NCBI GenBank assembly: GCA_964595695.1 | Contig: CAZQRE010000001.1 | Coordinates: 1-37,818 of the forward strand | DNA from: an uncultured Dehalococcoidales bacterium | GTDB lineage: Bacteria; Chloroflexota; Dehalococcoidia; Dehalococcoidales; DAOVUZ01 | Length of the DNA stretch: 37,818 bases | Direction: 5' to 3' | Shown here: positions 1 through 37,818 of the stretch, piece after piece | How positions within the stretch are numbered: position 1 is the stretch's first letter | How the letters are laid out: each line of letters starts with the position of its first letter | Made by a program: the position numbers and the translations under genes | The notes under the pieces: model-generated | The model's database searches: none | Told to the model about the DNA's origin: nothing | What the model saw: the letters and a program-made list of their open reading frames with translations, nothing else

Positions 1-131
1 GCCTGGACATGCGTCTGGGTGAAGGCACCGGTGCCGCCCTAGGAATATTTCTGGTTGAGGCTTCAGCCAGGCTGTTGGCTGAGATGTCCACCTTTGCTGA
101 GGCTGAGGTATCAGAGAAGGAAGAGCAGTAA
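1..131 (+). CDS. cobT: C-terminal end of nicotinate-nucleotide--dimethylbenzimidazole phosphoribosyltransferase, truncated at its 5' end by the window edge
   Basis: Frame 3 reads [42 protein letters not shown], ending at TAA 129-131. The MRLGEGTGA segment matches the conserved CobT C-terminus as I recall it. cobS follows 2 nt later. Confidence 0.6.
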
Positions 132-133
132 AG

Positions 134-913
134 TTGGCGTTGCTGGCCGCGATACGGTTTCTAACCGCTATACCATTGCCCTGGGGGCGTGACGCTAGTC
201 GGGAGGAATTTGTCCGCTCCGTAGGTTATTACCCTGTGGTCGGCTTCCTTATTGGTCTAATCCTAGCCGGGCTCAGTTGGCTCTTGAGTCTTGTTTTACC
301 TTCGGCTGTAGTTAACGTGCTGCTGATTATTTACCTGGTGATGATTAGTGGCGCATTGCACCTGGATGGCTTCGTTGATACCTGCGACGGGATAGGTGGT
401 CACAAGACTCCTGAAGAAAGATGGCAGGTAATGCGTGACAGTCGGGTTGGCGGTTTTGGTGTTATCGGCGCCTGTTGCCTGCTGCTGGTTAAATATATCT
501 CACTGAATAGTGTGCCTGAGCCTTTACTGATGTCAACCCTGGTGCTTATGCCGGTAATAAGTCGCTGGGCAATGGTCTATGCTATTTGTGCCTATCCTTC
601 TGCCAGCCCATCAGGTTTAGGGAAGGAGCGTAAGCAGGCTTCTGACTGGACAAGGTTTACTATGGCTACAGTCATAACCCTGACGATAGCTATAGGTCTG
701 GCTCGGCTGGCAAACATAACTTACTTCTATCTGGTAGGACCTGCTATAATACTTGGCATCTGGGTTATAGTGATAGCCATGGGAGCCTATTTTAAGCGTA
801 AGTTTTCTGGTCTTACTGGTGACACCTACGGGGCTATAAATGAGGTGGCTGAGGTCTGCGTGCTAATTATTGTAGTACTGCTGGCTCACAATCAGTGGTT
901 GGGATTAACCTAG
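134..913 (+). CDS. cobS: adenosylcobinamide-GDP ribazoletransferase (cobalamin synthase)
   Basis: 259 aa polytopic membrane ORF with a TTG start. It carries AIRFLTAIPLP near the N-terminus and the HLDGFVDTCDG motif typical of CobS. It sits between cobT and cobC. Confidence 0.85.
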   Translation: MALLAAIRFLTAIPLPWGRDASREEFVRSVGYYPVVGFLIGLILAGLSWLLSLVLPSAVVNVLLIIYLVMISGALHLDGFVDTCDGIGGHKTPEERWQVMRDSRVGGFGVIGACCLLLVKYISLNSVPEPLLMSTLVLMPVISRWAMVYAICAYPSASPSGLGKERKQASDWTRFTMATVITLTIAIGLARLANITYFYLVGPAIILGIWVIVIAMGAYFKRKFSGLTGDTYGAINEVAEVCVLIIVVLLAHNQWLGLT

Positions 914-926
914 TTCGGAGGTATAA

Positions 927-1532
927 TTGTCTAAACTACTTCTGGTGAGACATGGTGATACTGAAGAGGGCAGTGGTTTAAGGTACTGGGGACAGAGTGA
1001 TATTAAGCTGAGCGCCGTCGGACTCAGGCAGGCTGAGAGCTTGCGCAACCGACTGGCAACACAGAAGATTGATGCTATCTATACCAGTAACCTGAAGCGG
1101 GCTTCAGTAACGGCTAAGACTATCGCCTCCAGGCACCAGTTGGATGTTATAACCTGTGCCGAGCTGAACGAGGTTAACTTCGGCAAGATTGAGGGGCTGA
1201 CATTTGACGAGGTTAGCCAGCTTTATCCTGAGGTGGCTAAATTGTGGGTTAGCCGGAGTCTCTGTCTTTCCTTTCCCGATGGCGAAAACTTTGATGAGTT
1301 TAATAACCGGGTAAGCAAATTCTTAAGCCGACTGGAGAAACATACTCCAGAGGAAGCAATACTTATTGTGGCTCACGCCGGACCGCTGCGACTACTGGTA
1401 TGCCATATTCTAGGCTTAGAGTTACGGCACTGGCGGCAGTTTCGTCTTGATTTCGCTTCGCTTAGTATACTGGAAACCTATTCCCGGGGGGCAATACTGA
1501 GCTTATTGAACGATGTTTCCCATTTAACATAG
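927..1532 (+). CDS. cobC: histidine-phosphatase family protein, probably alpha-ribazole phosphatase
   Basis: RHG motif (LLLVRHGDTE) and a second His motif (VAHAGPLR). The specific function is inferred from its position in the cobTSCU block. Confidence 0.7.
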   Translation: MSKLLLVRHGDTEEGSGLRYWGQSDIKLSAVGLRQAESLRNRLATQKIDAIYTSNLKRASVTAKTIASRHQLDVITCAELNEVNFGKIEGLTFDEVSQLYPEVAKLWVSRSLCLSFPDGENFDEFNNRVSKFLSRLEKHTPEEAILIVAHAGPLRLLVCHILGLELRHWRQFRLDFASLSILETYSRGAILSLLNDVSHLT

Positions 1533-1545
1533 AAAGGTCAATACT

Positions 1546-2271
1546 ATGGGGAGTAAGGTGAGTAATATGAATCAGGTTTTTACCTCGTGGAGCGGGGGCA
1601 AAGATAGCTGCTTTGCCTGTTACCGAGCAACTATCAACGGTCTAAAAGTTCGTTACTTGGCAAATATGATAACTGATGACGGTAAGCGGTCATGGAGTCA
1701 CGGGCAATCTCCCGAATTACTACAGGTGCAGTCACAGGCTATCGGCATTCCGCTGGTTCAGCGGCGGACTACTAGAGACAACTATGAAGCCGAGTTTAAA
1801 AATATGCTCCGTGCCTTCAAGCAGGAGGGGGTTGACGGTGGTGTCTTTGGCGATATTGACTTTAATGAACACCGAAAATGGATTGACAGAGTATGCCAGG
1901 AAGTAGATATTACCCCCCATTTACCCTTATGGGGAGAGAGCCAAGAAAAAATACTGAGAGACTTCATAAACTTGGGGTTTGAGACAATTATAGTTGTGAC
2001 CAAGTCAGACCTGTTTGGCGAAGAATGGTTAGGGCGGAAGGTTGACCTGGATTTTCTTAAGCATTTAGATAAACTAAGGGAGACAAAGGAGATTACACCC
2101 TGTGGTGAAGCTGGGGAGTATCATACCTTTGTTACTGATGGTCCTTTATTTAAGCAACGGGTAGAAATCCTGGAAACGAGGAGGGTCTTTAGAGACGAAC
2201 ACTGGTTTCTAGAGATTTTGGACACAGACTTGAGAGCTAAGGGAAAAGGGGAAGGGGATAGGGTTACCTAA
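1546..2271 (+). CDS. PP-loop ATP pyrophosphatase of the MJ0570/Dph6-like family
   Basis: SGGKDS PP-loop (SWSGGKDSCFA) and GEAGEYHTFV motif. The ATG at 1567 is the better start because AAGGTGAG precedes it. Confidence 0.6.
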   Translation: MGSKVSNMNQVFTSWSGGKDSCFACYRATINGLKVRYLANMITDDGKRSWSHGQSPELLQVQSQAIGIPLVQRRTTRDNYEAEFKNMLRAFKQEGVDGGVFGDIDFNEHRKWIDRVCQEVDITPHLPLWGESQEKILRDFINLGFETIIVVTKSDLFGEEWLGRKVDLDFLKHLDKLRETKEITPCGEAGEYHTFVTDGPLFKQRVEILETRRVFRDEHWFLEILDTDLRAKGKGEGDRVT

Positions 2272-2286
2272 TAAAAACCAAAAGGG

Positions 2287-2859
2287 GTGAAGTTGAAAAA
2301 CATTCTAATAATTGGTGGCGCCCGCAGTGGCAAAAGCCATTTTGCCCAGCAGCTTGCCCTGAAGTCAGGCCAATCAGTGCTCTTTGTAGCTACCGCTGAG
2401 GCTGGTGATGAAGAAATGCGACAGCGCATTGAGCAGCACCAGAAGGCAAGGCCAGCAGCTTGGAGCACCCTTGAAGCTACTACACATATAGGAAGCCAGA
2501 TTACCCAGAGACTCAGTGGGGCTAAGGTGGTGATTGTGGATTGCATCACCCTTCTGGTTAATAACATTTTTGGTCAATATAGCCACCAGACTGGTGAGCA
2601 AATTGATGCCCCCCTTATTGAGAAAAACATTACTGCTGAGATTAATGAACTGATAGAGTGTATTGACCAGGTTGATGCCAGCTTCATTATCGTTACCAAT
2701 GAGGTTGGTCTGGGCTTGGTGCCAGCTAATACCGTGGGCAGGCTTTATCGCGATTTGCTGGGCAGGGCAAACCAGCTCCTGGCACAGCGGGCTGATGAGA
2801 TTTACCTGATGGTCGCTGGCTTACCGCTGCTGATAAAACCAGCCAAGTCCAATCTCTAA
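2287..2859 (+). CDS. cobU: adenosylcobinamide kinase / adenosylcobinamide-phosphate guanylyltransferase
   Basis: 190 aa with N-terminal P-loop IIGGARSGKS. Size and context fit CobU. Confidence 0.85.
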   Translation: MKLKNILIIGGARSGKSHFAQQLALKSGQSVLFVATAEAGDEEMRQRIEQHQKARPAAWSTLEATTHIGSQITQRLSGAKVVIVDCITLLVNNIFGQYSHQTGEQIDAPLIEKNITAEINELIECIDQVDASFIIVTNEVGLGLVPANTVGRLYRDLLGRANQLLAQRADEIYLMVAGLPLLIKPAKSNL

Positions 2860-2948
2860 CCTCTTTCAGACAACAGGGCGAAGTCCCACCGGAACATGAA
2901 TATCTCCGTTAGGACTTCGTCCTATAAGTAGCATAGTTTTGATTAACT

Positions 2949-3953
2949 TTAATGATGCTTGGCGACATCCACCATAGCCAGAAGGTTTTCCGTGGGTGTA
3001 CCAGGGGCTACAGCGCAACCCGGAGCCAACATCTGGATACCCAGCCCTATAGACTTTTCGGCTTCCGCCCTTACCGTTTCTGCATCTTGCATAAACAGTG
3101 TATTCTTCACATCCACTCCGCCCATAAGTATCATATCCGGTCCACATTTTTCCCTGGCTAACTTGACATCAGCATCAGGTTCTATACTCAAGATGTCAGC
3201 ACCGGTCTGCCCCATCCACTCTACAATAGCATCCACCTTACCGCAGATATGGAGTATCTTGGGGACGCTTATGGCGGCGAACTGCCTTTTTTGGGGTTCA
3301 AGCTCCAACTCTCTGTAACTCTTGGGTATTATAAGGTCGGGAGAAGCAGTCATATCCTCATTGACGATGATGTCGGCGCCGGCATCAATAAGGGCGTTGG
3401 CCAACATGGTTCCCGCCTTTTCGCATACTTCCAAGAAGGGGGGAATCTTATCCGGTTGCTTAAAGCTAGCTTTCAGTATTACTGTCGTGTCTAAGAGAGA
3501 ACCGGCAATGGTCCAGGGACCGATAATCCCGGCGACGATGGCTACCTCATCCCCCACTTCCTTCTTGATGATTCTGACTGCCTTGAGCAGTTCCGGTATC
3601 CTACCTCGTGACAGAAAGTCATCGGGAAACACCGGCGTATCATCTAGGGTATAGGCGGTTGGTGGATGGTCAATGCCAGGGATGCCCTTGGTTTTGCCCG
3701 ACTTTACCTTACAACCAAGAGCCTCAGCCTCAAAGGTCTGGCAGAATGGAACCCTTACCGCATCGAAGCCGAGAATGGTATAGGCCGCCAGCGCCTGCTT
3801 GGCCATCAGTTCCCCTTTTTCATGCGCCTCAGGCCAAAAGGCCTGAACCTTTTCCATCTGTTCGTAGGTTACAGTAGAATTGGCACCAAAGCAGGGCATT
3901 CTATCAGGCTTTTGATGATTCAGTACTGCAAATATACGTTCTTTACCTGTCAC
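2949..3953 (-). CDS. MtaA/MtbA-like methylcobamide methyltransferase (uroporphyrinogen decarboxylase family)
   Basis: 334 aa with a GTG start after AAGGAAGGAGG. It has the HxCG zinc-ligand motif (ILHICGKV) and URO-D-family architecture, and is paralogous to 5546-6613 and 6800-7879. Confidence 0.75.
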   Translation of the reverse strand: MTGKERIFAVLNHQKPDRMPCFGANSTVTYEQMEKVQAFWPEAHEKGELMAKQALAAYTILGFDAVRVPFCQTFEAEALGCKVKSGKTKGIPGIDHPPTAYTLDDTPVFPDDFLSRGRIPELLKAVRIIKKEVGDEVAIVAGIIGPWTIAGSLLDTTVILKASFKQPDKIPPFLEVCEKAGTMLANALIDAGADIIVNEDMTASPDLIIPKSYRELELEPQKRQFAAISVPKILHICGKVDAIVEWMGQTGADILSIEPDADVKLAREKCGPDMILMGGVDVKNTLFMQDAETVRAEAEKSIGLGIQMLAPGCAVAPGTPTENLLAMVDVAKHH

Positions 3954-4069
3954 TTTAGTCCTCCTTCCTTAAAACTAAACATTTTCTAACTCTGGCTCTG
4001 ACTTCAACACAAGTCTCAGAAATCGCACCGCCAAGCTTCATCAGAATCCATTACATTTAGTTGTCTTTT

Positions 4070-4098
4070 ATTTTGCTTTGCCATCTGGAATTTGTCAA
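4070..4098 (-). promoter_or_regulatory. sigma70-type promoter for the 2949-3953 gene
   Basis: Minus strand reads TTGACA (4098-4093), a 17 nt spacer, then CAAAAT (4075-4070), about 115 nt upstream of the GTG start. Confidence 0.4.
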
Positions 4099-4121
4099 GT
4101 AATTGTCGTCTCCAGGTAATA

Positions 4122-4179
4122 TCCAAAAGTTGCTTATTTTTCTCCTCACCTCCTTAAGAAAGATTGCACTTCCACCCCC
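4122..4179 (-). repeat. conserved ~58 nt promoter-upstream module, copy 1
   Basis: Minus strand GGGGGTGGAAGTGCAATCTTTCTTAAGGAGGTGAGGAGAAAAATAAGCAACTTTTGGA. It is near-identical to 11816-11873 and starts 81 nt from the -35 box (82 nt in copy 2). Confidence 0.7.
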
Positions 4180-4271
4180 TTCTCAAGTGAACAGCTACCG
4201 CTTTCTGGTTGGCTTCGGAAGGATATAAACAGCGTCCATATCACACTCCCCGGTCTTGAGCCTACTGCTGG

Positions 4272-4805
4272 CTAAAATTCGATTCCTGGCTGTGCCTTAA
4301 TGCCCTTGCGAAGGGGATGCTTTACTTCCCGCATCTCAGTCACCACATCGGCAAAATCAATGCATTCTTGGGGGACATTCCGCCCGGTAATAATTACATG
4401 GATTCCCTTTGGGCGATGCCTCAACACATCAAGCACTTCTTCCACAGATAGCCAACCATATCGAAGGGGATAGCTGAGTTCATCTAGAATCACTATATCA
4501 TGAGACCCGGAGATGATTCTCTCCCTTGCCAAGTCCCATAGCTTGATGGCTTGGCACTTGCTTCTCTGGGTAGATTTGTCTTGCCGAGGAAAATCGGCTC
4601 GTAATATCTCAACTCCCATCTGCTGGGCTGCCCTGTGCTCACCCCAGTCGCTCCCCGAACTTTTTATGAACTGGAACATGACCACCTTCATCTCCCAGCC
4701 CCAAGCCCTGAGAAGCACGCCCAGGGCTGCTGTAGTCTTACCCTTCCCCTTGCCGGTATTGACAATCACCAGACCAGTGGTCTCTTTTATCACCTTTGGC
4801 ACCAT
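4272..4805 (-). CDS. cobO: cob(I)yrinic acid a,c-diamide / cob(I)alamin adenosyltransferase (CobA/CobO/BtuR type)
   Basis: 177 aa with the P-loop-like NTGKGKGKTTAALG motif characteristic of CobA/CobO. Confidence 0.85.
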   Translation of the reverse strand: MVPKVIKETTGLVIVNTGKGKGKTTAALGVLLRAWGWEMKVVMFQFIKSSGSDWGEHRAAQQMGVEILRADFPRQDKSTQRSKCQAIKLWDLARERIISGSHDIVILDELSYPLRYGWLSVEEVLDVLRHRPKGIHVIITGRNVPQECIDFADVVTEMREVKHPLRKGIKAQPGIEF

Positions 4806-4849
4806 CTACCTTAGCCTCTGCCTCCTTGCCCTAGTGATGTGTACCTAGG

Positions 4850-5482
4850 TCAGTCTACAAGGACCAGGCCTACCCAGCTCCTGCCTTCATCCCGGCCGAA
4901 GCTCAGGTACAGTCCCACCTTTTGAACGGTAGCCACCACATCTATGCCCATAGCCTCCATTGCTGGTCTTGCTTTGAGAGGGTGACGACAAGGTAATCCA
5001 GAGCTGATGCCAACGCATTCCTTACATAAGCAGCAAGTACCCCCTAGAAGGCCAGCGGCGAAACGGTATCCTGCGGCAAAACAGAGAGCTTCTACACGGT
5101 TAACCACCTCGTGAAGCTTCTTCTGGGCGTTATCGACGATAGCCATGTCCTCCGCCGTGGGTACTCCCGGCGGCTCTTCCTTTTCCTCTCCACTGCCCCC
5201 AGACAGGCCACTCAATGGAATAACTACCTTTATCAGGATAGCGCTGTGATAGCAGCTAAGTATCTCCTTGAATTTCGACATCGGCGGTAGGTTAGGGGGA
5301 CACATCAGGTTTACGCCATAGTCAGGGCAGACAGGCACCAAACACTTTAGCCCCGTCCTCTCATCCAGTACTATGTCGTCGACTGGCAATGCCACCGCTT
5401 GGGATGCTCCCAGGGCTTCTGCCTTCTGGCATAGGGATGCTATGAAAGAGCCAAGATTCCCTTGTGATATACCAGTTGCCAT
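4850..5482 (-). CDS. Cys-rich metal-binding protein, DUF2284-like
   Basis: 210 aa with Cys motifs (CLVPVCPDYGVNLMCPP, CCLCKEC). I recall this pattern for DUF2284 proteins found next to corrinoid methyltransferases. Confidence 0.5.
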   Translation of the reverse strand: MATGISQGNLGSFIASLCQKAEALGASQAVALPVDDIVLDERTGLKCLVPVCPDYGVNLMCPPNLPPMSKFKEILSCYHSAILIKVVIPLSGLSGGSGEEKEEPPGVPTAEDMAIVDNAQKKLHEVVNRVEALCFAAGYRFAAGLLGGTCCLCKECVGISSGLPCRHPLKARPAMEAMGIDVVATVQKVGLYLSFGRDEGRSWVGLVLVD

Positions 5483-5545
5483 ACGAACTCCATATGGCTA
5501 AGAGTGTTAGCCGCAGCTACAATTGTCAGCAAACCTCAGCGACTA

Positions 5546-6613
5546 TCACCCCAGCTTTCCATATTTTATCGTCGCTGCCACCAGTGCCTCCATGTTCTCT
5601 TTGGGTACAGTTGGCCAGAGGTCACACCCCGGCCATACCGCATTGACACCCTCGGCGATAGCCTGCTTTACGGCGCTGTCAACATCCTCAGGTTTTCCTC
5701 CCACCATCAGGTTGGAAGTGTCAATATTTCCAAAGATGAGCACATCAGGTCCCACCTTCTTCCGAGATTCGGCTATATGGTTCTTTTGCTCTACACTGAT
5801 GGCATCAGCCCCACAGATGGCCATCTGGTCAACAATGCCATCTGTATCACCACACATATGCAGGACCTTGGGCGACGGTATAGCGGCAATGATTCGTTCC
5901 AGATGAGGCCGGACTACACTTCCAAACATGCGCGGGCTTAATATGTCCCCGCCGGCTGCCATTTCATGGATAGTTATATAATCAGCGCCGGCTTCTTTAT
6001 AAATCCTGGCGGTCTCGATTTCAACCTCATCCAGAATGTCCAGCAACTTACGGACTACGTCTGGCTTCTTAAATGCCATCTTGGCCATGTATCCTGGGTC
6101 AGTGACCTGTCCGGCTAAGGTATAGGGTCCTAGAATTATGGCTCCTACTACTACTTGCTCGCCTACCTCCTCTTTGAGGAGGCGAATCGCTTCTGTCACT
6201 ACAGGTATCCTTCCCGCCTTGGCTAAATCCGAGGGGATATTGATATTCACATCCTCTATATGCTCGGCTAGATTCTTTTTTATGGTGGGATAGATAACAT
6301 CTTCATAATGAGGGTAGAAATTAACCTCGCAGCCCAAGGTTTCGGGTTCAATCCCAAAATCAAAGGGAACTGTGGCACACTCAAAGCCATACAACTGGAA
6401 TGTGGCTGCAGCCGCACTCGCCATTTTGCGTGCGTCCATATGAACATCCACGAATCTACAGCCACATTTCTTAAGTCCATCTACTGTTATGTTCCCCAGA
6501 CCACTAAAAACAGGAATGCGGTCTATTTCGTCCCCCCTAAAAAGTCTGAGTACCCGTTCTCTAGAATTGAGTTCCGTGTTCATACTATTCCTTTCCTGCA
6601 TACTGTATTTCAA
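5546..6613 (-). CDS. MtaA/CmuA-like methyltransferase (URO-D family), paralogue 1
   Basis: HMCGDT zinc motif. The N-terminus MNTELNSRERVLR aligns with MATELNSRERVLR of the neighbouring paralogue. The likely true start is ATG 6583, preceded by AGGAAAGGA. Confidence 0.75.
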   Translation of the reverse strand: MKYSMQERNSMNTELNSRERVLRLFRGDEIDRIPVFSGLGNITVDGLKKCGCRFVDVHMDARKMASAAAATFQLYGFECATVPFDFGIEPETLGCEVNFYPHYEDVIYPTIKKNLAEHIEDVNINIPSDLAKAGRIPVVTEAIRLLKEEVGEQVVVGAIILGPYTLAGQVTDPGYMAKMAFKKPDVVRKLLDILDEVEIETARIYKEAGADYITIHEMAAGGDILSPRMFGSVVRPHLERIIAAIPSPKVLHMCGDTDGIVDQMAICGADAISVEQKNHIAESRKKVGPDVLIFGNIDTSNLMVGGKPEDVDSAVKQAIAEGVNAVWPGCDLWPTVPKENMEALVAATIKYGKLG

Positions 6614-6639
6614 ACATGCGGTTCAGCATATCTGAGAGC

Positions 6640-6799
6640 AATATGGTTAAACCACTGCTGGCAAATTTTACCAGCTATCACTCAAGCTTTCCATGCTTTC
6701 TCGCCGCTGCCGCCACTGCCTCTATGTTCTCCTTGGACACAGTCATCAGATATTACACCCCAGCCATAACGGCATTGACACCCTCGGCGATAGCTGTCT
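6640..6799 (-). pseudogene. relic of the 3' end of an MtaA-like gene
   Basis: Minus-strand translation is QVKTAIAEGVNAVMAGV*YLMTVSKENIEAVAAAARKHGKLE*. This parallels the C-terminus VKQAIAEGVNAVWPGCDLWPTVPKENMEALVAATIKYGKLG of the 5546-6613 gene. DNA homology continues past the stop codon; compare 5510-5670. Confidence 0.6.
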
Positions 6800-7879
6800 T
6801 CACTTGGCCCAGATAGTCCCCGCGACTGGGTTCTCAGGGTCGCTGTATTTCTTGGTAGCTTCCACCATCGCTTTTATGTTCTTCACCGGCGCCTCTGGCC
6901 AAATATCACAGGCGGGCCATACCGCATCAACACCTTCCTCAATAGCTGTCTTCACTTTCTGGTCAATCTCTTCAGGTGTTGACATCGCCAGCAATTGGTA
7001 AACATCCAAGTTCCCCATGAGGCGTACACCACTCCCCTTCATTGTTTCCCTTGATTGGCGTATATGATTCTTCTGCTCTACGGAGATAAAATCAGCCCCG
7101 GTTTTAATCATATATATCATGTCGTCATCTGTGTCGCCACAGGTATGCAGAATCCTCGGGTGGTCTATCTGGGAGAACAAGTCCTGCAAATGAGGCAATA
7201 TCAGGTCCTCATACATTTTCGGGCTTAGCAGGTCGGTAGCACATGTCATCTCACGAATACATACATAGTCGGCACCAGCCTCTCTGAAAAGCTTAACCTC
7301 CTGAACAATGTAGTCACTCAGAATCTTCAGTAGCTTGTGCACCAGGTCTCTATTCTTCAGTACATTCTTAGATAGGTCAACAACAGTATCTACTGCCCCA
7401 GCCACGCCGTAGGGGCCCAGAGTGTAAGCACCGACTGCTACCTGGCCGCCTACCTCCTTTTTCAAAAGGCGAATCGCCTCAGCCACTACAGGTATCCTTC
7501 CCGCCCCAGATGGCTTTTTCTTCTTTAGCGCCTCAAGGTCTAGGTCCACCAGCTTCTCCGCCAATTCATGCTTCATAGTGGGGTAGATGATTCTTTCTTT
7601 CTTCGCCTCGTAAAACTCAGCTACGGAGCCTAATGATTCAGCCTCCAGGTGGTAATCATAGGGAACTACGGCACACTCCAACCCAGTGGCTGGGTATGTG
7701 GCCGCTGACGCCATTGCCATTTTATAAGCGTCTCGGTGCAGGTCTCCAAAATGCCAGCCAAGGCGCTCTACCTCTTCTACCAGTACATTCCCCATACCAG
7801 TGAAACAGGGGATGCGGTCTACCTTTTCCTTCCCGAGAAACCGAAGCACCCGTTCTCTAGAATTGAGTTCTGTTGCCAT
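6800..7879 (-). CDS. MtaA/CmuA-like methyltransferase (URO-D family), paralogue 2
   Basis: 359 aa with the HTCGDT motif, starting 2 nt after the stop of the MtrH-like gene. Confidence 0.75.
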   Translation of the reverse strand: MATELNSRERVLRFLGKEKVDRIPCFTGMGNVLVEEVERLGWHFGDLHRDAYKMAMASAATYPATGLECAVVPYDYHLEAESLGSVAEFYEAKKERIIYPTMKHELAEKLVDLDLEALKKKKPSGAGRIPVVAEAIRLLKKEVGGQVAVGAYTLGPYGVAGAVDTVVDLSKNVLKNRDLVHKLLKILSDYIVQEVKLFREAGADYVCIREMTCATDLLSPKMYEDLILPHLQDLFSQIDHPRILHTCGDTDDDMIYMIKTGADFISVEQKNHIRQSRETMKGSGVRLMGNLDVYQLLAMSTPEEIDQKVKTAIEEGVDAVWPACDIWPEAPVKNIKAMVEATKKYSDPENPVAGTIWAK

Positions 7880-7881
7880 TA

Positions 7882-8838
7882 TTATTTTTCCCCCTCCTTT
7901 CCTAATAATTGCTCTACTACCTTAGGGAAGAGCCGGTGCAAGGGGTGAGCCTCACTGGGTAAGGGGGCGCCCTCGGCATAAGCCAAGGTAGCTAGCAGGG
8001 TGGAAGCCGCAGCCACCGCCGCAAACACCCGGCTGGTGCCGGTCAGGGGGCCATAAAAAATAAAGTCGCTTCCTATAGCAGTTATCGCCTCAATAGCCGC
8101 ATCCACAGCCGGGAACTTGCTTGCACCCTCCTCACCCACAGCCTTCTTCCACATATAGGTACCGTTAGACGGAGCACAGCCCACTGGTAACCCAAATTTC
8201 TGCTTGATAAGACGATTGGCTACCAAGGAGAAGGCGGTAAGCGGTAAGCCCATGACCGATGTATCCACCAGAATGCTCTCGAAATTCCCCTTCTCCACCA
8301 GGGGCAGCATCTTCTGGAGCGACTTGACCCTTCCATTGGGTCCCTTGTCCTCCATATCGAAGGCCTGTATTACGATGTGCTTTATACCCAGCTCCTTGAG
8401 TTCCGCTACCTGCTCCTCAATGTCCGCATCCCAGGGGGTGATGCTGTTGTAAAGCAAGCGGTCCTGAAGTCCCAGCTCAGCTATATAGCGGGCTGCAGCC
8501 ACTCTTGTCTTCTGTACCCAGATATCAATGGCAAAGGGCATGTCGGTCACACCGGTGAAAAAATCCACATAGGTTTTTATCTCATCTAGTGCGTTAGCGA
8601 CCAAGCCTACCATTCCGGGCACACCTGTCTCTTGAGTGACACGTTCCAGCTCACGGATTCGTTCTTCGGCACCACTTTTGTTAAACTTGCGCTCCTTTCG
8701 GCTCTCCAGCAGCACGTCCCCTTTCTGGAACATATTGCCGATTAGGAGCGGGGCATTCTCCCCCGGTTGCCCACCCACTTTGATGCCACCAATGTTGAAA
8801 ACCTTCTGTTCCAAGTCAAATTTAAGCATCACCAACAT
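7882..8838 (-). CDS. MtrH-family methyltransferase (methylcorrinoid:tetrahydropterin/THF type)
   Basis: N-terminus MLKFDLEQKVFNIGGIKVGGQPGE and the overall sequence resemble MtrH. ATG 8829 has better Shine-Dalgarno spacing than 8838. Confidence 0.75.
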   Translation of the reverse strand: MLVMLKFDLEQKVFNIGGIKVGGQPGENAPLLIGNMFQKGDVLLESRKERKFNKSGAEERIRELERVTQETGVPGMVGLVANALDEIKTYVDFFTGVTDMPFAIDIWVQKTRVAAARYIAELGLQDRLLYNSITPWDADIEEQVAELKELGIKHIVIQAFDMEDKGPNGRVKSLQKMLPLVEKGNFESILVDTSVMGLPLTAFSLVANRLIKQKFGLPVGCAPSNGTYMWKKAVGEEGASKFPAVDAAIEAITAIGSDFIFYGPLTGTSRVFAAVAAASTLLATLAYAEGAPLPSEAHPLHRLFPKVVEQLLGKEGEK

Positions 8839-8854
8839 ACCTCCTTTCTGGAGC

Positions 8855-10816
8855 TTATTTCACTGCCTTCTCAGAGAGAAGGTGCTCTAGGTGAGGGAAC
8901 TTATCCTTCATATGGGGCAACCACATGGCCTGAGCAAAAACCTTGTCAAAATCCGGCTCCACAGTTAACTCTACATATTCCACCTGTCTTGCTATCCAGT
9001 CGGCTTCTTTCCTCTTGTCCACATTGAGGAGGGCTACGCGGGCGCCATCGCCGGCGGCATTACCCACGGAATAGACATTCTCCAAATCACAACTGGGGAA
9101 AAGGCCAAGAACCGCCGCTGATTCCTTGTCGATGAAACTGCCAAAGGCTCCAGCCAGAATGACCTTGTCCAGTTTATCCACACCCAGGTGACGCATCATC
9201 AGCTTGGCTCCAGCATACATAGCCCCTTTGGCTAGTTGTATAGCCCTCACATCAGCTTGGCAAACCACGATATCTTGGCCAATAGAGGTTTCTTTTGCCC
9301 AGGCGATTACGAATTCTCCGCCACCCTCATCAAGGTGGAAACGGGGGTGCTTCAAATCCTGGTTAAAACGTCCAGTGTGGTTGATAATACCCGCCAGGAA
9401 CAATTGAGGCACGACATCAATTATTGCCGAGCCGCAGATACCATTGGCCCCTATGTCATCCACCTCTGTATTCCAGTCCTCCCTACCGATAACCTTGAAG
9501 CGCACCTCCTTAGTCTCCTTATCTATCGCTATCTTCTCGATAGCCCCCGGAGCGGCACGACACCCAAACTTTATCTCGGCTCCCTCAAACGCCGGCCCGG
9601 TAGCACAGGAGGAGGAAATAAGCTTTTTTCGGTTGCCCAAGATTAGCTCGCCATTAGTGCCGATATCGATGACAAGTTCTATAGCATCCTGGTCGTAGGG
9701 CCTCTCGGCGAGGAGCACCCCGACATTATCCGCCCCGACAAAGCCTGCCTCAATAGGCAGGATATGAACATAAGCCCCCGGGGCTATCTTGAGTCCCAGG
9801 TCTCTGGTCTTTATATCTACGGAGTGGTGTCGGGCAGGAGGGAAAGGACACATGCCAATATACTGAGTATCAAGAGCCATAAAGAGATGGTGCATGCAAG
9901 TATTGCCGACTGCGGTCATGTCAACGATATCATGCCGCTTGATGCCTGCCGCAGCAGCCGCTCGCCCCGCGATTTTATTGAGACCCTTAACTATCTCGGC
10001 ACACATTATCTCGGCGCCGTCCTCGTGGGTCATATTGTAGGTAATACGGGACATCACATCTTCACCGTAAATTACCTGCGGATTCATCATGGATTCGGTG
10101 GCTACCACCTCGCCACTGGACAGGTCGCACAGGTAACCAACTACCGTGGTGGTGCCTATGTCGAAAGCTATACCATAACTCTTTTCGACACGTCCCGGCT
10201 CTATTAAGATAATCTCTTTATCCTGCCATACCGATACCGTTACCTTCCAGTCGCCCTTGCGCACAACTTTCTGCTCAGTCAGCAGTGCCTGATAGTCAAG
10301 AGTGAGGTCCTTCAAGCCATAGTGTTTAGTAAGTTCCGCCTGTATACGCTCAAAGTCGCCCAGAGTGTCCTCCAAGGTAGCCTTCTTTAGCTCCACATAG
10401 TATTTCTTCACCGCTGGCTTCACCACAAGCCAGGGTATCTCCCTGGCTGCTTTGCGCACAATCTGCTTTGCCAGCCGGCTCTCCTCAGGGACGAAGACCA
10501 TAACATCGCCATGGACCCAAGCCTGACAAGCCAGCCGGTAACCTTCCTTCGCCATATGTTCACTGATAAACTTCCTCTCCGGTTGCGTTAGCGGTGTGAT
10601 ATTACTCCCTTTGGAGTCAATATGGTATTTCTCGAAGAACCCCTCTTCTATCCTAACCTTACACTTGCCGCAGGTAGCCTTTTCACCGCAGACGCCTTCT
10701 ATGTCCACACCCAGCGCTACCGAAGCCTCCTTGATATTTTTCCCATCTTCAATCTCGCCTCTACGACCCGATGGTAGAAAGATAATCCTGTGCTTTTGGT
10801 TCTCCTTTTCCGGCAT
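8855..10816 (-). CDS. RACo-type corrinoid reductive activase (N-terminal 2Fe-2S ferredoxin plus ASKHA ATPase, DUF4445-like)
   Basis: 653 aa with the N-terminal Cys cluster CGEKATCGKCKV. ASKHA phosphate motifs are present (FDIGTTTV, IDIGTNGE). Confidence 0.8.
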   Translation of the reverse strand: MPEKENQKHRIIFLPSGRRGEIEDGKNIKEASVALGVDIEGVCGEKATCGKCKVRIEEGFFEKYHIDSKGSNITPLTQPERKFISEHMAKEGYRLACQAWVHGDVMVFVPEESRLAKQIVRKAAREIPWLVVKPAVKKYYVELKKATLEDTLGDFERIQAELTKHYGLKDLTLDYQALLTEQKVVRKGDWKVTVSVWQDKEIILIEPGRVEKSYGIAFDIGTTTVVGYLCDLSSGEVVATESMMNPQVIYGEDVMSRITYNMTHEDGAEIMCAEIVKGLNKIAGRAAAAAGIKRHDIVDMTAVGNTCMHHLFMALDTQYIGMCPFPPARHHSVDIKTRDLGLKIAPGAYVHILPIEAGFVGADNVGVLLAERPYDQDAIELVIDIGTNGELILGNRKKLISSSCATGPAFEGAEIKFGCRAAPGAIEKIAIDKETKEVRFKVIGREDWNTEVDDIGANGICGSAIIDVVPQLFLAGIINHTGRFNQDLKHPRFHLDEGGGEFVIAWAKETSIGQDIVVCQADVRAIQLAKGAMYAGAKLMMRHLGVDKLDKVILAGAFGSFIDKESAAVLGLFPSCDLENVYSVGNAAGDGARVALLNVDKRKEADWIARQVEYVELTVEPDFDKVFAQAMWLPHMKDKFPHLEHLLSEKAVK

Positions 10817-10830
10817 AGTTCCCTTCCTTC

Positions 10831-10869
10831 CTATTTGTATTTTCTATTTGTATTTTCTATTTGTATTTT
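10831..10869. repeat. three perfect tandem copies of the 13 bp unit CTATTTGTATTTT
   Basis: Read directly: units at 10831-10843, 10844-10856 and 10857-10869. They lie immediately upstream of the activase ribosome-binding site on the minus strand. Confidence 0.95.
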
Positions 10870-11039
10870 TGATGGCATACTACCTGTGTTCTATAGTCTC
10901 GAACCGACAACAATATCTCGCGCCCAGGCAAATCCCGCCTCTACTGCATTAATGACAGTAGTAGGCAGCGCACCCATGCCTTGGGCTCGTTCCATCCTAT
11001 CTTAGTGCCATAGCACCTTCGTTTTCTGTCTTTTGTGGG

Positions 11040-11729
11040 CTATTTCTTACTTGCCGCCGCCTCTTCTTCCTTCAGCATTCCAATCAGCCTCATCGCTTCA
11101 TCAACCGCCGTCCCAGCACTTTCCGCATATCCGTCAGCATCATATTTTTTCGCTACATCCGGGTTTATCGGAGCACCGCCTATCATAATGCGGCACCTGG
11201 GATTTTTCGCCCTTATCATCTCGATGACTTTTGGCATACCCAGCATGCTGGTCGTCATCATAGCCGACATAGCCACGATTTCAGAATCAGTCTTTAGCTG
11301 CTCCTCGACAAACTTTTCAAGTGGCACATCCCTTCCCAGGTCGAAGACATTCCAGCCAGCAACGTCAAACATCATCTTGATCAAGTTCTTGCCGATGTCG
11401 TGAACATCGCCCTCAACAACACCAATGACTACTGTCCCCGCCACTTTTGATTTTCTTCCTGAGGCAACGATGGCCGGCTTTAAGATGTCCAACCCGGCAT
11501 ACAGCGCATCGGCACACATCAGCAGTTCCGGGACAAAGTACTCCTTTTTGTTATATAGGTCGCCTACCGCCACCATCCCATCAGCCAGACCGTCCATTGT
11601 TGCCACGTAGGGGTCTACACCTTCATCCATGGCAGTGTGGCAAAGCTCCACGACTTTGTCCTCATCAAAAGCCACCACCGCTTCATGAAGTCCTTTCAGT
11701 AATTCCTTGGTTCTCTCCTCTGAAGCCAA
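11040..11729 (-). CDS. cobalamin-binding corrinoid protein (MtaC/MtbC family)
   Basis: 229 aa with the DxHxxG motif (GDVHDIGKN) and an N-terminal helical cap domain. TTG start after AAGGAGGGAG. Confidence 0.85.
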   Translation of the reverse strand: MASEERTKELLKGLHEAVVAFDEDKVVELCHTAMDEGVDPYVATMDGLADGMVAVGDLYNKKEYFVPELLMCADALYAGLDILKPAIVASGRKSKVAGTVVIGVVEGDVHDIGKNLIKMMFDVAGWNVFDLGRDVPLEKFVEEQLKTDSEIVAMSAMMTTSMLGMPKVIEMIRAKNPRCRIMIGGAPINPDVAKKYDADGYAESAGTAVDEAMRLIGMLKEEEAAASKK

Positions 11730-11762
11730 TTTTCTCCCTCCTTTTTATTTTTGATTTGAGAT

Positions 11763-11791
11763 ACTATAGTTAACTTTAAAGCTTTTGTCAA
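11763..11791 (-). promoter_or_regulatory. sigma70-type promoter of the corrinoid methyltransferase operon
   Basis: Minus strand reads TTGACA (11791-11786), a 17 nt spacer, then TATAGT (11768-11763), about 35 nt upstream of the start codon. Confidence 0.55.
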
Positions 11792-11815
11792 CGCTGAGGA
11801 TTTTCTCAGGTTGTG

Positions 11816-11873
11816 TTCAAACCTTGGTTACTTTTCAGCTCACCTCCTTAAGAAAGATTACACTTCCACCCCC
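11816..11873 (-). repeat. conserved ~58 nt promoter-upstream module, copy 2
   Basis: Minus strand GGGGGTGGAAGTGTAATCTTTCTTAAGGAGGTGAGCTGAAAAGTAACCAAGGTTTGAA. See copy 1 at 4122-4179. Confidence 0.7.
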
Positions 11874-12214
11874 CCTGCCAAGTGGGGGGTTTGTAGCTAA
11901 ATCCTACCCTATTTCTGGGTATGGATATCTTCTATGACGAAACTATCCTCTCATAGACTTCAGTTTAGTCTGTGCCACCAGTAAGCCTTCTAATCTCCTA
12001 GCTCGCACCTGACCACTAACATTGCCTGATGGTGGTATTCTGTAACAGCTCTAGGGGGCACCGCCTCACTCTGGTATAGTTTAGACCCCACATCATCATC
12101 TGGGAGAAAGCCAAATCTAACCTCGCCCTTATACTTTGTGCCTTTCAAACCTTAGTGAAAATATAGCTACGTGCTCTCTCGCAACCCGCTCTTCCCTTTG
12201 CCTCAAACCATAAA

Positions 12215-12244
12215 AATTATAAGCCGTCTCTAACTTCTTTGTCA
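12215..12244 (-). promoter_or_regulatory. consensus sigma70 promoter with no obvious downstream gene
   Basis: Minus strand reads TTGACA (12244-12239), an 18 nt spacer, then TATAAT (12220-12215). The spacer resembles that of the pylCD promoter at 22293-22322. Confidence 0.5.
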
Positions 12245-12267
12245 ATAGGCGAATAACTTCCCGGCTA

Positions 12268-12563
12268 CAATTTGACCCCGACGAGAATAGTCCCCTGACC
12301 CCACACATCAACCCCTTTAAAATAGCCATTTTTCAAGAATAAATCACAAGGTGTGCTGGGATTAGCGTAAATAATGGAGTGATATGAAAAATCGCTTCCC
12401 TCCAGGATACACCATTCCGCCGGGAGGCACGGGATGTCAAAACAGCAGACCTTCTTTATGATATCCTGGGGAAAAGATACCCTGTCCTTGTAAATAACAA
12501 AATCATCGAGCATAAACCAGACATTTTCCTTTTTTTTCAGCCTGGCGATGGTTTCCTCATCCT
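12268..12563 (-). pseudogene. truncated duplicate of an internal part of the 17219-18451 gene
   Basis: About 296 bp is roughly 95 percent identical to 17865-18159. One extra C in the C-run at 12298-12302 shifts the frame. No N- or C-terminal parts of the gene are present. Confidence 0.85.
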
Positions 12564-12652
12564 TGTGGTGGTCTCCCTTTAGGTGAGCCTAGTCTATTTT
12601 CCTACCTTTGACAAGCACCAAACTTGTCACGCACCGACCTTGATGAAGGGTA

Positions 12653-12681
12653 TTGACAAAAAGCGATTCTTGTGGTAAAAT
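12653..12681 (+). promoter_or_regulatory. sigma70-type promoter for mtaB-mtaC
   Basis: TTGACA (12653-12658), a 17 nt spacer, then TAAAAT (12676-12681). It is followed by a ~280 nt leader. Confidence 0.5.
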
Positions 12682-12968
12682 TCTTTTCATCTATATTTAC
12701 CTTTATATTTACCTTAAAATTTCATTTACTTAAATATGTCTTCTACTTTCCTGAAGATCCAAGGGAGGTGGGGGGGTATGACAAGGAACCACGTAGGGAA
12801 CCGCGTAGAGAAGAATTCTACATTACTTCTTTAGGCGGTTTTTTGTTTAATTGCCCTCCCAGGTAGCAAAGTTGTGAATTACAGAAGAAAGGAGGTGATA
12901 GCCAAGAAGTTTAAATTAAAAGTTAAATAGGTAGGAACAAGCTATTTATCAAATAAAGGAGGAAAAAA

Positions 12969-14351
12969 ATGGCAAGAAAACCAATTAGTGCCATGGCTTA
13001 CAAGAGCGGTGACGAGATGATTTTCGGAACTGCCAAGGTCCCGGTTACCACCAAACGGGGATTGAAGATGGGGGGAGGGTTCGTTCATCCCCAGGTGGTC
13101 CCCCACCCCAGGCCGGGCAGTGAAAAGACTCTGAAGACCCTGCTGCGGGAGTATGAAAAGGCCAACGGAGATGCCTTGGAAAGAATGCCCATCGTGGGAC
13201 ATCCCACTCTGGTTATTGAAAATGAGCATATCTACCAGATGACCCACAATCCCACATGGGGCGGAGAGATTGCTGCCCAGACAGCCAAGCAGATGGATGA
13301 TTACCTGGCTAAGTATGGCTTAATTGCAAGTCAGCAGGCCACTATCGCCGACCTTCGCCGGCCAGAAAATGTCCACATGCGGACAAGCGACTATACCATG
13401 GAAATGTTGGAATCCTTTAAAGCGTGCTCCAAGTATGCCGACGTTGTCTGCATCGAGTCCACGGGTGGGAAGGAGGTCTTTGACTACGCTCTCCTCCGCC
13501 AGGATATCGGTGGTATTCTATTCGGCATAGGTTACCTGGGCTGCCTAGACATGGAGTGGATGTGGAATCAGATTGTAGCTATTTGCAAGGAGAATAAGTG
13601 CATTGCTGGTGGGGACACCAACTGCTCAGAGGCAAACACAGCTATGTTCATGGCGGGGGGTATGACCTCCAAGGATGTGCCTCATGTATTTGCCGCTCTA
13701 GCCCGGAGCATCGCTGCCGCCCGGACCTTGGTAGCCTATGAGTGTGGTGCTACTGGACCCGGCAAGGACTGCGCCTATGAGAATCCCATCATCAAGGCCA
13801 TGACCGGAGTACCTATCACCACTGAGGGCAAGGTTAGTGCTTGCGCCCACTCCGACCTGGCCAGCAACCTGATTGCTGCCGTATGTGATCTCTGGAGCAA
13901 CGAGGCCGTGGAATATCACGATATGTTCGGTGCCACCACCACCTCGGTCTTCGCTGAGATACTCGGTTACGACTGCGCAATGTTCAACAGTGCCATCGAA
14001 TTGGGTTATCAGAAAGAGATGAAAGAGATCCTAGTCAACTCTGACATATTCCGAGATTCCCACAGCCTGATTGTGGCGCCCGATAATGCCTGGGAGATAG
14101 GCAATGCCATCGTCGCCAACACGGCTAAGGGATACTACCCCAGAGCCAGGGCTGCAGCAATGAAGGCAGGTAGTATCATCCTGGCTGAACCTAGGATGAA
14201 ACTGACCGCCTTTGAGAAAGAAACCTTACAGAAGGCGATGAAGGATATGGAGGCTCTTCCTGCGGATGAAGGAAACTTTGTTGATATGTGTTTGACGAAA
14301 TACAAAAAAGATGTGAAGGGCTTTAATCCAGATTCCTATGGGTTGAAATAA
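12969..14351 (+). CDS. mtaB: methanol:corrinoid methyltransferase
   Basis: 460 aa, collinear with Methanosarcina MtaB as I recall it. Shared segments include SAMAYKSGDEM, ESTGGKEVFDYA, GPGKDCAYEN, CAHSD and DMCLTKYKKDVKGFNPDSYG. Strong ribosome-binding site AAAGGAGG. Confidence 0.9.
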   Translation: MARKPISAMAYKSGDEMIFGTAKVPVTTKRGLKMGGGFVHPQVVPHPRPGSEKTLKTLLREYEKANGDALERMPIVGHPTLVIENEHIYQMTHNPTWGGEIAAQTAKQMDDYLAKYGLIASQQATIADLRRPENVHMRTSDYTMEMLESFKACSKYADVVCIESTGGKEVFDYALLRQDIGGILFGIGYLGCLDMEWMWNQIVAICKENKCIAGGDTNCSEANTAMFMAGGMTSKDVPHVFAALARSIAAARTLVAYECGATGPGKDCAYENPIIKAMTGVPITTEGKVSACAHSDLASNLIAAVCDLWSNEAVEYHDMFGATTTSVFAEILGYDCAMFNSAIELGYQKEMKEILVNSDIFRDSHSLIVAPDNAWEIGNAIVANTAKGYYPRARAAAMKAGSIILAEPRMKLTAFEKETLQKAMKDMEALPADEGNFVDMCLTKYKKDVKGFNPDSYGLK

Positions 14352-14389
14352 TAAGAGAGGGGACATCCAATCAAAAAGGAGGGAAAAAG

Positions 14390-15139
14390 ATGAAACTATT
14401 GACAGATTACTCTAACATCTTTAAACGCTACGACCTTGCTCTGGAGGTAGCAAAGGAGGCGGCACGCGTAGTCTCCAAAGACCCCATTATGCAAGAGGTT
14501 GCCAGCTTCGTGGTTAAAGGTGATGACGAAGGGATTGCCCCTGCAGTCAAAAAGGCTTTAGCGTCCAAAGCGCCTACGGCTATTATTAGTGAAGGGCTTG
14601 TCAGCGGCATGGATGAAGTGAGCCGGCTGTGGGATGAGGGCGTTTATTTCTTGCCCCAGGTTATTCTCGCCGCCGATGCCATGAACGCCGGCATCGCCCT
14701 TTGCGAGAAAGCCATGGGCAAACCCATGGATAGGAAGGGCAAAGTGGTTACCCATACTGCCGAGGGGGATATCCACGACATCGGTCAGGTTATTGCCAAC
14801 GCTCTCTTCAATGCTGGTGGTTTTGAAGTTATCAATCTGGGGTGTGATGTTCCGGTAGATAAGGTTGTAGCCACAGTTAAAGAGCATAAACCGCTCCTGG
14901 TCACCGGAACAGCCCTAATGACCACCACCATGACTGCCTTTCCCAGGATTTGCCACATACTTAAGGCAGCGGGAATTAATATCCCCTTTATCAGCGCTGG
15001 GGGGGCGGTCGCCCCAGAGTGGGCAACCGGTTATGATTTGAGTGTTTACGCCAAGGAGGATAGCCAGGCATGCCCATTAGCCTCGGATGCCCTAGCCGGT
15101 ATGAGTTGGCAGGATATGCGGGCTAAGTGGAACGCCTAA
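14390..15139 (+). CDS. mtaC: methanol corrinoid protein
   Basis: 249 aa with the DxHxxG motif (GDIHDIGQ), directly downstream of mtaB. Confidence 0.85.
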   Translation: MKLLTDYSNIFKRYDLALEVAKEAARVVSKDPIMQEVASFVVKGDDEGIAPAVKKALASKAPTAIISEGLVSGMDEVSRLWDEGVYFLPQVILAADAMNAGIALCEKAMGKPMDRKGKVVTHTAEGDIHDIGQVIANALFNAGGFEVINLGCDVPVDKVVATVKEHKPLLVTGTALMTTTMTAFPRICHILKAAGINIPFISAGGAVAPEWATGYDLSVYAKEDSQACPLASDALAGMSWQDMRAKWNA

Positions 15140-15160
15140 TAAGGTAGGAATGCTATAGGG

Positions 15161-16156
15161 ATGATTGTTGATATTGTTTTCGGTTTCTTGGGTTCTGGCA
15201 AAACTACTCTTATCGCCAAGATTCTCAAGGAATGGGGACAGGATGAAAAAATTGTAGTGTTGGTAAATGAGTTCGGCGAGGTGGGTATAGATGGCGATCT
15301 GTTAGCCAGTCAGGACGCTCAAGTAGTAGAAATGCCCAGCGGCTGTATCTGTTGCACCCTTCAAACAAACTTTAGGTCTCAGTTGTTGGATATAAGCCAA
15401 ACCTTTAATCCGCAGAGGGTAATTATTGAGCCGACTGGGGTAGCTCAGATAACTCAGATTATGTACATCATACACGCCGAATTATTCAAGGATATCATCA
15501 AAGAGACTCATAACATCCTGATTACCGATGCTACCAATTTCATCAGTTTTTATAGACGCAACCGACATTTTGTTGAGTCTCAGGTAAGAAATGCCCATGT
15601 GGTTTTGTTAAATAAATGTGATAAAGTCAAAAAAATAGAGGCTGCGGTTACTAAAGATGCTATATCGGCGATCAATCCCAAGGTTCCTGTTCTAATGACC
15701 GAGTTTGGGGCAGTGGAGTGGGGTGAATACCAATCAGCCCTCTCCGCTGCTCCTTTCTTGTCCACGGATTTTGAAGTGGAAATGGCTTCTCCGATAGAGG
15801 AAGTAGAAGAAGAGGGACTTATCCACATCCACGAGGGTGAAGATGCGTTAGGCTATGAATCCTTTGGCTGCGTTTATGAGCTTTCTTTTGACCGGCTTGA
15901 ACTGGAAAAGCTGTTTCAAGAGTTGTTAAATTCTACCCTTTTGGGGGAGGAAATAGTCAGAGCCAAAGGAATATTCAAGGTCGATAACCAATGGGTGGTG
16001 GGACAACTTGCCTCAGGAGATGTTTCCTGGCAAGAAGTTAAAAGTGCCCAACAGAGTAAAATCTCAATAATCGGGAGAAACCTAAAAAAGGAACTGATTG
16101 GGGCCGCCGTCAACCGCTGTTTAGCCGGGCGTAGCGGTAAGAAGGTCATTTCCTAA
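15161..16156 (+). CDS. CobW/COG0523-family G3E GTPase (metallochaperone-like)
   Basis: Walker A motif GFLGSGKTTL, the CxCC motif (GCICC) and the NKCD guanine-specificity motif. Confidence 0.8.
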   Translation: MIVDIVFGFLGSGKTTLIAKILKEWGQDEKIVVLVNEFGEVGIDGDLLASQDAQVVEMPSGCICCTLQTNFRSQLLDISQTFNPQRVIIEPTGVAQITQIMYIIHAELFKDIIKETHNILITDATNFISFYRRNRHFVESQVRNAHVVLLNKCDKVKKIEAAVTKDAISAINPKVPVLMTEFGAVEWGEYQSALSAAPFLSTDFEVEMASPIEEVEEEGLIHIHEGEDALGYESFGCVYELSFDRLELEKLFQELLNSTLLGEEIVRAKGIFKVDNQWVVGQLASGDVSWQEVKSAQQSKISIIGRNLKKELIGAAVNRCLAGRSGKKVIS

Positions 16157-16365
16157 TCATGTTGCCACCCTGTGTTACCCAAAGTGGATAGGACGGACAA
16201 AACTGGCTCCAACGGATGTTTTGGGGACTGCCGGGAAAGTTCGAGCCAGGGCAGGAGTGTTTATGGTGATGATAAACACTCATTAGGATTGAGGTTCATC
16301 ACTTTTTAGAATTTATACCTGAACGACATAAATTTTTCAATCCATCAAGAAAAGGAGGTAAGAAA

Positions 16366-16878
16366 ATGACATTGTTAGCACCAATACTTATGGCAATTAG
16401 CCTTATGTGGATACCGATAGGATTACTTTTATTGGGCAAAGGTGAGGCTAAATCAACAGGTGTTCTTACCCTTATGGTGGGCACACTGGTAATAGTATCC
16501 TCGATCTTTATGGCAACCACTGAAGGGGGCTTTTTCGCTGCTGCCCTACTCTTCACATACGGGCTCTTTTACAACATCGTCGGTTACGTCCTATATACCG
16601 GACAGACAGATGTAAGGACCGCGGGCAATGCTAGTATTGTGGTAGGCTTAATAACCATTGCCTACATAATTATCTGTTTAGCCGGTCCCGAGGCCTTAAG
16701 AAGCGACTACCTGGCGTTGGGTTGCGCTGGATACTTGGTTCTCTATATCATGTGCTGGCTCTTCTTTTACGGCAAGTTCTCCGCCAAGACCTTAGGTTGG
16801 TCACTAATAATATGGACGTTTGTCGGTCTCTGGTGGCCTGCTTTCTCGCTACTGACTACGGGTGCACTGCCATTTTAG
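16366..16878 (+). CDS. small six-helix membrane protein, AmiS/UreI-family channel-like
   Basis: 170 aa and hydrophobic. KSTGVLTLMVGTLVI and the C-terminal W-rich helix resemble UreI as I recall it (KSTAVMNFFVGGLSI). Good ribosome-binding site AAAGGAGG. Confidence 0.5.
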   Translation: MTLLAPILMAISLMWIPIGLLLLGKGEAKSTGVLTLMVGTLVIVSSIFMATTEGGFFAAALLFTYGLFYNIVGYVLYTGQTDVRTAGNASIVVGLITIAYIIICLAGPEALRSDYLALGCAGYLVLYIMCWLFFYGKFSAKTLGWSLIIWTFVGLWWPAFSLLTTGALPF

Positions 16879-17218
16879 CTAGGCCCGCAAAGGGAGGTTC
16901 ACCGAACACCTTATTATTCGTGTAAGCAGTGATAGGCGGTGATTTGGTGTGCCTCCCTTTGGCTTGTGTGTCATGGTCGCCCAATTCATTTACCCTGGAC
17001 TGGGAGGGTAACTACAAAAATCATCACCCCAAGGTTACAAAGTTAATAGAGGGAAAACCGAGGGTAGGGGTGGTTCTGACCAAAATTGTGCTGTTCCGAG
17101 ATTGCTATGATTCATCTCGGCGGATGAATATTCACCCATCTGGACCCTCATAAGAGTCGGCCTAATTCGTGATTCTTGTTTAATTGTCAAGTCGTAGGTA
17201 ATGTATTTTGGGGCAGAT

Positions 17219-18451
17219 TTAAACCCCTTGAGCTGTTTTTATCAGATAGAGTGGTAATTCAAGGCCGCTAACAGGACCTACCAAGACGTCCCATGAGGTC
17301 AATTTTTTAATATCCGTAGCCAGACTCTTGGCCAATCCAGGGATGATGAGCCTAGAATGCTTAACTTCAGCGGCTACCTGTGAGTCTACGAGTGTTTTAA
17401 AGATTTCGAAAGGGCGAAAGGTTTTTTCCCCCACCGCATTGTCTATGCTGTAGCCTTTAGTATCTGTAATTAATAAAAATGCATCGGTAAGTGTTGCTTC
17501 AAGGATAAGCTTCAAGATGGAAACAGTTTCCCGAAAATTTCCGGTTACCAGTACCATAGAATCAGGGGTTGGATGTCCGAGCTTAATCAAAGCCGGGGTA
17601 ACCGACTCCATCATTGTATCATAGGGTATTAAAGGGAGTTCCAGCTTAAACACCTTTTCCATTACTGTTTTGATTTTATCGTCCAATACGGGGCAATTAG
17701 AAGGGAGGTTTTTGCCTTCGATTATTTGTTCGGCAAATTCTACACAACTAGCTGCTCCGCATTCACCACAGTCCACATCCGGAAGATAATTAAGCAAATC
17801 TTCCGCTTCAAGGGGATAAAGCTCTGCATATTCTTGTTCTACCGGCATCTTATTATTCCTCCTTAATTTGACCCCGATGAGAATAGTCCCCTGACCCCAC
17901 ACATCAACCCCTTTAAAATAGCTACTTTTCAAGAATAAATCACAAGGTGTGCTGGGATTAGCGTAAATAATGGAATGATATGAAAAATCGCTTCCCTCCA
18001 GGATACACCATTCTGCCGGGATGCACGGGATTTCAAAATGGCAGACCTTCTTTATGATATCCTGGGGAAAAGATACCCTGTCCTTGTAAATAACAAAATC
18101 ATCGAGCATAAACCAGACATTTTCCTTTTTTTTCAGCCTGGCGATGGCTTCCTCATCCTGAATTTCTTCGCCCACCACCGCCTCCCCCTTTTTTAAAATC
18201 AGGGAAGGAGAGCCCCACTTAAACTCCCTGTCGGTCATGGCAACATAGACCAAATCACAAGTCAGCACCTCCCTTACCCCGGTGTTGGTGACCCTACCCA
18301 GACCCATCAAGGAGTGCTTTTCGGCATCCTCCTCGATGCCCAACACCTGCTCAGCATCTTCTTCAGAAAAAGGGCTGGCTTCCACGATCCCCTTCACCTT
18401 CTTCAAGGCGGCTATCATCACAGCATCTGCCTTCGTCCGGTCTATGGTCAT
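17219..18451 (-). CDS. Fe-S / corrinoid-binding protein related to the CFeSP large subunit (AcsC) but lacking the TIM barrel, with an unknown ~210 aa N-terminal domain
   Basis: It has the Fe-S domain motif CGECGAASCVEFAEQIIEGKNLPSNCP. The C-terminal segment VLVTGNFRETV...LLITDTKGYSIDNAVGEKTF...RLIIPG...WDVLVGP parallels the AcsC/HgcA corrinoid domain as I recall it. ATGA overlap with the upstream ramA-like gene. Confidence 0.5.
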   Translation of the reverse strand: MTIDRTKADAVMIAALKKVKGIVEASPFSEEDAEQVLGIEEDAEKHSLMGLGRVTNTGVREVLTCDLVYVAMTDREFKWGSPSLILKKGEAVVGEEIQDEEAIARLKKKENVWFMLDDFVIYKDRVSFPQDIIKKVCHFEIPCIPAEWCILEGSDFSYHSIIYANPSTPCDLFLKSSYFKGVDVWGQGTILIGVKLRRNNKMPVEQEYAELYPLEAEDLLNYLPDVDCGECGAASCVEFAEQIIEGKNLPSNCPVLDDKIKTVMEKVFKLELPLIPYDTMMESVTPALIKLGHPTPDSMVLVTGNFRETVSILKLILEATLTDAFLLITDTKGYSIDNAVGEKTFRPFEIFKTLVDSQVAAEVKHSRLIIPGLAKSLATDIKKLTSWDVLVGPVSGLELPLYLIKTAQGV

Positions 18452-20136
18452 TTCTCCTCTCCCGCTGAAGAACTACTTTGTCGACCTTTAACTCCTGAAG
18501 TAAGCAATCTAATCAGGTTGAACACCTTTTCGGTACACGCCCTTTCACATCTCATACAGGCCACCCCATTACATAGGGCTAGGTCAATAATGATGGTACG
18601 CTCCTCCCCTTCTTCATCCAGGGAAAGGGCTTCCTCGGGGCATTCCTCGACGCACTTCTGGCAGCCGATGCACCCGTCAAAAGCCATCTCTTTCCGTTCT
18701 CCGATGTCGGGGATGATCTTCAGCCCCATAACCCCTAAATCTGGTATGTCCCTCTCCACCGTCTTAATAACCTGCGGAAGCTCACTGACCTCGTGCAGGG
18801 GAGGATAGCCATATTTTTCCATAAACTTTTGATACATCTTCAAGGGCATACCCTCAGTCCAGTAGGCAAGTTCAAGGATATAGACCTTCTCGAAAACCTC
18901 GGACTCGGCAAACATGCAGTGGTTTTGCCGCATCTCATCGGCTATTTTTTGCATGTTCCACAGTTCATCCACGTTTTTGACCATATCCCTGGACATAGCT
19001 AGAGAGGTATTCCCTACTTGGAAGACTCTCTTTATACCTGACGGTACCATACCTATTTGCTGGGCCTTCAGGGCATCGACATAAGTTCCGGAGGCGCCGG
19101 ACATATAAGCCGTTTCTATTTGGCTCATATCTATACCAGCCACCTGACAAAGGGTGAAATGCCCAGCCCTGACGGCGCCAATGGCCTTACCCGCCTCCTT
19201 AACATCGTGTTCTGTAAACTTGACGCCGCTGGCAAGTTTGATTTGACTATCGAGTGTGCTGATTTTGGGAAGTTTAATCAAACCGGCGTTTAGTCCCTGG
19301 CTGAGTAAGGCAACCACTCCGGTACCAGTAATGCCTACCGCCTCTAAACTCCCTTTATCCAGGACTTTCCCCGAATTAGGGTCCACTCGGTCTCCTTTTT
19401 GGGCAAACATATCCTGGTCAAGGATAAAACACTGAAGTCCGCCATCCAGGTAATCGACATCAGAGATGGCTCCGGGGAGGGCTAATAGGCCATCTTCAAT
19501 CTGTTGCCCTTCTAGGGCAGGTCCGGCAGCCGTAGAGCCGGTGTAAACGATTCCCCCTACTATGAGGGCCATTTCATTGTTAGTGCCGTAATCGGTGACA
19601 ATGGCGATTTCTTCCCTTTCGAGCACACCTGTCTGAATCATCATGGCTAAGGCGTCGGCTCCAATCTCGTGGCGAACCGCCGGTGGCATCAATATGTCTG
19701 TTTCCGTCGGTAGGTTAAGACCCCTGATATCCCGTGCCTTAATTATTTGGGCGTCTCTTCTCGGGGTGACCACCCCGAGACGTTCCAGCTTTCGTTTTCC
19801 AGCATAGGCCAAGTCTCTTATCTCAATTTCCCTGAAAAGAGAAAGCTGAATAGGGTTGCCGCAGACAGCCAACCGCACCACATCATTTTTTTCGATTCTA
19901 AGGTTGTCAATAACCCGATTGACAGCATAAACAACTACCTCATGGGCAGTTTCCAGCCCAACCTCCAGGGCAAAATGTAGGTGGTCCATTACATTAGCCC
20001 CTGGCAGGGGGTGCCGGGTAGTAATAGCGGTAGAGATTATTTTGTTCCCATTATCCAGGTCAATGGCTTGCCCCCTGAAGCCACTGGTTCCCAAATCAAA
20101 AGCAATACCCAGTTTCCCCATAACTCCTCCTGGCAA
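18448..20136 (-). CDS. ramA: RamA-type corrinoid reductive activase (ASKHA ATPase plus C-terminal 2x[4Fe-4S] ferredoxin domain)
   Basis: 562 aa with ASKHA motifs (FDLGTSGF, TDYGTNNE). Two C-terminal Cys clusters: CIGCQKCVEECP and CNGVACMRCERAC. Confidence 0.75.
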   Translation of the reverse strand: MPGGVMGKLGIAFDLGTSGFRGQAIDLDNGNKIISTAITTRHPLPGANVMDHLHFALEVGLETAHEVVVYAVNRVIDNLRIEKNDVVRLAVCGNPIQLSLFREIEIRDLAYAGKRKLERLGVVTPRRDAQIIKARDIRGLNLPTETDILMPPAVRHEIGADALAMMIQTGVLEREEIAIVTDYGTNNEMALIVGGIVYTGSTAAGPALEGQQIEDGLLALPGAISDVDYLDGGLQCFILDQDMFAQKGDRVDPNSGKVLDKGSLEAVGITGTGVVALLSQGLNAGLIKLPKISTLDSQIKLASGVKFTEHDVKEAGKAIGAVRAGHFTLCQVAGIDMSQIETAYMSGASGTYVDALKAQQIGMVPSGIKRVFQVGNTSLAMSRDMVKNVDELWNMQKIADEMRQNHCMFAESEVFEKVYILELAYWTEGMPLKMYQKFMEKYGYPPLHEVSELPQVIKTVERDIPDLGVMGLKIIPDIGERKEMAFDGCIGCQKCVEECPEEALSLDEEGEERTIIIDLALCNGVACMRCERACTEKVFNLIRLLTSGVKGRQSSSSAGEEK

Positions 20137-20195
20137 GAATCAATCTTTTACTTTTGTCAGTATTAATCGTTCAAGACCTCCTCCGGCACCGCCTA

Positions 20196-21008
20196 TCAGG
20201 CTAATGCCTGAACTGCCATGGCGGCGACACCCAGTTGCAGGGGGTCATGGATAAGTTGAACCATGTCTGGGTTCGGTTCGTCAATGCCCAGAGGTATGCC
20301 CGGCGCCGCCAGGAGCAGCCGACATTTCAGCTCCCTAACCTTGATGATGTTAGCAGAGGTGGTGGCGTCCAGCACCAGGTTGGTCTCGTCTAGAATCTCA
20401 CCCACGCTATCCGCTCCTCTTATGTCTGCCCTCCCCACCAAAAAATCGGACTGCTTCCTCTGGTCCCTGTCATGGACAATAAGCCGGGCACCGTGTGAGT
20501 GAAGCCAGCCCACCGCCGCCTGCCCCACCGGCCCTAATCCCAGGACGGCCACTGAGCGTTCAGCGACACCTCCGGCAGCGGCGGCCAAGGCAGCAGCATA
20601 AATCTCCCCCGTAGCCAGTGCATTGTCTACCAGTCGGTGGGAAATTAGGTTCAGTGCCAAAAAGGCGTCATCATCGGCAAGGAATATGATTTCTGAACCG
20701 CCGGCCACAGCCTCACCCAAGCCAGCCACATCCTGCCCTCTGGTAACCCTGCAAGGCAGCCCCAGAAAGCAGCCTATGTCAGCCACCTTTTCTGAAAAAC
20801 CGGAAATGATGCCCTGACCAGTAGTGATAGGAATAACCGCCACCCAGGATAGGGCTGCCACCCGGAACCTGTACTGTTCCAGTGTCATGTCTGTTGTCTT
20901 AAGAGCCAGTTCAAGCATTCCCATACCAGTTACAGCCTGCAGCCTCTGCTCGTATGCTTTCAAATCGATGGGTCCCGGCCTCAGGTCGTCTGTGGTCAAT
21001 CGCGTCAT
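20196..21008 (-). CDS. pylD: pyrrolysine biosynthesis dehydrogenase
   Basis: 270 aa, collinear with Methanosarcina PylD as I recall it: N-terminal LTTDDL, ITTGQGII versus VTSGNGII, Rossmann motif LGLGPVG, and APGIPLGI near the C-terminus. Confidence 0.85.
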   Translation of the reverse strand: MTRLTTDDLRPGPIDLKAYEQRLQAVTGMGMLELALKTTDMTLEQYRFRVAALSWVAVIPITTGQGIISGFSEKVADIGCFLGLPCRVTRGQDVAGLGEAVAGGSEIIFLADDDAFLALNLISHRLVDNALATGEIYAAALAAAAGGVAERSVAVLGLGPVGQAAVGWLHSHGARLIVHDRDQRKQSDFLVGRADIRGADSVGEILDETNLVLDATTSANIIKVRELKCRLLLAAPGIPLGIDEPNPDMVQLIHDPLQLGVAAMAVQALA

Positions 21009-22239
21009 GATTTCCTCCGAGTTGCGGCACTTGGTAGGTAGTATCTATAAAATCTTTCAGGTTCAACGCCGAAGCCATGCGCTCCAGGCATCTTTGCCGC
21101 TTTTCGGCAACTGCAGTCCAGTCAACTCCAGTAAAGATGAGGGTGCCCTTGAAAGCCGCCTTACCTTCCTGATAGTTAGTCAGGGCTACGGTGGCTCCGA
21201 AAAATCCACCATTTGGCCACACTCGGAGTCCGCTCCAGGGTAGTAGGCGCGTCTCGCCAATGACCTCCAGACGGGAGTCACTTACTGACCAGTGTTCCAA
21301 CCAGGCGCATCCAGGCCTGGCTGACGCCGGGTGGAGGGGCTGACCACATCCATAGACCTTTACCCATTCCTCCAGCAGGTTGATACCGGAGGCATGATAA
21401 ACAGCCATGGGCGTCTGACTGGGAAAGCGAGCATCAATCTCCAGAACAACAAGCTCCCCCCTTTTGGGGTCGGCCATGACCTCAACATCCATAAGCCCAT
21501 TAAGCTTCAGATGGCGGGCAATGTCAAGGCAGATGGTTTCAAACCTCTGATTAAGACTGTGGGACAATCTCGACGGAGCATAAACCCGCTTGCAATCCAG
21601 CTTAGCATCAAATTCCAATTCGGTGACCAGATACCCGATGCCTGCCCCTTGCCGGGCAATTACCTCCAAAGAAAGGGAAGGACCACTGTGATAGGCTTCC
21701 ACCACCATCTCTCCGTAACAGGCAGTGAGTTCCGGCAAAACAGCGTCCAAGGCAGTCCGACTCGGCACTACCTGAAGACCATGACTCCCACTGGCCGTGG
21801 ACGGCTTGACTATAACCGGAAAGCGACAATGAGGCCACTTTTCAGGGACAGGTATCCCATGGTTGGCAAAAAAGCTGTTACTGCGTATTTTAGACGATGA
21901 TACGGCATAGGCTGCAGTATCATGCAAAAATGTCACCCCGGCTTCCTCGCAAGTCTCCGCCAAAAAATCCAGGGTCCCGTTCTCTTCAGTTGTCGGTAGA
22001 ATCGCATCCATACCCGACAGCAGGCGGCGAAATCGGTCGGGCTCTTCCTGGATGTCAAAAACGTAGGCCTGATGAGCCAGTGCCAGAGCTGGCGCCCCCG
22101 GGTTACGGTCGATAACCGTAACCTGATAGCCAGCTTCTTGTGCCAGGTAGGCGGCCTCAATCCCTTGTAGAAGCCCCCCAACAAGTCCAAGGCGAAAGGA
22201 ATAACCATGCGGTTTAGGGTTCATAGCCACCAATCTCAC
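20911..22239 (-). CDS. pylC: pyrrolysine biosynthesis ATP-grasp ligase
   Basis: LVGGLLQGIEAAYLA and EIDARFPSQTP match PylC (LVGGKLQGFEAAYL, EIDARFPSQTP). The start is ambiguous between GTG 22239 and ATG 22224. The 3' end overlaps pylD by 98 nt. Confidence 0.85.
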   Translation of the reverse strand: MRLVAMNPKPHGYSFRLGLVGGLLQGIEAAYLAQEAGYQVTVIDRNPGAPALALAHQAYVFDIQEEPDRFRRLLSGMDAILPTTEENGTLDFLAETCEEAGVTFLHDTAAYAVSSSKIRSNSFFANHGIPVPEKWPHCRFPVIVKPSTASGSHGLQVVPSRTALDAVLPELTACYGEMVVEAYHSGPSLSLEVIARQGAGIGYLVTELEFDAKLDCKRVYAPSRLSHSLNQRFETICLDIARHLKLNGLMDVEVMADPKRGELVVLEIDARFPSQTPMAVYHASGINLLEEWVKVYGCGQPLHPASARPGCAWLEHWSVSDSRLEVIGETRLLPWSGLRVWPNGGFFGATVALTNYQEGKAAFKGTLIFTGVDWTAVAEKRQRCLERMASALNLKDFIDTTYQVPQLGGNHDAIDHRRPEAGTHRFESIRAEAAGCNWYGNA

Positions 22240-22292
22240 ATAACGAGATGAGCTTTGCTAAGGGGTCACTAAGCTCACCTCAAGCATTGGAA

Positions 22293-22322
22293 ATTATAAG
22301 CCCTGTCTAAATTCTTTGTCAA
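22293..22322 (-). promoter_or_regulatory. consensus sigma70 promoter for pylC-pylD-ramA
   Basis: Minus strand reads TTGACA (22322-22317), an 18 nt spacer, then TATAAT (22298-22293). Confidence 0.6.
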
Positions 22323-22436
22323 CAGCTTGTGCTCTACGGTTCTGCTCGGTTGTGGTTGGTGGTTATTTTAAGGCGTTTATATCAAACATTTGTCAAGTAT
22401 TTTAGGGTTATTTTGAAAATATTTTAATGTAGGGGG

Positions 22437-22465
22437 TTGACAAATAACCATGTGTGGTATATAGT
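22437..22465 (+). promoter_or_regulatory. sigma70-type promoter for the NYN gene
   Basis: TTGACA (22437-22442), a 17 nt spacer, then TATAGT (22460-22465). Confidence 0.55.
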
Positions 22466-22473
22466 GCGTTGAC

Positions 22474-23130
22474 TTGATCCTTGCCCGTTGGCTGCGGTTT
22501 CGACTGTATCCAACGGGCAAGTGTTTTATTGGAGAGCACTTGAACACGATAGTCTTTTTTGATGGTCAAAACATCTATCGCAGTGCCAAGGACGCATGGC
22601 GGTCGACCGCTAGTGACACCTATGTTTACACATGGCCTAGCTATGATGTAGAGAAATTAGCTACAGCACTAGCTTCTCAAACTTCAGGGAGGACAATCAC
22701 ACAGATACGATTTTACACTGGTGTGCCTACTTCATACCAAAATTACCATTGGAATTGTTTTGGGGGGGAGAAGCTTAAGTATTTAGAAAGCCAAGGCATT
22801 GAAGTTTATAAAGGAAAAATCAATGCGCATAACCAAGAAAAGGGCGTTGATGTTAAAATTGCTATTGATATGATACGACTTACGTATGAGCGAAAATATG
22901 ATGTGGCGATAATTTTAAGCCAAGATAGGGATTTTGAACCAGCTATTAGTCTTGCAAAAAAGATAGCTAACGACCAAAAGCGACAACTCTTTTTTGAGTC
23001 ACACTTCATAATTGGGCCTAGTAGTGATTCGGGGAGGGGGATACCAGGGACAAAATGGATGCCGATTGACAAAGCCACTTATGACGTCTGCCTTGATGCC
23101 CAAGATTACCAAAAATCCACGACGCCCTGA
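22474..23130 (+). CDS. NYN-domain (LabA/DUF88-like) putative RNase
   Basis: IVFFDGQNIY, GVDVKIAIDM and ILSQDRDF motifs are typical of NYN domains. The probable true start is TTG 22540, after GGAGAG. Confidence 0.7.
   Translation: MILARWLRFRLYPTGKCFIGEHLNTIVFFDGQNIYRSAKDAWRSTASDTYVYTWPSYDVEKLATALASQTSGRTITQIRFYTGVPTSYQNYHWNCFGGEKLKYLESQGIEVYKGKINAHNQEKGVDVKIAIDMIRLTYERKYDVAIILSQDRDFEPAISLAKKIANDQKRQLFFESHFIIGPSSDSGRGIPGTKWMPIDKATYDVCLDAQDYQKSTTP
22481..22530 (+). promoter_or_regulatory. terminator-like leader hairpin (possible attenuator)
   Basis: Perfect 11 bp stem TTGCCCGTTGG / CCAACGGGCAA with an 18 nt loop, followed by GTGTTTTATT. It lies between the promoter and the probable start TTG 22540. 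Confidence 0.45.
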
Positions 23131-23146
23131 CCTCTACCTCCCCCAC

Positions 23147-23365
23147 CTAGCCTGAGCTGCCCTCTTTGCTATTTCTACCCGCCTTTCGGGTGTGAGTATT
23201 GCAAGCCCTAGCTCTACCACCCTTTAGACCACCAAGATGCCCCAATGCCTTAGCATCAAAGGTTTTAGTTGGTTTAGGTTCAATTTGTCCCGTAGCTTCT
23301 TGAACAACCCGAAATGCTGTGATACTGAAATCGTGTTCTCGTTTCTGTCTCATACCTTTAGCCAC
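23147..23365 (-). CDS. small basic protein, probably frameshifted near its 3' end
   Basis: After GGLKGGRA the annotated frame reads ...CNTHTRKAGRNSKEGSSG. The adjacent frame reads GLAILTPERRVEIAKRAAQARWGR, ending at TAG 23134-23136, which resembles a common C-terminal motif of small GGxxGGxARA proteins. Confidence 0.35.
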   Translation of the reverse strand: MAKGMRQKREHDFSITAFRVVQEATGQIEPKPTKTFDAKALGHLGGLKGGRARACNTHTRKAGRNSKEGSSG

Positions 23366-23374
23366 ATCATTGTA

Positions 23375-23791
23375 TTAAGGAGCTAGTATGGCTCCAAAGC
23401 TTGCTTGTTGTGGGTTCTCCCTAAGAAATGTCCATAGAAACTCCAATATTATACGAAGAAAGGCCTCCCAAGTTGTTTCCTCATATTTATGTGACCTTTT
23501 CCGACAACATAACGGTTTGGCTTCCTTCCATGCGATGGCGAGTTCGGGGTGTTTCTTTAGAAATACGGTTTCAAAATCCTCTATCTCTAGTCCAACCACC
23601 TCACCATTTTCAGGGTCAACTCTAATCCAAAACTCTCCATCCCAATCTACCGACGTTGCGGGGTGTGCTTTCTCAGGGCGTAGGAAAAAGGTATCCTCAT
23701 CTTCATGATATACAGGAATGAAATTCTTTATGTTACTCATAGTGTCGTAATCTATCTGAAGATTATCCAAACCGGTTATTTTTCTTCCCAT
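23375..23791 (-). CDS. hypothetical protein with a DUF2283-like core (possible antitoxin)
   Basis: WIRVDPENGEVVGLEIEDFE resembles the DUF2283 beta-core. It overlaps the upstream gene by 16 nt. Confidence 0.35.
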   Translation of the reverse strand: MGRKITGLDNLQIDYDTMSNIKNFIPVYHEDEDTFFLRPEKAHPATSVDWDGEFWIRVDPENGEVVGLEIEDFETVFLKKHPELAIAWKEAKPLCCRKRSHKYEETTWEAFLRIILEFLWTFLRENPQQASFGAILAP

Positions 23792-24120
23792 ATCAGAATA
23801 TCCCCCTTTTTCTTATTCTGACAAGCGAAAGCTGTTGAAATATAGCCCACTAAGCCCCTAAATATCCTTTTTCTGTATTTTATTGCTACCCTAAGGTATT
23901 GGGTATGAAATGGTTTGGGCAAAATAAACGGTCGGTAGATATTTTTCTGGTTGGGGTGCTTCGGGTCTTGGTAAACTTGGTATGGTTTTTCAATAGTTTC
24001 TTTAACATATGATTCACACCCTATCATTTCAGGATGTTCAAAAACTATATGATTTTCCCATGTATCCCTCGGACAAATAACAGTGATACCATCTTTGTCT
24101 AAGCATCGGAATACATCCAT
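23776..24120 (-). CDS. hypothetical small protein (possible toxin-like partner)
   Basis: 114 aa ORF whose W-x-x-H-I-x-x-x-HPEM segment is reminiscent of small nuclease-type toxins. The family was not identified. Confidence 0.3.
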   Translation of the reverse strand: MDVFRCLDKDGITVICPRDTWENHIVFEHPEMIGCESYVKETIEKPYQVYQDPKHPNQKNIYRPFILPKPFHTQYLRVAIKYRKRIFRGLVGYISTAFACQNKKKGDILIWEEK

Positions 24121-24183
24121 TCATTCCCACTATTTTGCCACTTTTATTTATCCTGCACCACAAAAGTTACTATTATTTACTAC

Positions 24184-24213
24184 TAGTATACCATAGTGTA
24201 CCACGGTATACCG
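24184..24213. promoter_or_regulatory. three 10 bp-phased repeats (operator-like) upstream of the 24120 gene
   Basis: TAGTATACCA / TAGTGTACCA / CGGTATACCG are contiguous with a 10 bp period and include the palindrome GGTATACC. They lie 64-93 nt upstream of the 24120 start codon. Confidence 0.5.
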
Positions 24214-24296
24214 CATTTTGTAAAACAAATCAACAATTTTGTCAAGTTTTTGCCCCAATACAAAATGATACACTACCTAGTTTTAGCACAGCCTGT

Positions 24297-25127
24297 TTAG
24301 ATGTTGAGCCGTGCCCCATCCAGATAGATTAGGCTTCTACCGACACGGTGTATATTCCCATTGCCGGTAACTAACATAGCCACCCGCTCCAGCCCTACAC
24401 CCAGTCCGGCCCAGGATTCGCTGATGTTCCAGTTGCCATCCAGGGGATGGGGGCCGGTAGCGCCCGAAGCCACCTCCACCCCATTACAGACCACATCCAT
24501 GGTAAAGCCATAAACCTGAGAGGACTCTTTCACCAAATCATAGGAAAGACCGAATGTGCCCATGACCAGGTCTGCTATCTCAACTAACCGTTCTTGTGGC
24601 TTACCCAGGCAACCCAATTCCACCAAGTTTAGCATAGTGAACTCTTCCATGTGGTGGGAGCCTGTGGACTCCTTGCGCCAGCAGGAGCCTATCTCAAAAA
24701 GGCAGATTGGACGCGGCCACAGACGCTGCAAGTGTCCCAACAGAAAATAGAGGTTAGGCGCTAACATAGGGCGCAGGCAACGATTTTCATCAATCCAGAA
24801 AATCTGCTTCCACAGGGGGTCATCTTCGGTAATGTTCATTTTTTTGAGTAATCCCCGAGCCAAAAAGGCTGGGGTAGTCACCTCCACGAACCCAGCCTGC
24901 ACCAAGGCTTCGGCTACCTGCGCCGCTATTCTAATCTGGACAGGACGACGCAGACTGGTGCGGAGTCTGGTCAAGATATCCATGTTTCTTTCCGACAACT
25001 CCTTGGCCAGATGATTGAAGTAAGCGTTACGCTCCGACTCCGAGGCAAAGCTCAGTGCCAGTGCCTCAGGTTCCGCATCCAGCTCAAGGAGTCGCTGTTT
25101 TTGAGTACTTGAAAAGGTAACCTTCAT
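24297..25127 (-). CDS. pylSc: pyrrolysyl-tRNA synthetase, catalytic (C-terminal) subunit
   Basis: From ATG 25127 (MKVTFSSTQKQRLLEL) the sequence is collinear with Desulfitobacterium PylSc as I recall it. Shared segments: CLRPMLAPNLY, FEIGSCWRKES, EFTMLN, GPHPLD, GLGVGLER and SLIYLDGARLNI. Confidence 0.9.
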   Translation of the reverse strand: MKVTFSSTQKQRLLELDAEPEALALSFASESERNAYFNHLAKELSERNMDILTRLRTSLRRPVQIRIAAQVAEALVQAGFVEVTTPAFLARGLLKKMNITEDDPLWKQIFWIDENRCLRPMLAPNLYFLLGHLQRLWPRPICLFEIGSCWRKESTGSHHMEEFTMLNLVELGCLGKPQERLVEIADLVMGTFGLSYDLVKESSQVYGFTMDVVCNGVEVASGATGPHPLDGNWNISESWAGLGVGLERVAMLVTGNGNIHRVGRSLIYLDGARLNI

Positions 25128-25467
25128 GTCCGCCTTCCTTGACAAAGGAGGTCCGAGAGTATTTTTCCAGCTTCCACCCTGGCACCCGGCAACCCTGACA
25201 GGGCTTTTCGTACCACTTATTCCTGAGCCACCGTGCCAGGCGACCATTGTTGGAACGCCTAACACAGACCTTTTGGTTGCAGTGGGTAATTATGGTCATC
25301 ATGTTACCCCGGCATTTTACGGAACGGACACCATGGAGAATCCCCTTATGCGACGGCAAAAGCTTAATTCGATTTATGAGGTAATACAAGTCTTCGCCCT
25401 TCCTAAAGACCCTCTTCTTTTTCTGCTTTCCGCCAACCTCAGTGGTGACGGGACTTTGTGTTTCCAT
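25084..25467 (-). CDS. pylSn: pyrrolysyl-tRNA synthetase N-terminal tRNA-binding domain protein
   Basis: KGILHGVRSVKCRGNMMTIITHCNQKVCVRRSNNGRLARWLRNKWYEKPCQGCRV aligns with the archaeal PylRS N-domain ([55 protein letters not shown]). Confidence 0.85.
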   Translation of the reverse strand: METQSPVTTEVGGKQKKKRVFRKGEDLYYLINRIKLLPSHKGILHGVRSVKCRGNMMTIITHCNQKVCVRRSNNGRLARWLRNKWYEKPCQGCRVPGWKLEKYSRTSFVKEGGHEGYLFKYSKTATP

Positions 25468-25499
25468 AACAATCCCCCCGGGCTATAGACGGCAAACGA

Positions 25500-25571
25500 T
25501 GGCGGAGAGTTCGGGAGTTTAACCCGACTACATGGATTTAGAGTCCACGTGGTCCTGCCGACCAACCCTCC
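25500..25571 (-). tRNA. pylT: tRNA-Pyl (anticodon CUA)
   Basis: Minus strand: GGAGGGT T GGTC GGCAG GACC A CGTGGA CUCUAAA UCCAUG UAG UCGGG UUAAACU CCCGA ACUCUCC G CCA. It shows the tRNA-Pyl hallmarks: one base between acceptor and D stems, a 5 nt D-loop, a 6 bp anticodon stem, a 3 nt variable loop and no TPsiC sequence. Confidence 0.9.
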
Positions 25572-25632
25572 ATAAAGGCTGAGAACACTTACTTTCCCCC
25601 GGACACTTAACCCATCGTGTCTCCTATCTTCG

Positions 25633-25666
25633 ATATCTCACCGAAGAGTCACTACATTGGCTCCAG
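25633..25666 (-). repeat. short relic copy of a pylB internal segment
   Basis: GTCACTACATTGGCTCCAG (25648-25666) is identical to 28748-28766 inside pylB. Flanking similarity is CGAAG(AG)TC versus CGAAGTC. Confidence 0.8.
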
Positions 25667-25698
25667 TAGTATGCAAGTTCCCCCCAGCCGGCTCGTCG

Positions 25699-26382
25699 TT
25701 ATTTCGGCCTTTGAATGGCTCTCAGCGCTCGGCGCAATATATCCAGCCAGGGTTCTACCGTTTCGGCTCTAAGGTGTTCGTAGTCCTTTGCCAACGATGC
25801 ATCTGCCACCGTCAGGTAGACCCTAGCCACTTCCGGGCTATCAAATCCCCCGCCTAGCTTATCCCCTAAAACCCTTTTTAACGAAGGGTAAAGCTTTTGG
25901 TACGGTTCCAGAAGTCCCATAATTTCGAAAATGTTACCCTCCATTTCCTCCAGGCGCGGAAAGGGTTCGCTCAAAAGCCTTTCCAAAACACGAAAATGCT
26001 CAGACAATGAACCCAGCCCACCCTGTAAGTAAGTACTGACTGCCTCCGAATCAACACTCATACAATCTATGACAGCCAGTTGGCAGTCGTCAACTGCATA
26101 AATGCTGTAACCTTCGTCACCAACTTTTAATTCTAGCTCATTTTTCACGAAATTGTGGAGAGCATCTCCCGTGACTCCGGAAGACATCTTCCCAATCATC
26201 CGTATCAACTCCCCGCTGGATTCCAGTGGAAGTTCAGCCGGAGCCTTTTCGTCAGTCTTCAAGCGGTATAGCTCGGCGTAGAAATGGCACCGCACGACTA
26301 AAGGCCGGGCCATGCTCCCGTAGGTACCAGGGTCCCAAACCTTTAACACCAGCGTGTCACCCGGCGAGCTTTCGCAGTTCAT
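25699..26382 (-). CDS. hypothetical protein, family not recognised
   Basis: 227 aa ORF with an ATGA overlap to the upstream VWA gene. No motif was recognised. Confidence 0.5.
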   Translation of the reverse strand: MNCESSPGDTLVLKVWDPGTYGSMARPLVVRCHFYAELYRLKTDEKAPAELPLESSGELIRMIGKMSSGVTGDALHNFVKNELELKVGDEGYSIYAVDDCQLAVIDCMSVDSEAVSTYLQGGLGSLSEHFRVLERLLSEPFPRLEEMEGNIFEIMGLLEPYQKLYPSLKRVLGDKLGGGFDSPEVARVYLTVADASLAKDYEHLRAETVEPWLDILRRALRAIQRPK

Positions 26383-27554
26383 CGTTCATACCCCTGTAAG
26401 CGGATGACCCTTCCGAATGGCGGCTCAAGGTAGGAATTCATAACCCAGATGACATCAAAGGGTTGATTCGAGTCCGGGTATTTCCCGTCTCCGTCCGTCA
26501 GGTAGACCAGCACCTCAGGCGGGTCATCATCTATCTTGCTGAAAACAGGACGGAAGTCGGTACCACCACCACCACTGAGGCACTTCAGGAAGGGCTCAAA
26601 ATCCGAATCATGCACCGCCATCATATCGGCATGAACGGCGGCATCGCAAGCTAAAAGCCTGGCCTGGAACGAGCTGAAGGACTGGAGGATGTTTCTCATC
26701 TCCGCCAAAAACTCGTCAAGCTGCTCATCACTCACGCTTCCCGAGGTGTCCACAGCCACCGCTATTTTTAACATTTCGGACTTAGAAGATGGATAGTATA
26801 CCCCATATTGAAGCAATCGCTTATCGGGTCTCATCCAATCGTAGTCATCGCTGGAGCGCTGCTTAATATACTGATGCAAAAGCTGATGCCAATTCAACCG
26901 AGGGTAAGCAAGTTCCCCAACTACCCGGGCAATGCCCAAGGGGAACATACCCTGATGTTTTGCCACCGCCGCCGCTTCAATCGCCCTCTGTTTCCACAAC
27001 TCCTCATCTTTACTAGCTTCAGCAGACTTATCCAATGCCTCCCTTGGTCGACTATCCGGTTGGTTGACCTTATCCCCACCCCCTTCTTCAGTGTTGTCCC
27101 ACACACCATGGTCATCCACGGTGTCTCCTTCACCACCAAGCAGGTTATCTTCGCTCAGTAGCTCATTGTAAATCTGCTCGGCGCTTTTGTTTTCAAACTC
27201 TTTTTTGTACAATATCCCCTCAGGCAAACGGAACTGGTCTTTCAAAATGGCGTTAATCGCATAGTCCGCCGCCATGTTCCACAGCCTTTTTGCTCGAGAG
27301 CCTCGTCTCCAAATGTGTCCTAGCGCCAGATGCATCACCTCGTGGGCAAAGACCCCCTCAATCTCCTCATCTTCCAGTCTATCTATCTTTTCCGGAAAAT
27401 AGTATAGGCGAATACCATCAGTCCCGGTTGGATATTCGCTCTCATGCTCCCTCAGCTCAAGATAGCTGGCGAGATAGCCAAAAAAGGGGTTCTTCAGCAG
27501 TAGCTGAACCCTGGCTCTAATTACCCTTCTCCTGACGCTCTTAGAATCACTCAT
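26379..27554 (-). CDS. VWA-domain protein with an N-terminal HExxH metallopeptidase-like domain (DUF2201-like)
   Basis: HEVMHLALGH motif in the N-terminal half and a MIDAS-like DTSGS (AVAVDTSGSV) in the C-terminal half. ATGA overlap with the AAA+ gene. Confidence 0.7.
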   Translation of the reverse strand: MSDSKSVRRRVIRARVQLLLKNPFFGYLASYLELREHESEYPTGTDGIRLYYFPEKIDRLEDEEIEGVFAHEVMHLALGHIWRRGSRAKRLWNMAADYAINAILKDQFRLPEGILYKKEFENKSAEQIYNELLSEDNLLGGEGDTVDDHGVWDNTEEGGGDKVNQPDSRPREALDKSAEASKDEELWKQRAIEAAAVAKHQGMFPLGIARVVGELAYPRLNWHQLLHQYIKQRSSDDYDWMRPDKRLLQYGVYYPSSKSEMLKIAVAVDTSGSVSDEQLDEFLAEMRNILQSFSSFQARLLACDAAVHADMMAVHDSDFEPFLKCLSGGGGTDFRPVFSKIDDDPPEVLVYLTDGDGKYPDSNQPFDVIWVMNSYLEPPFGRVIRLQGYER

Positions 27555-28555
27555 AGAATCAAATCCCGGTGCTTTTCGGCAAAATAAACAAATTCCTGTG
27601 TTTCTCTAACCGGTAACTCCGCTCTGATAGCATCCCTTACCAGCAGCACGGAAAATTCCTCAGGTAAGAGACAGGCGTATTCTATAACCCTGGCAGTTTT
27701 CTCCCTGTCCTCGCGGGCATAACAAACCAGGGCCGATACCAGAGAGTAGAGCAGGTCCGGACTCTGTGGAACCAGGTCCTCTCCGTTGAGAATCATCCTT
27801 GCATCCGGAAGCCGCTCTGTTGCCCGCAGGTAAGCTACGAATTCAGTGGCCGCACCCACGCCGATAGCACCGGCTACATCCGTTTTGCTATCAAGCCCTA
27901 TAGCCAAAATCTCGGAGACCCTCTCCCAACTTCGAGGCGTGGGAAAGGCGTGTTCCATCTTCACCGGGTCGAAGCGAAACAGTAGGTCAGGTTTAAAGCT
28001 CAAAAAACCTATTATCCTGGGGTCAATTTGATTTACATACGCCCACTTTTTCCAGTCATCAAGATTCGTTTCAACTTCCCAATGGATAAACCGATTCGCT
28101 AACGGGGCCGGCATCGGCACGGTGTAGGCCCTGTCGGTGGACTTATTTCCCGCCGCCACCACCATCCACCCATCTGGCAACACATACTCCCCAACTCTGC
28201 GGTCCAAAATAAGCTGATACGCAGCCGACTGCACTGAATGAGGCGCCAGGTTCAACTCGTCCAGGAACAAAATACCCTTTCCACTTTGCGGCAAGAAGCA
28301 GGGTGGCGACCACCTGACCGTTCCCCCATCAAACCTGGGCAGCCCCCTTAGGTCAACCGGGTCAAGCAAGGTCAACCGCAAATCCTCAAAATCTATTCCC
28401 TCCTCCTCACAGATTTGCTTGATGATGTCAGACTTACCTATCCCTGTGGAGCCCCATAAAAAGACCGGCGGAGGGTGTATTCCTGCCTCGAGGCAAAAAC
28501 TCACCATATGCCTGAGCACCTCTTTAGCTTCGTTAATGGTTTTGGTGGCGAGCAT
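27551..28555 (-). CDS. MoxR/AAA_5-type AAA+ ATPase
   Basis: Walker A motif GSTGIGKS and Walker B motif ILFLDELN; 334 aa. It starts 2 nt after the pylB stop. Confidence 0.8.
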   Translation of the reverse strand: MLATKTINEAKEVLRHMVSFCLEAGIHPPPVFLWGSTGIGKSDIIKQICEEEGIDFEDLRLTLLDPVDLRGLPRFDGGTVRWSPPCFLPQSGKGILFLDELNLAPHSVQSAAYQLILDRRVGEYVLPDGWMVVAAGNKSTDRAYTVPMPAPLANRFIHWEVETNLDDWKKWAYVNQIDPRIIGFLSFKPDLLFRFDPVKMEHAFPTPRSWERVSEILAIGLDSKTDVAGAIGVGAATEFVAYLRATERLPDARMILNGEDLVPQSPDLLYSLVSALVCYAREDREKTARVIEYACLLPEEFSVLLVRDAIRAELPVRETQEFVYFAEKHRDLIL

Positions 28556-28557
28556 CT

Positions 28558-29676
28558 TTATGACCTCTTCTTTTTACTCAGCCGCTTTTCCTTTTTAATC
28601 CACTGTTGGTACACTGATACCGGGGCTACCCTCAGACCCAGCCGTTCAATCACCGGGGTCACCACCGACACCGTCCGCAGCCCGTCTTCAATACCTAACT
28701 GAGACCTGGATACCCCCGCCAGTCCATACCGCGGTGGTATCATCGAAGTCACTACATTGGCTCCAGCATTCAATCGAGCCTCAAGACCCTGAACACCATC
28801 CACATCCAGCGAGGCTGGTATCAGCCGCTCGGGAAAGCAAATACGAAAGGTGGCAATAGTTCGTAATTCATTCAGTGAATCCGGTGCTGGCCAATTAGCC
28901 ATCGGGGTGCCACGCTGAGGTCTGAAGGTCATCGCCCGCACCTGGCTGGGGCAAAGGCTTTCTATGGCTTTTACTGCCAATGCTCCGTCAGCGGGGCTGT
29001 CTCCTACCCCTAGCAGCAGCCCCTCTTCAATAAGCAATCCGACCTGGCGGGCATTCACCTTAGCTGCCAGACGTCTATCAAAATCTTGCTCTATACGCAA
29101 GCGGGCAAAAAGACTTTCATTAAAGGTTTCCTGGTAACAGGCATACCAATCCACCCCGAGGCGGGCAATTTCAACCAGGGTTCCTGGTGTTAAAACGCCG
29201 GGGGAAACCATAACTGATAACGGGACAGCTTCGCGCACCTCATACACCATTTCCAGAAGCCTCCCCCCACCCCCCTCCAGGTAGTAAGGGTCTTCTCCCA
29301 TGGTCAAATCCAGCAGGTGAACCCCATCGGCGGCTAATGCCCGGGCGATATCGAGTATGACCTTTATATTTTTGCGGTAACGAGGCGAGGCGCTGTTGCC
29401 CTCCCGATAAAGACAAAAATTGCAGTGGTTTTGGCAGTAGGTGGATAGATAAACAAAACCGTAAAGGAAGACCTCCTCCCCGAAGACGCGCTCCCTGAGT
29501 GCCCGGGCGGTGGCAAAGAGGCTATCCAGGGGTTTACCCGGTGGTGTGGCTAAAAGCGAAGTCACCTCTACCTCATCCAGGGGCTGCCCGCACCAGGCCT
29601 TTTCTAAAATGGGTTCAAGAGTTTTCATGGTTTTGAGCACCTGCTCCAAACCTTGCCTCCGCCACTGGCTAGGCAA
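28558..29676 (-). CDS. pylB: radical SAM methylornithine synthase
   Basis: CxxxCxxC motif (CQNHCNFCLY), BioB-like size, and the pyl context. The start is ambiguous between TTG 29676 and ATG 29628. Confidence 0.8.
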   Translation of the reverse strand: MPSQWRRQGLEQVLKTMKTLEPILEKAWCGQPLDEVEVTSLLATPPGKPLDSLFATARALRERVFGEEVFLYGFVYLSTYCQNHCNFCLYREGNSASPRYRKNIKVILDIARALAADGVHLLDLTMGEDPYYLEGGGGRLLEMVYEVREAVPLSVMVSPGVLTPGTLVEIARLGVDWYACYQETFNESLFARLRIEQDFDRRLAAKVNARQVGLLIEEGLLLGVGDSPADGALAVKAIESLCPSQVRAMTFRPQRGTPMANWPAPDSLNELRTIATFRICFPERLIPASLDVDGVQGLEARLNAGANVVTSMIPPRYGLAGVSRSQLGIEDGLRTVSVVTPVIERLGLRVAPVSVYQQWIKKEKRLSKKKRS

Positions 29677-29735
29677 AAGAAACTATAGATATAAAACCTT
29701 GTCTGAGTTTACCAATTACGAGCCGCTGAAATAAT

Positions 29736-29767
29736 AGTATTAACTCAATTAAAAGTTGAGTAATACT
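29736..29767. promoter_or_regulatory. AT-rich 12 bp-stem palindrome upstream of pylB
   Basis: AGTATTAACTCAA ttaaaa GTTGAGTAATACT with one bulged base. It lies between the mtmB terminator and the pylB start. Confidence 0.45.
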
Positions 29768-29777
29768 CGCTACCCTA

Positions 29778-29817
29778 AACACATTCGCCCACCGCCCCAG
29801 AAGGGACGGTGGGCGAA
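29778..29817 (-). terminator. intrinsic terminator after mtmB
   Basis: Minus strand: TTCGCCCACCG, a 12 nt loop, CGGTGGGCGAA, then TGTGTTT. Confidence 0.7.
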
Positions 29818-29840
29818 ATCTCAAATCAAGAGCAAGCTTT

Positions 29841-31232
29841 TTATAGCTTAAACTTGAACCCGCACCCCTCCATGGTCTTTAAGGCTTTACCCATTACCTG
29901 GATATACTCATCCGAAGGCGACAGGGTAGCTACATTGTAGCACTCCTGGAAGGTCTTGCCCTTTGGTGCCGTCTTGAAGTTCTTCTCGTAGAGAGACACC
30001 AGCTTGTCCAGCATGGGGTTAACCTTTTCCAGCTCCAGCCCGGCGACTGCTCGGCTTGCATAAGCCATAAAGCGTGATTCCATGGCAGTGGTGTAGTCCA
30101 TGGCAACACCTTTTGCCGAGGCACAACCACTAATAATCTCACGCCCGCTGGCAGTATCCGTAACCGCCTGAGCCGCTGCCTCCAGCAAGCACATCTCAGT
30201 GCATGGGCCGGCTGAGGTATAGTACTGGTTACCCAAAAGTAGATGGGTATTGCGATCCAGAGCCCGACCACAGTAGCCGGCAACCATCAACACCTCTCTA
30301 GCTGTTGTGTTGCCCCAGCGTACATGAATCGGTCCGTCCAGATGCCAGTCAGCGCCCACCAATATGAAAGCTCCCAAACTGGTGGCTACATCAATGATAG
30401 TGGTCTCCTCGATCCCTCCTGCCCAGCCACCAAAGATGGGCATCTGCTCACTCATAATGATGGAACCGTCCAACTTGTAATGGGCGGTGAAGGTAAGGGC
30501 ATTAATGTCAATCTTGAGCTCATTAAGCTGACTTACCTCGTGGCTATCACTTGTCCTCATACCGCCCGGAAAATCAGCAGCTAAAACGCCAGCCGCCGTT
30601 AGCGAAGTTTCATTCCCCTACATCGCCATCCCGGGACGACCAGCCCGCATCTGTGCCATCCGGATTCCGTATGCTTCCTGTTTGACAGCAGCTATCTCAT
30701 ACGGGGAGCCAGGCTTGGGTTCGTGCCCGTTCCAGGTAGCCACAACACCGTCAACGATGGAATCTACCAAGGGCTCCCGGGCATACGACTCCATCATCGG
30801 GATAAAGATGTTCTCCGATACCGGAGCCCCGGTCGGACCACCCTGATTCAGCGGTTGGCGGGGGTCATCAAATTTCCGCATCTTTAGCTGCACCGAATCC
30901 TTACCCTCACCCAGCGTGAGGCAGTCAGGAGCCGCCGCTACCGCCATCATAACCTCGTCCTCGGTGTACTTACACACACGACAGGTATCCATGTTGAAAT
31001 AGCCCTGTGTTACGAGCATTTCAACACCGGCACGGAACAAACGGTCTATCAGGTCATTGTCAGTCGGGACTATCTTGCTCCTGTCAAATTGAAGCTTATA
31101 CTTCTCCTTCAATGCGTGTGCCGTTTTGAAGGTGAGTACTTCATCCCACTCTTTCTCTGTCATCCTAGGGCCGGTGCGCATTCGGTCGTAGGTCTCAAAC
31201 ACGCCAACCTTTTCCCTAAAAGTAGTAGCCAT
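29841..31232 (-). CDS. mtmB: monomethylamine:corrinoid methyltransferase with an in-frame UAG (pyrrolysine) codon at 30618-30620
   Basis: The track ORFs 30618-31232 and 29841-30560 are in one frame with no other stop between them. The junction reads AGRPGMAM-(UAG)-GNETSLTAAGVLAADFPGGMRTSDSHEVSQLNELKID. Methanosarcina MtmB reads AGRPGMGV-O-GPETSLSAQGNISADCTGGMTCTDSHEVSQLNELKID. The amber codon is codon 205. Confidence 0.9.
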
Positions 31233-31316
31233 TTATTTTCCTCCTTTTAATCTTTCTGGCTGGCCACACCGCAAAGGCCTTTTATCTTCCCCCCCTTCCC
31301 TTTTATTATCCCATTA

Positions 31317-31955
31317 TTATCCCATTAGTTTCCTGGCTACCGTCACCGCCTCGGCCCCATTCTCAGCCCAACCATCAGCGCCAATCTGTTTTATCCACTC
31401 CGGAGTCGTAGGTGCCCCGCCAAACATGCACTTGAATTTGTCGCGGATACCTCGCTCCTTAAGGGCGTTAACAATCTCACGCTGGGAAAACATGGTCGTG
31501 CTCATGAGAGCTGAGCCAGTAATCATGTCGACCTTCTCCGCGACGGCAACATCAACCACGTGCTCTATGGGAACATCACGACCCAGGTCCAGCGTCTCAA
31601 ATCCGCTGGCACCCAACAGGATTTTCACGATATTTTTACCAATATCATGGATATCCCCTTCTACGGTATGAACGATGACCTTGCCTTTGGATTTGTAGCC
31701 TCCCTTAACAAGGGGCTTCAGGATTTCCACCGCTTCGGTAAAGGCTTCAGCTGAAATAATAATCTGGGGAACAAAGACCTCCGCCTTATCAAACAAATCG
31801 CTGATGACATTCATACCCGCCCCCAAACCCTCGTTAATGCACTTAAGGGGGTCCACATTCTCAGACGCAGCCTGTTTGGCGGCAGCCTTAGCCCCATCTA
31901 CATCCTGTTCAACAACAGCCTTCTTTAACTTTTCCAGAATTTCCTTCTCGGGCAT
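31317..31955 (-). CDS. mtmC: monomethylamine corrinoid protein
   Basis: 212 aa with the DxHxxG motif (GDIHDIGKN), immediately upstream of mtmB. Confidence 0.85.
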   Translation of the reverse strand: MPEKEILEKLKKAVVEQDVDGAKAAAKQAASENVDPLKCINEGLGAGMNVISDLFDKAEVFVPQIIISAEAFTEAVEILKPLVKGGYKSKGKVIVHTVEGDIHDIGKNIVKILLGASGFETLDLGRDVPIEHVVDVAVAEKVDMITGSALMSTTMFSQREIVNALKERGIRDKFKCMFGGAPTTPEWIKQIGADGWAENGAEAVTVARKLMG

Positions 31956-31984
31956 CTCTATCGAGCCTCCTTTCGTTACTTTGG

Positions 31985-32018
31985 GTACTACTAGAAACTA
32001 AGTACGACTAGAAACTAA
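31985..32018. repeat. tandem 17 bp repeat GTACNACTAGAAACTAA x2 in the mtmC leader
   Basis: Units at 31985-32001 and 32002-32018 differ at one base. They sit between two Shine-Dalgarno-like AAAGGAGG boxes on the minus strand. Confidence 0.9.
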
Positions 32019-32122
32019 ACTGATAGAGCCACCTCCTTTCCTTTTTTTAATGCCCCCTGCTCAGGGGCCCCAACGTCCTTTTTGCTTCATTCAGCCAGCA
32101 AAAAGGACTAAAAATAAATTCA

Positions 32123-33307
32123 TTAATACGGTTCCGCCCTGCCGGGCTCCACAGCGAAGACCTCGGAATCGTCCACAGCCAGCGCCGGTCGCGTGCGGCA
32201 CAAAAGTCCAGTGACACCACCGAGTACCAGACCAATCGCCATAACGCCGACCAAAGCCCAGACCTGCACAATGCCGGCGAAGAAGACAGCAGCCACGAGA
32301 GCGCCAAAAATACCACCGACCCCGTGCAGGTTGTGCACCCCCATCATATCTTTCACACCAAAGATTTTTTCGGTAACAGGCTGCAAGTATTTAAATGATA
32401 AGACTGATATGACACCTGCCGCCACACCAATGGCAAGCCCTGTCCATGGTCCGACCAGGTCAGCCGTTGAACCAATGGCAACCAGTCCGCACAACATAGC
32501 ATAGGTGTAAATCAGGGGGTCAACCTTTTTGTCTATGACCCACAGCAATACATAACTAATGAATGCCGAACCAAACCCAGCCATGTAGGTGGTTATGAGT
32601 ACACGAATCGTATCTTCCGGTGCCACCAAGACTGTAATAAAGGATGGCCACAATACAAATAGCAGCATCGCCGCCAGCCAGACGAAGCTCACACTGTGGG
32701 TGGTGGTGTCCATCGGCGCCGTTAGAGCTGACTTACTCCGAATGGTTAGAATCATCCCCCAGCCAAAGTAAGCTGCCAACACGTGTACCAGAATGGAGCC
32801 CCCAACGTCCATTACGCCTGCCAGGTAGAAAAACATATACCACTCCACGAGCAGAAAAGCGAAGGGGAAGATCAACGCCATGATAACATAGTGACCATGC
32901 TTTACCTGCCCCAATGGCACCCCGATGGCTATCACCAGCGTTATCGACATAACGATAGCAACTGCCAGAAAGTCAATGTTCCACATTGCATACCCTGGCG
33001 CACTCTCAAACAGTCCTGCGAAAACAACAGTTTTGAGAAAAGCATACCACGGTAAGCTAAGCGTCAGCGTGACCATAGTTGCCAGGCAGACTATCCACTC
33101 CATCCTCTTAACAAACAGCATCAAAAAGGCAACTAGCATGTACATAAAGAAGATATCTAGTGTCCTTTTGTACTGCCACATGTCAAACATAGTTTCGTCT
33201 GTAATTTCCTGAGCTAGAGTACTAACTGGCTGGACTATCAGCGCTATCACTGTTGCCGCTACTAACAATCCAATCCATAATACTTTCCGTGATTTCAGCA
33301 ATTTCAT
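32123..33307 (-). CDS. Rh-type (Rh50-like) ammonium/methylammonium transporter
   Basis: 394 aa polytopic protein. DVGGSILVHVLAAYFGWG and GVHNLHGVGGIFGAL match Rh-family signatures as I recall them (D-GGS-x-HxFGAYFGL; GVHNLHG-PG). Confidence 0.7.
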   Translation of the reverse strand: MKLLKSRKVLWIGLLVAATVIALIVQPVSTLAQEITDETMFDMWQYKRTLDIFFMYMLVAFLMLFVKRMEWIVCLATMVTLTLSLPWYAFLKTVVFAGLFESAPGYAMWNIDFLAVAIVMSITLVIAIGVPLGQVKHGHYVIMALIFPFAFLLVEWYMFFYLAGVMDVGGSILVHVLAAYFGWGMILTIRSKSALTAPMDTTTHSVSFVWLAAMLLFVLWPSFITVLVAPEDTIRVLITTYMAGFGSAFISYVLLWVIDKKVDPLIYTYAMLCGLVAIGSTADLVGPWTGLAIGVAAGVISVLSFKYLQPVTEKIFGVKDMMGVHNLHGVGGIFGALVAAVFFAGIVQVWALVGVMAIGLVLGGVTGLLCRTRPALAVDDSEVFAVEPGRAEPY

Positions 33308-33458
33308 ATCACCTCCGTCTAATATCTATAGATTTTTATTCCGACGATTCAGCTAATTATATAAATTTCATAATCACCCCCTCCCTTGTGGATAAATTTC
33401 GAGGAGTTTTCAAGGAGTTATCAAATTTATAAATAAATATAAAACAACTTAACATCAT

Positions 33459-33487
33459 AAAATAAACCGAAAACTAAACTTTGTCAA
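33459..33487 (-). promoter_or_regulatory. candidate promoter P1 upstream of the Rh-mtmCB genes
   Basis: Minus strand reads TTGACA (33487-33482), a 17 nt spacer, then TATTTT (33464-33459). Confidence 0.4.
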
Positions 33488-33576
33488 GTAACCCGTAATT
33501 TATGTTCAAAAAATTCATATCAGCTCTCTCTTGCCCATAGATTCCAACGAGTTATCAAATTTATAGGTAACTAAAA

Positions 33577-33605
33577 ATTTTAAAACAAACCAACCATTTT
33601 GTCAA
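33577..33605 (-). promoter_or_regulatory. candidate promoter P2 upstream of the Rh-mtmCB genes
   Basis: Minus strand reads TTGACA (33605-33600), a 17 nt spacer, then TAAAAT (33582-33577). Confidence 0.45.
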
Positions 33606-33828
33606 GTAGGAGAGGGCTTTTTCCAGATAACTCCAGCCCATTTAGTCCACAGGCATTTTCTGTCCCACATCACCACCTGAAGGCGACTATGATGGTTTTG
33701 CCGGTGACTCCGTTGCCGCCGGCAATGGATATTATCGTCTTATCCTCTAACCATCCTTGCCCCGCAGTTAAAGCAAAGACAATTGTTGTTAAACAGCCCC
33801 TTTTATTGCTATAATATTTTTGGTAAAT

Positions 33829-33904
33829 GGGGCTGTAGCTTAGCTGGGAGAGCGCCTCCCTTGCACGGAGGAGGTCGGGGGTTCGAGTCCCCCCAGCTCC
33901 ACCA
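33829..33904 (+). tRNA. tRNA-Ala (UGC), CCA encoded
   Basis: GGGGCTG acceptor stem with the G3:U70 identity pair. Anticodon arm CCTCC CTTGCAC GGAGG and T-arm TCGGGGGTTCGAGTCCCCC. TATAAT at 33810-33815 lies upstream. Confidence 0.9.
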
Positions 33905-33991
33905 ACGGAAATTTTTCCACACCAGGGCGTGGAAGTCTTCCTTGAGTTATCGATTGCTGGTCTTTGCTGAGGTTGCGCGGACACACACAGC

Positions 33992-34087
33992 GAGCGGTTT
34001 TCCCATGGTGTAGCTTGATTTAACGGAATTGAGATAACCTGACTTTTAATCAGGGTGTCACAGGTTCGAGTCCTGTACGGCTCACCA
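33992..34087 (+). tRNA. tRNA-Lys(UUU)-like sequence with a canonical 3' two-thirds and an aberrant 5' part (possibly a pseudogene)
   Basis: The anticodon arm CCTGA CTTTTAA TCAGG, variable loop GTGTC, T-arm ACAGG TTCGAGT CCTGT and 3' end ACGGCTC A CCA are canonical. The only candidate 5' acceptor strand, GAGCGGT (33992-33998), has one mismatch. It lies about 20 nt too far upstream, and no normal D-arm could be drawn. Confidence 0.45.
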
Positions 34088-34125
34088 AAGCTGGAAGACC
34101 AACCCTAATGAGGAATTTATGAGAG

Positions 34126-34175
34126 AATCAGGGTGTCAAAACACTAGATCAACCGACACCCTGATTTTATTATTT
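34126..34175 (+). terminator. 12 bp-stem hairpin plus T-tract built from a tRNA-derived 13-mer
   Basis: AATCAGGGTGTC, an 18 nt loop, GACACCCTGATT, then TTATTATTT. The 5' arm plus the next base repeats the tRNA-Lys-like segment 34048-34060 exactly. Confidence 0.6.
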
Positions 34176-34258
34176 CCAGCTATACGAAATCAAGATAAAC
34201 TAGGAACATCGCTCAATCCCTATTGAGATACATGTGGCCCACAAATGGGCCACATTGC

Positions 34259-35383
34259 CTAGCTGCTCAACAGGATTTGCAAGAAATCCTTAATGCTTGG
34301 GGAAATACGACTGAGAAAGAATATATAATCTCGATAATGGCTCAAGAGTTGGGTATAGGGCCTGCGGAATACCAGCTCTATTGCCTGTGGGTTAATAGTT
34401 ACTCCGGGCAATATGTAGTCAAATAGTATGTGTTCCGAAAAGAGAGGCATAAGTACCGCTTCTCTAGGATGTTTTAAGGCTCGCTCAATAAGATCAAGCA
34501 ATGAGTCAGTATATGGCGGAGGAGGTATATTATAAAAATTCCCAAGCGGTAACCCTTGTTGTTTTCCGTAGACTGAGTGTGCATATTCAAAAGAGGATCT
34601 TACGAGTGAAATAAACCGTTCGTACGGAATTCTGTCGGATACCAAACGTTGTTTTAATATCTCAGCACGCTCATTCTGATCTAGATTATTTACTTCACTA
34701 CAGATGCGCAAAACTCCTATAGTAAATAGGCTAATGAGGGTGCTCTTCAACCATTGTAGCCCTCTAGGACTTAATCCTGGTAGAGTGCTTATCGCAGCGA
34801 TACTCTCGTATTGCGCTATTACTCTCTTCACCGCTGAGCAGCTAGGCAGAAACCAGAAATCTGAATGAATCAGCTGCATTGCCCGGCTTATTTGTTGGTT
34901 TTTTGTTGATCTTTGGAGTTCACTTGTGGCACCCAAATATTCAGTAGCCGAAGAACCTCTGATAGGTGTTGCTTCGATATTGTCTTGCTCCATTCTATCG
35001 AGCACGCTGAAATCTATGAAATGGACACCCTCTGCCAATCCATAGAACTTAATATGCTTCTTTGTGTTAGGCCTTACTAAGTAGATTCTATCAGCATGGA
35101 TGCGCCTGGCTAGCGTTTGTAACCATAATACTCTATTTACGGGATGTGACCTACCTGATTTGCAGTCATATATGACTCGTATGGAGGTAAAGTCTTGCGA
35201 AAAAAGGTAACCAAGCACGTCAATGTCGGGTGTTGAGGCTCCACTAGCTTGATAGTGGCCAAGAATAAAGATGTCCCGTACAGCAAAATAACCTTGGTTG
35301 AAAAGCAGCCTTTGAACCCGTGCCTCTAACTGGATCCCTGTTGATGAAGTGGCCTTATCAATCGTCATCTTAGAATTCCTCAC
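34259..35383 (-). CDS. PD-(D/E)xK (Mrr/restriction-endonuclease-like) N-terminal domain protein with an uncharacterised helical C-terminal region
   Basis: TPDIDVLGY ... IRVIYDCKSG fits the D...(D/E)xK nuclease pattern. 374 aa; overlaps the upstream decayed gene by 14 nt. Confidence 0.45.
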   Translation of the reverse strand: MRNSKMTIDKATSSTGIQLEARVQRLLFNQGYFAVRDIFILGHYQASGASTPDIDVLGYLFSQDFTSIRVIYDCKSGRSHPVNRVLWLQTLARRIHADRIYLVRPNTKKHIKFYGLAEGVHFIDFSVLDRMEQDNIEATPIRGSSATEYLGATSELQRSTKNQQISRAMQLIHSDFWFLPSCSAVKRVIAQYESIAAISTLPGLSPRGLQWLKSTLISLFTIGVLRICSEVNNLDQNERAEILKQRLVSDRIPYERFISLVRSSFEYAHSVYGKQQGLPLGNFYNIPPPPYTDSLLDLIERALKHPREAVLMPLFSEHILFDYILPGVTINPQAIELVFRRPYTQLLSHYRDYIFFLSRISPSIKDFLQILLSS

Positions 35384-36400
35384 GTAGTCTCTTTAGAAAA
35401 TAGTTTCTAGACTCCTCCGTTTCCTGTGGTAATTGGGCATATGGCTTTTCCCTTATTCTTCTGCCCTCAACGTCGCCCAGTCGTGATATCTTAGAATAGT
35501 GTTCACCAAAGGCTATTGATGCCAAGAATAGCTTGACATCACCTAGTAAGTCATTGGATAAGTCTGTAGGATTCTCTTCTGAGCGTAAATGCGGGGTAAA
35601 AACGAAAGGCTTGGTCACACCATCACTCGACTGAATATCGACTATATCCAATAGACCAACGCTATCAGCTAGGTTAAGTATATCTTTATTGCTAGTAACA
35701 AACTCAGCAGGATACCCTTGATGCCCGCTACAGCTTTTGATAATTCCCTCAATCGCGCTCTTTTAGTCATGCTCCAGCTGCGACAACGCATGCCCAACTT
35801 TAGCAGGATCACATCGCCAGATATACTCGTTAAAAAAGATTGGCTCAGCCAATCCATAATGTCTAAACACTCTAACTAGTTCAAAATCATCTTGGATCGT
35901 AAGACAGGCCTCAGCTTGCTCCTCATTCATACCCACAGATACTAACTTGGTTTTCAACTCCGTCTCGTTTCTAGGTAGTGTGGCGGTATAGGATAATGTT
36001 TCTGTTGAGCCCGCATCAATATCAGTTGGCCCGAGCTCATGATGGAATAGGCCAGTGGCTTCAAAAAGCGTAGCTTCGGTGTCTATATGTTCCTCGACTT
36101 CTGTGATGCCTAGTTGCGGAGACTTATCGTAGTCAATTCTCCCATCGGTTACCTTCCTGAGGTAGGGTAGGATCGTATCAATAAGCATCACTTTCGGAAT
36201 TTGCGCCTTCTTGGCGAGCTTCGCAGCTTTTTCGATTCGAATGGTATTCTTCCTTGTCCCCGAATTTGGGCTAAGAAAATCCCGGCCTTACCGGCTATGG
36301 TTGTGGCTTCGAATTCGTCACGATTGTGAGCATCCTCCGCAAATCGTATAAGATGCTTATGGTTGGCGATTACCCAGTATCCCCTCTCAATGAAGTCCAT
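35370..36400 (-). pseudogene. decayed gene of unknown family, appearing as three track ORFs
   Basis: ORFs 35763-36191 and 35370-35651 share one frame, separated only by TAA 35763-35765; the sequence between them is open (KSAIEGIIKSCSGHQGYPAEFVTSNKDILNLADSVGLL). The frame of 35763-36191 also stays open upstream (SGTRKNTIRIEKAAKLAKKAQIPKV). It would join ORF 36188-36400 by a 1 nt shift near the G-run at about 36260. Confidence 0.55.
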
Positions 36401-36555
36401 ATTTATCCCTCTCGCACAAATATGATATGCAATATAGATGATTTTAGTAAGGCACTTACCTATATTGGCTACAATTTATGCATGATAAGCAATTTAACTA
36501 TAAAATAGTTCGTGTTTACCAGTTTATTATACTACATCAGCAATAACCATTTCTA

Positions 36556-36580
36556 ACACCTTGACTTAGGTTCAAGGTGT
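36556..36580. repeat. perfect 9 bp-arm palindrome related to the tRNA-derived hairpin at 34126-34166
   Basis: ACACCTTGA cttaggt TCAAGGTGT. TCAAGGTGTCAA differs by one base from TCAGGGTGTCAA at 34128-34139. Confidence 0.6.
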
Positions 36581-36660
36581 CAATGTTTGGGTACTACTGT
36601 CAGGTTCCCTGGCATGGGAGACAATGACTTGGTCTGGCTTAGTTAGATAGGTGCAAAAAG

Positions 36661-36865
36661 GTTAGACGAGAAGCTGTTCTTTGTGGCAATAGTGTAGACG
36701 AAAAGGAGGTGAAGAGGACGAGAATCTGTGATTATAGGGGGATGATTTAAAATTCCACAGGATATCAAGTAGAAAATGAGGAGGTTATTCTCGTCGTCTT
36801 TTCGTCGTCAATTAATCGTCTTTTCACCAACTTATCATCCTCATGTTGTCATCATCGCTTCGTCA
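36661..36865. repeat. convergent GACGA / TCGTC iteron-like array around an AT-rich core
   Basis: GACGA(G/A) occurs at 36665, 36697 and 36717. TCGTC occurs at 36791, 36794, 36802, 36805, 36816 and 36860. Matched arms: GACGAAAAG (36697-36705) with CTTTTCGTC (36798-36806), and GACGAGAAT (36717-36725) with ATTCTCGTC (36787-36795). Confidence 0.7.
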
Positions 36866-37136
36866 TTCCGCTAATGGCCTGGCCATGCAATTGTGTAGCT
36901 ATTGAGGACGGTAAGTAAGCTTTTTGCGGTTAAGAACAATAGGCCAGTTTCACTAGGAGACTATGGCTATAGTCTACCTGGGTGTACTATGTGTGGCCAC
37001 TTACTATCGTAATTAGTTAGATGGTGTGAGACTATAGATATAGTCTATTAGGATTTTATGAAGTGCAAAGTGAGTATGCACTGGACCATATTTGTAAAGG
37101 TCTAAAACTGCACAATTCGATGAATTGTGTCATACA

Positions 37137-37179
37137 CAAAAAATAGGCTGGATATCCCGTCGGTGGAATTATCCAGCCC
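37137..37179 (-). terminator. intrinsic terminator after the DUF5679-like gene
   Basis: Minus strand: GGCTGGATA, a loop, TATCCAGCC, then TATTTTTTGTGT. Confidence 0.7.
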
Positions 37180-37207
37180 GTATTCAATCCCGATAGTATT
37201 ACGAGGA

Positions 37208-37348
37208 TTATGCCTTTCCTATTCTAAACATCTTAGTGCCACATGTTGGGCACACACCTTGAGTTGCTGGCCTCCCGTTCTTCATAGTTATAGATTTGGC
37301 ATCCTTCATTTCTTTCTTGGCTCGGCATTTCATACAGTATGCTTGCAT
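37208..37348 (-). CDS. small zinc-ribbon protein (DUF5679-like)
   Basis: From ATG 37348, after AAAGGAGGTAAGCAA, it reads MQAYCMKCRAKKEMKDAKSITMKNGRPATQGVCPTCGTKMFRIGKA, with a CxxC...CxxC pattern. The longer track ORF starting at 37438 lacks a ribosome-binding site. Confidence 0.7.
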   Translation of the reverse strand: MQAYCMKCRAKKEMKDAKSITMKNGRPATQGVCPTCGTKMFRIGKA

Positions 37349-37555
37349 TTGCTTACCTCCTTTTGTGGTTGAAGCGTAAACTAATCTCTGCGTGAATGTC
37401 AATAGCTTCTTACCTTTAAAGTCCAAACCTGCAATCACACAATCTGGCTAATTGTGACATCAAAGTATTTGGAAAGCCTGAAACACTTCTAGACTATGAG
37501 GTGGCACACATTGGCAAAATGAGCGCATTTGTATAGGCAGGCAACCCCACAATAA

Positions 37556-37589
37556 GACACACAGGCCGGGAATACCCGGCCTGTGTGTC
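37556..37589 (-). terminator. 15 bp GC-rich hairpin after the partial zinc-ribbon gene
   Basis: GACACACAGGCCGGG aata CCCGGCCTGTGTGTC, about 20 nt downstream of the TAA at 37609-37611. The T-tract is short in both directions. Confidence 0.55.
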
Positions 37590-37608
37590 TTTACAGCTCA
37601 AATCGGCG

Positions 37609-37818
37609 TTATCTAGCCGGTTTTATTTTGCGGTAGCAGTCACTGCAATATACCGGTCTGCCGTTGCGTGGTTCAAAAGGTACTTCGGTATCTTTGCCAC
37701 AATCGGCACAAGTCGCTGGGAACATCTGTCGCGGGGAGCCGTAGCTACTGGAACCGCTGTAATTGCCGCCACCGCCCCGCTCAGACTTTCTCGCCTGGCG
37801 ACATGAGGGGCAGCGCTT
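37609..37818 (-). CDS. C-terminal part of a CxxC-x17-CxxC zinc-ribbon protein, truncated at its 5' end by the window edge
   Basis: Minus-strand frame is open to the window edge: KRCPSCRQARKSERGGGGNYSGSSSYGSPRQMFPATCADCGKDTEVPFEPRNGRPVYCSDCYRKIKPAR, then a stop. It is not in the ORF track because no start codon lies in the window. Track ORF 37585-37806 (+) is its antisense shadow. Confidence 0.6.
   Translation of the reverse strand, partial: KRCPSCRQARKSERGGGGNYSGSSSYGSPRQMFPATCADCGKDTEVPFEPRNGRPVYCSDCYRKIKPAR

Follow-up and report, generated by a model that had tools for sequence, protein, structure and literature searches.

Gene content of the locus

The window, which is the whole stretch of 37,818 nt analysed here, comes from an uncultured Dehalococcoidales bacterium, and its features of interest are collected in Table 1. 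The central feature is an open reading frame of 410 codons (the fused ORF) which follows ramA, the two genes sharing four bases at the junction GAG GAG AAA TGA / ATG ACC (ATGA). The genes pylC and pylD lie upstream of both in one apparent operon. This arrangement, with the ATGA overlap, the RamA-type activase and the position downstream of pylCD on the same strand, had been described in the first-pass annotation and was confirmed by the ORFs, the junction and the TIGR profiles. A promoter match is located shortly upstream of pylC, and the next gene downstream of the fused ORF is a convergent AmiS-like gene.

The ramA product gave Pfam and NCBIfam profile matches to RACo_C_ter (4.6e-60), Raco_middle and a C-terminal Fer4, and Fer4_7 at residues 489-537 corresponds to the C-terminal 2x[4Fe-4S] ferredoxin domain. 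With a full-length match over the curated cut-off, an ASKHA domain and C-terminal ferredoxin-type clusters, this product is RamA by its sequence.

Table 1. Position of the fused ORF, its modules and the neighbouring features in the window
Feature	Position	Strand	Details
295-bp direct repeat, copy 2	12269..12563	-	Truncated pseudogene remnant of N gene
5.3-kb segment	12564..17864	.	Absent from collinear loci L004, L005 and L006 (blastn)
Fused ORF, 410 aa	17219..18451	-	N module, linker and mini-CFeSP module; ORF listing
Corrinoid-binding Rossmann-type domain, residues 283-406	17234..17605	-	C-terminal part of PF03599; CFeSP large-subunit/HgcA type
CFeSP-type [4Fe-4S] domain, residues 223-255	17687..17785	-	Pfam FeS PF04060, E 2e-10
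Linker RRNNK, residues 197-201	17849..17863	-	Former intergenic ribosome-binding site
N module, residues 1-196	17864..18451	-	Member of an unnamed, normally stand-alone family of ~196 aa beside ramA
295-bp direct repeat, copy 1	17865..18159	-	N-module residues ~98-196; 285/295 identical to 12269-12563
ramA, 562 aa, predicted ATP-dependent corrinoid reductive activase	18448..20136	-	TIGR04270, 780 bits (cut-off 500)
pylD	20196-21008	-	TIGR03911, 198 bits (cut-off 150)
pylC	20911-22239	-	TIGR03909, 326 bits (cut-off 248)
Sigma-70-like promoter TTGACA-18-TATAAT	22293..22322	-	12/12 consensus; pattern scan, consensus match only

The C module, a mini-CFeSP

Residues 202-410 consist of a [4Fe-4S] domain of the type found in the corrinoid iron-sulfur protein (CFeSP), joined directly to a corrinoid-binding Rossmann domain of the CFeSP/HgcA type. 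The first domain carries the motif C228-x2-C231-x4-C236-x16-C253 (CX2CX4CX16C), whose four cysteines are invariant in 50/50 family members, and its counterpart in 2h9a, 4c1n and 4djd is the cluster domain at the N-terminus. The second is matched at residues 284-394 by CdhD PF03599 over profile positions 268-378 of 387 only (E 7.5e-12), in part by the NCBIfam CdhE and HgcA models, and by PDB sequences at E 1e-11 to 1e-17. Foldseek aligned it with 2ycl at an rmsd of 2.3 Å over 131 columns (probability 1.00), and 4c1n, 4djd, 9fzy and 9a0b were also found with probability 1.00 (rmsd 2.3-3.0 Å, ~130 columns). The CFeSP large-subunit Fe-S motif and the AcsC/HgcA-like Rossmann segment read earlier from the letters (VLVTGNF, DTKG...EKTF, LIIPG and VLVGP, all present) are thus supported by PF04060, PF03599 and Foldseek, and the relation of the C-terminal domain to B12-binding Rossmann domains holds by sequence and by predicted structure.

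The predicted absence of the central TIM barrel was also seen in the alignment to the CFeSP large subunits 2h9a, 4c1n and 4djd, where query residues 218-275 correspond to chain residues 7-64 and query residues 283-395 to chain residues 319-431. Nothing in the query corresponds to chain residues 65-318 of 2h9a, and query residues 276-282 bridge the two domains, so that ~255 residues of barrel are replaced by 7. The N-terminal [4Fe-4S] domain and the C-terminal corrinoid domain are therefore shared with the CFeSP large subunit (AcsC/CfsA/CdhE; 2h9a, 2ycl, 4djd, 9fzy), but besides the lost barrel the mini-CFeSP differs in its context. PF03599 matched nothing among the 27 other window ORFs scanned, so no AcsD/CdhD small-subunit gene is nearby, and the surroundings are made up of ramA, pyl and mta genes instead of an acs/cdh operon. 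Against NCBIfam CdhE (NF003195) the fused ORF scores 116.6 bits, with a cut-off of 306.

Proteins of this two-domain form constitute a stand-alone family of ~205-213 aa with at least 491 clusters, and the closest members (205-209 aa) are 82-88% identical to the C module. The stand-alone proteins begin MP(V/I)EQEYAELYPLE, and the C module has the same features, i.e. PF04060 with C-terminal PF03599, the start M-x-(V/I)-E-Q-E, the invariant D-N-A and the four cysteines. Across 50 members there is no, or almost no, variation at T303/N305/F306, G333-Y-S, D337-N338-A339, I370-P-G-L-A and G392-P-V-S-G. The invariant D337-N338-A339 occupies the position of CoFeSP Thr374, the residue beneath the cobalt (PMC4934906), and N338 aligns with this threonine; by this alignment an invariant Asn in YS(V/I)DNA(V/I) would stand under the cobalt in the mini-CFeSP, whereas CFeSP has Thr.

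The corrinoid domain is also homologous to that of HgcA (NF040863, E 5e-18; 32% identity to the HgcA model 9a0b in Foldseek), although the mini-CFeSP carries an Fe-S domain which HgcA does not have. Assignment of the fused ORF to HgcA was rejected, as it scores 65 bits against NF040863 (cut-off 275) and lacks the cap-helix Cys motif N(V/I)WC(A/S) of HgcA (PMC10083202), having YSIDNAVGEK with the invariant Asn at that stretch. It also has no transmembrane domain, ending 4 residues past the corrinoid domain, and no adjacent hgcB.

The N module and its family

Residues 1 to ~200 gave no Pfam match even at E = 10, and all 54 family members scanned were likewise blank in Pfam and NCBIfam. An exhaustive phmmer search nevertheless found 117 representatives, almost all of 185-210 aa and stand-alone, 59 of them with E <= 1e-10 over query residues ~10-197; a profile search extended the family to 356 clusters. 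The homology to stand-alone proteins of ~196 aa is full-length, and P0226 (196 aa, stand-alone) is 87% identical to the N module and ends in ...GVKL*. Conserved motifs are E40, N56-x-G58, G94-E-E, FV(I/V)YK, PSxPxDxxLK and GT(I/V)L(I/V)G, with no conserved Cys or His in the family. The AF2 model (pLDDT 87.6, pTM 0.83) has a predicted alpha/beta fold that matched nothing in the PDB (best E 0.28, TM 0.15) and so has no solved relative. The N-terminal domain was therefore rightly called unrecognised in the first-pass annotation. Its assignment to DUF1638 (PF07796) was rejected, hmmscan being blank at E = 10, BLASTP giving E 4.8 and hhalign a probability of 0.4%. Both families, N module and mini-CFeSP, appear not to have been characterised before.

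Origin of the fusion

The protein had been taken for a truncated CFeSP that starts with an unfamiliar domain, and here the result is different: the fused ORF is a recent, clade-restricted in-frame join of two genes, accessory to ramA-bearing corrinoid methyltransferase clusters for methanol use (mta) in bacteria, which are separate almost everywhere else, one for a ~196-aa RamA-linked protein (N gene, gene 1) and one for a ~205-213-aa mini-CFeSP (C gene, gene 2). The DNA at the junction reads GTC AAA TTA AGG AGG AAT AAT AAG ATG CCG, in which AAGGAGG (17858-17864) is followed after a 9-nt spacer by the ATG of M202 (17846-17848). In unfused relatives the same region reads ...AAATTG TAG ... TTGAAGGAGGAATAATA(A/C)G ATG CC. 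From this comparison RRNNK is the translated remainder of a Shine-Dalgarno sequence with its spacer and M202 a former start codon, and the fusion arose in a small Dehalococcoidales clade by deletion of the DNA that had kept the final codon of gene 1 apart from the gene 2 ribosome-binding site. As this site and its ATG are kept, a free C module of 209 aa may also be made.

Three other loci (L003, L017 and L085) carry the same fused ORF, its cluster has at least 10 members of 406-413 aa, and the linker RRNNK is identical in the 4 fused loci read. The ORF with its linker is not an assembly artefact, since no fewer than 10 different sequences contain it, on contigs of their own from NCBI, ENA and JGI. 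Among the 60 bacterial species-representative genomes surveyed below, one has the fused form. The dN/dS of fused genes is 0.37-0.53 for the N half and 0.12-0.26 for the C half, both below 1; the N-half value is higher than that of the one stand-alone comparison (0.29), which could reflect some relaxation of selection. The N halves of fused lineages differ by 13-16% in protein sequence and the fused frame is still open.

The 5.3-kb segment of Table 1 is an mta insertion with the 295-bp repeat on its two flanks, and the fused gene lies at its edge. It carries mtaB, mtaC, a cobW-like gene and an AmiS/UreI-like gene on the plus strand and the mini-CFeSP part of the fused gene on the minus strand. 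By blastn, L004 1-4212 corresponds to window 22075-17865 and L004 3918-9296 to window 12563-7179. Copy 2 of the 295-bp repeat is contiguous with the ancestral downstream DNA (collinear with L004 3918-4484), and its remnant reading frame, 12265-12513, has 82 aa and ends GVKL-TAG. In 100-nt bins the identity of the window to L085 steps from 72-93% to 95-100% near position 18000. This step marks a recombination breakpoint, with the fused gene of the window itself a recombinant. The window copy arrived with or beside the mtaB-mtaC-cobW-amiS segment, via recombination inside gene 1.

Gene neighbourhoods in relatives

In the survey of 60 genomes the N gene had a ramA orthologue as its immediate neighbour, both on one strand, in 51/60, often with translational coupling of the two. 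Within 6 kb of the N gene mtaB was found in 43/60 and the C gene in 14/60. Unfused arrangements are varied. L016 has ramA, the N gene, a 181-nt gap and the C gene; in L012/L013 IS remnants separate the N and C genes, and amiS-cobW-mtaC-mtaB lie on the opposite strand; the order in L149 is mtaB, ramA, N gene, C gene, and in L126 DUF1638 is interposed before the C gene.

Mini-CFeSP genes recur in mtaB/mtaC/cobW/ramA clusters or immediately after DUF1638, and some occur without ramA, after a DGC-domain gene or after DUF1638/DUF2284. This, together with the proximity to the N gene in only 14/60 genomes, means that their role may exceed RamA support. They are also seen beside cobW-like GTPases, DUF2284, DUF1638 and CobA, and in one locus (L001) near a CobT/bza lower-ligand biosynthesis block. 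Clusters with a mini-CFeSP gene also hold MtaA-like and MtrH-like methyltransferases.

Price et al. (2018, PMC5764234) tie DUF1638 (PF07796, ~200 aa), by genetics and phylogenetic profile, to RamA-like (DUF4445) activase partners and to the B12-dependent synthesis of methionine. In 9 metagenomic loci a DUF1638 gene stands immediately before that of the mini-CFeSP, the same position which the N module takes here. However, DUF1638 has no detectable homology to the N module, and since both can share one cluster (L126, L141) they are not simple substitutes.

Proposed function and alternatives

Every corrinoid methyltransferase system requires reductive reactivation of Co(II), and MtaC/MtmC proteins are known clients of RamA. 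We consider it most likely that the fused ORF encodes a redox/corrinoid unit accessory to RamA-dependent reductive activation, formed by two RamA-linked accessory genes of mta clusters which work together; we hold this reading at somewhat better than even confidence. The N module and the mini-CFeSP would act jointly with RamA as a single unit, the N module serving as an adaptor that binds RamA. The mini-CFeSP would hold a [4Fe-4S] cluster of low potential together with a corrinoid in the base-off, His-off state, with the invariant Asn at the lower face of that corrinoid. RamA would dock on the corrinoid domain as the homologue RACo docks on CoFeSP, and the unit would supply electrons of low potential, or buffer them, while inactive Co(II) is reduced to Co(I) at the expense of ATP in methyl carriers of the MtaC/MtmC type. 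Cofactor binding and RamA interaction are in this way inferred for both families. The roles offered in the first-pass annotation, a corrinoid carrier or a partner for electron transfer in reactivation, would be compatible with the gene neighbourhoods. Purified methanogen RamA, in the 2009 work of Ferguson et al., reportedly functions without such partners, which means that not every RamA system can depend on the unit.

The nearest solved parallel is the RACo-CoFeSP activation complex (4c1n), whose corrinoid domain matches that of the fused ORF. As there and with methanogen RamA, an Fe-S-bearing ATP-dependent activase of the ASKHA type is involved, here encoded beside a protein with a CFeSP-type corrinoid domain. 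The activase here is RamA-type, with 2x[4Fe-4S] at the C-terminus, whereas RACo has an N-terminal [2Fe-2S]; the corrinoid protein here is a two-domain stump, with an N module of apparently novel fold as a third protein between; and the canonical RamA substrates MtaC/MtmC are present at the same locus. The latter (PF02607 with PF02310) are also small methylotrophic corrinoid proteins, but they have another B12-binding fold, of the His-on DxHxxG type with a helical cap and no Fe-S cluster, and no sequence relationship between them and the fused ORF was found.

The parallel with RACo allows another reading, in which the N module and the mini-CFeSP together are a corrinoid protein that itself carries methyl groups, in effect a CFeSP reduced to two parts. 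RamA would then be its dedicated activase, without being helped by it. The N module would cap the upper face of the corrinoid in place of the TIM barrel and small subunit, and activator, cap and corrinoid subunit would mirror RACo, CfsB and CfsA. Both cofactor-bearing parts of CFeSP are kept with invariant pocket motifs, the fusion implies a single N-C unit, RACo binds exactly such a domain in 4c1n, and the MtaA-like and MtrH-like methyltransferases of the clusters could use such a carrier. We regard it as unlikely all the same, because the same clusters already encode the canonical carriers MtaC/MtmC, the N gene is linked far more tightly to ramA than to the C gene, and the barrel and small subunit, with which CFeSP docks the methyl donor and acceptor, are missing. 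The AlphaFold model of the fused ORF (pLDDT 90.0, pTM 0.56, with pLDDT < 50 at residues 201-203) has no confident inter-domain arrangement and so gives no support for N-C contact.

The joining of the two genes may also be functionally meaningless, a neutral loss of stop codon and spacer in which the C module is made mainly from its own ribosome-binding site at M202. Little of the 410-aa read-through product would then be formed, or the cell would simply tolerate it, and the fusion would tell nothing about N-C interaction. The perfect AAGGAGG 9 nt before M202, kept in all fused genes, the restriction to one small clade, the disordered linker in the model and the somewhat raised N-half dN/dS would all fit. 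But the four-base overlap with ramA and the lack of a stop before M202 mean that ribosomes read through and the fused protein must be produced, the frame stays open across the diverged lineages and in at least 10 sequences, purifying selection persists on both halves, and N and C genes adjoin in many unfused clusters anyway, which makes this account quite improbable. A little less probable still is a chaperone for corrinoid trafficking or loading, which would hand base-off corrinoid to apo-MtaC/MtmC or take up damaged cofactor: the cobalamin-handling neighbours of the mini-CFeSP gene speak for it, as does the burial of the nucleotide tail of a base-off cofactor by CFeSP-type domains, yet carriage has no need of a strictly conserved low-potential-type [4Fe-4S] motif, inserting zinc into MtaB or MtaA is an equally possible task for the CobW-like GTPases of mta clusters, and we know of no precedent for such a domain as a chaperone.

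A bolder reading, which we offer as a long shot, is that RamA, the ~196-aa protein with its novel fold and the mini-CFeSP make up an unrecognised three-component module for electron input, with a second base-off corrinoid as redox mediator or Co(I) store. This corrinoid would sit over the invariant Asn, wired to its own [4Fe-4S] cluster, and very low-potential electrons would be delivered to the His-on corrinoid methyl carriers.

Value of the findings

The in-vivo electron supply and partner proteins of RamA-type activases are, to our knowledge, not known, and the locus points to two widespread unnamed families as candidate components of RamA systems. Their hundreds of clusters are distributed in Desulfobacterota, Dehalococcoidia and Bathyarchaeia alongside ramA and mta genes, and their members are presently labelled only "hypothetical" or "(Fe-S)-binding protein", or carry the wrong name "acetyl-CoA synthase gamma subunit". 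What is new is the wide occurrence of each half of the fused ORF as a stand-alone protein, and the fusion predicts that the two work as one unit. If the three-component module is real, it would provide what is missing from bacterial RamA-type activation, the physiological electron-donor side, and might possibly serve DUF1638-dependent systems too.

One published PF03599 phylogeny describes only CdhD, CdhE and HgcA (PMC10083202), and the mini-CFeSP would be a fourth branch beside them. Metagenome surveys should leave mini-CFeSP genes out when they count Wood-Ljungdahl (acsC/cdhE) markers.

Composition of the fused protein

The 410-aa ORF consists of two different, common and normally separate proteins joined into one: a CFeSP-derived two-domain corrinoid/Fe-S module (mini-CFeSP, residues 202-410) is fused here to a RamA-linked protein whose fold has no match among solved structures (N module, residues 1-196). 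Features of the window are compiled in the table. The first-pass annotation had described a truncated CFeSP-like protein which overlaps a RamA-type activase and lies downstream of pylCD, and this arrangement was borne out. The neighbouring ORF scored 780 bits against TIGR04270 (cut-off 500) and comprises the RACo middle, ASKHA and C-terminal ferredoxin-type domains of RamA; it ends GAG GAG AAA TGA, and the ATGA holds the start of the 410-aa frame. PylD and PylC, each above its curated cut-off, are encoded farther upstream on the same strand. A TTGACA-18-TATAAT sequence directly upstream of pylC is a perfect 12/12 sigma-70 match, by consensus only, and suggests that pylC, pylD, ramA and the fused gene may form one transcription unit.

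Features of the window (37,818 nt) discussed in the text
Feature	Position	Strand	Remark
MtaA/URO-D-like genes (three)	6800-7879, 5546-6613, 2949-3953	-	second methyl-transfer set
CobA	4272-4805	-	second methyl-transfer set
DUF2284	4850-5482	-	second methyl-transfer set
MtrH-like	7882-8838	-	second methyl-transfer set
RACo-type activase	8855-10816	-	N-terminal 2Fe-2S domain
MtaC-like corrinoid protein	11040-11729	-	second methyl-transfer set
295-bp direct repeat, copy 2	12269-12563	-	flanks 5.3-kb segment, upstream of mtaB
Fused ORF	17219-18451	-	410 aa
295-bp direct repeat, copy 1	17865-18159	-	flanks 5.3-kb segment
ramA	18448-20136	-	562 aa, full-length RamA
Sigma-70 consensus	22293-22322	-	directly upstream of pylC
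NYN-domain protein	22474-23130	+	between pylC and PylS-like gene
Several small unassigned ORFs	23375-24120	-	between pylC and PylS-like gene
PylS-like, class II aaRS-like ORF	24297-25265	-	
tRNA-Pyl	25500-25571	-	CUA anticodon
DUF2201 metallopeptidase/VWA-like and unassigned ORFs	25699-28555		interleaved among pyl genes
Radical-SAM ORF	28558-29676	-	possible pylB
mtmB, monomethylamine methyltransferase	29841-31232	-	one in-frame TAG (...GMAM*GNE...)
mtmC	31317-31955		adjoins mtmB
Ammonium transporter	32123-33307		near mtmB/mtmC

The proposed Fe-S domain of the CFeSP large subunit was recovered as Pfam FeS (PF04060) at residues 223-255, and Pfam CdhD (PF03599) was matched at residues 284-394 by the last quarter of its profile only. 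Against solved CFeSP large subunits, the alignment pairs query residues 218-275 with 7-64 of the chain and 283-395 with 319-431, so the TIM barrel (~255 residues), correctly reported as absent, is replaced by seven residues. The N-terminal domain, said to be unrecognised, gave no Pfam match over residues 1 to ~200 even at E = 10.

The CFeSP large subunit proper was rejected as an identity, since that subunit has a TIM barrel and a small-subunit partner whereas the 410-aa protein has neither and scores below the curated cut-off. HgcA proper was rejected likewise, as its Cys motif, membrane domain and hgcB are all lacking here. One published phylogeny of PF03599 recognises only HgcA, CdhD and CdhE (PMC10083202); the 410-aa protein belongs to two unnamed families. 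A full-text literature search, thin in subscription-journal papers and so not proof of absence, returned no description of the N family or of the mini-CFeSP.

A word-indexed search of the whole protein gave only 3 matches, a number set by the word-index limit and not by rarity; the idea of a nearly unique protein was dropped, as exhaustive and profile searches show both halves to be common separately. For the N half, exhaustive phmmer with residues 1-212 against 1.84 billion representatives gave 117 relatives (59 at E <= 1e-10), nearly all of 185-210 aa and spanning query residues ~10 to 197, and a profile search gave 356 clusters. One stand-alone member of 196 aa (P0226) is 87% identical to the N half, and it ends in GTILIGVKL-stop at precisely the point that matches residue 196 in the window protein. 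None of 54 N-family members matched Pfam or NCBIfam. For the other half, at least 491 clusters were recovered with a profile built on residues 205-410; their proteins are 205-213 aa long and have PF04060 and PF03599, and the closest are 82-88% identical and start MP(V/I)EQEYAELYPLE, as the window protein does from residue 202. Their source annotations are hypothetical, "(Fe-S)-binding protein" or "CO dehydrogenase/acetyl-CoA synthase gamma subunit".

Predicted structure and cofactor sites

The N module was modelled (63 sequences) as a mixed alpha/beta fold with pLDDT 87.6 and pTM 0.83. A relation to a solved fold was rejected, the best Foldseek match in the PDB having E 0.28 and TM 0.15, and PDB sequences searched with a profile of this module yielded no match under E 1.9. 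The family lacks any conserved Cys or His, so a metal centre in the N module is unlikely. In the full-length model (pLDDT 90.0, pTM 0.56) the linker is disordered; the individual domains are predicted with confidence and their mutual arrangement is not.

The C-terminal Rossmann segment had been compared with AcsC/HgcA, and the ~130 C-terminal residues indeed superpose on the corrinoid domain of the CFeSP large subunit, with structural matches to 2ycl (rmsd 2.3 A), 4djd, 9fzy, 4c1n (the RACo-CoFeSP activation complex) and an HgcA model. Among 50 mini-CFeSPs, the four Cys as well as T303/N305/F306, G333-Y-S, D337-N338-A339, I370-P-G-L-A and G392-P-V-S-G are invariant or nearly so. N338 falls at the position of Thr374 of CoFeSP (ungapped alignment to 2h9a, offset 36), where the Cys ligand of HgcA also lies, as reported by Parks et al. 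2013. In CoFeSP, Thr374 is on the alpha side of the corrinoid, ~3.5 A below the cobalt (PMC4934906). The strict conservation of this cofactor-facing helix argues that the domain probably still binds a corrinoid.

Distribution and gene neighbourhoods

Co-occurrence with ramA was surveyed in 60 bacterial GTDB species-representative genomes, all carrying an N gene. A ramA orthologue directly adjoins the N gene on the same strand in 51 of them (40 upstream, 11 downstream), mtaB is found within 6 kb of the N gene in 43/60 and a mini-CFeSP gene within the same distance in 14/60; the fused ORF occurs in a single one, a Dehalococcoidales MAG (L017). In eight Bathyarchaeia genomes, distant N-family members (23-30% identity) have no ramA next to them. 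DUF2284 was also seen 3' of distant archaeal N-family genes (L011, L080, L084).

Unfused arrangements were read in several loci. In L016 the order is ramA, N gene, a 181-nt gap and mini-CFeSP, and in L149 it is mtaB, ramA, N gene and mini-CFeSP. In L012/L013 ramA and the N gene are followed by insertion-sequence remnants and then mini-CFeSP, with amiS-cobW-mtaC-mtaB convergent. These remnants (HTH_Tnp_1, HTH_21; 6980-7673) are located precisely at the junction of the N gene with the mini-CFeSP gene, which appears to be a rearrangement hot spot.

Metagenomic mini-CFeSP genes have three settings: ramA/mta clusters, immediately after a DUF1638 gene (9 loci, one of them ordered mtaB, ramA, N, DUF1638, mini-CFeSP) and after a DGC-domain gene. 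DUF2284, DUF1638 and mini-CFeSP form a recurrent trio (L001 3778-5736; L130; L138; L126; L141), which in L001 adjoins a cobT/bza-type lower-ligand biosynthesis block. The L001 gene order prompted the idea that the N module is itself DUF1638; this was rejected at the sequence and profile level, and both families are present within single clusters (L126, L141). In Syntrophobacteraceae-type clusters (L007-L009, e.g. L007 6011-6211) a conserved 66-aa ORF without Pfam match lies between mtaB and ramA.

Origin and maintenance of the fusion

The fused junction reads GTC AAA TTA AGG AGG AAT AAT AAG ATG CCG (V K L R R N N K M P), whereas unfused relatives have ...GTCAAATTG TAG, at least 170 nt, and then ...TTGAAGGAGGAATAATA(A/C)G ATG CC... 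The fusion is therefore a deletion, which runs from the last codon of the first gene to just 5' of the Shine-Dalgarno of the second; TTG is present at each of its edges. The former ribosome-binding site and spacer now encode the linker RRNNK, and M202 was once the start codon of the second gene, where internal initiation is still plausible.

A frameshift or assembly artefact was ruled out by the identical linker in independent assemblies and by at least 10 cluster members of 406-413 aa. The fused ORF was read in four loci (the window, L003, L017 and L085), and its 90% cluster includes at least 10 sequences that have it, drawn from NCBI, ENA and JGI assemblies. Fused genes compared with one another show dN/dS of 0.37-0.53 over the N half and 0.12-0.26 over the C half, and from these values and the loci and cluster members the fused frame is real and maintained.

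Three contigs (L004, L005, L006) are ~90% identical to the window in DNA and are ordered pylD, ramA, a 196-aa gene (4-base overlap), MtaC-like, RACo-type activase and MtrH-like. Against them the window has 5,301 bp extra (12564-17864), carrying mtaB, mtaC, cobW-like and AmiS/UreI-like genes and, of the fused gene, the mini-CFeSP part. The flanking direct repeats are identical at 285/295 positions (97%), and the copy upstream of mtaB (12265-12563, -) is left over from the N gene as a truncated pseudogene that still ends GVKL-TAG. Compared in 100-nt bins with L085, which is also fused, identity is 72-93% upstream of ~18000 and 95-100% downstream. This makes the window gene recombinant: the 5' part derives from an L004-like backbone, and the 3' part, with the mta segment, from an L085-like donor. 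Since the L085-like lineage already had the fused gene, the insertion relocated the fusion rather than creating it; from the junction comparison, the fusion itself is a spacer deletion. A simple Campbell-type insertion explaining everything is only partly supported: the insertion and the 295-bp repeat are clear, and the fusion is older. The anatomy and origin of the fused protein are near certain.

Other genes of the window

The window carries a complete pyrrolysine system, in which PylS is assigned by likeness and the radical-SAM gene is a possible pylB. The in-frame TAG of mtmB fits pyrrolysine read-through. The genomes that match best are Dehalococcoidales MAGs, which makes this order the probable source of the window. 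The second methyl-transfer set (2949-11729, -) is collinear with L004, and a CobS gene is also present. A RACo-type activase accompanies ramA, and the locus therefore holds two different activases. The NYN gene and the small ORFs beside it (22474-24120) may be a mobile or toxin-antitoxin-like insert.

Proposed function

The domain identities, the separate-gene origin and the tight linkage of the N family with ramA are established, and both families are recurrently placed in methanol (mta) methyltransferase clusters. A parallel is provided by DUF1638, another ~200-aa protein, which is found together with RamA-like proteins and is required by a B12-dependent methionine synthase (PMC5764234; PMC12478193). 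It takes the same position as the N module, in front of mini-CFeSP genes, but has no detectable homology to it; by analogy, its link with RamA-like proteins would support reading the fused protein as a helper of RamA.

There are three rival explanations. The N module and mini-CFeSP may be a methyl-carrying corrinoid protein of minimal size, capped by the N module and activated by RamA, or they may be a corrinoid-loading chaperone, or the fusion may be a functionally neutral read-through. We lean slightly towards the helper of RamA as a whole, and its mechanism is not near certain. In this reading the N module and mini-CFeSP would work with RamA as a single unit, in which the N module would be the adaptor to RamA and the mini-CFeSP would contribute a base-off corrinoid and a low-potential [4Fe-4S] cluster. 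RamA would dock on the mini-CFeSP as RACo docks on CoFeSP, and the unit would support the ATP-dependent Co(II) -> Co(I) reactivation of MtaC/MtmC.

Follow-up and report, generated by a model that had tools for sequence, protein, structure and literature searches.

A stretch of 37,818 nucleotides from an uncultured Dehalococcoidales bacterium, hereafter the window, carries a methylamine methyltransferase gene with an in-frame UAG codon next to a set of pyl genes. The locus raises the question of whether this UAG is read as pyrrolysine by a working system, or whether a broken gene lies beside a decaying one. We conclude with high confidence that the locus is genuine and most likely functional, and predict from its sequence a pyrrolysine cassette of the bacterial type, linked to a monomethylamine methyltransferase module, in an uncultured host of the Dehalococcoidia (Chloroflexota). 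An earlier note on this DNA had placed all parts needed to encode pyrrolysine on one strand between positions 20196 and 31232. All of them were located on the minus strand, where the order is mtmC, mtmB, pylB, tRNA-Pyl(CUA), pylSn, pylSc, pylC and pylD (Table 1).

Table 1. Features of the pyrrolysine and methylamine locus, in minus-strand order (positions counted from the first letter of the window).
Feature	Position	Strand	Evidence
Ammonium-transporter family gene, head of block	32123-33307	-	Pfam Ammonium_transp, E 7e-29
mtmC, cognate corrinoid protein of methylamine methyltransferase	31317-31955	-	TIGR02370, 235 bits (cut-off 215)
mtmB, monomethylamine:corrinoid methyltransferase, single 463-codon gene with one in-frame UAG	29841-31232	-	Pfam MtmB
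mtmB UAG codon 205, predicted pyrrolysine codon	30618-30620	-	Alignment to residue 202 of 1tv2/1l2q
15-bp G+C-rich hairpin between mtmB and pylB	29784-29817	-	Consensus scan only
pylB, methylornithine synthase (radical SAM)	28558-29628	-	TIGR03910, 419 bits (cut-off 348)
MoxR-like AAA+ ATPase, trio gene 1	27551-28555	-	phrog_1297, E 1.5e-92
DUF2201 protein, putative metallopeptidase and VWA-like domains, AAA+ partner	26379-27554	-	Pfam DUF2201_N E 3e-41, DUF2201 E 1e-23
Orphan gene, 227 aa, trio gene 3	25699-26382	-	ORF without family match
pylT, tRNA-Pyl, anticodon CUA, CCA encoded	25500-25571	-	ARAGORN and custom covariance model
pylSn, small tRNA-binding PylRS subunit, 127 aa	25084-25467	-	TIGR03912, 96.6 bits (cut-off 51)
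pylSc, catalytic PylRS subunit, 276 aa	24297-25127	-	TIGR02367, 281.6 bits (cut-off 178)
1.94-kb low-GC insertion cassette: orf114, DUF2283-like ORF, NYN-domain gene (+ strand)	22336-24279	mixed	GC content and comparison of loci
Predicted sigma-70-type promoter TTGACA-18-TATAAT, upstream of pylC	22293-22322	-	Perfect consensus, 12/12 positions
pylC, 3-methylornithine--lysine ligase (ATP-grasp)	20911-22224	-	TIGR03909, 325.9 bits (cut-off 248)
pylD, 3-methylornithyl-N6-lysine dehydrogenase	20196-21008	-	TIGR03911, 197.9 bits (cut-off 150)
RACo/RamA-like corrinoid reductive activase, immediately downstream of pylD	18448-20136	-	Pfam RACo_C_ter E 5e-60

Components of the pyrrolysine cassette

The family searches proposed in the earlier note placed PylB, PylC, PylD, PylSn and PylSc above the curated NCBIfam equivalog cut-offs. 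The three biosynthesis genes were all present and intact. The PylB translation contained the CxxxCxxC motif (CQNHCNFC), and its gene extends to position 29676 when an upstream TTG start is used. PylC had an unusual C-terminal extension of 25 amino acids, which arose by the loss of a stop codon (TGA to CGA), and PylD also matched Pfam PylD_N. The promoter consensus upstream of pylC was kept in the related loci L002 and L017. Compared with L002, the dN/dS of pylB, pylSn, pylSc, pylC and pylD was 0.21–0.23, and these genes are thus under purifying selection.

The pyrrolysyl-tRNA synthetase was of the bacterial, split type, with pylSn and pylSc as separate open reading frames, as had been claimed. 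The two genes overlap by 44 nt in different frames, an arrangement shared with L004 and L015. PylSn matched the N-terminal domain of Methanosarcina mazei PylRS (5ud5). PylSc, which contains the PylRS catalytic domain, matched 26 PylRS structures in the PDB, the nearest being Desulfitobacterium hafniense PylSc (3dsq/2zni, E 1e-76), and it retained all residues that are invariant across 23 PylSc sequences.

The tRNA-Pyl gene, for which an unusual architecture had been noted, was called by ARAGORN, and a covariance model trained solely on the tRNA-Pyl genes of seven other loci found it with a score of 96.5 bits (E 4e-22). The tRNA has the CUA anticodon, a single nucleotide separating the acceptor stem from the D stem, a D loop of 5 nt, an anticodon stem of 6 bp and a variable loop of 3 nt. 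In its cloverleaf, 97.5% of cells pair and five pairs show compensatory two-sided changes; this covariation supports the atypical structure. A search of pylT against Rfam gave no match even at E ≤ 10, which reflects the library, because the purpose-built model finds the gene with a high score. In every relative examined, pylT was located immediately upstream of pylSn.

The corrinoid protein gene mtmC lies directly upstream of mtmB, and its product also matched Pfam B12-binding_2 and B12-binding. The ammonium-transporter gene is syntenic in L002 and is preceded by a promoter-like site (33577-33605, 11/12 positions). At the other end, the RACo/RamA-like activase, with additional matches to Pfam Raco_middle and Fer4_7, is syntenic in L002, L015, L017 and L018. 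URO-D-type and MtrH-type methyltransferases are encoded elsewhere in the window.

If the locus works like the characterised systems of Methanosarcina and Desulfitobacterium, PylB, PylC and PylD would make pyrrolysine from two lysines, and the split synthetase PylSn+PylSc would charge it onto tRNA-Pyl(CUA). The charged tRNA would read the UAG at mtmB codon 205, giving a full-length MtmB with pyrrolysine in the active site. This enzyme would methylate the corrinoid protein MtmC from monomethylamine, with the corrinoid kept reduced by the RACo/RamA-like activase, whilst the released ammonium may be handled by the Amt-family protein. The methyl group could then be passed on by the URO-D-type and MtrH-type methyltransferases.

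The UAG codon of mtmB

The ORF finder cut mtmB into pieces of 204 and 239 amino acids. When read through, MtmB matched the Pfam MtmB profile in one stretch (profile positions 2-449 of 450, 682 bits) and M. barkeri MtmB1 (1tv2) over residues 4-461 (542 bits). The TAG at codon 205 is the only internal stop of the gene and the sole credible internal TAG of the whole window. It aligned without gaps with residue 202 of M. barkeri MtmB1, which is pyrrolysine in the PDB structures 1tv2/1l2q, in agreement with the claim that the gene carries a single in-frame TAG at the Methanosarcina position. Fifteen homologues (57–93% identity) likewise have a TAG in this column; their two halves are in frame, and the alignments contain no further stop. 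The two open reading frames are therefore one gene, as the earlier note held, and not a pseudogene. None of the refuting outcomes named in that note was obtained.

The opposite reading, in which the TAG is a true stop, mtmB a pseudogene or a natural two-piece protein, and the pyl genes a decaying relic, could appeal to the split made by the ORF finder, to the normal use of TAG as a stop elsewhere in the window and to the foreign DNA that interrupts the pyl cluster. We regard it as very improbable: besides the exact position and conservation of the TAG, the pyl reading frames are all intact, above their family cut-offs and under purifying selection, and both insertions sit in intergenic spacers. 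The dN/dS of mtmB compared with L002 was 0.37. A pyrrolysine-encoding mtmB remains our preferred reading. Within it, UAG is ambiguous and not reassigned genome-wide, because TAG still terminates 6 of the 34 genes in the window.

No PYLIS-like structure was found 3' of the mtmB UAG: a segment of 124 nt that begins 3 nt before the codon folded no more stably than shuffled sequences (z = +0.85). To our knowledge, known pyrrolysine systems do not require such an RNA element downstream of UAG. The hairpin between mtmB and pylB, which has a weak T tail, may possibly serve as an attenuator or mRNA stabiliser.

Host, assembly and two inserted cassettes

The bin label of a metagenome-assembled genome (MAG) and the names of homologues place the host best in the Dehalococcoidia (Chloroflexota). 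A Dehalococcoidales MAG contig, L002, is syntenic with the window and its PylSc is 94% identical. For CobS, encoded at the start of the window (134-913), all organism-named matches were from Dehalococcoidia or Chloroflexota. Both results agree with the suggestion that the host lies outside the classic pyrrolysine-decoding Firmicutes and Deltaproteobacteria.

Since the window comes from metagenomic-type data, with jumps in composition (41–44% GC at 22–24 kb) and an internal direct repeat of 295 bp, we considered whether the contig was chimerically assembled or mis-binned, which would make the Dehalococcoidia host or the gene arrangement an artefact. Independent assemblies make this highly unlikely. 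Contig L016 has the same pylT-to-pylD arrangement with its low-GC cassette (99.5% over 5.6 kb), and L001 has the same pylD-RACo junction (99.9% over 3 kb), whilst approximately 20 kb of the window is syntenic with L002 and L015. CobS independently indicates Dehalococcoidia.

The typical gene order of the clade is mtmC-mtmB-pylB-pylT-pylSn-pylSc-pylC-pylD. The window order, pylB-(trio)-pylT-pylSn-pylSc-(cassette)-pylC-pylD, is common only to the Chloroflexi-type clade (L022, L023, L026, L027). The cluster is thus discontinuous: a trio of unrelated genes separates pylB from pylT, and the 1.94-kb cassette, with one gene on the opposite strand, separates pylSc from pylC. Both are later acquisitions of foreign DNA, and both are confined to intergenic spacers, where no pyl gene is disrupted; they could disturb co-regulation at the pylB/pylT and pylSc/pylC junctions. 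The earlier note was silent on both.

The GC content of the cassette between pylSc and pylC is 40.8%, compared with 53.6% in its flanks. It was present in the independent contig L016 and missing from L017 (PylSc 98% identical), L002 and L015; its insertion is very recent. The NYN gene matched Pfam NYN (E 8e-18) and the PADLOC models HEC-09 and NYN (E 7e-10 and 5e-6), and the DUF2283 match of the neighbouring open reading frame was weak.

The trio begins with the AAA+ ATPase, for which Pfam AAA_5 gave 22.5 bits (cut-off 22) and AAA_3 remained under its cut-off. The DUF2201 protein, with its clear match to the VWA-like DUF2201, belongs to phrog_1314 (E 8e-89); the strong matches of the pair were to the two phage families. 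The third protein had no family match in Pfam, NCBIfam, PHROGs or PADLOC, and only three representative clusters, all of the same lineage, were found among 1.84 billion proteins. PADLOC defence models gave no significant match for the trio. Compared with L002, dN/dS was 0.10 for the ATPase, 0.14 for the DUF2201 protein and 0.51 for the orphan; the phage-type AAA+/VWA-metallopeptidase pair is under strong purifying selection. In known MoxR AAA+/VWA chaperone pairs (such as NorQ/NorD and CoxD/CoxE) and their phage counterparts (phrog_1297/phrog_1314), an AAA+ ATPase is likewise followed by a VWA-like protein in an overlapping frame. The pair in the window differs by the N-terminal putative metallopeptidase domain (DUF2201_N) of its VWA protein and by its phage-typical families.

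Could the trio be a working part of the methylamine/pyrrolysine operon rather than a passenger, perhaps a chaperone of the MoxR-VWA type that helps MtmB, the corrinoid protein or the Fe-S enzyme PylB to mature? Its genes are tightly packed, with a gap of 2 nt after pylB and overlapping start and stop codons within the trio (the DUF2201 start overlaps the ATPase stop), and the pair shows the strongest purifying selection of the block. The trio was kept in every clade member with a PylSc identity of at least 90% (L002, L015, L018, L020, L024). Unrelated MoxR and VWA_CoxE pairs occur near the pyl clusters of L011 and L032, and MoxR/VWA pairs such as NorQ/NorD are known to act as cofactor-insertion chaperones (PMC9976466). 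Nevertheless, we consider such recruitment unlikely. Sister lineages with an identical cluster order, and presumably with identical biochemistry, lack the trio; this is true of L004, L005, L008 and L009, which have no AAA+ gene, and of L022, L023, L026 and L027. Among about 90 other pyl loci, only 2 had any MoxR/VWA pair nearby. Full-length homologues of the DUF2201 protein occur in 654 phage records, and the nearest relatives of the pair outside the clade (37–45% identity) lie in archaeal, mobile-element-like contexts without pyl genes. We give little credence to the further proposal that one Dehalococcoidales sublineage has domesticated a phage-derived pair and an orphan within its mtmCB-pylB operon, where they would be devoted to the maturation or quality control of the pyrrolysine/methylamine machinery. 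A trio domesticated in this way might possibly load or repair the corrinoid or Fe-S cofactor, or clear the truncated MtmB that results from termination at UAG. The link of the trio to pyrrolysine is positional only.

Relation to known pyrrolysine systems

The window resembles the D. hafniense system in its PylSn/PylSc split, its compact tRNA-Pyl cloverleaf and its pylBCD enzymes. In contrast to that system, pylB lies upstream of pylT, pylSn directly precedes the overlapping pylSc, the host belongs to a different phylum, and two foreign cassettes lie inside the cluster. The D. hafniense-type order, pylT-pylSc-pylB-pylC-pylD-pylSn, was found in other bacterial loci (L037, L038, L040, L091) and not here. 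With M. barkeri (MtmB1/pylTSBCD), the window shares the end-to-end alignment of MtmB, the position of the UAG (Pyl202) and the logic of an MtmB that works with MtmC as its corrinoid protein and with a RamA-type activase. In the archaeal system, PylS is one fused protein and methyl groups are passed to coenzyme M; in the window, PylS is split, and no PYLIS-like structure was detectable at the mtmB UAG.

[quoted passage not shown] 2017, mBio, PMC5424206). A Chloroflexi host of pyl genes is thus not new, as the kind has been reported since 2017. Some of these lineages are linked to SepRS/SepCysS (PMC5424206), which were absent from the window. In host phylum and in the split type of its synthetase, the window agrees with the reported genes. 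Entire pyl clusters seldom lie on a single contig (PMC5424206), whereas here the full mtmCB-pylB-T-Sn-Sc-C-D block lies on one contig, together with two inserted cassettes. The details that are new here are the gene order of the clade, the two lineage-specific inserted cassettes, and a UAG codon that is ambiguous rather than reassigned.

Components of the pyrrolysine system

ORF, tRNA and family calls along the minus strand confirmed the parts list and coordinates of the earlier note, and its overall claim of a complete bacterial-type pyrrolysine (Pyl) system beside a UAG-containing mtmB held in the family, tRNA and UAG-alignment tests described here. The block was interrupted twice, by three unrelated genes (the trio) between pylB and the tRNA-Pyl gene pylT and by a 1.94-kb cassette between pylSc and pylC, neither of which had been described in that note.

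Features of the pyrrolysine block (scores are given against the family cut-off)
Feature	Position	Strand	Evidence or remark
Amt-family transporter	32123–33307	−	
mtmC, corrinoid protein	31317–31955	−	TIGR02370, 235 vs cut-off 215
mtmB	29841–31232	−	463 codons, one internal TAG
pylB	28558–29628	−	NCBIfam equivalog, 419 vs 348
AAA+ ATPase, trio gene 1	27551–28555	−	phrog_1297
DUF2201 protein (putative metallopeptidase and VWA-like domain), trio gene 2	26379–27554	−	phrog_1314
Orphan, 227 aa, trio gene 3	25699–26382	−	
tRNA-Pyl (pylT), CUA	25500–25571	−	ARAGORN
pylSn	25084–25467	−	NCBIfam equivalog, 96.6 vs 51
pylSc	24297–25127	−	NCBIfam equivalog, 281.6 vs 178
Cassette, 1.94 kb	22336–24279		includes + strand NYN gene
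pylC	20911–22224	−	NCBIfam equivalog, 325.9 vs 248
pylD	20196–21008	−	NCBIfam equivalog, 197.9 vs 150
RamA/RACo-type corrinoid activase	18448–20136	−	

With the curated NCBIfam equivalog thresholds as the criterion, all five Pyl proteins (PylB, PylSn, PylSc, PylC and PylD) matched their own families, as expected from the initial reading. The closest structures to PylSc were those of Desulfitobacterium hafniense PylSc (3dsq and 2zni; E 1e-76), and the residues invariant among 23 diverse PylSc sequences were kept. PylSn could be aligned with the N-terminal domain of Methanosarcina mazei PylRS, including the CxxC pair. The pyl genes had dN/dS values of 0.21–0.23. The pylC stop codon, TGA in the related loci L002, L015 and L004, was CGA in the window and in contigs L016, L017 and L018. 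This change was silent in the overlapping pylD frame (20911–21008); it lengthened PylC by 25 aa and the pylC/pylD overlap to 98 nt. By sequence, every component of the system is present, intact and under selection.

Rfam yielded no tRNA-Pyl match at the gathering threshold, nor at E ≤ 10, which we took as a gap in the library. A custom covariance model was built from seven tRNA-Pyl genes adjoining pylS in other loci (the Chloroflexi-type clade, a Firmicutes MAG, a Deferrisomatales MAG and an unidentified MAG), with the window tRNA left out. It recovered the ARAGORN-called tRNA with 96.5 bits (E 4e-22); the runner-up in the window was an ordinary tRNA-Ala with 14.8 bits. The cloverleaf, with a 1-nt spacer between acceptor and D-stem, a 5-nt D loop, a 6-bp anticodon stem and a 3-nt variable loop, was tested on nine sequences. 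Pairing was found in 97.5% of cells, with two-sided changes in five pairs, and all slid controls fell to 29–64% pairing. The tRNA has the Pyl-specific shape, in agreement with the unusual architecture first noticed for this tRNA. The CCA end was encoded in pylT. Upstream of the gene lay a leader of approximately 55 nt with a small hairpin (~25601–25624, minus strand; GGAGACAC...GTGTCC), possibly involved in processing or associated with a promoter. The leader was conserved in L002, L015 and L004, including relatives without the trio, indicating that the trio landed upstream of it.

The UAG codon of mtmB

Translation of mtmB gave a TAG at codon 205 as the sole internal stop. With this codon masked, the protein matched Pfam MtmB in one stretch (positions 2–449/450, 682 bits) and aligned end to end with M. 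barkeri MtmB1 (542 bits). In an ungapped block around the site, residue 205 corresponded to chain residue 202 of M. barkeri MtmB1, the pyrrolysine position. A TAG occupied the aligned codon in 15 of 15 homologues (57–93% identity) from genome and metagenome loci, and no other stops were found in these alignments; the two annotated ORFs are therefore one gene. The UAG is therefore placed by homology at the catalytic Pyl position, as had been claimed with reference to Methanosarcina MtmB. A pseudogene was excluded because the dN/dS of mtmB was 0.37 relative to its nearest relative. Two distant paralogues (33% identity; metagenomic loci L029 and L065) had Met or Phe instead of the Pyl codon; they seem to be MtmB-family proteins without Pyl whose genes lie close to pyl clusters. 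A PYLIS-like fold after the mtmB UAG was not significant (z = +0.85; 124 nt from 3 nt upstream of the UAG).

No other Pyl-containing genes were found in the window, where mtmB had the only credible internal TAG. TAG was the terminal stop of six of the 34 genes (cobS, cobC, cobO, the corrinoid gene at 11040–11729, amiS and orf374), with the next in-frame non-TAG stop approximately 7 to 97 codons downstream. UAG is therefore ambiguous rather than reassigned, as in other Pyl-using bacteria.

A likely mechanism can be outlined step by step from what is known of the Methanosarcina and Desulfitobacterium systems. PylB would isomerise lysine to 3-methylornithine, PylC would ligate this to a second lysine, and PylD would oxidise the product, which would then cyclise to pyrrolysine. 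PylSc would charge tRNA-Pyl, helped by the tRNA binding of PylSn, and the charged tRNA would compete with the release factor at UAG. Pyl-containing MtmB would activate monomethylamine for the methylation of Co(I)-MtmC, with inactive Co(II) re-reduced by RACo/RamA.

Gene order and the two insertions

The PylSc relatives fell into two groups, a clade from 100% to approximately 60% identity and a plateau of other bacteria at 47–59%. Eight loci of the clade (L004, L005, L008, L009, L022, L023, L026 and L027) had the order mtmC-mtmB(TAG)-pylB-pylT-pylSn-pylSc-pylC-pylD. Other bacteria had pylT-pylSn-pylSc-pylB-pylC-pylD or pylT-pylSc-pylB-pylC-pylD-pylSn, and the position of pylB upstream of pylT is therefore a trait of this clade. 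In two further clade members (L006 and L007), pylT-pylSn-pylSc adjoined mttC and a TAG-split mttB, with a branched-chain-type ABC transporter close by and no pylBCD within the flanks. A perfect promoter-consensus site (TTGACA-18-TATAAT) preceded pylC and was conserved in relatives. Between mtmB and pylB lay a strong 15-bp G+C-rich hairpin (29784–29817, minus strand), which could attenuate or stabilise the transcript. Together, the two elements suggest at least two transcription units.

The trio was tightly packed behind pylB, with overlapping start and stop codons inside it. It was found in all close relatives with PylSc identities of at least 90% (L002, L015, L018, L020 and L024); sister lineages sharing the cluster order, at PylSc identities of 66–86%, were without it. 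The AAA+ ATPase (E 1.5e-92) and the DUF2201 protein (E 8e-89) matched their phage families over the full length. Homologues of the DUF2201 protein occurred in 654 phage records (≤36% identity), and Thermus phage phiFa encodes an AAA+ ATPase 1 kb upstream of its DUF2201 homologue. The closest out-of-clade relatives of the pair were archaeal (MSBL1 and Hadarchaeum, 37–45% identity), surrounded by small hypothetical genes and by genes for DNA polymerase B, NrdD, a ParB-like protein and a transposase; no pyl genes lay in their vicinity. The 227-aa orphan had no homologues beyond the lineage in an exhaustive HMMER search of 1.84 billion representative proteins, and its single-sequence AlphaFold2 model was too poor for use (mean pLDDT 44.5). 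PADLOC matched the trio to no known defence system. Within the block, purifying selection was strongest on the AAA+/DUF2201 pair (dN/dS 0.10 and 0.14 vs 0.21–0.23 for the pyl genes). We read the trio as a module of phage or mobile-element origin that inserted into the spacer and has been retained as a working pair of genes. Involvement in the Pyl or methylamine pathway is conceivable but improbable and unsupported, since the sister lineages do without the trio.

A MoxR (AAA_3/AAA_5) and VWA_CoxE pair adjoined pylSn in the Deferrisomatales MAG locus L011 (5469–7278), and another was located within 10 kb of pyl genes in the metagenomic locus L032. These MoxR/VWA genes, unrelated to the pair in the window, are a second, independent case beside pyl clusters. 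An association of MoxR/VWA with pyl genes as a general feature was rejected: the window-type pair was confined to the closest clade among 80 metagenomic PylSc loci, and the unrelated pair occurred in one of these 80 plus L011, hence in two of approximately 90 loci. Potential novelty is confined to the phage-type AAA+/VWA module conserved within the operon.

The cassette (1,944 bp, GC 40.8% vs 53.6% in the flanks) stood in place of a spacer of approximately 95 bp and contained two small ORFs (orf114 and one weakly DUF2283-like) besides the NYN-domain gene. It was present in the independent contig L016 and missing from L017 (PylSc 98% identical), L002 and L015, and is therefore a very recent insertion. 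Neither target-site duplication nor terminal inverted repeats were found at its ends. The conserved putative pylC promoter was intact just downstream.

Host, methylotrophy genes and implications

A scan of one genome collection retrieved L002, a contig of a MAG named 'uncultured Dehalococcoidales bacterium' (PylSc 94% identical), which was syntenic with the window over approximately 20 kb at 88–92% DNA identity, from tRNA-Ala and amt through RACo. CobS, encoded at the opposite end of the window, had hundreds of close homologues (69–94% identity), and all those carrying an organism name were from a 'Dehalococcoidia bacterium' or 'Chloroflexota bacterium'. Both results support the suggestion of a host outside the Firmicutes and Deltaproteobacteria. 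Independent assemblies were nearly identical to parts of the window (L016, 99.5% over 5.6 kb; L001, 99.9% over 3 kb), which argues against chimerism. The DUF5679-type zinc ribbon listed among the flanking genes was located as a 76-aa CxxC...CxxC ORF at 37208–37438 (minus strand); L004 also had a DUF5679 gene near its pyl cluster.

Also encoded in the window were three methyltransferases of the URO-D type and one of the MtrH type, mtaB/mtaC (methanol), a second RACo, cobW and genes for cobalamin salvage, a content that marks it as a dense methylotrophy island. The methanol:corrinoid methyltransferase MtaB (Pfam, 654 bits) and MtaC were encoded at 12969–15139 on this Dehalococcoidia contig. A 295-bp direct repeat (12269–12563 and 17865–18159; 96.6% identical) flanked mtaB-mtaC-cobW-amiS, and one copy (12265–12513) was a fragment of the CdhD-like gene at 17219–18451. 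The intervening 5.3 kb were missing from L002, L015 and L017, which suggests that the methanol methyltransferase segment was gained by recombination.

Chloroflexi-type Pyl systems have already been reported (Mukai et al., PMC5424206), and such a host is not new. The system described here is a well-resolved further case, with a gene order specific to its clade and two insertions specific to its lineage. None of these results overturns current understanding. They show that a genetic-code-expansion cassette can accept foreign DNA in its spacers, with the genes retained, and provide in PylSn, PylSc and tRNA-Pyl another natural variant that might be tested as an orthogonal pair. Dehalococcoidia are abundant in anoxic subsurface sediments. 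The presence of a complete single-contig pyrrolysine cassette in this class, beside methylamine and methanol methyltransferase genes, supports the view that these bacteria consume methylated amines and so withhold them from methanogens.

What the first reader, a model, noticed from the sequence alone, without database searches (positions are those of the whole stretch)
25699..28555. MoxR AAA+ / VWA-HExxH / unknown three-gene set inside the pyl operon between pylB and pylT
- Three genes sit between pylB and tRNA-Pyl. The AAA+ gene starts 2 nt after the pylB stop, and the other two junctions are ATGA overlaps, so the four genes appear translationally coupled.
- Canonical pyl clusters, as I know them, contain only pylT, pylS, pylB, pylC and pylD.
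- MoxR-VWA pairs are known cofactor-insertion or remodelling chaperones (CobS/CobT, NorQ/NorD, CbbQ/CbbO, CoxD/CoxE).
- This set could therefore be an accessory factor for Pyl biosynthesis, or for maturation of corrinoid or methyltransferase proteins. Alternatively it is just an inserted cassette.
- The third gene (227 aa) matched no family I recognise.
Basis: partly seen in the sequence, partly recalled or inferred. Interest (0 to 1): 0.75.

Follow-up and report, generated by a model that had tools for sequence, protein, structure and literature searches.

The report
Virus-type chaperone genes inserted in pyrrolysine operon
Three extra genes between pylB and the pyrrolysine tRNA are real and kept by selection, but they are a one-off insertion of a phage/plasmid-type ATPase plus protease-VWA pair in one narrow Dehalococcoidales lineage, not a general part of the pyrrolysine machinery.

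Summary
On the minus strand the order is pylB, an AAA+ gene (27551-28555), a zincin-VWA gene (26379-27554), a 227-aa orphan (25699-26382), then pylT, with a 2-nt gap and two ATGA overlaps.

The Pyl-accessory reading is not supported as a general feature.
- Only 2 of 80 species-level pylB loci carry the set, and both are close Dehalococcoidales relatives.
- A sister locus (L095, PylB 76% identical) has pylB running straight into pylT, which defines a clean 2.95-kb indel (window 25625-28576).
- A probable relic of a pylB fragment lies at the distal end of the insert.

The AAA+/VWA pair matches two phage families end to end (E 1e-92 and 8e-89). It occurs in 654 phage and 146 plasmid records. Outside the clade, its nearest relatives (35-45% identity) sit in virus-like archaeal contigs.

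The 227-aa protein matches no family or fold. Its only remote relatives lie next to a marker gene of those same virus-like elements.

The set is not junk. dN/dS is 0.11-0.14 (AAA+), 0.15-0.20 (VWA) and 0.39-0.61 (orphan), and GC matches the flanks.

Best reading: a domesticated mobilome chaperone-protease module, co-expressed with pylB, client unknown.

The parts
27551..28555 (-). MoxR-like (AAA_5 / midasin-type) AAA+ ATPase, 334 aa
   Evidence: Walker A and Walker B motifs are read from the sequence. phrog_1297 matches full length at E 1.5e-92. AAA_5 scores 22.5 bits. Midasin AAA E 7.5e-10 and 2r44 E 0.019. It is 42-45% identical to the AAA gene next to DUF2201 in virus-like contigs L012-L014. 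dN/dS is 0.11-0.14.
26379..27554 (-). Zincin metallopeptidase (HExxH) fused to a VWA/MIDAS domain, DUF2201 family, 391 aa
   Evidence: PF13203 E 3e-41 and PF09967 E 1.2e-23. phrog_1314 matches full length at E 8.3e-89. H71/E72/H75/H80 and the MIDAS residues D269-S273, T332 and D354 are conserved in 44 homologues. The AF2 model (pLDDT 81) has a C-terminal half that matches VWA/MIDAS folds. dN/dS is 0.15-0.20.
25699..26382 (-). Orphan 227-aa protein: N-terminal beta-sheet domain plus C-terminal helical bundle
   Evidence: No family hit. The family has only 30 protein clusters, all at least 58% identical. A profile search of 1.84 billion representatives finds only 2 remote relatives. The AF2 model has pLDDT 79.6 and pTM 0.77, with no Foldseek match in PDB or BFVD. 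dN/dS is 0.39-0.61.
25625..28576 (-). The inserted segment as defined against the empty site in L095 (2,952 nt here, 40 nt there). It includes the last 19 nt of the present pylB ORF
   Evidence: blastn gives L095 7258-8361 = window 29680-28577 (81%) and L095 8402-9726 = window 25624-24297 (84%). The PylB C-termini diverge right after ...EKRL.
25647..25666 (-). 20-nt copy of the pylB codons for AGANVVT, lying between the 227-aa gene and pylT; a probable relic of a duplicated pylB 3' piece
   Evidence: It is a perfect direct repeat of 28747-28766. Diverged copies sit at the same place in L007, L009, L010 and L015, while the empty-site locus L095 has a single copy.
28558..29640 (-). pylB (methylornithine synthase); its stop lies 2 nt before the AAA+ start
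   Evidence: TIGR03910 E 1.2e-125. The called gene is 360 aa.
25500..25571 (-). pylT, tRNA-Pyl (CUA)
   Evidence: ARAGORN. Rfam's tRNA model does not reach threshold here.
24297..25467 (-). pylSn (25084-25467) and pylSc (24297-25127), a split PylRS immediately after pylT
   Evidence: TIGR03912 E 7.7e-28 and TIGR02367 E 4.3e-84.

Best explanation
The three genes are a mobilome-type module that was inserted once, as about 2.95 kb, exactly at the pylB/pylT junction. This happened in the ancestor of a shallow Dehalococcoidales lineage, and the module has been kept there since.

Composition:
- Two of the genes are the widespread phage/plasmid pair of a MoxR-like AAA+ ATPase and a zincin-peptidase-VWA protein (DUF2201).
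- The third is a fast-evolving lineage-restricted protein. Its only remote relatives lie in the same kind of virus-like element.

Expression (inferred): the set is now the distal part of the pylB transcription and translation unit. The SD for the AAA+ gene lies in the new pylB tail, the downstream junctions are ATGA overlaps, and no terminator is predicted.

Mechanism (inferred from the families, not shown):
- The VWA MIDAS site holds a client protein.
- The AAA+ ring remodels the client using ATP.
- The fused HExxH domain cleaves it.
- The 227-aa protein acts as adaptor, regulator or client.

The set is not a component of the pyrrolysine machinery in general. Its client in this lineage is unknown.
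For: Shown:
- Junctions and motifs.
- Both proteins match phage families end to end: phrog_1297 at E 1.5e-92 and phrog_1314 at E 8.3e-89.
- DUF2201 homologues occur in 654 phage records. AAA+ homologues occur in 146 plasmid records.
- Outside the clade, identity drops from 84-91% straight to 35-43%. The nearest contexts examined (L012-L014) carry PolB, NrdD, PolD, methyltransferases and runs of small unannotated same-strand ORFs, and no pyl genes.
- Only 2 of 80 GTDB-species pylB loci carry the set, by both tblastn and profile search.
- The empty site in L095 gives sharp breakpoints.
- A pylB-derived relic lies distal to the insert.
- dS within the clade is 0.13-0.4. dS to L095 is 0.5-1.1.
- There is purifying selection, all ORFs are intact, and the 2-nt and ATGA junctions are conserved in every clade locus.
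- GC is 0.48-0.53, equal to the flanks.
- The remote relative P0274 of the orphan lies next to a gene 39-43% identical to genes in L013 and L014.

From the literature:
- Iyer et al. 2021 (PMC7824862) describe this MoxR + metallopeptidase-vWA pair in jumbo phages and propose a chaperone/processing role.
Against: - The conserved position, the coupling to pylB and a dN/dS for the AAA+ gene lower than for the pyl genes themselves are also what a recruited operon-specific factor would show.
- The locus lies in a large corrinoid-methyltransferase island.
- The virus-like nature of L012-L014 is inferred from gene content. No capsid or terminase gene was seen, and PHROGs hits there are sparse.
- No donor element with all three genes adjacent was found.
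- The cassette-bearing clade is shallow, so conserved synteny alone says little.
- No expression data are available.
Confidence: 0.7

Rival explanations
1. Lineage-specific exaptation. After insertion the module was recruited as a maturation or quality-control factor for a product of the same operon. Candidates are the Fe-S/SAM enzyme PylB, the Pyl-containing MtmB, or the MtmB-MtmC complex. This would be analogous to CbbQO, NorQD or CoxDE.
For: - Translational coupling to pylB is conserved in all clade loci.
- The AAA+ and VWA genes are as constrained as, or more constrained than, pylB, pylC and pylD.
- The third gene's family is seen inside the pyl cluster in 5 of the 6 distinct lineages with context.
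- The surrounding window is a corrinoid-methyltransferase island.
Against: - The set is absent from the sister locus with the same gene order and from 78 of 80 other pyl loci.
- The island already encodes the canonical activators: two RACo/RamA-like proteins and CobW.
- The peptidase-VWA fusion is unlike CbbO, NorD or CoxE, and no NCBIfam hit to CbbQ, NorQ or CoxD was obtained.
- One family member (L104) is stand-alone, away from pyl genes.
Confidence: 0.18
2. A domesticated viral module working in virus-host conflict, for example superinfection exclusion or interference with virion assembly of related viruses. Its place in the pyl operon would be accidental.
For: - The nearest relatives of all three genes are in phages, plasmids or virus-like contigs.
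- The third gene evolves fast, with dN/dS 0.39-0.61, as conflict genes often do.
- A second, unrelated mobile-type insert containing an NYN gene (with hits to the PADLOC models HEC-09 and NYN) sits in the same cluster.
Against: - None of the three genes has a significant hit to any PADLOC defence model; the only hit is the AAA+ protein to DolB at E 0.0085, with no matched stretch.
- No nuclease, toxin or sensor domain is present.
- dN/dS of the third gene is still below 1.
- Nothing links the pair to defence experimentally.
Confidence: 0.1
3. A non-functional passenger: a decaying remnant of an integrated element.
For: The set is restricted to one shallow clade, and the third gene is relatively relaxed.
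Against: - All three ORFs are intact in every lineage seen. The apparent truncations in L009 are scaffold N-gaps.
- The catalytic and MIDAS motifs are intact.
- dN/dS is 0.11-0.20 for the AAA+ and VWA genes at dS 0.24-0.40.
- GC is fully ameliorated.
Confidence: 0.02

Closest known systems
Phage MoxR AAA+ / metallopeptidase-vWA pair (PHROGs phrog_1297 + phrog_1314; Pfam DUF2201_N + DUF2201), described for group 2.2 jumbo phages by Iyer et al. 2021 (PMC7824862)
   Same: - Both proteins align end to end with the phage families.
- The domain order is the same: zincin then VWA.
- The AAA+ gene lies upstream of the VWA gene in the same orientation.
   Different: - Here the pair is in a cellular operon with no virion or replication genes nearby.
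- The two genes overlap directly, whereas in the two phages inspected a few small genes separate them.
- An orphan third gene is coupled to them.
- The function of the phage pair is itself only a proposal.
Cellular MoxR-VWA maturation systems (CbbQ-CbbO, NorQ-NorD, CoxD-CoxE, RavA-ViaA) and ATV p618/p892
   Same: - The general logic is shared: an AAA+ of the MoxR/AAA_5 kind plus a partner with a MIDAS-bearing VWA domain, encoded side by side next to a possible client.
- NorD appears among the VWA fold matches (E 4.7e-3).
   Different: - No sequence-family membership: there are no NCBIfam or Pfam hits to those subfamilies.
- The partner carries an N-terminal HExxH peptidase that those systems lack.
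- No recurrent association with one client across lineages.
Canonical pyl cassette pylTSBCD (Longstaff et al. 2007, as cited in PMC5424206)
   Same: The set is physically embedded between pylB and pylT and is probably co-transcribed.
   Different: It is absent from 78 of 80 species-level pyl loci and from the sister locus L095. The genes have no relatives in characterised Pyl organisms' clusters.
Midasin/Rea1 (AAA_5 ring plus MIDAS domain)
   Same: - It is the best solved-structure sequence match for the AAA+ protein (E 7.5e-10).
- The MDN1 MIDAS domain is among the best fold matches of the VWA half.
   Different: Midasin is a single giant eukaryotic polypeptide with six AAA modules and no peptidase. 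The resemblance is at domain level only.

Membership tests
MoxR-like / AAA_5 AAA+ ATPases | P-loop Walker A and Walker B (hhhhDE) motifs | tested here: met
   GSTGIGKS at residues 35-42 and ILFLDELN, read from the translation.
MoxR-like / AAA_5 AAA+ ATPases | Profile match to AAA_5 or AAA_3 above the curated threshold | tested here: inconclusive
   AAA_5 scores 22.5 bits against a cut-off of 22. AAA_3 scores 20.6 against 27. Sequence matches to midasin AAA modules (E 7.5e-10) and MoxR-like 2r44 (E 0.019). Homologues in plasmids are annotated 'MoxR family ATPase'.
MoxR-like / AAA_5 AAA+ ATPases | Adjacent gene for a VWA/MIDAS partner | tested here: met
   The VWA gene overlaps the AAA+ stop by ATGA.
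MoxR-like / AAA_5 AAA+ ATPases | Hexameric ring with ATPase and remodelling activity | not testable with these tools
   Needs biochemistry.
DUF2201 zincin-VWA proteins (PF13203 + PF09967; phrog_1314) | Both domains above the Pfam gathering score, in N-to-C order | tested here: met
   142.2 bits (cut-off 23.2) and 84 bits (cut-off 26.4), covering residues 9-256 and 264-386. phrog_1314 E 8.3e-89.
DUF2201 zincin-VWA proteins (PF13203 + PF09967; phrog_1314) | HExxH zinc site and a complete MIDAS (DxSxS...T...D) | tested here: met
   H71, E72, H75 and H80, plus D269-T-S-G-S273, T332 and D354, are invariant or nearly invariant in 44 homologues.
DUF2201 zincin-VWA proteins (PF13203 + PF09967; phrog_1314) | VWA fold of the C-terminal half | tested here: met
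   The AF2 model has pLDDT 81. Foldseek probability is 1.00 to the BatB, MDN1-MIDAS and CLCA1 VWA domains.
Pyrrolysine gene cassette (pylTSBCD) accessory component | Recurrent presence at pyl loci of independent lineages | tested here: not met
   Present in 2 of 80 GTDB-species pylB loci, both close relatives with PylB 88-91% identical. 65 loci have pylB directly followed by pylC. Absent in the sister locus L095 and in L016 and L096.
Pyrrolysine gene cassette (pylTSBCD) accessory component | Requirement for Pyl synthesis or UAG decoding | not testable with these tools
   Needs genetics or heterologous expression.
Cofactor-insertion MoxR-VWA systems (CbbQO, NorQD, CoxDE, CobST) | Sequence membership of the named subfamilies | tested here: not met
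   No NCBIfam or Pfam hit to CbbQ, NorQ, CoxD or CobS/T models at E <= 0.01.
Known anti-phage defence systems (PADLOC) | Match to a defence-system protein model | tested here: not met
   The only hit is insignificant: DolB at E 0.0085 with no matched stretch.
Integrated prophage or mobile element still in place | Integrase, transposase or virion genes, att-type repeats, deviant composition | tested here: not met
   No such genes in the window. GC equals the flanks. The only flanking repeat is the pylB-derived 20-mer.

The most novel reading that the evidence does not exclude
A virus-derived AAA+/protease-VWA machine, together with an orphan adaptor, has been domesticated into a genetic-code-expansion operon. 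It now matures or quality-controls a Pyl-system protein (PylB or the UAG-encoded MtmB) in this Dehalococcoidales lineage. That would be the first dedicated protein-remodelling factor linked to pyrrolysine.
Probability: 0.15. Interest if true: 0.7.

Novelty: new member of a known kind. Interest (0 to 1): 0.35.

Why it matters
- Pyl biology: the result removes a tempting false lead. The canonical five-gene cassette is not extended by a chaperone.
- Mobilome biology: it provides a dated, breakpoint-resolved case of the very common but functionally untested phage MoxR / peptidase-VWA pair becoming fixed in a cellular operon under strong purifying selection. In a fixed cellular setting with a short list of candidate clients, the pair's biochemical role might be easier to find than in a phage.
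- The orphan: the 227-aa protein has no family and no fold match, and its only remote relatives are in virus-like elements. It is a small open question.

Tried and rejected
- Third gene of the virus-like loci: the gene after DUF2201 in L012 (290 aa) and L014 (368 aa) was tested as a homologue of the 227-aa protein. blastp and an HMM of the family found nothing.
- Fold searches: the 227-aa model has no match in PDB (best E 0.8, TM < 0.2) or BFVD (best E 0.15).
- IMG/VR scans: scans with the 227-aa family plus remote relatives, with the remote relatives alone, and with the AAA+ protein gave no confirmed hit. The metagenome scan gave only two contigs of 1-1.5 kb without context.
- Apparent decay in L009: the truncated pylB and half-length VWA are caused by 100-N scaffold gaps.
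- Weak AAA profile hits near five other pyl loci: E 5e-6 to 8e-3, in 480-600-aa ORFs about 5 kb away. I took these to be unrelated AAA+ proteins, because no DUF2201 partner is present.
- Promoter and terminator scan: counts are at the level of shuffled controls. Only the hairpin between mtmB and pylB stands out.
- P0060 (Methanonatronarchaeum): its context could not be looked up. Whether any archaeal homologue lies near pyl genes therefore remains untested beyond L012-L014.
- Literature: no paper links MoxR, VWA or DUF2201 to pyl clusters.
Full report
**1. What is there**

All relevant genes are on the minus strand. Reading in the direction of transcription, the order is:
- an Amt-family transporter (32123-33307)
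- mtmC (31317-31955)
- mtmB, interrupted by an in-frame TAG at 30618-30620 (29841-31232)
- pylB (28558-29640/29676)
- a 334-aa AAA+ protein (27551-28555)
- a 391-aa DUF2201_N + DUF2201 protein (26379-27554)
- a 227-aa protein with no family (25699-26382)
- tRNA-Pyl (25500-25571)
- pylSn and pylSc (24297-25467)
- a block of two small ORFs and an opposite-strand NYN gene (22474-24120)
- pylC, pylD, a RACo/RamA-like activator and a CdhD-like Fe-S protein

The AAA+ gene's Shine-Dalgarno-like AGAGG lies inside the last codons of pylB.

The rest of the window is a corrinoid-methyltransferase island. It holds CobS, CobU and CobA, three MtaA/URO-D-type genes, MtrH, a second RACo, MtaB/MtaC and CobW. 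It has no integrase, transposase or virion genes.

**2. What the proteins are**

AAA+ protein:
- It has canonical Walker A and B motifs.
- Its Pfam AAA_5 match is marginal.
- Its best solved-structure matches are midasin AAA modules and a MoxR-like protein.

Second protein:
- It is a clear DUF2201 family member.
- It has an HExxH...H site and a complete MIDAS motif. Both are conserved across 44 homologues.
- The C-terminal half of its AF2 model matches VWA/MIDAS domains.

The pair:
- Both proteins match phage protein families over their full length, at E 1.5e-92 and 8.3e-89.
- DUF2201 homologues are found in 654 phage records, including jumbo phages, Thermus phage phiFa and the roseophage CRP-7.
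- In the two phages inspected, an AAA+/MoxR gene lies a few genes upstream, in the early/replication region.
- AAA+ homologues annotated 'MoxR family ATPase' are in 146 plasmid records.
- Iyer et al. 2021 (PMC7824862) described this MoxR + metallopeptidase-vWA pair in jumbo phages. They proposed a chaperone/processing role by analogy with the ATV tail-development proteins. No experiment is cited for the peptidase-bearing pair.

**3. Does the set recur at pyl loci?**

No, except in close relatives.
- I took 80 pylB loci, one per GTDB species, with up to 10 kb on each side. I scanned them with tblastn and with profiles of the AAA+, DUF2201 and 227-aa families.
- Only L015 and L017 carry the set. 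Both are Dehalococcoidales MAGs with PylB 88-91% identical to the window.
- In 65 loci pylC follows pylB directly. In 11 another gene follows. 2 loci are uninformative.
- Other Dehalococcoidia/Chloroflexota pyl loci (L018, L020, L042, L052; PylB about 51-52% identical) are canonical.

Inside the clade, five distinct lineages keep the same order and the same 2-nt and ATGA junctions: the window plus L007/L008, L009, L010/L011 and L015.

**4. Empty site and breakpoints**

Locus L095 has PylB 76% identical in amino acids, and its DNA is 81-84% identical.
- It has the same mtmC-mtmB(UAG)-pylB-pylT-pylSn-pylSc order, but pylB runs straight into pylT.
- blastn gives two collinear blocks. They are separated by 40 nt in L095 and by 2,952 nt in the window (25625-28576).
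- PylB is shared up to ...EKRL. It then ends after six new codons (SKKKRS) inside the inserted DNA. In L095 the ORF continues for about 50 codons into pylT.

More distant relatives of this PylB type (L016, L096; 66% identical) have an MtaA-like gene after pylB and no cassette. Parsimony therefore favours one gain.

Timing: dS is 0.13-0.4 within the cassette clade and 0.5-1.1 to L095.

A perfect 20-nt direct repeat (25647-25666 = 28747-28766) reproduces the pylB codons for AGANVVT, just distal to the 227-aa gene.
- Diverged copies occupy the same place in L007, L009, L010 and L015. L095 has only the pylB copy.
- About 5e-6 such perfect repeats are expected by chance in 3.4 kb (my estimate).
- I read it as the relic of a pylB 3' piece duplicated when the segment was inserted. 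How that happened is not explained.

**5. Where the genes came from**

- Outside the clade, DUF2201 identity falls from 84-91% directly to 35-43%.
- The nearest contexts I could read are L012/L013, from Hadarchaeum MAGs, and L014, an 82-kb metagenome contig. They show AAA+ then DUF2201 amid PolB, NrdD, PolD subunits, DNA methyltransferases and strings of small unannotated same-strand ORFs, with no pyl genes.
- They look like viruses or other mobile elements. I did not see capsid or terminase genes, and PHROGs hits there are sparse.

The 227-aa family:
- It comprises only 30 protein clusters, all at least 58% identical.
- A profile search of 1.84 billion representatives adds just two remote relatives, P0273 and P0274, at E 6e-5 and 1e-4. 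They are alignable over the full length at 25-30% identity.
- P0274 sits directly after a gene that is 43% and 39% identical (E 1e-71 and 1e-64) to genes of L013 and L014.
- So all three cassette genes have their nearest outside relatives in one kind of virus-like element. A donor with the three genes side by side was not found.
- The most divergent family member (L104, 58% identical) is stand-alone in a related genome, but it keeps about 45 nt of the same 3' flank. It is probably a secondary copy.

**6. Is it functional?**

Yes.
- All ORFs are intact in every lineage. The L009 'truncations' are N-gaps.
- The motifs are conserved.
- GC (0.48-0.53) equals the flanks. By contrast the 22.2-24.3 kb block has GC 0.35-0.46 and is missing from L007, L010 and L015.
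- dN/dS values:

| Gene | dN/dS |
|---|---|
| AAA+ | 0.11-0.14 |
| VWA | 0.15-0.20 |
| 227-aa gene | 0.39-0.61 |
| pylB, pylC, pylD, pylSc | 0.10-0.24 |

**7. How it most likely works**

Shown:
- A once-inserted, selection-maintained module that is not general to Pyl.
- It has an intact ATPase, zinc-peptidase and MIDAS sites.
- It is positioned to be translated from the pylB message.

Inferred from family knowledge:
- The VWA MIDAS site binds a client.
- The AAA+ ring remodels it.
- The fused peptidase cleaves it.
- The orphan protein is an adaptor, regulator or client.

The client is unknown. The rival readings are a lineage-specific exaptation for PylB or MtmB maturation (about 0.15-0.2), a conflict-related role (about 0.1), and a dead passenger (contradicted by the selection data).

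**8. Verdict**

- The pair is a new cellular member of a known, functionally untested phage/plasmid family.
- The 227-aa protein is a genuine orphan.
- Interest is moderate to low. The case is tidy and datable, and it corrects a tempting over-reading, but nothing shown here changes how pyrrolysine is understood.

Noticed in passing
window 22474-24120 (ORFs 23776-24120 -, 23375-23791 -, 22474-23130 +): A second, unrelated interruption of the pyl cluster lies between pylSc and pylC. It has two overlapping small ORFs (114 aa; 138 aa with a weak DUF2283 hit) and an opposite-strand NYN-domain gene that hits the PADLOC models HEC-09 and NYN. GC is 0.35-0.46 against about 0.52 in the flanks. The block is absent from L007, L010 and L015, so it is a recent insertion in the window's own lineage.
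   Followed up: partly
L095 8455-8526 versus pylB ORF 7310-8488: In the cassette-free sister locus the pylB reading frame has no stop until inside pylT, at the anticodon loop. pylB and the tRNA gene therefore overlap by 34 nt. Where PylB really ends there is unclear.
   Followed up: partly
window 25647-25666 and 28747-28766: This is a perfect 20-nt direct repeat of the pylB AGANVVT codons. The mechanism that duplicated a pylB piece at the distal end of the insert is unexplained. So is the reason the intergenic copy is so well kept across the clade.
   Followed up: partly
window 29784-29817 (- strand): A strong hairpin (15 pairs, 11 of them G-C) lies between the mtmB stop and the pylB start. 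It could be a terminator or attenuator separating mtmCB from pylB and the cassette. Its tail is not T-rich.
   Followed up: no
L104 315-1001 and 1275-1474; window 37208-37438: The most divergent member of the 227-aa family (58% identical) is stand-alone, with no VWA gene upstream and no pylT downstream. It lies next to a DUF5679 zinc-ribbon gene that is 83% identical in DNA to window 37208-37406.
   Followed up: partly
window 25084-25467 and 24297-25127: pylSn lies directly upstream of pylSc and overlaps it by about 44 nt, right after pylT. In most of the 80 bacterial loci surveyed pylSn follows pylD. A few others (for example L058, L074, L084, L087, L091) also have the pylSn-pylSc arrangement.
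   Followed up: no
window 25572-25624: The 50 nt just upstream of pylT are conserved between the cassette clade and L095. They contain a short inverted repeat (G)GACAC...GTGTC(C). This may be a processing or promoter element for pylT.
   Followed up: no
window 134-16878: The window upstream of the pyl region is a dense corrinoid and methylotrophy island. It holds CobS, a CobC-like phosphatase, CobU, CobA/BtuR, three URO-D/MtaA-like methyltransferases, MtrH, a full-length RACo, two extra corrinoid proteins, MtaB and CobW. TAG is still used as the stop in 6 of the 33 ORFs checked.
   Followed up: partly
one search hit list (P0041, P0044, P0056, P0060, P0071, P0091): The named sources of the closest non-clade DUF2201 proteins are Hadarchaeum/Hadesarchaea, MSBL1, Methanonatronarchaeum and Hermodarchaeota. 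From my own recollection, not checked here, several of these lineages are reported to use Pyl. The two contexts read (L012-L014) have no pyl genes. The others could not be looked up.
   Followed up: partly
window 34259-35383 (-) and 33000-33900: A 374-aa ORF with no Pfam match lies beside a low-GC stretch (0.36-0.39) and tRNA-Ala (33829-33904). Neither was examined.
   Followed up: no
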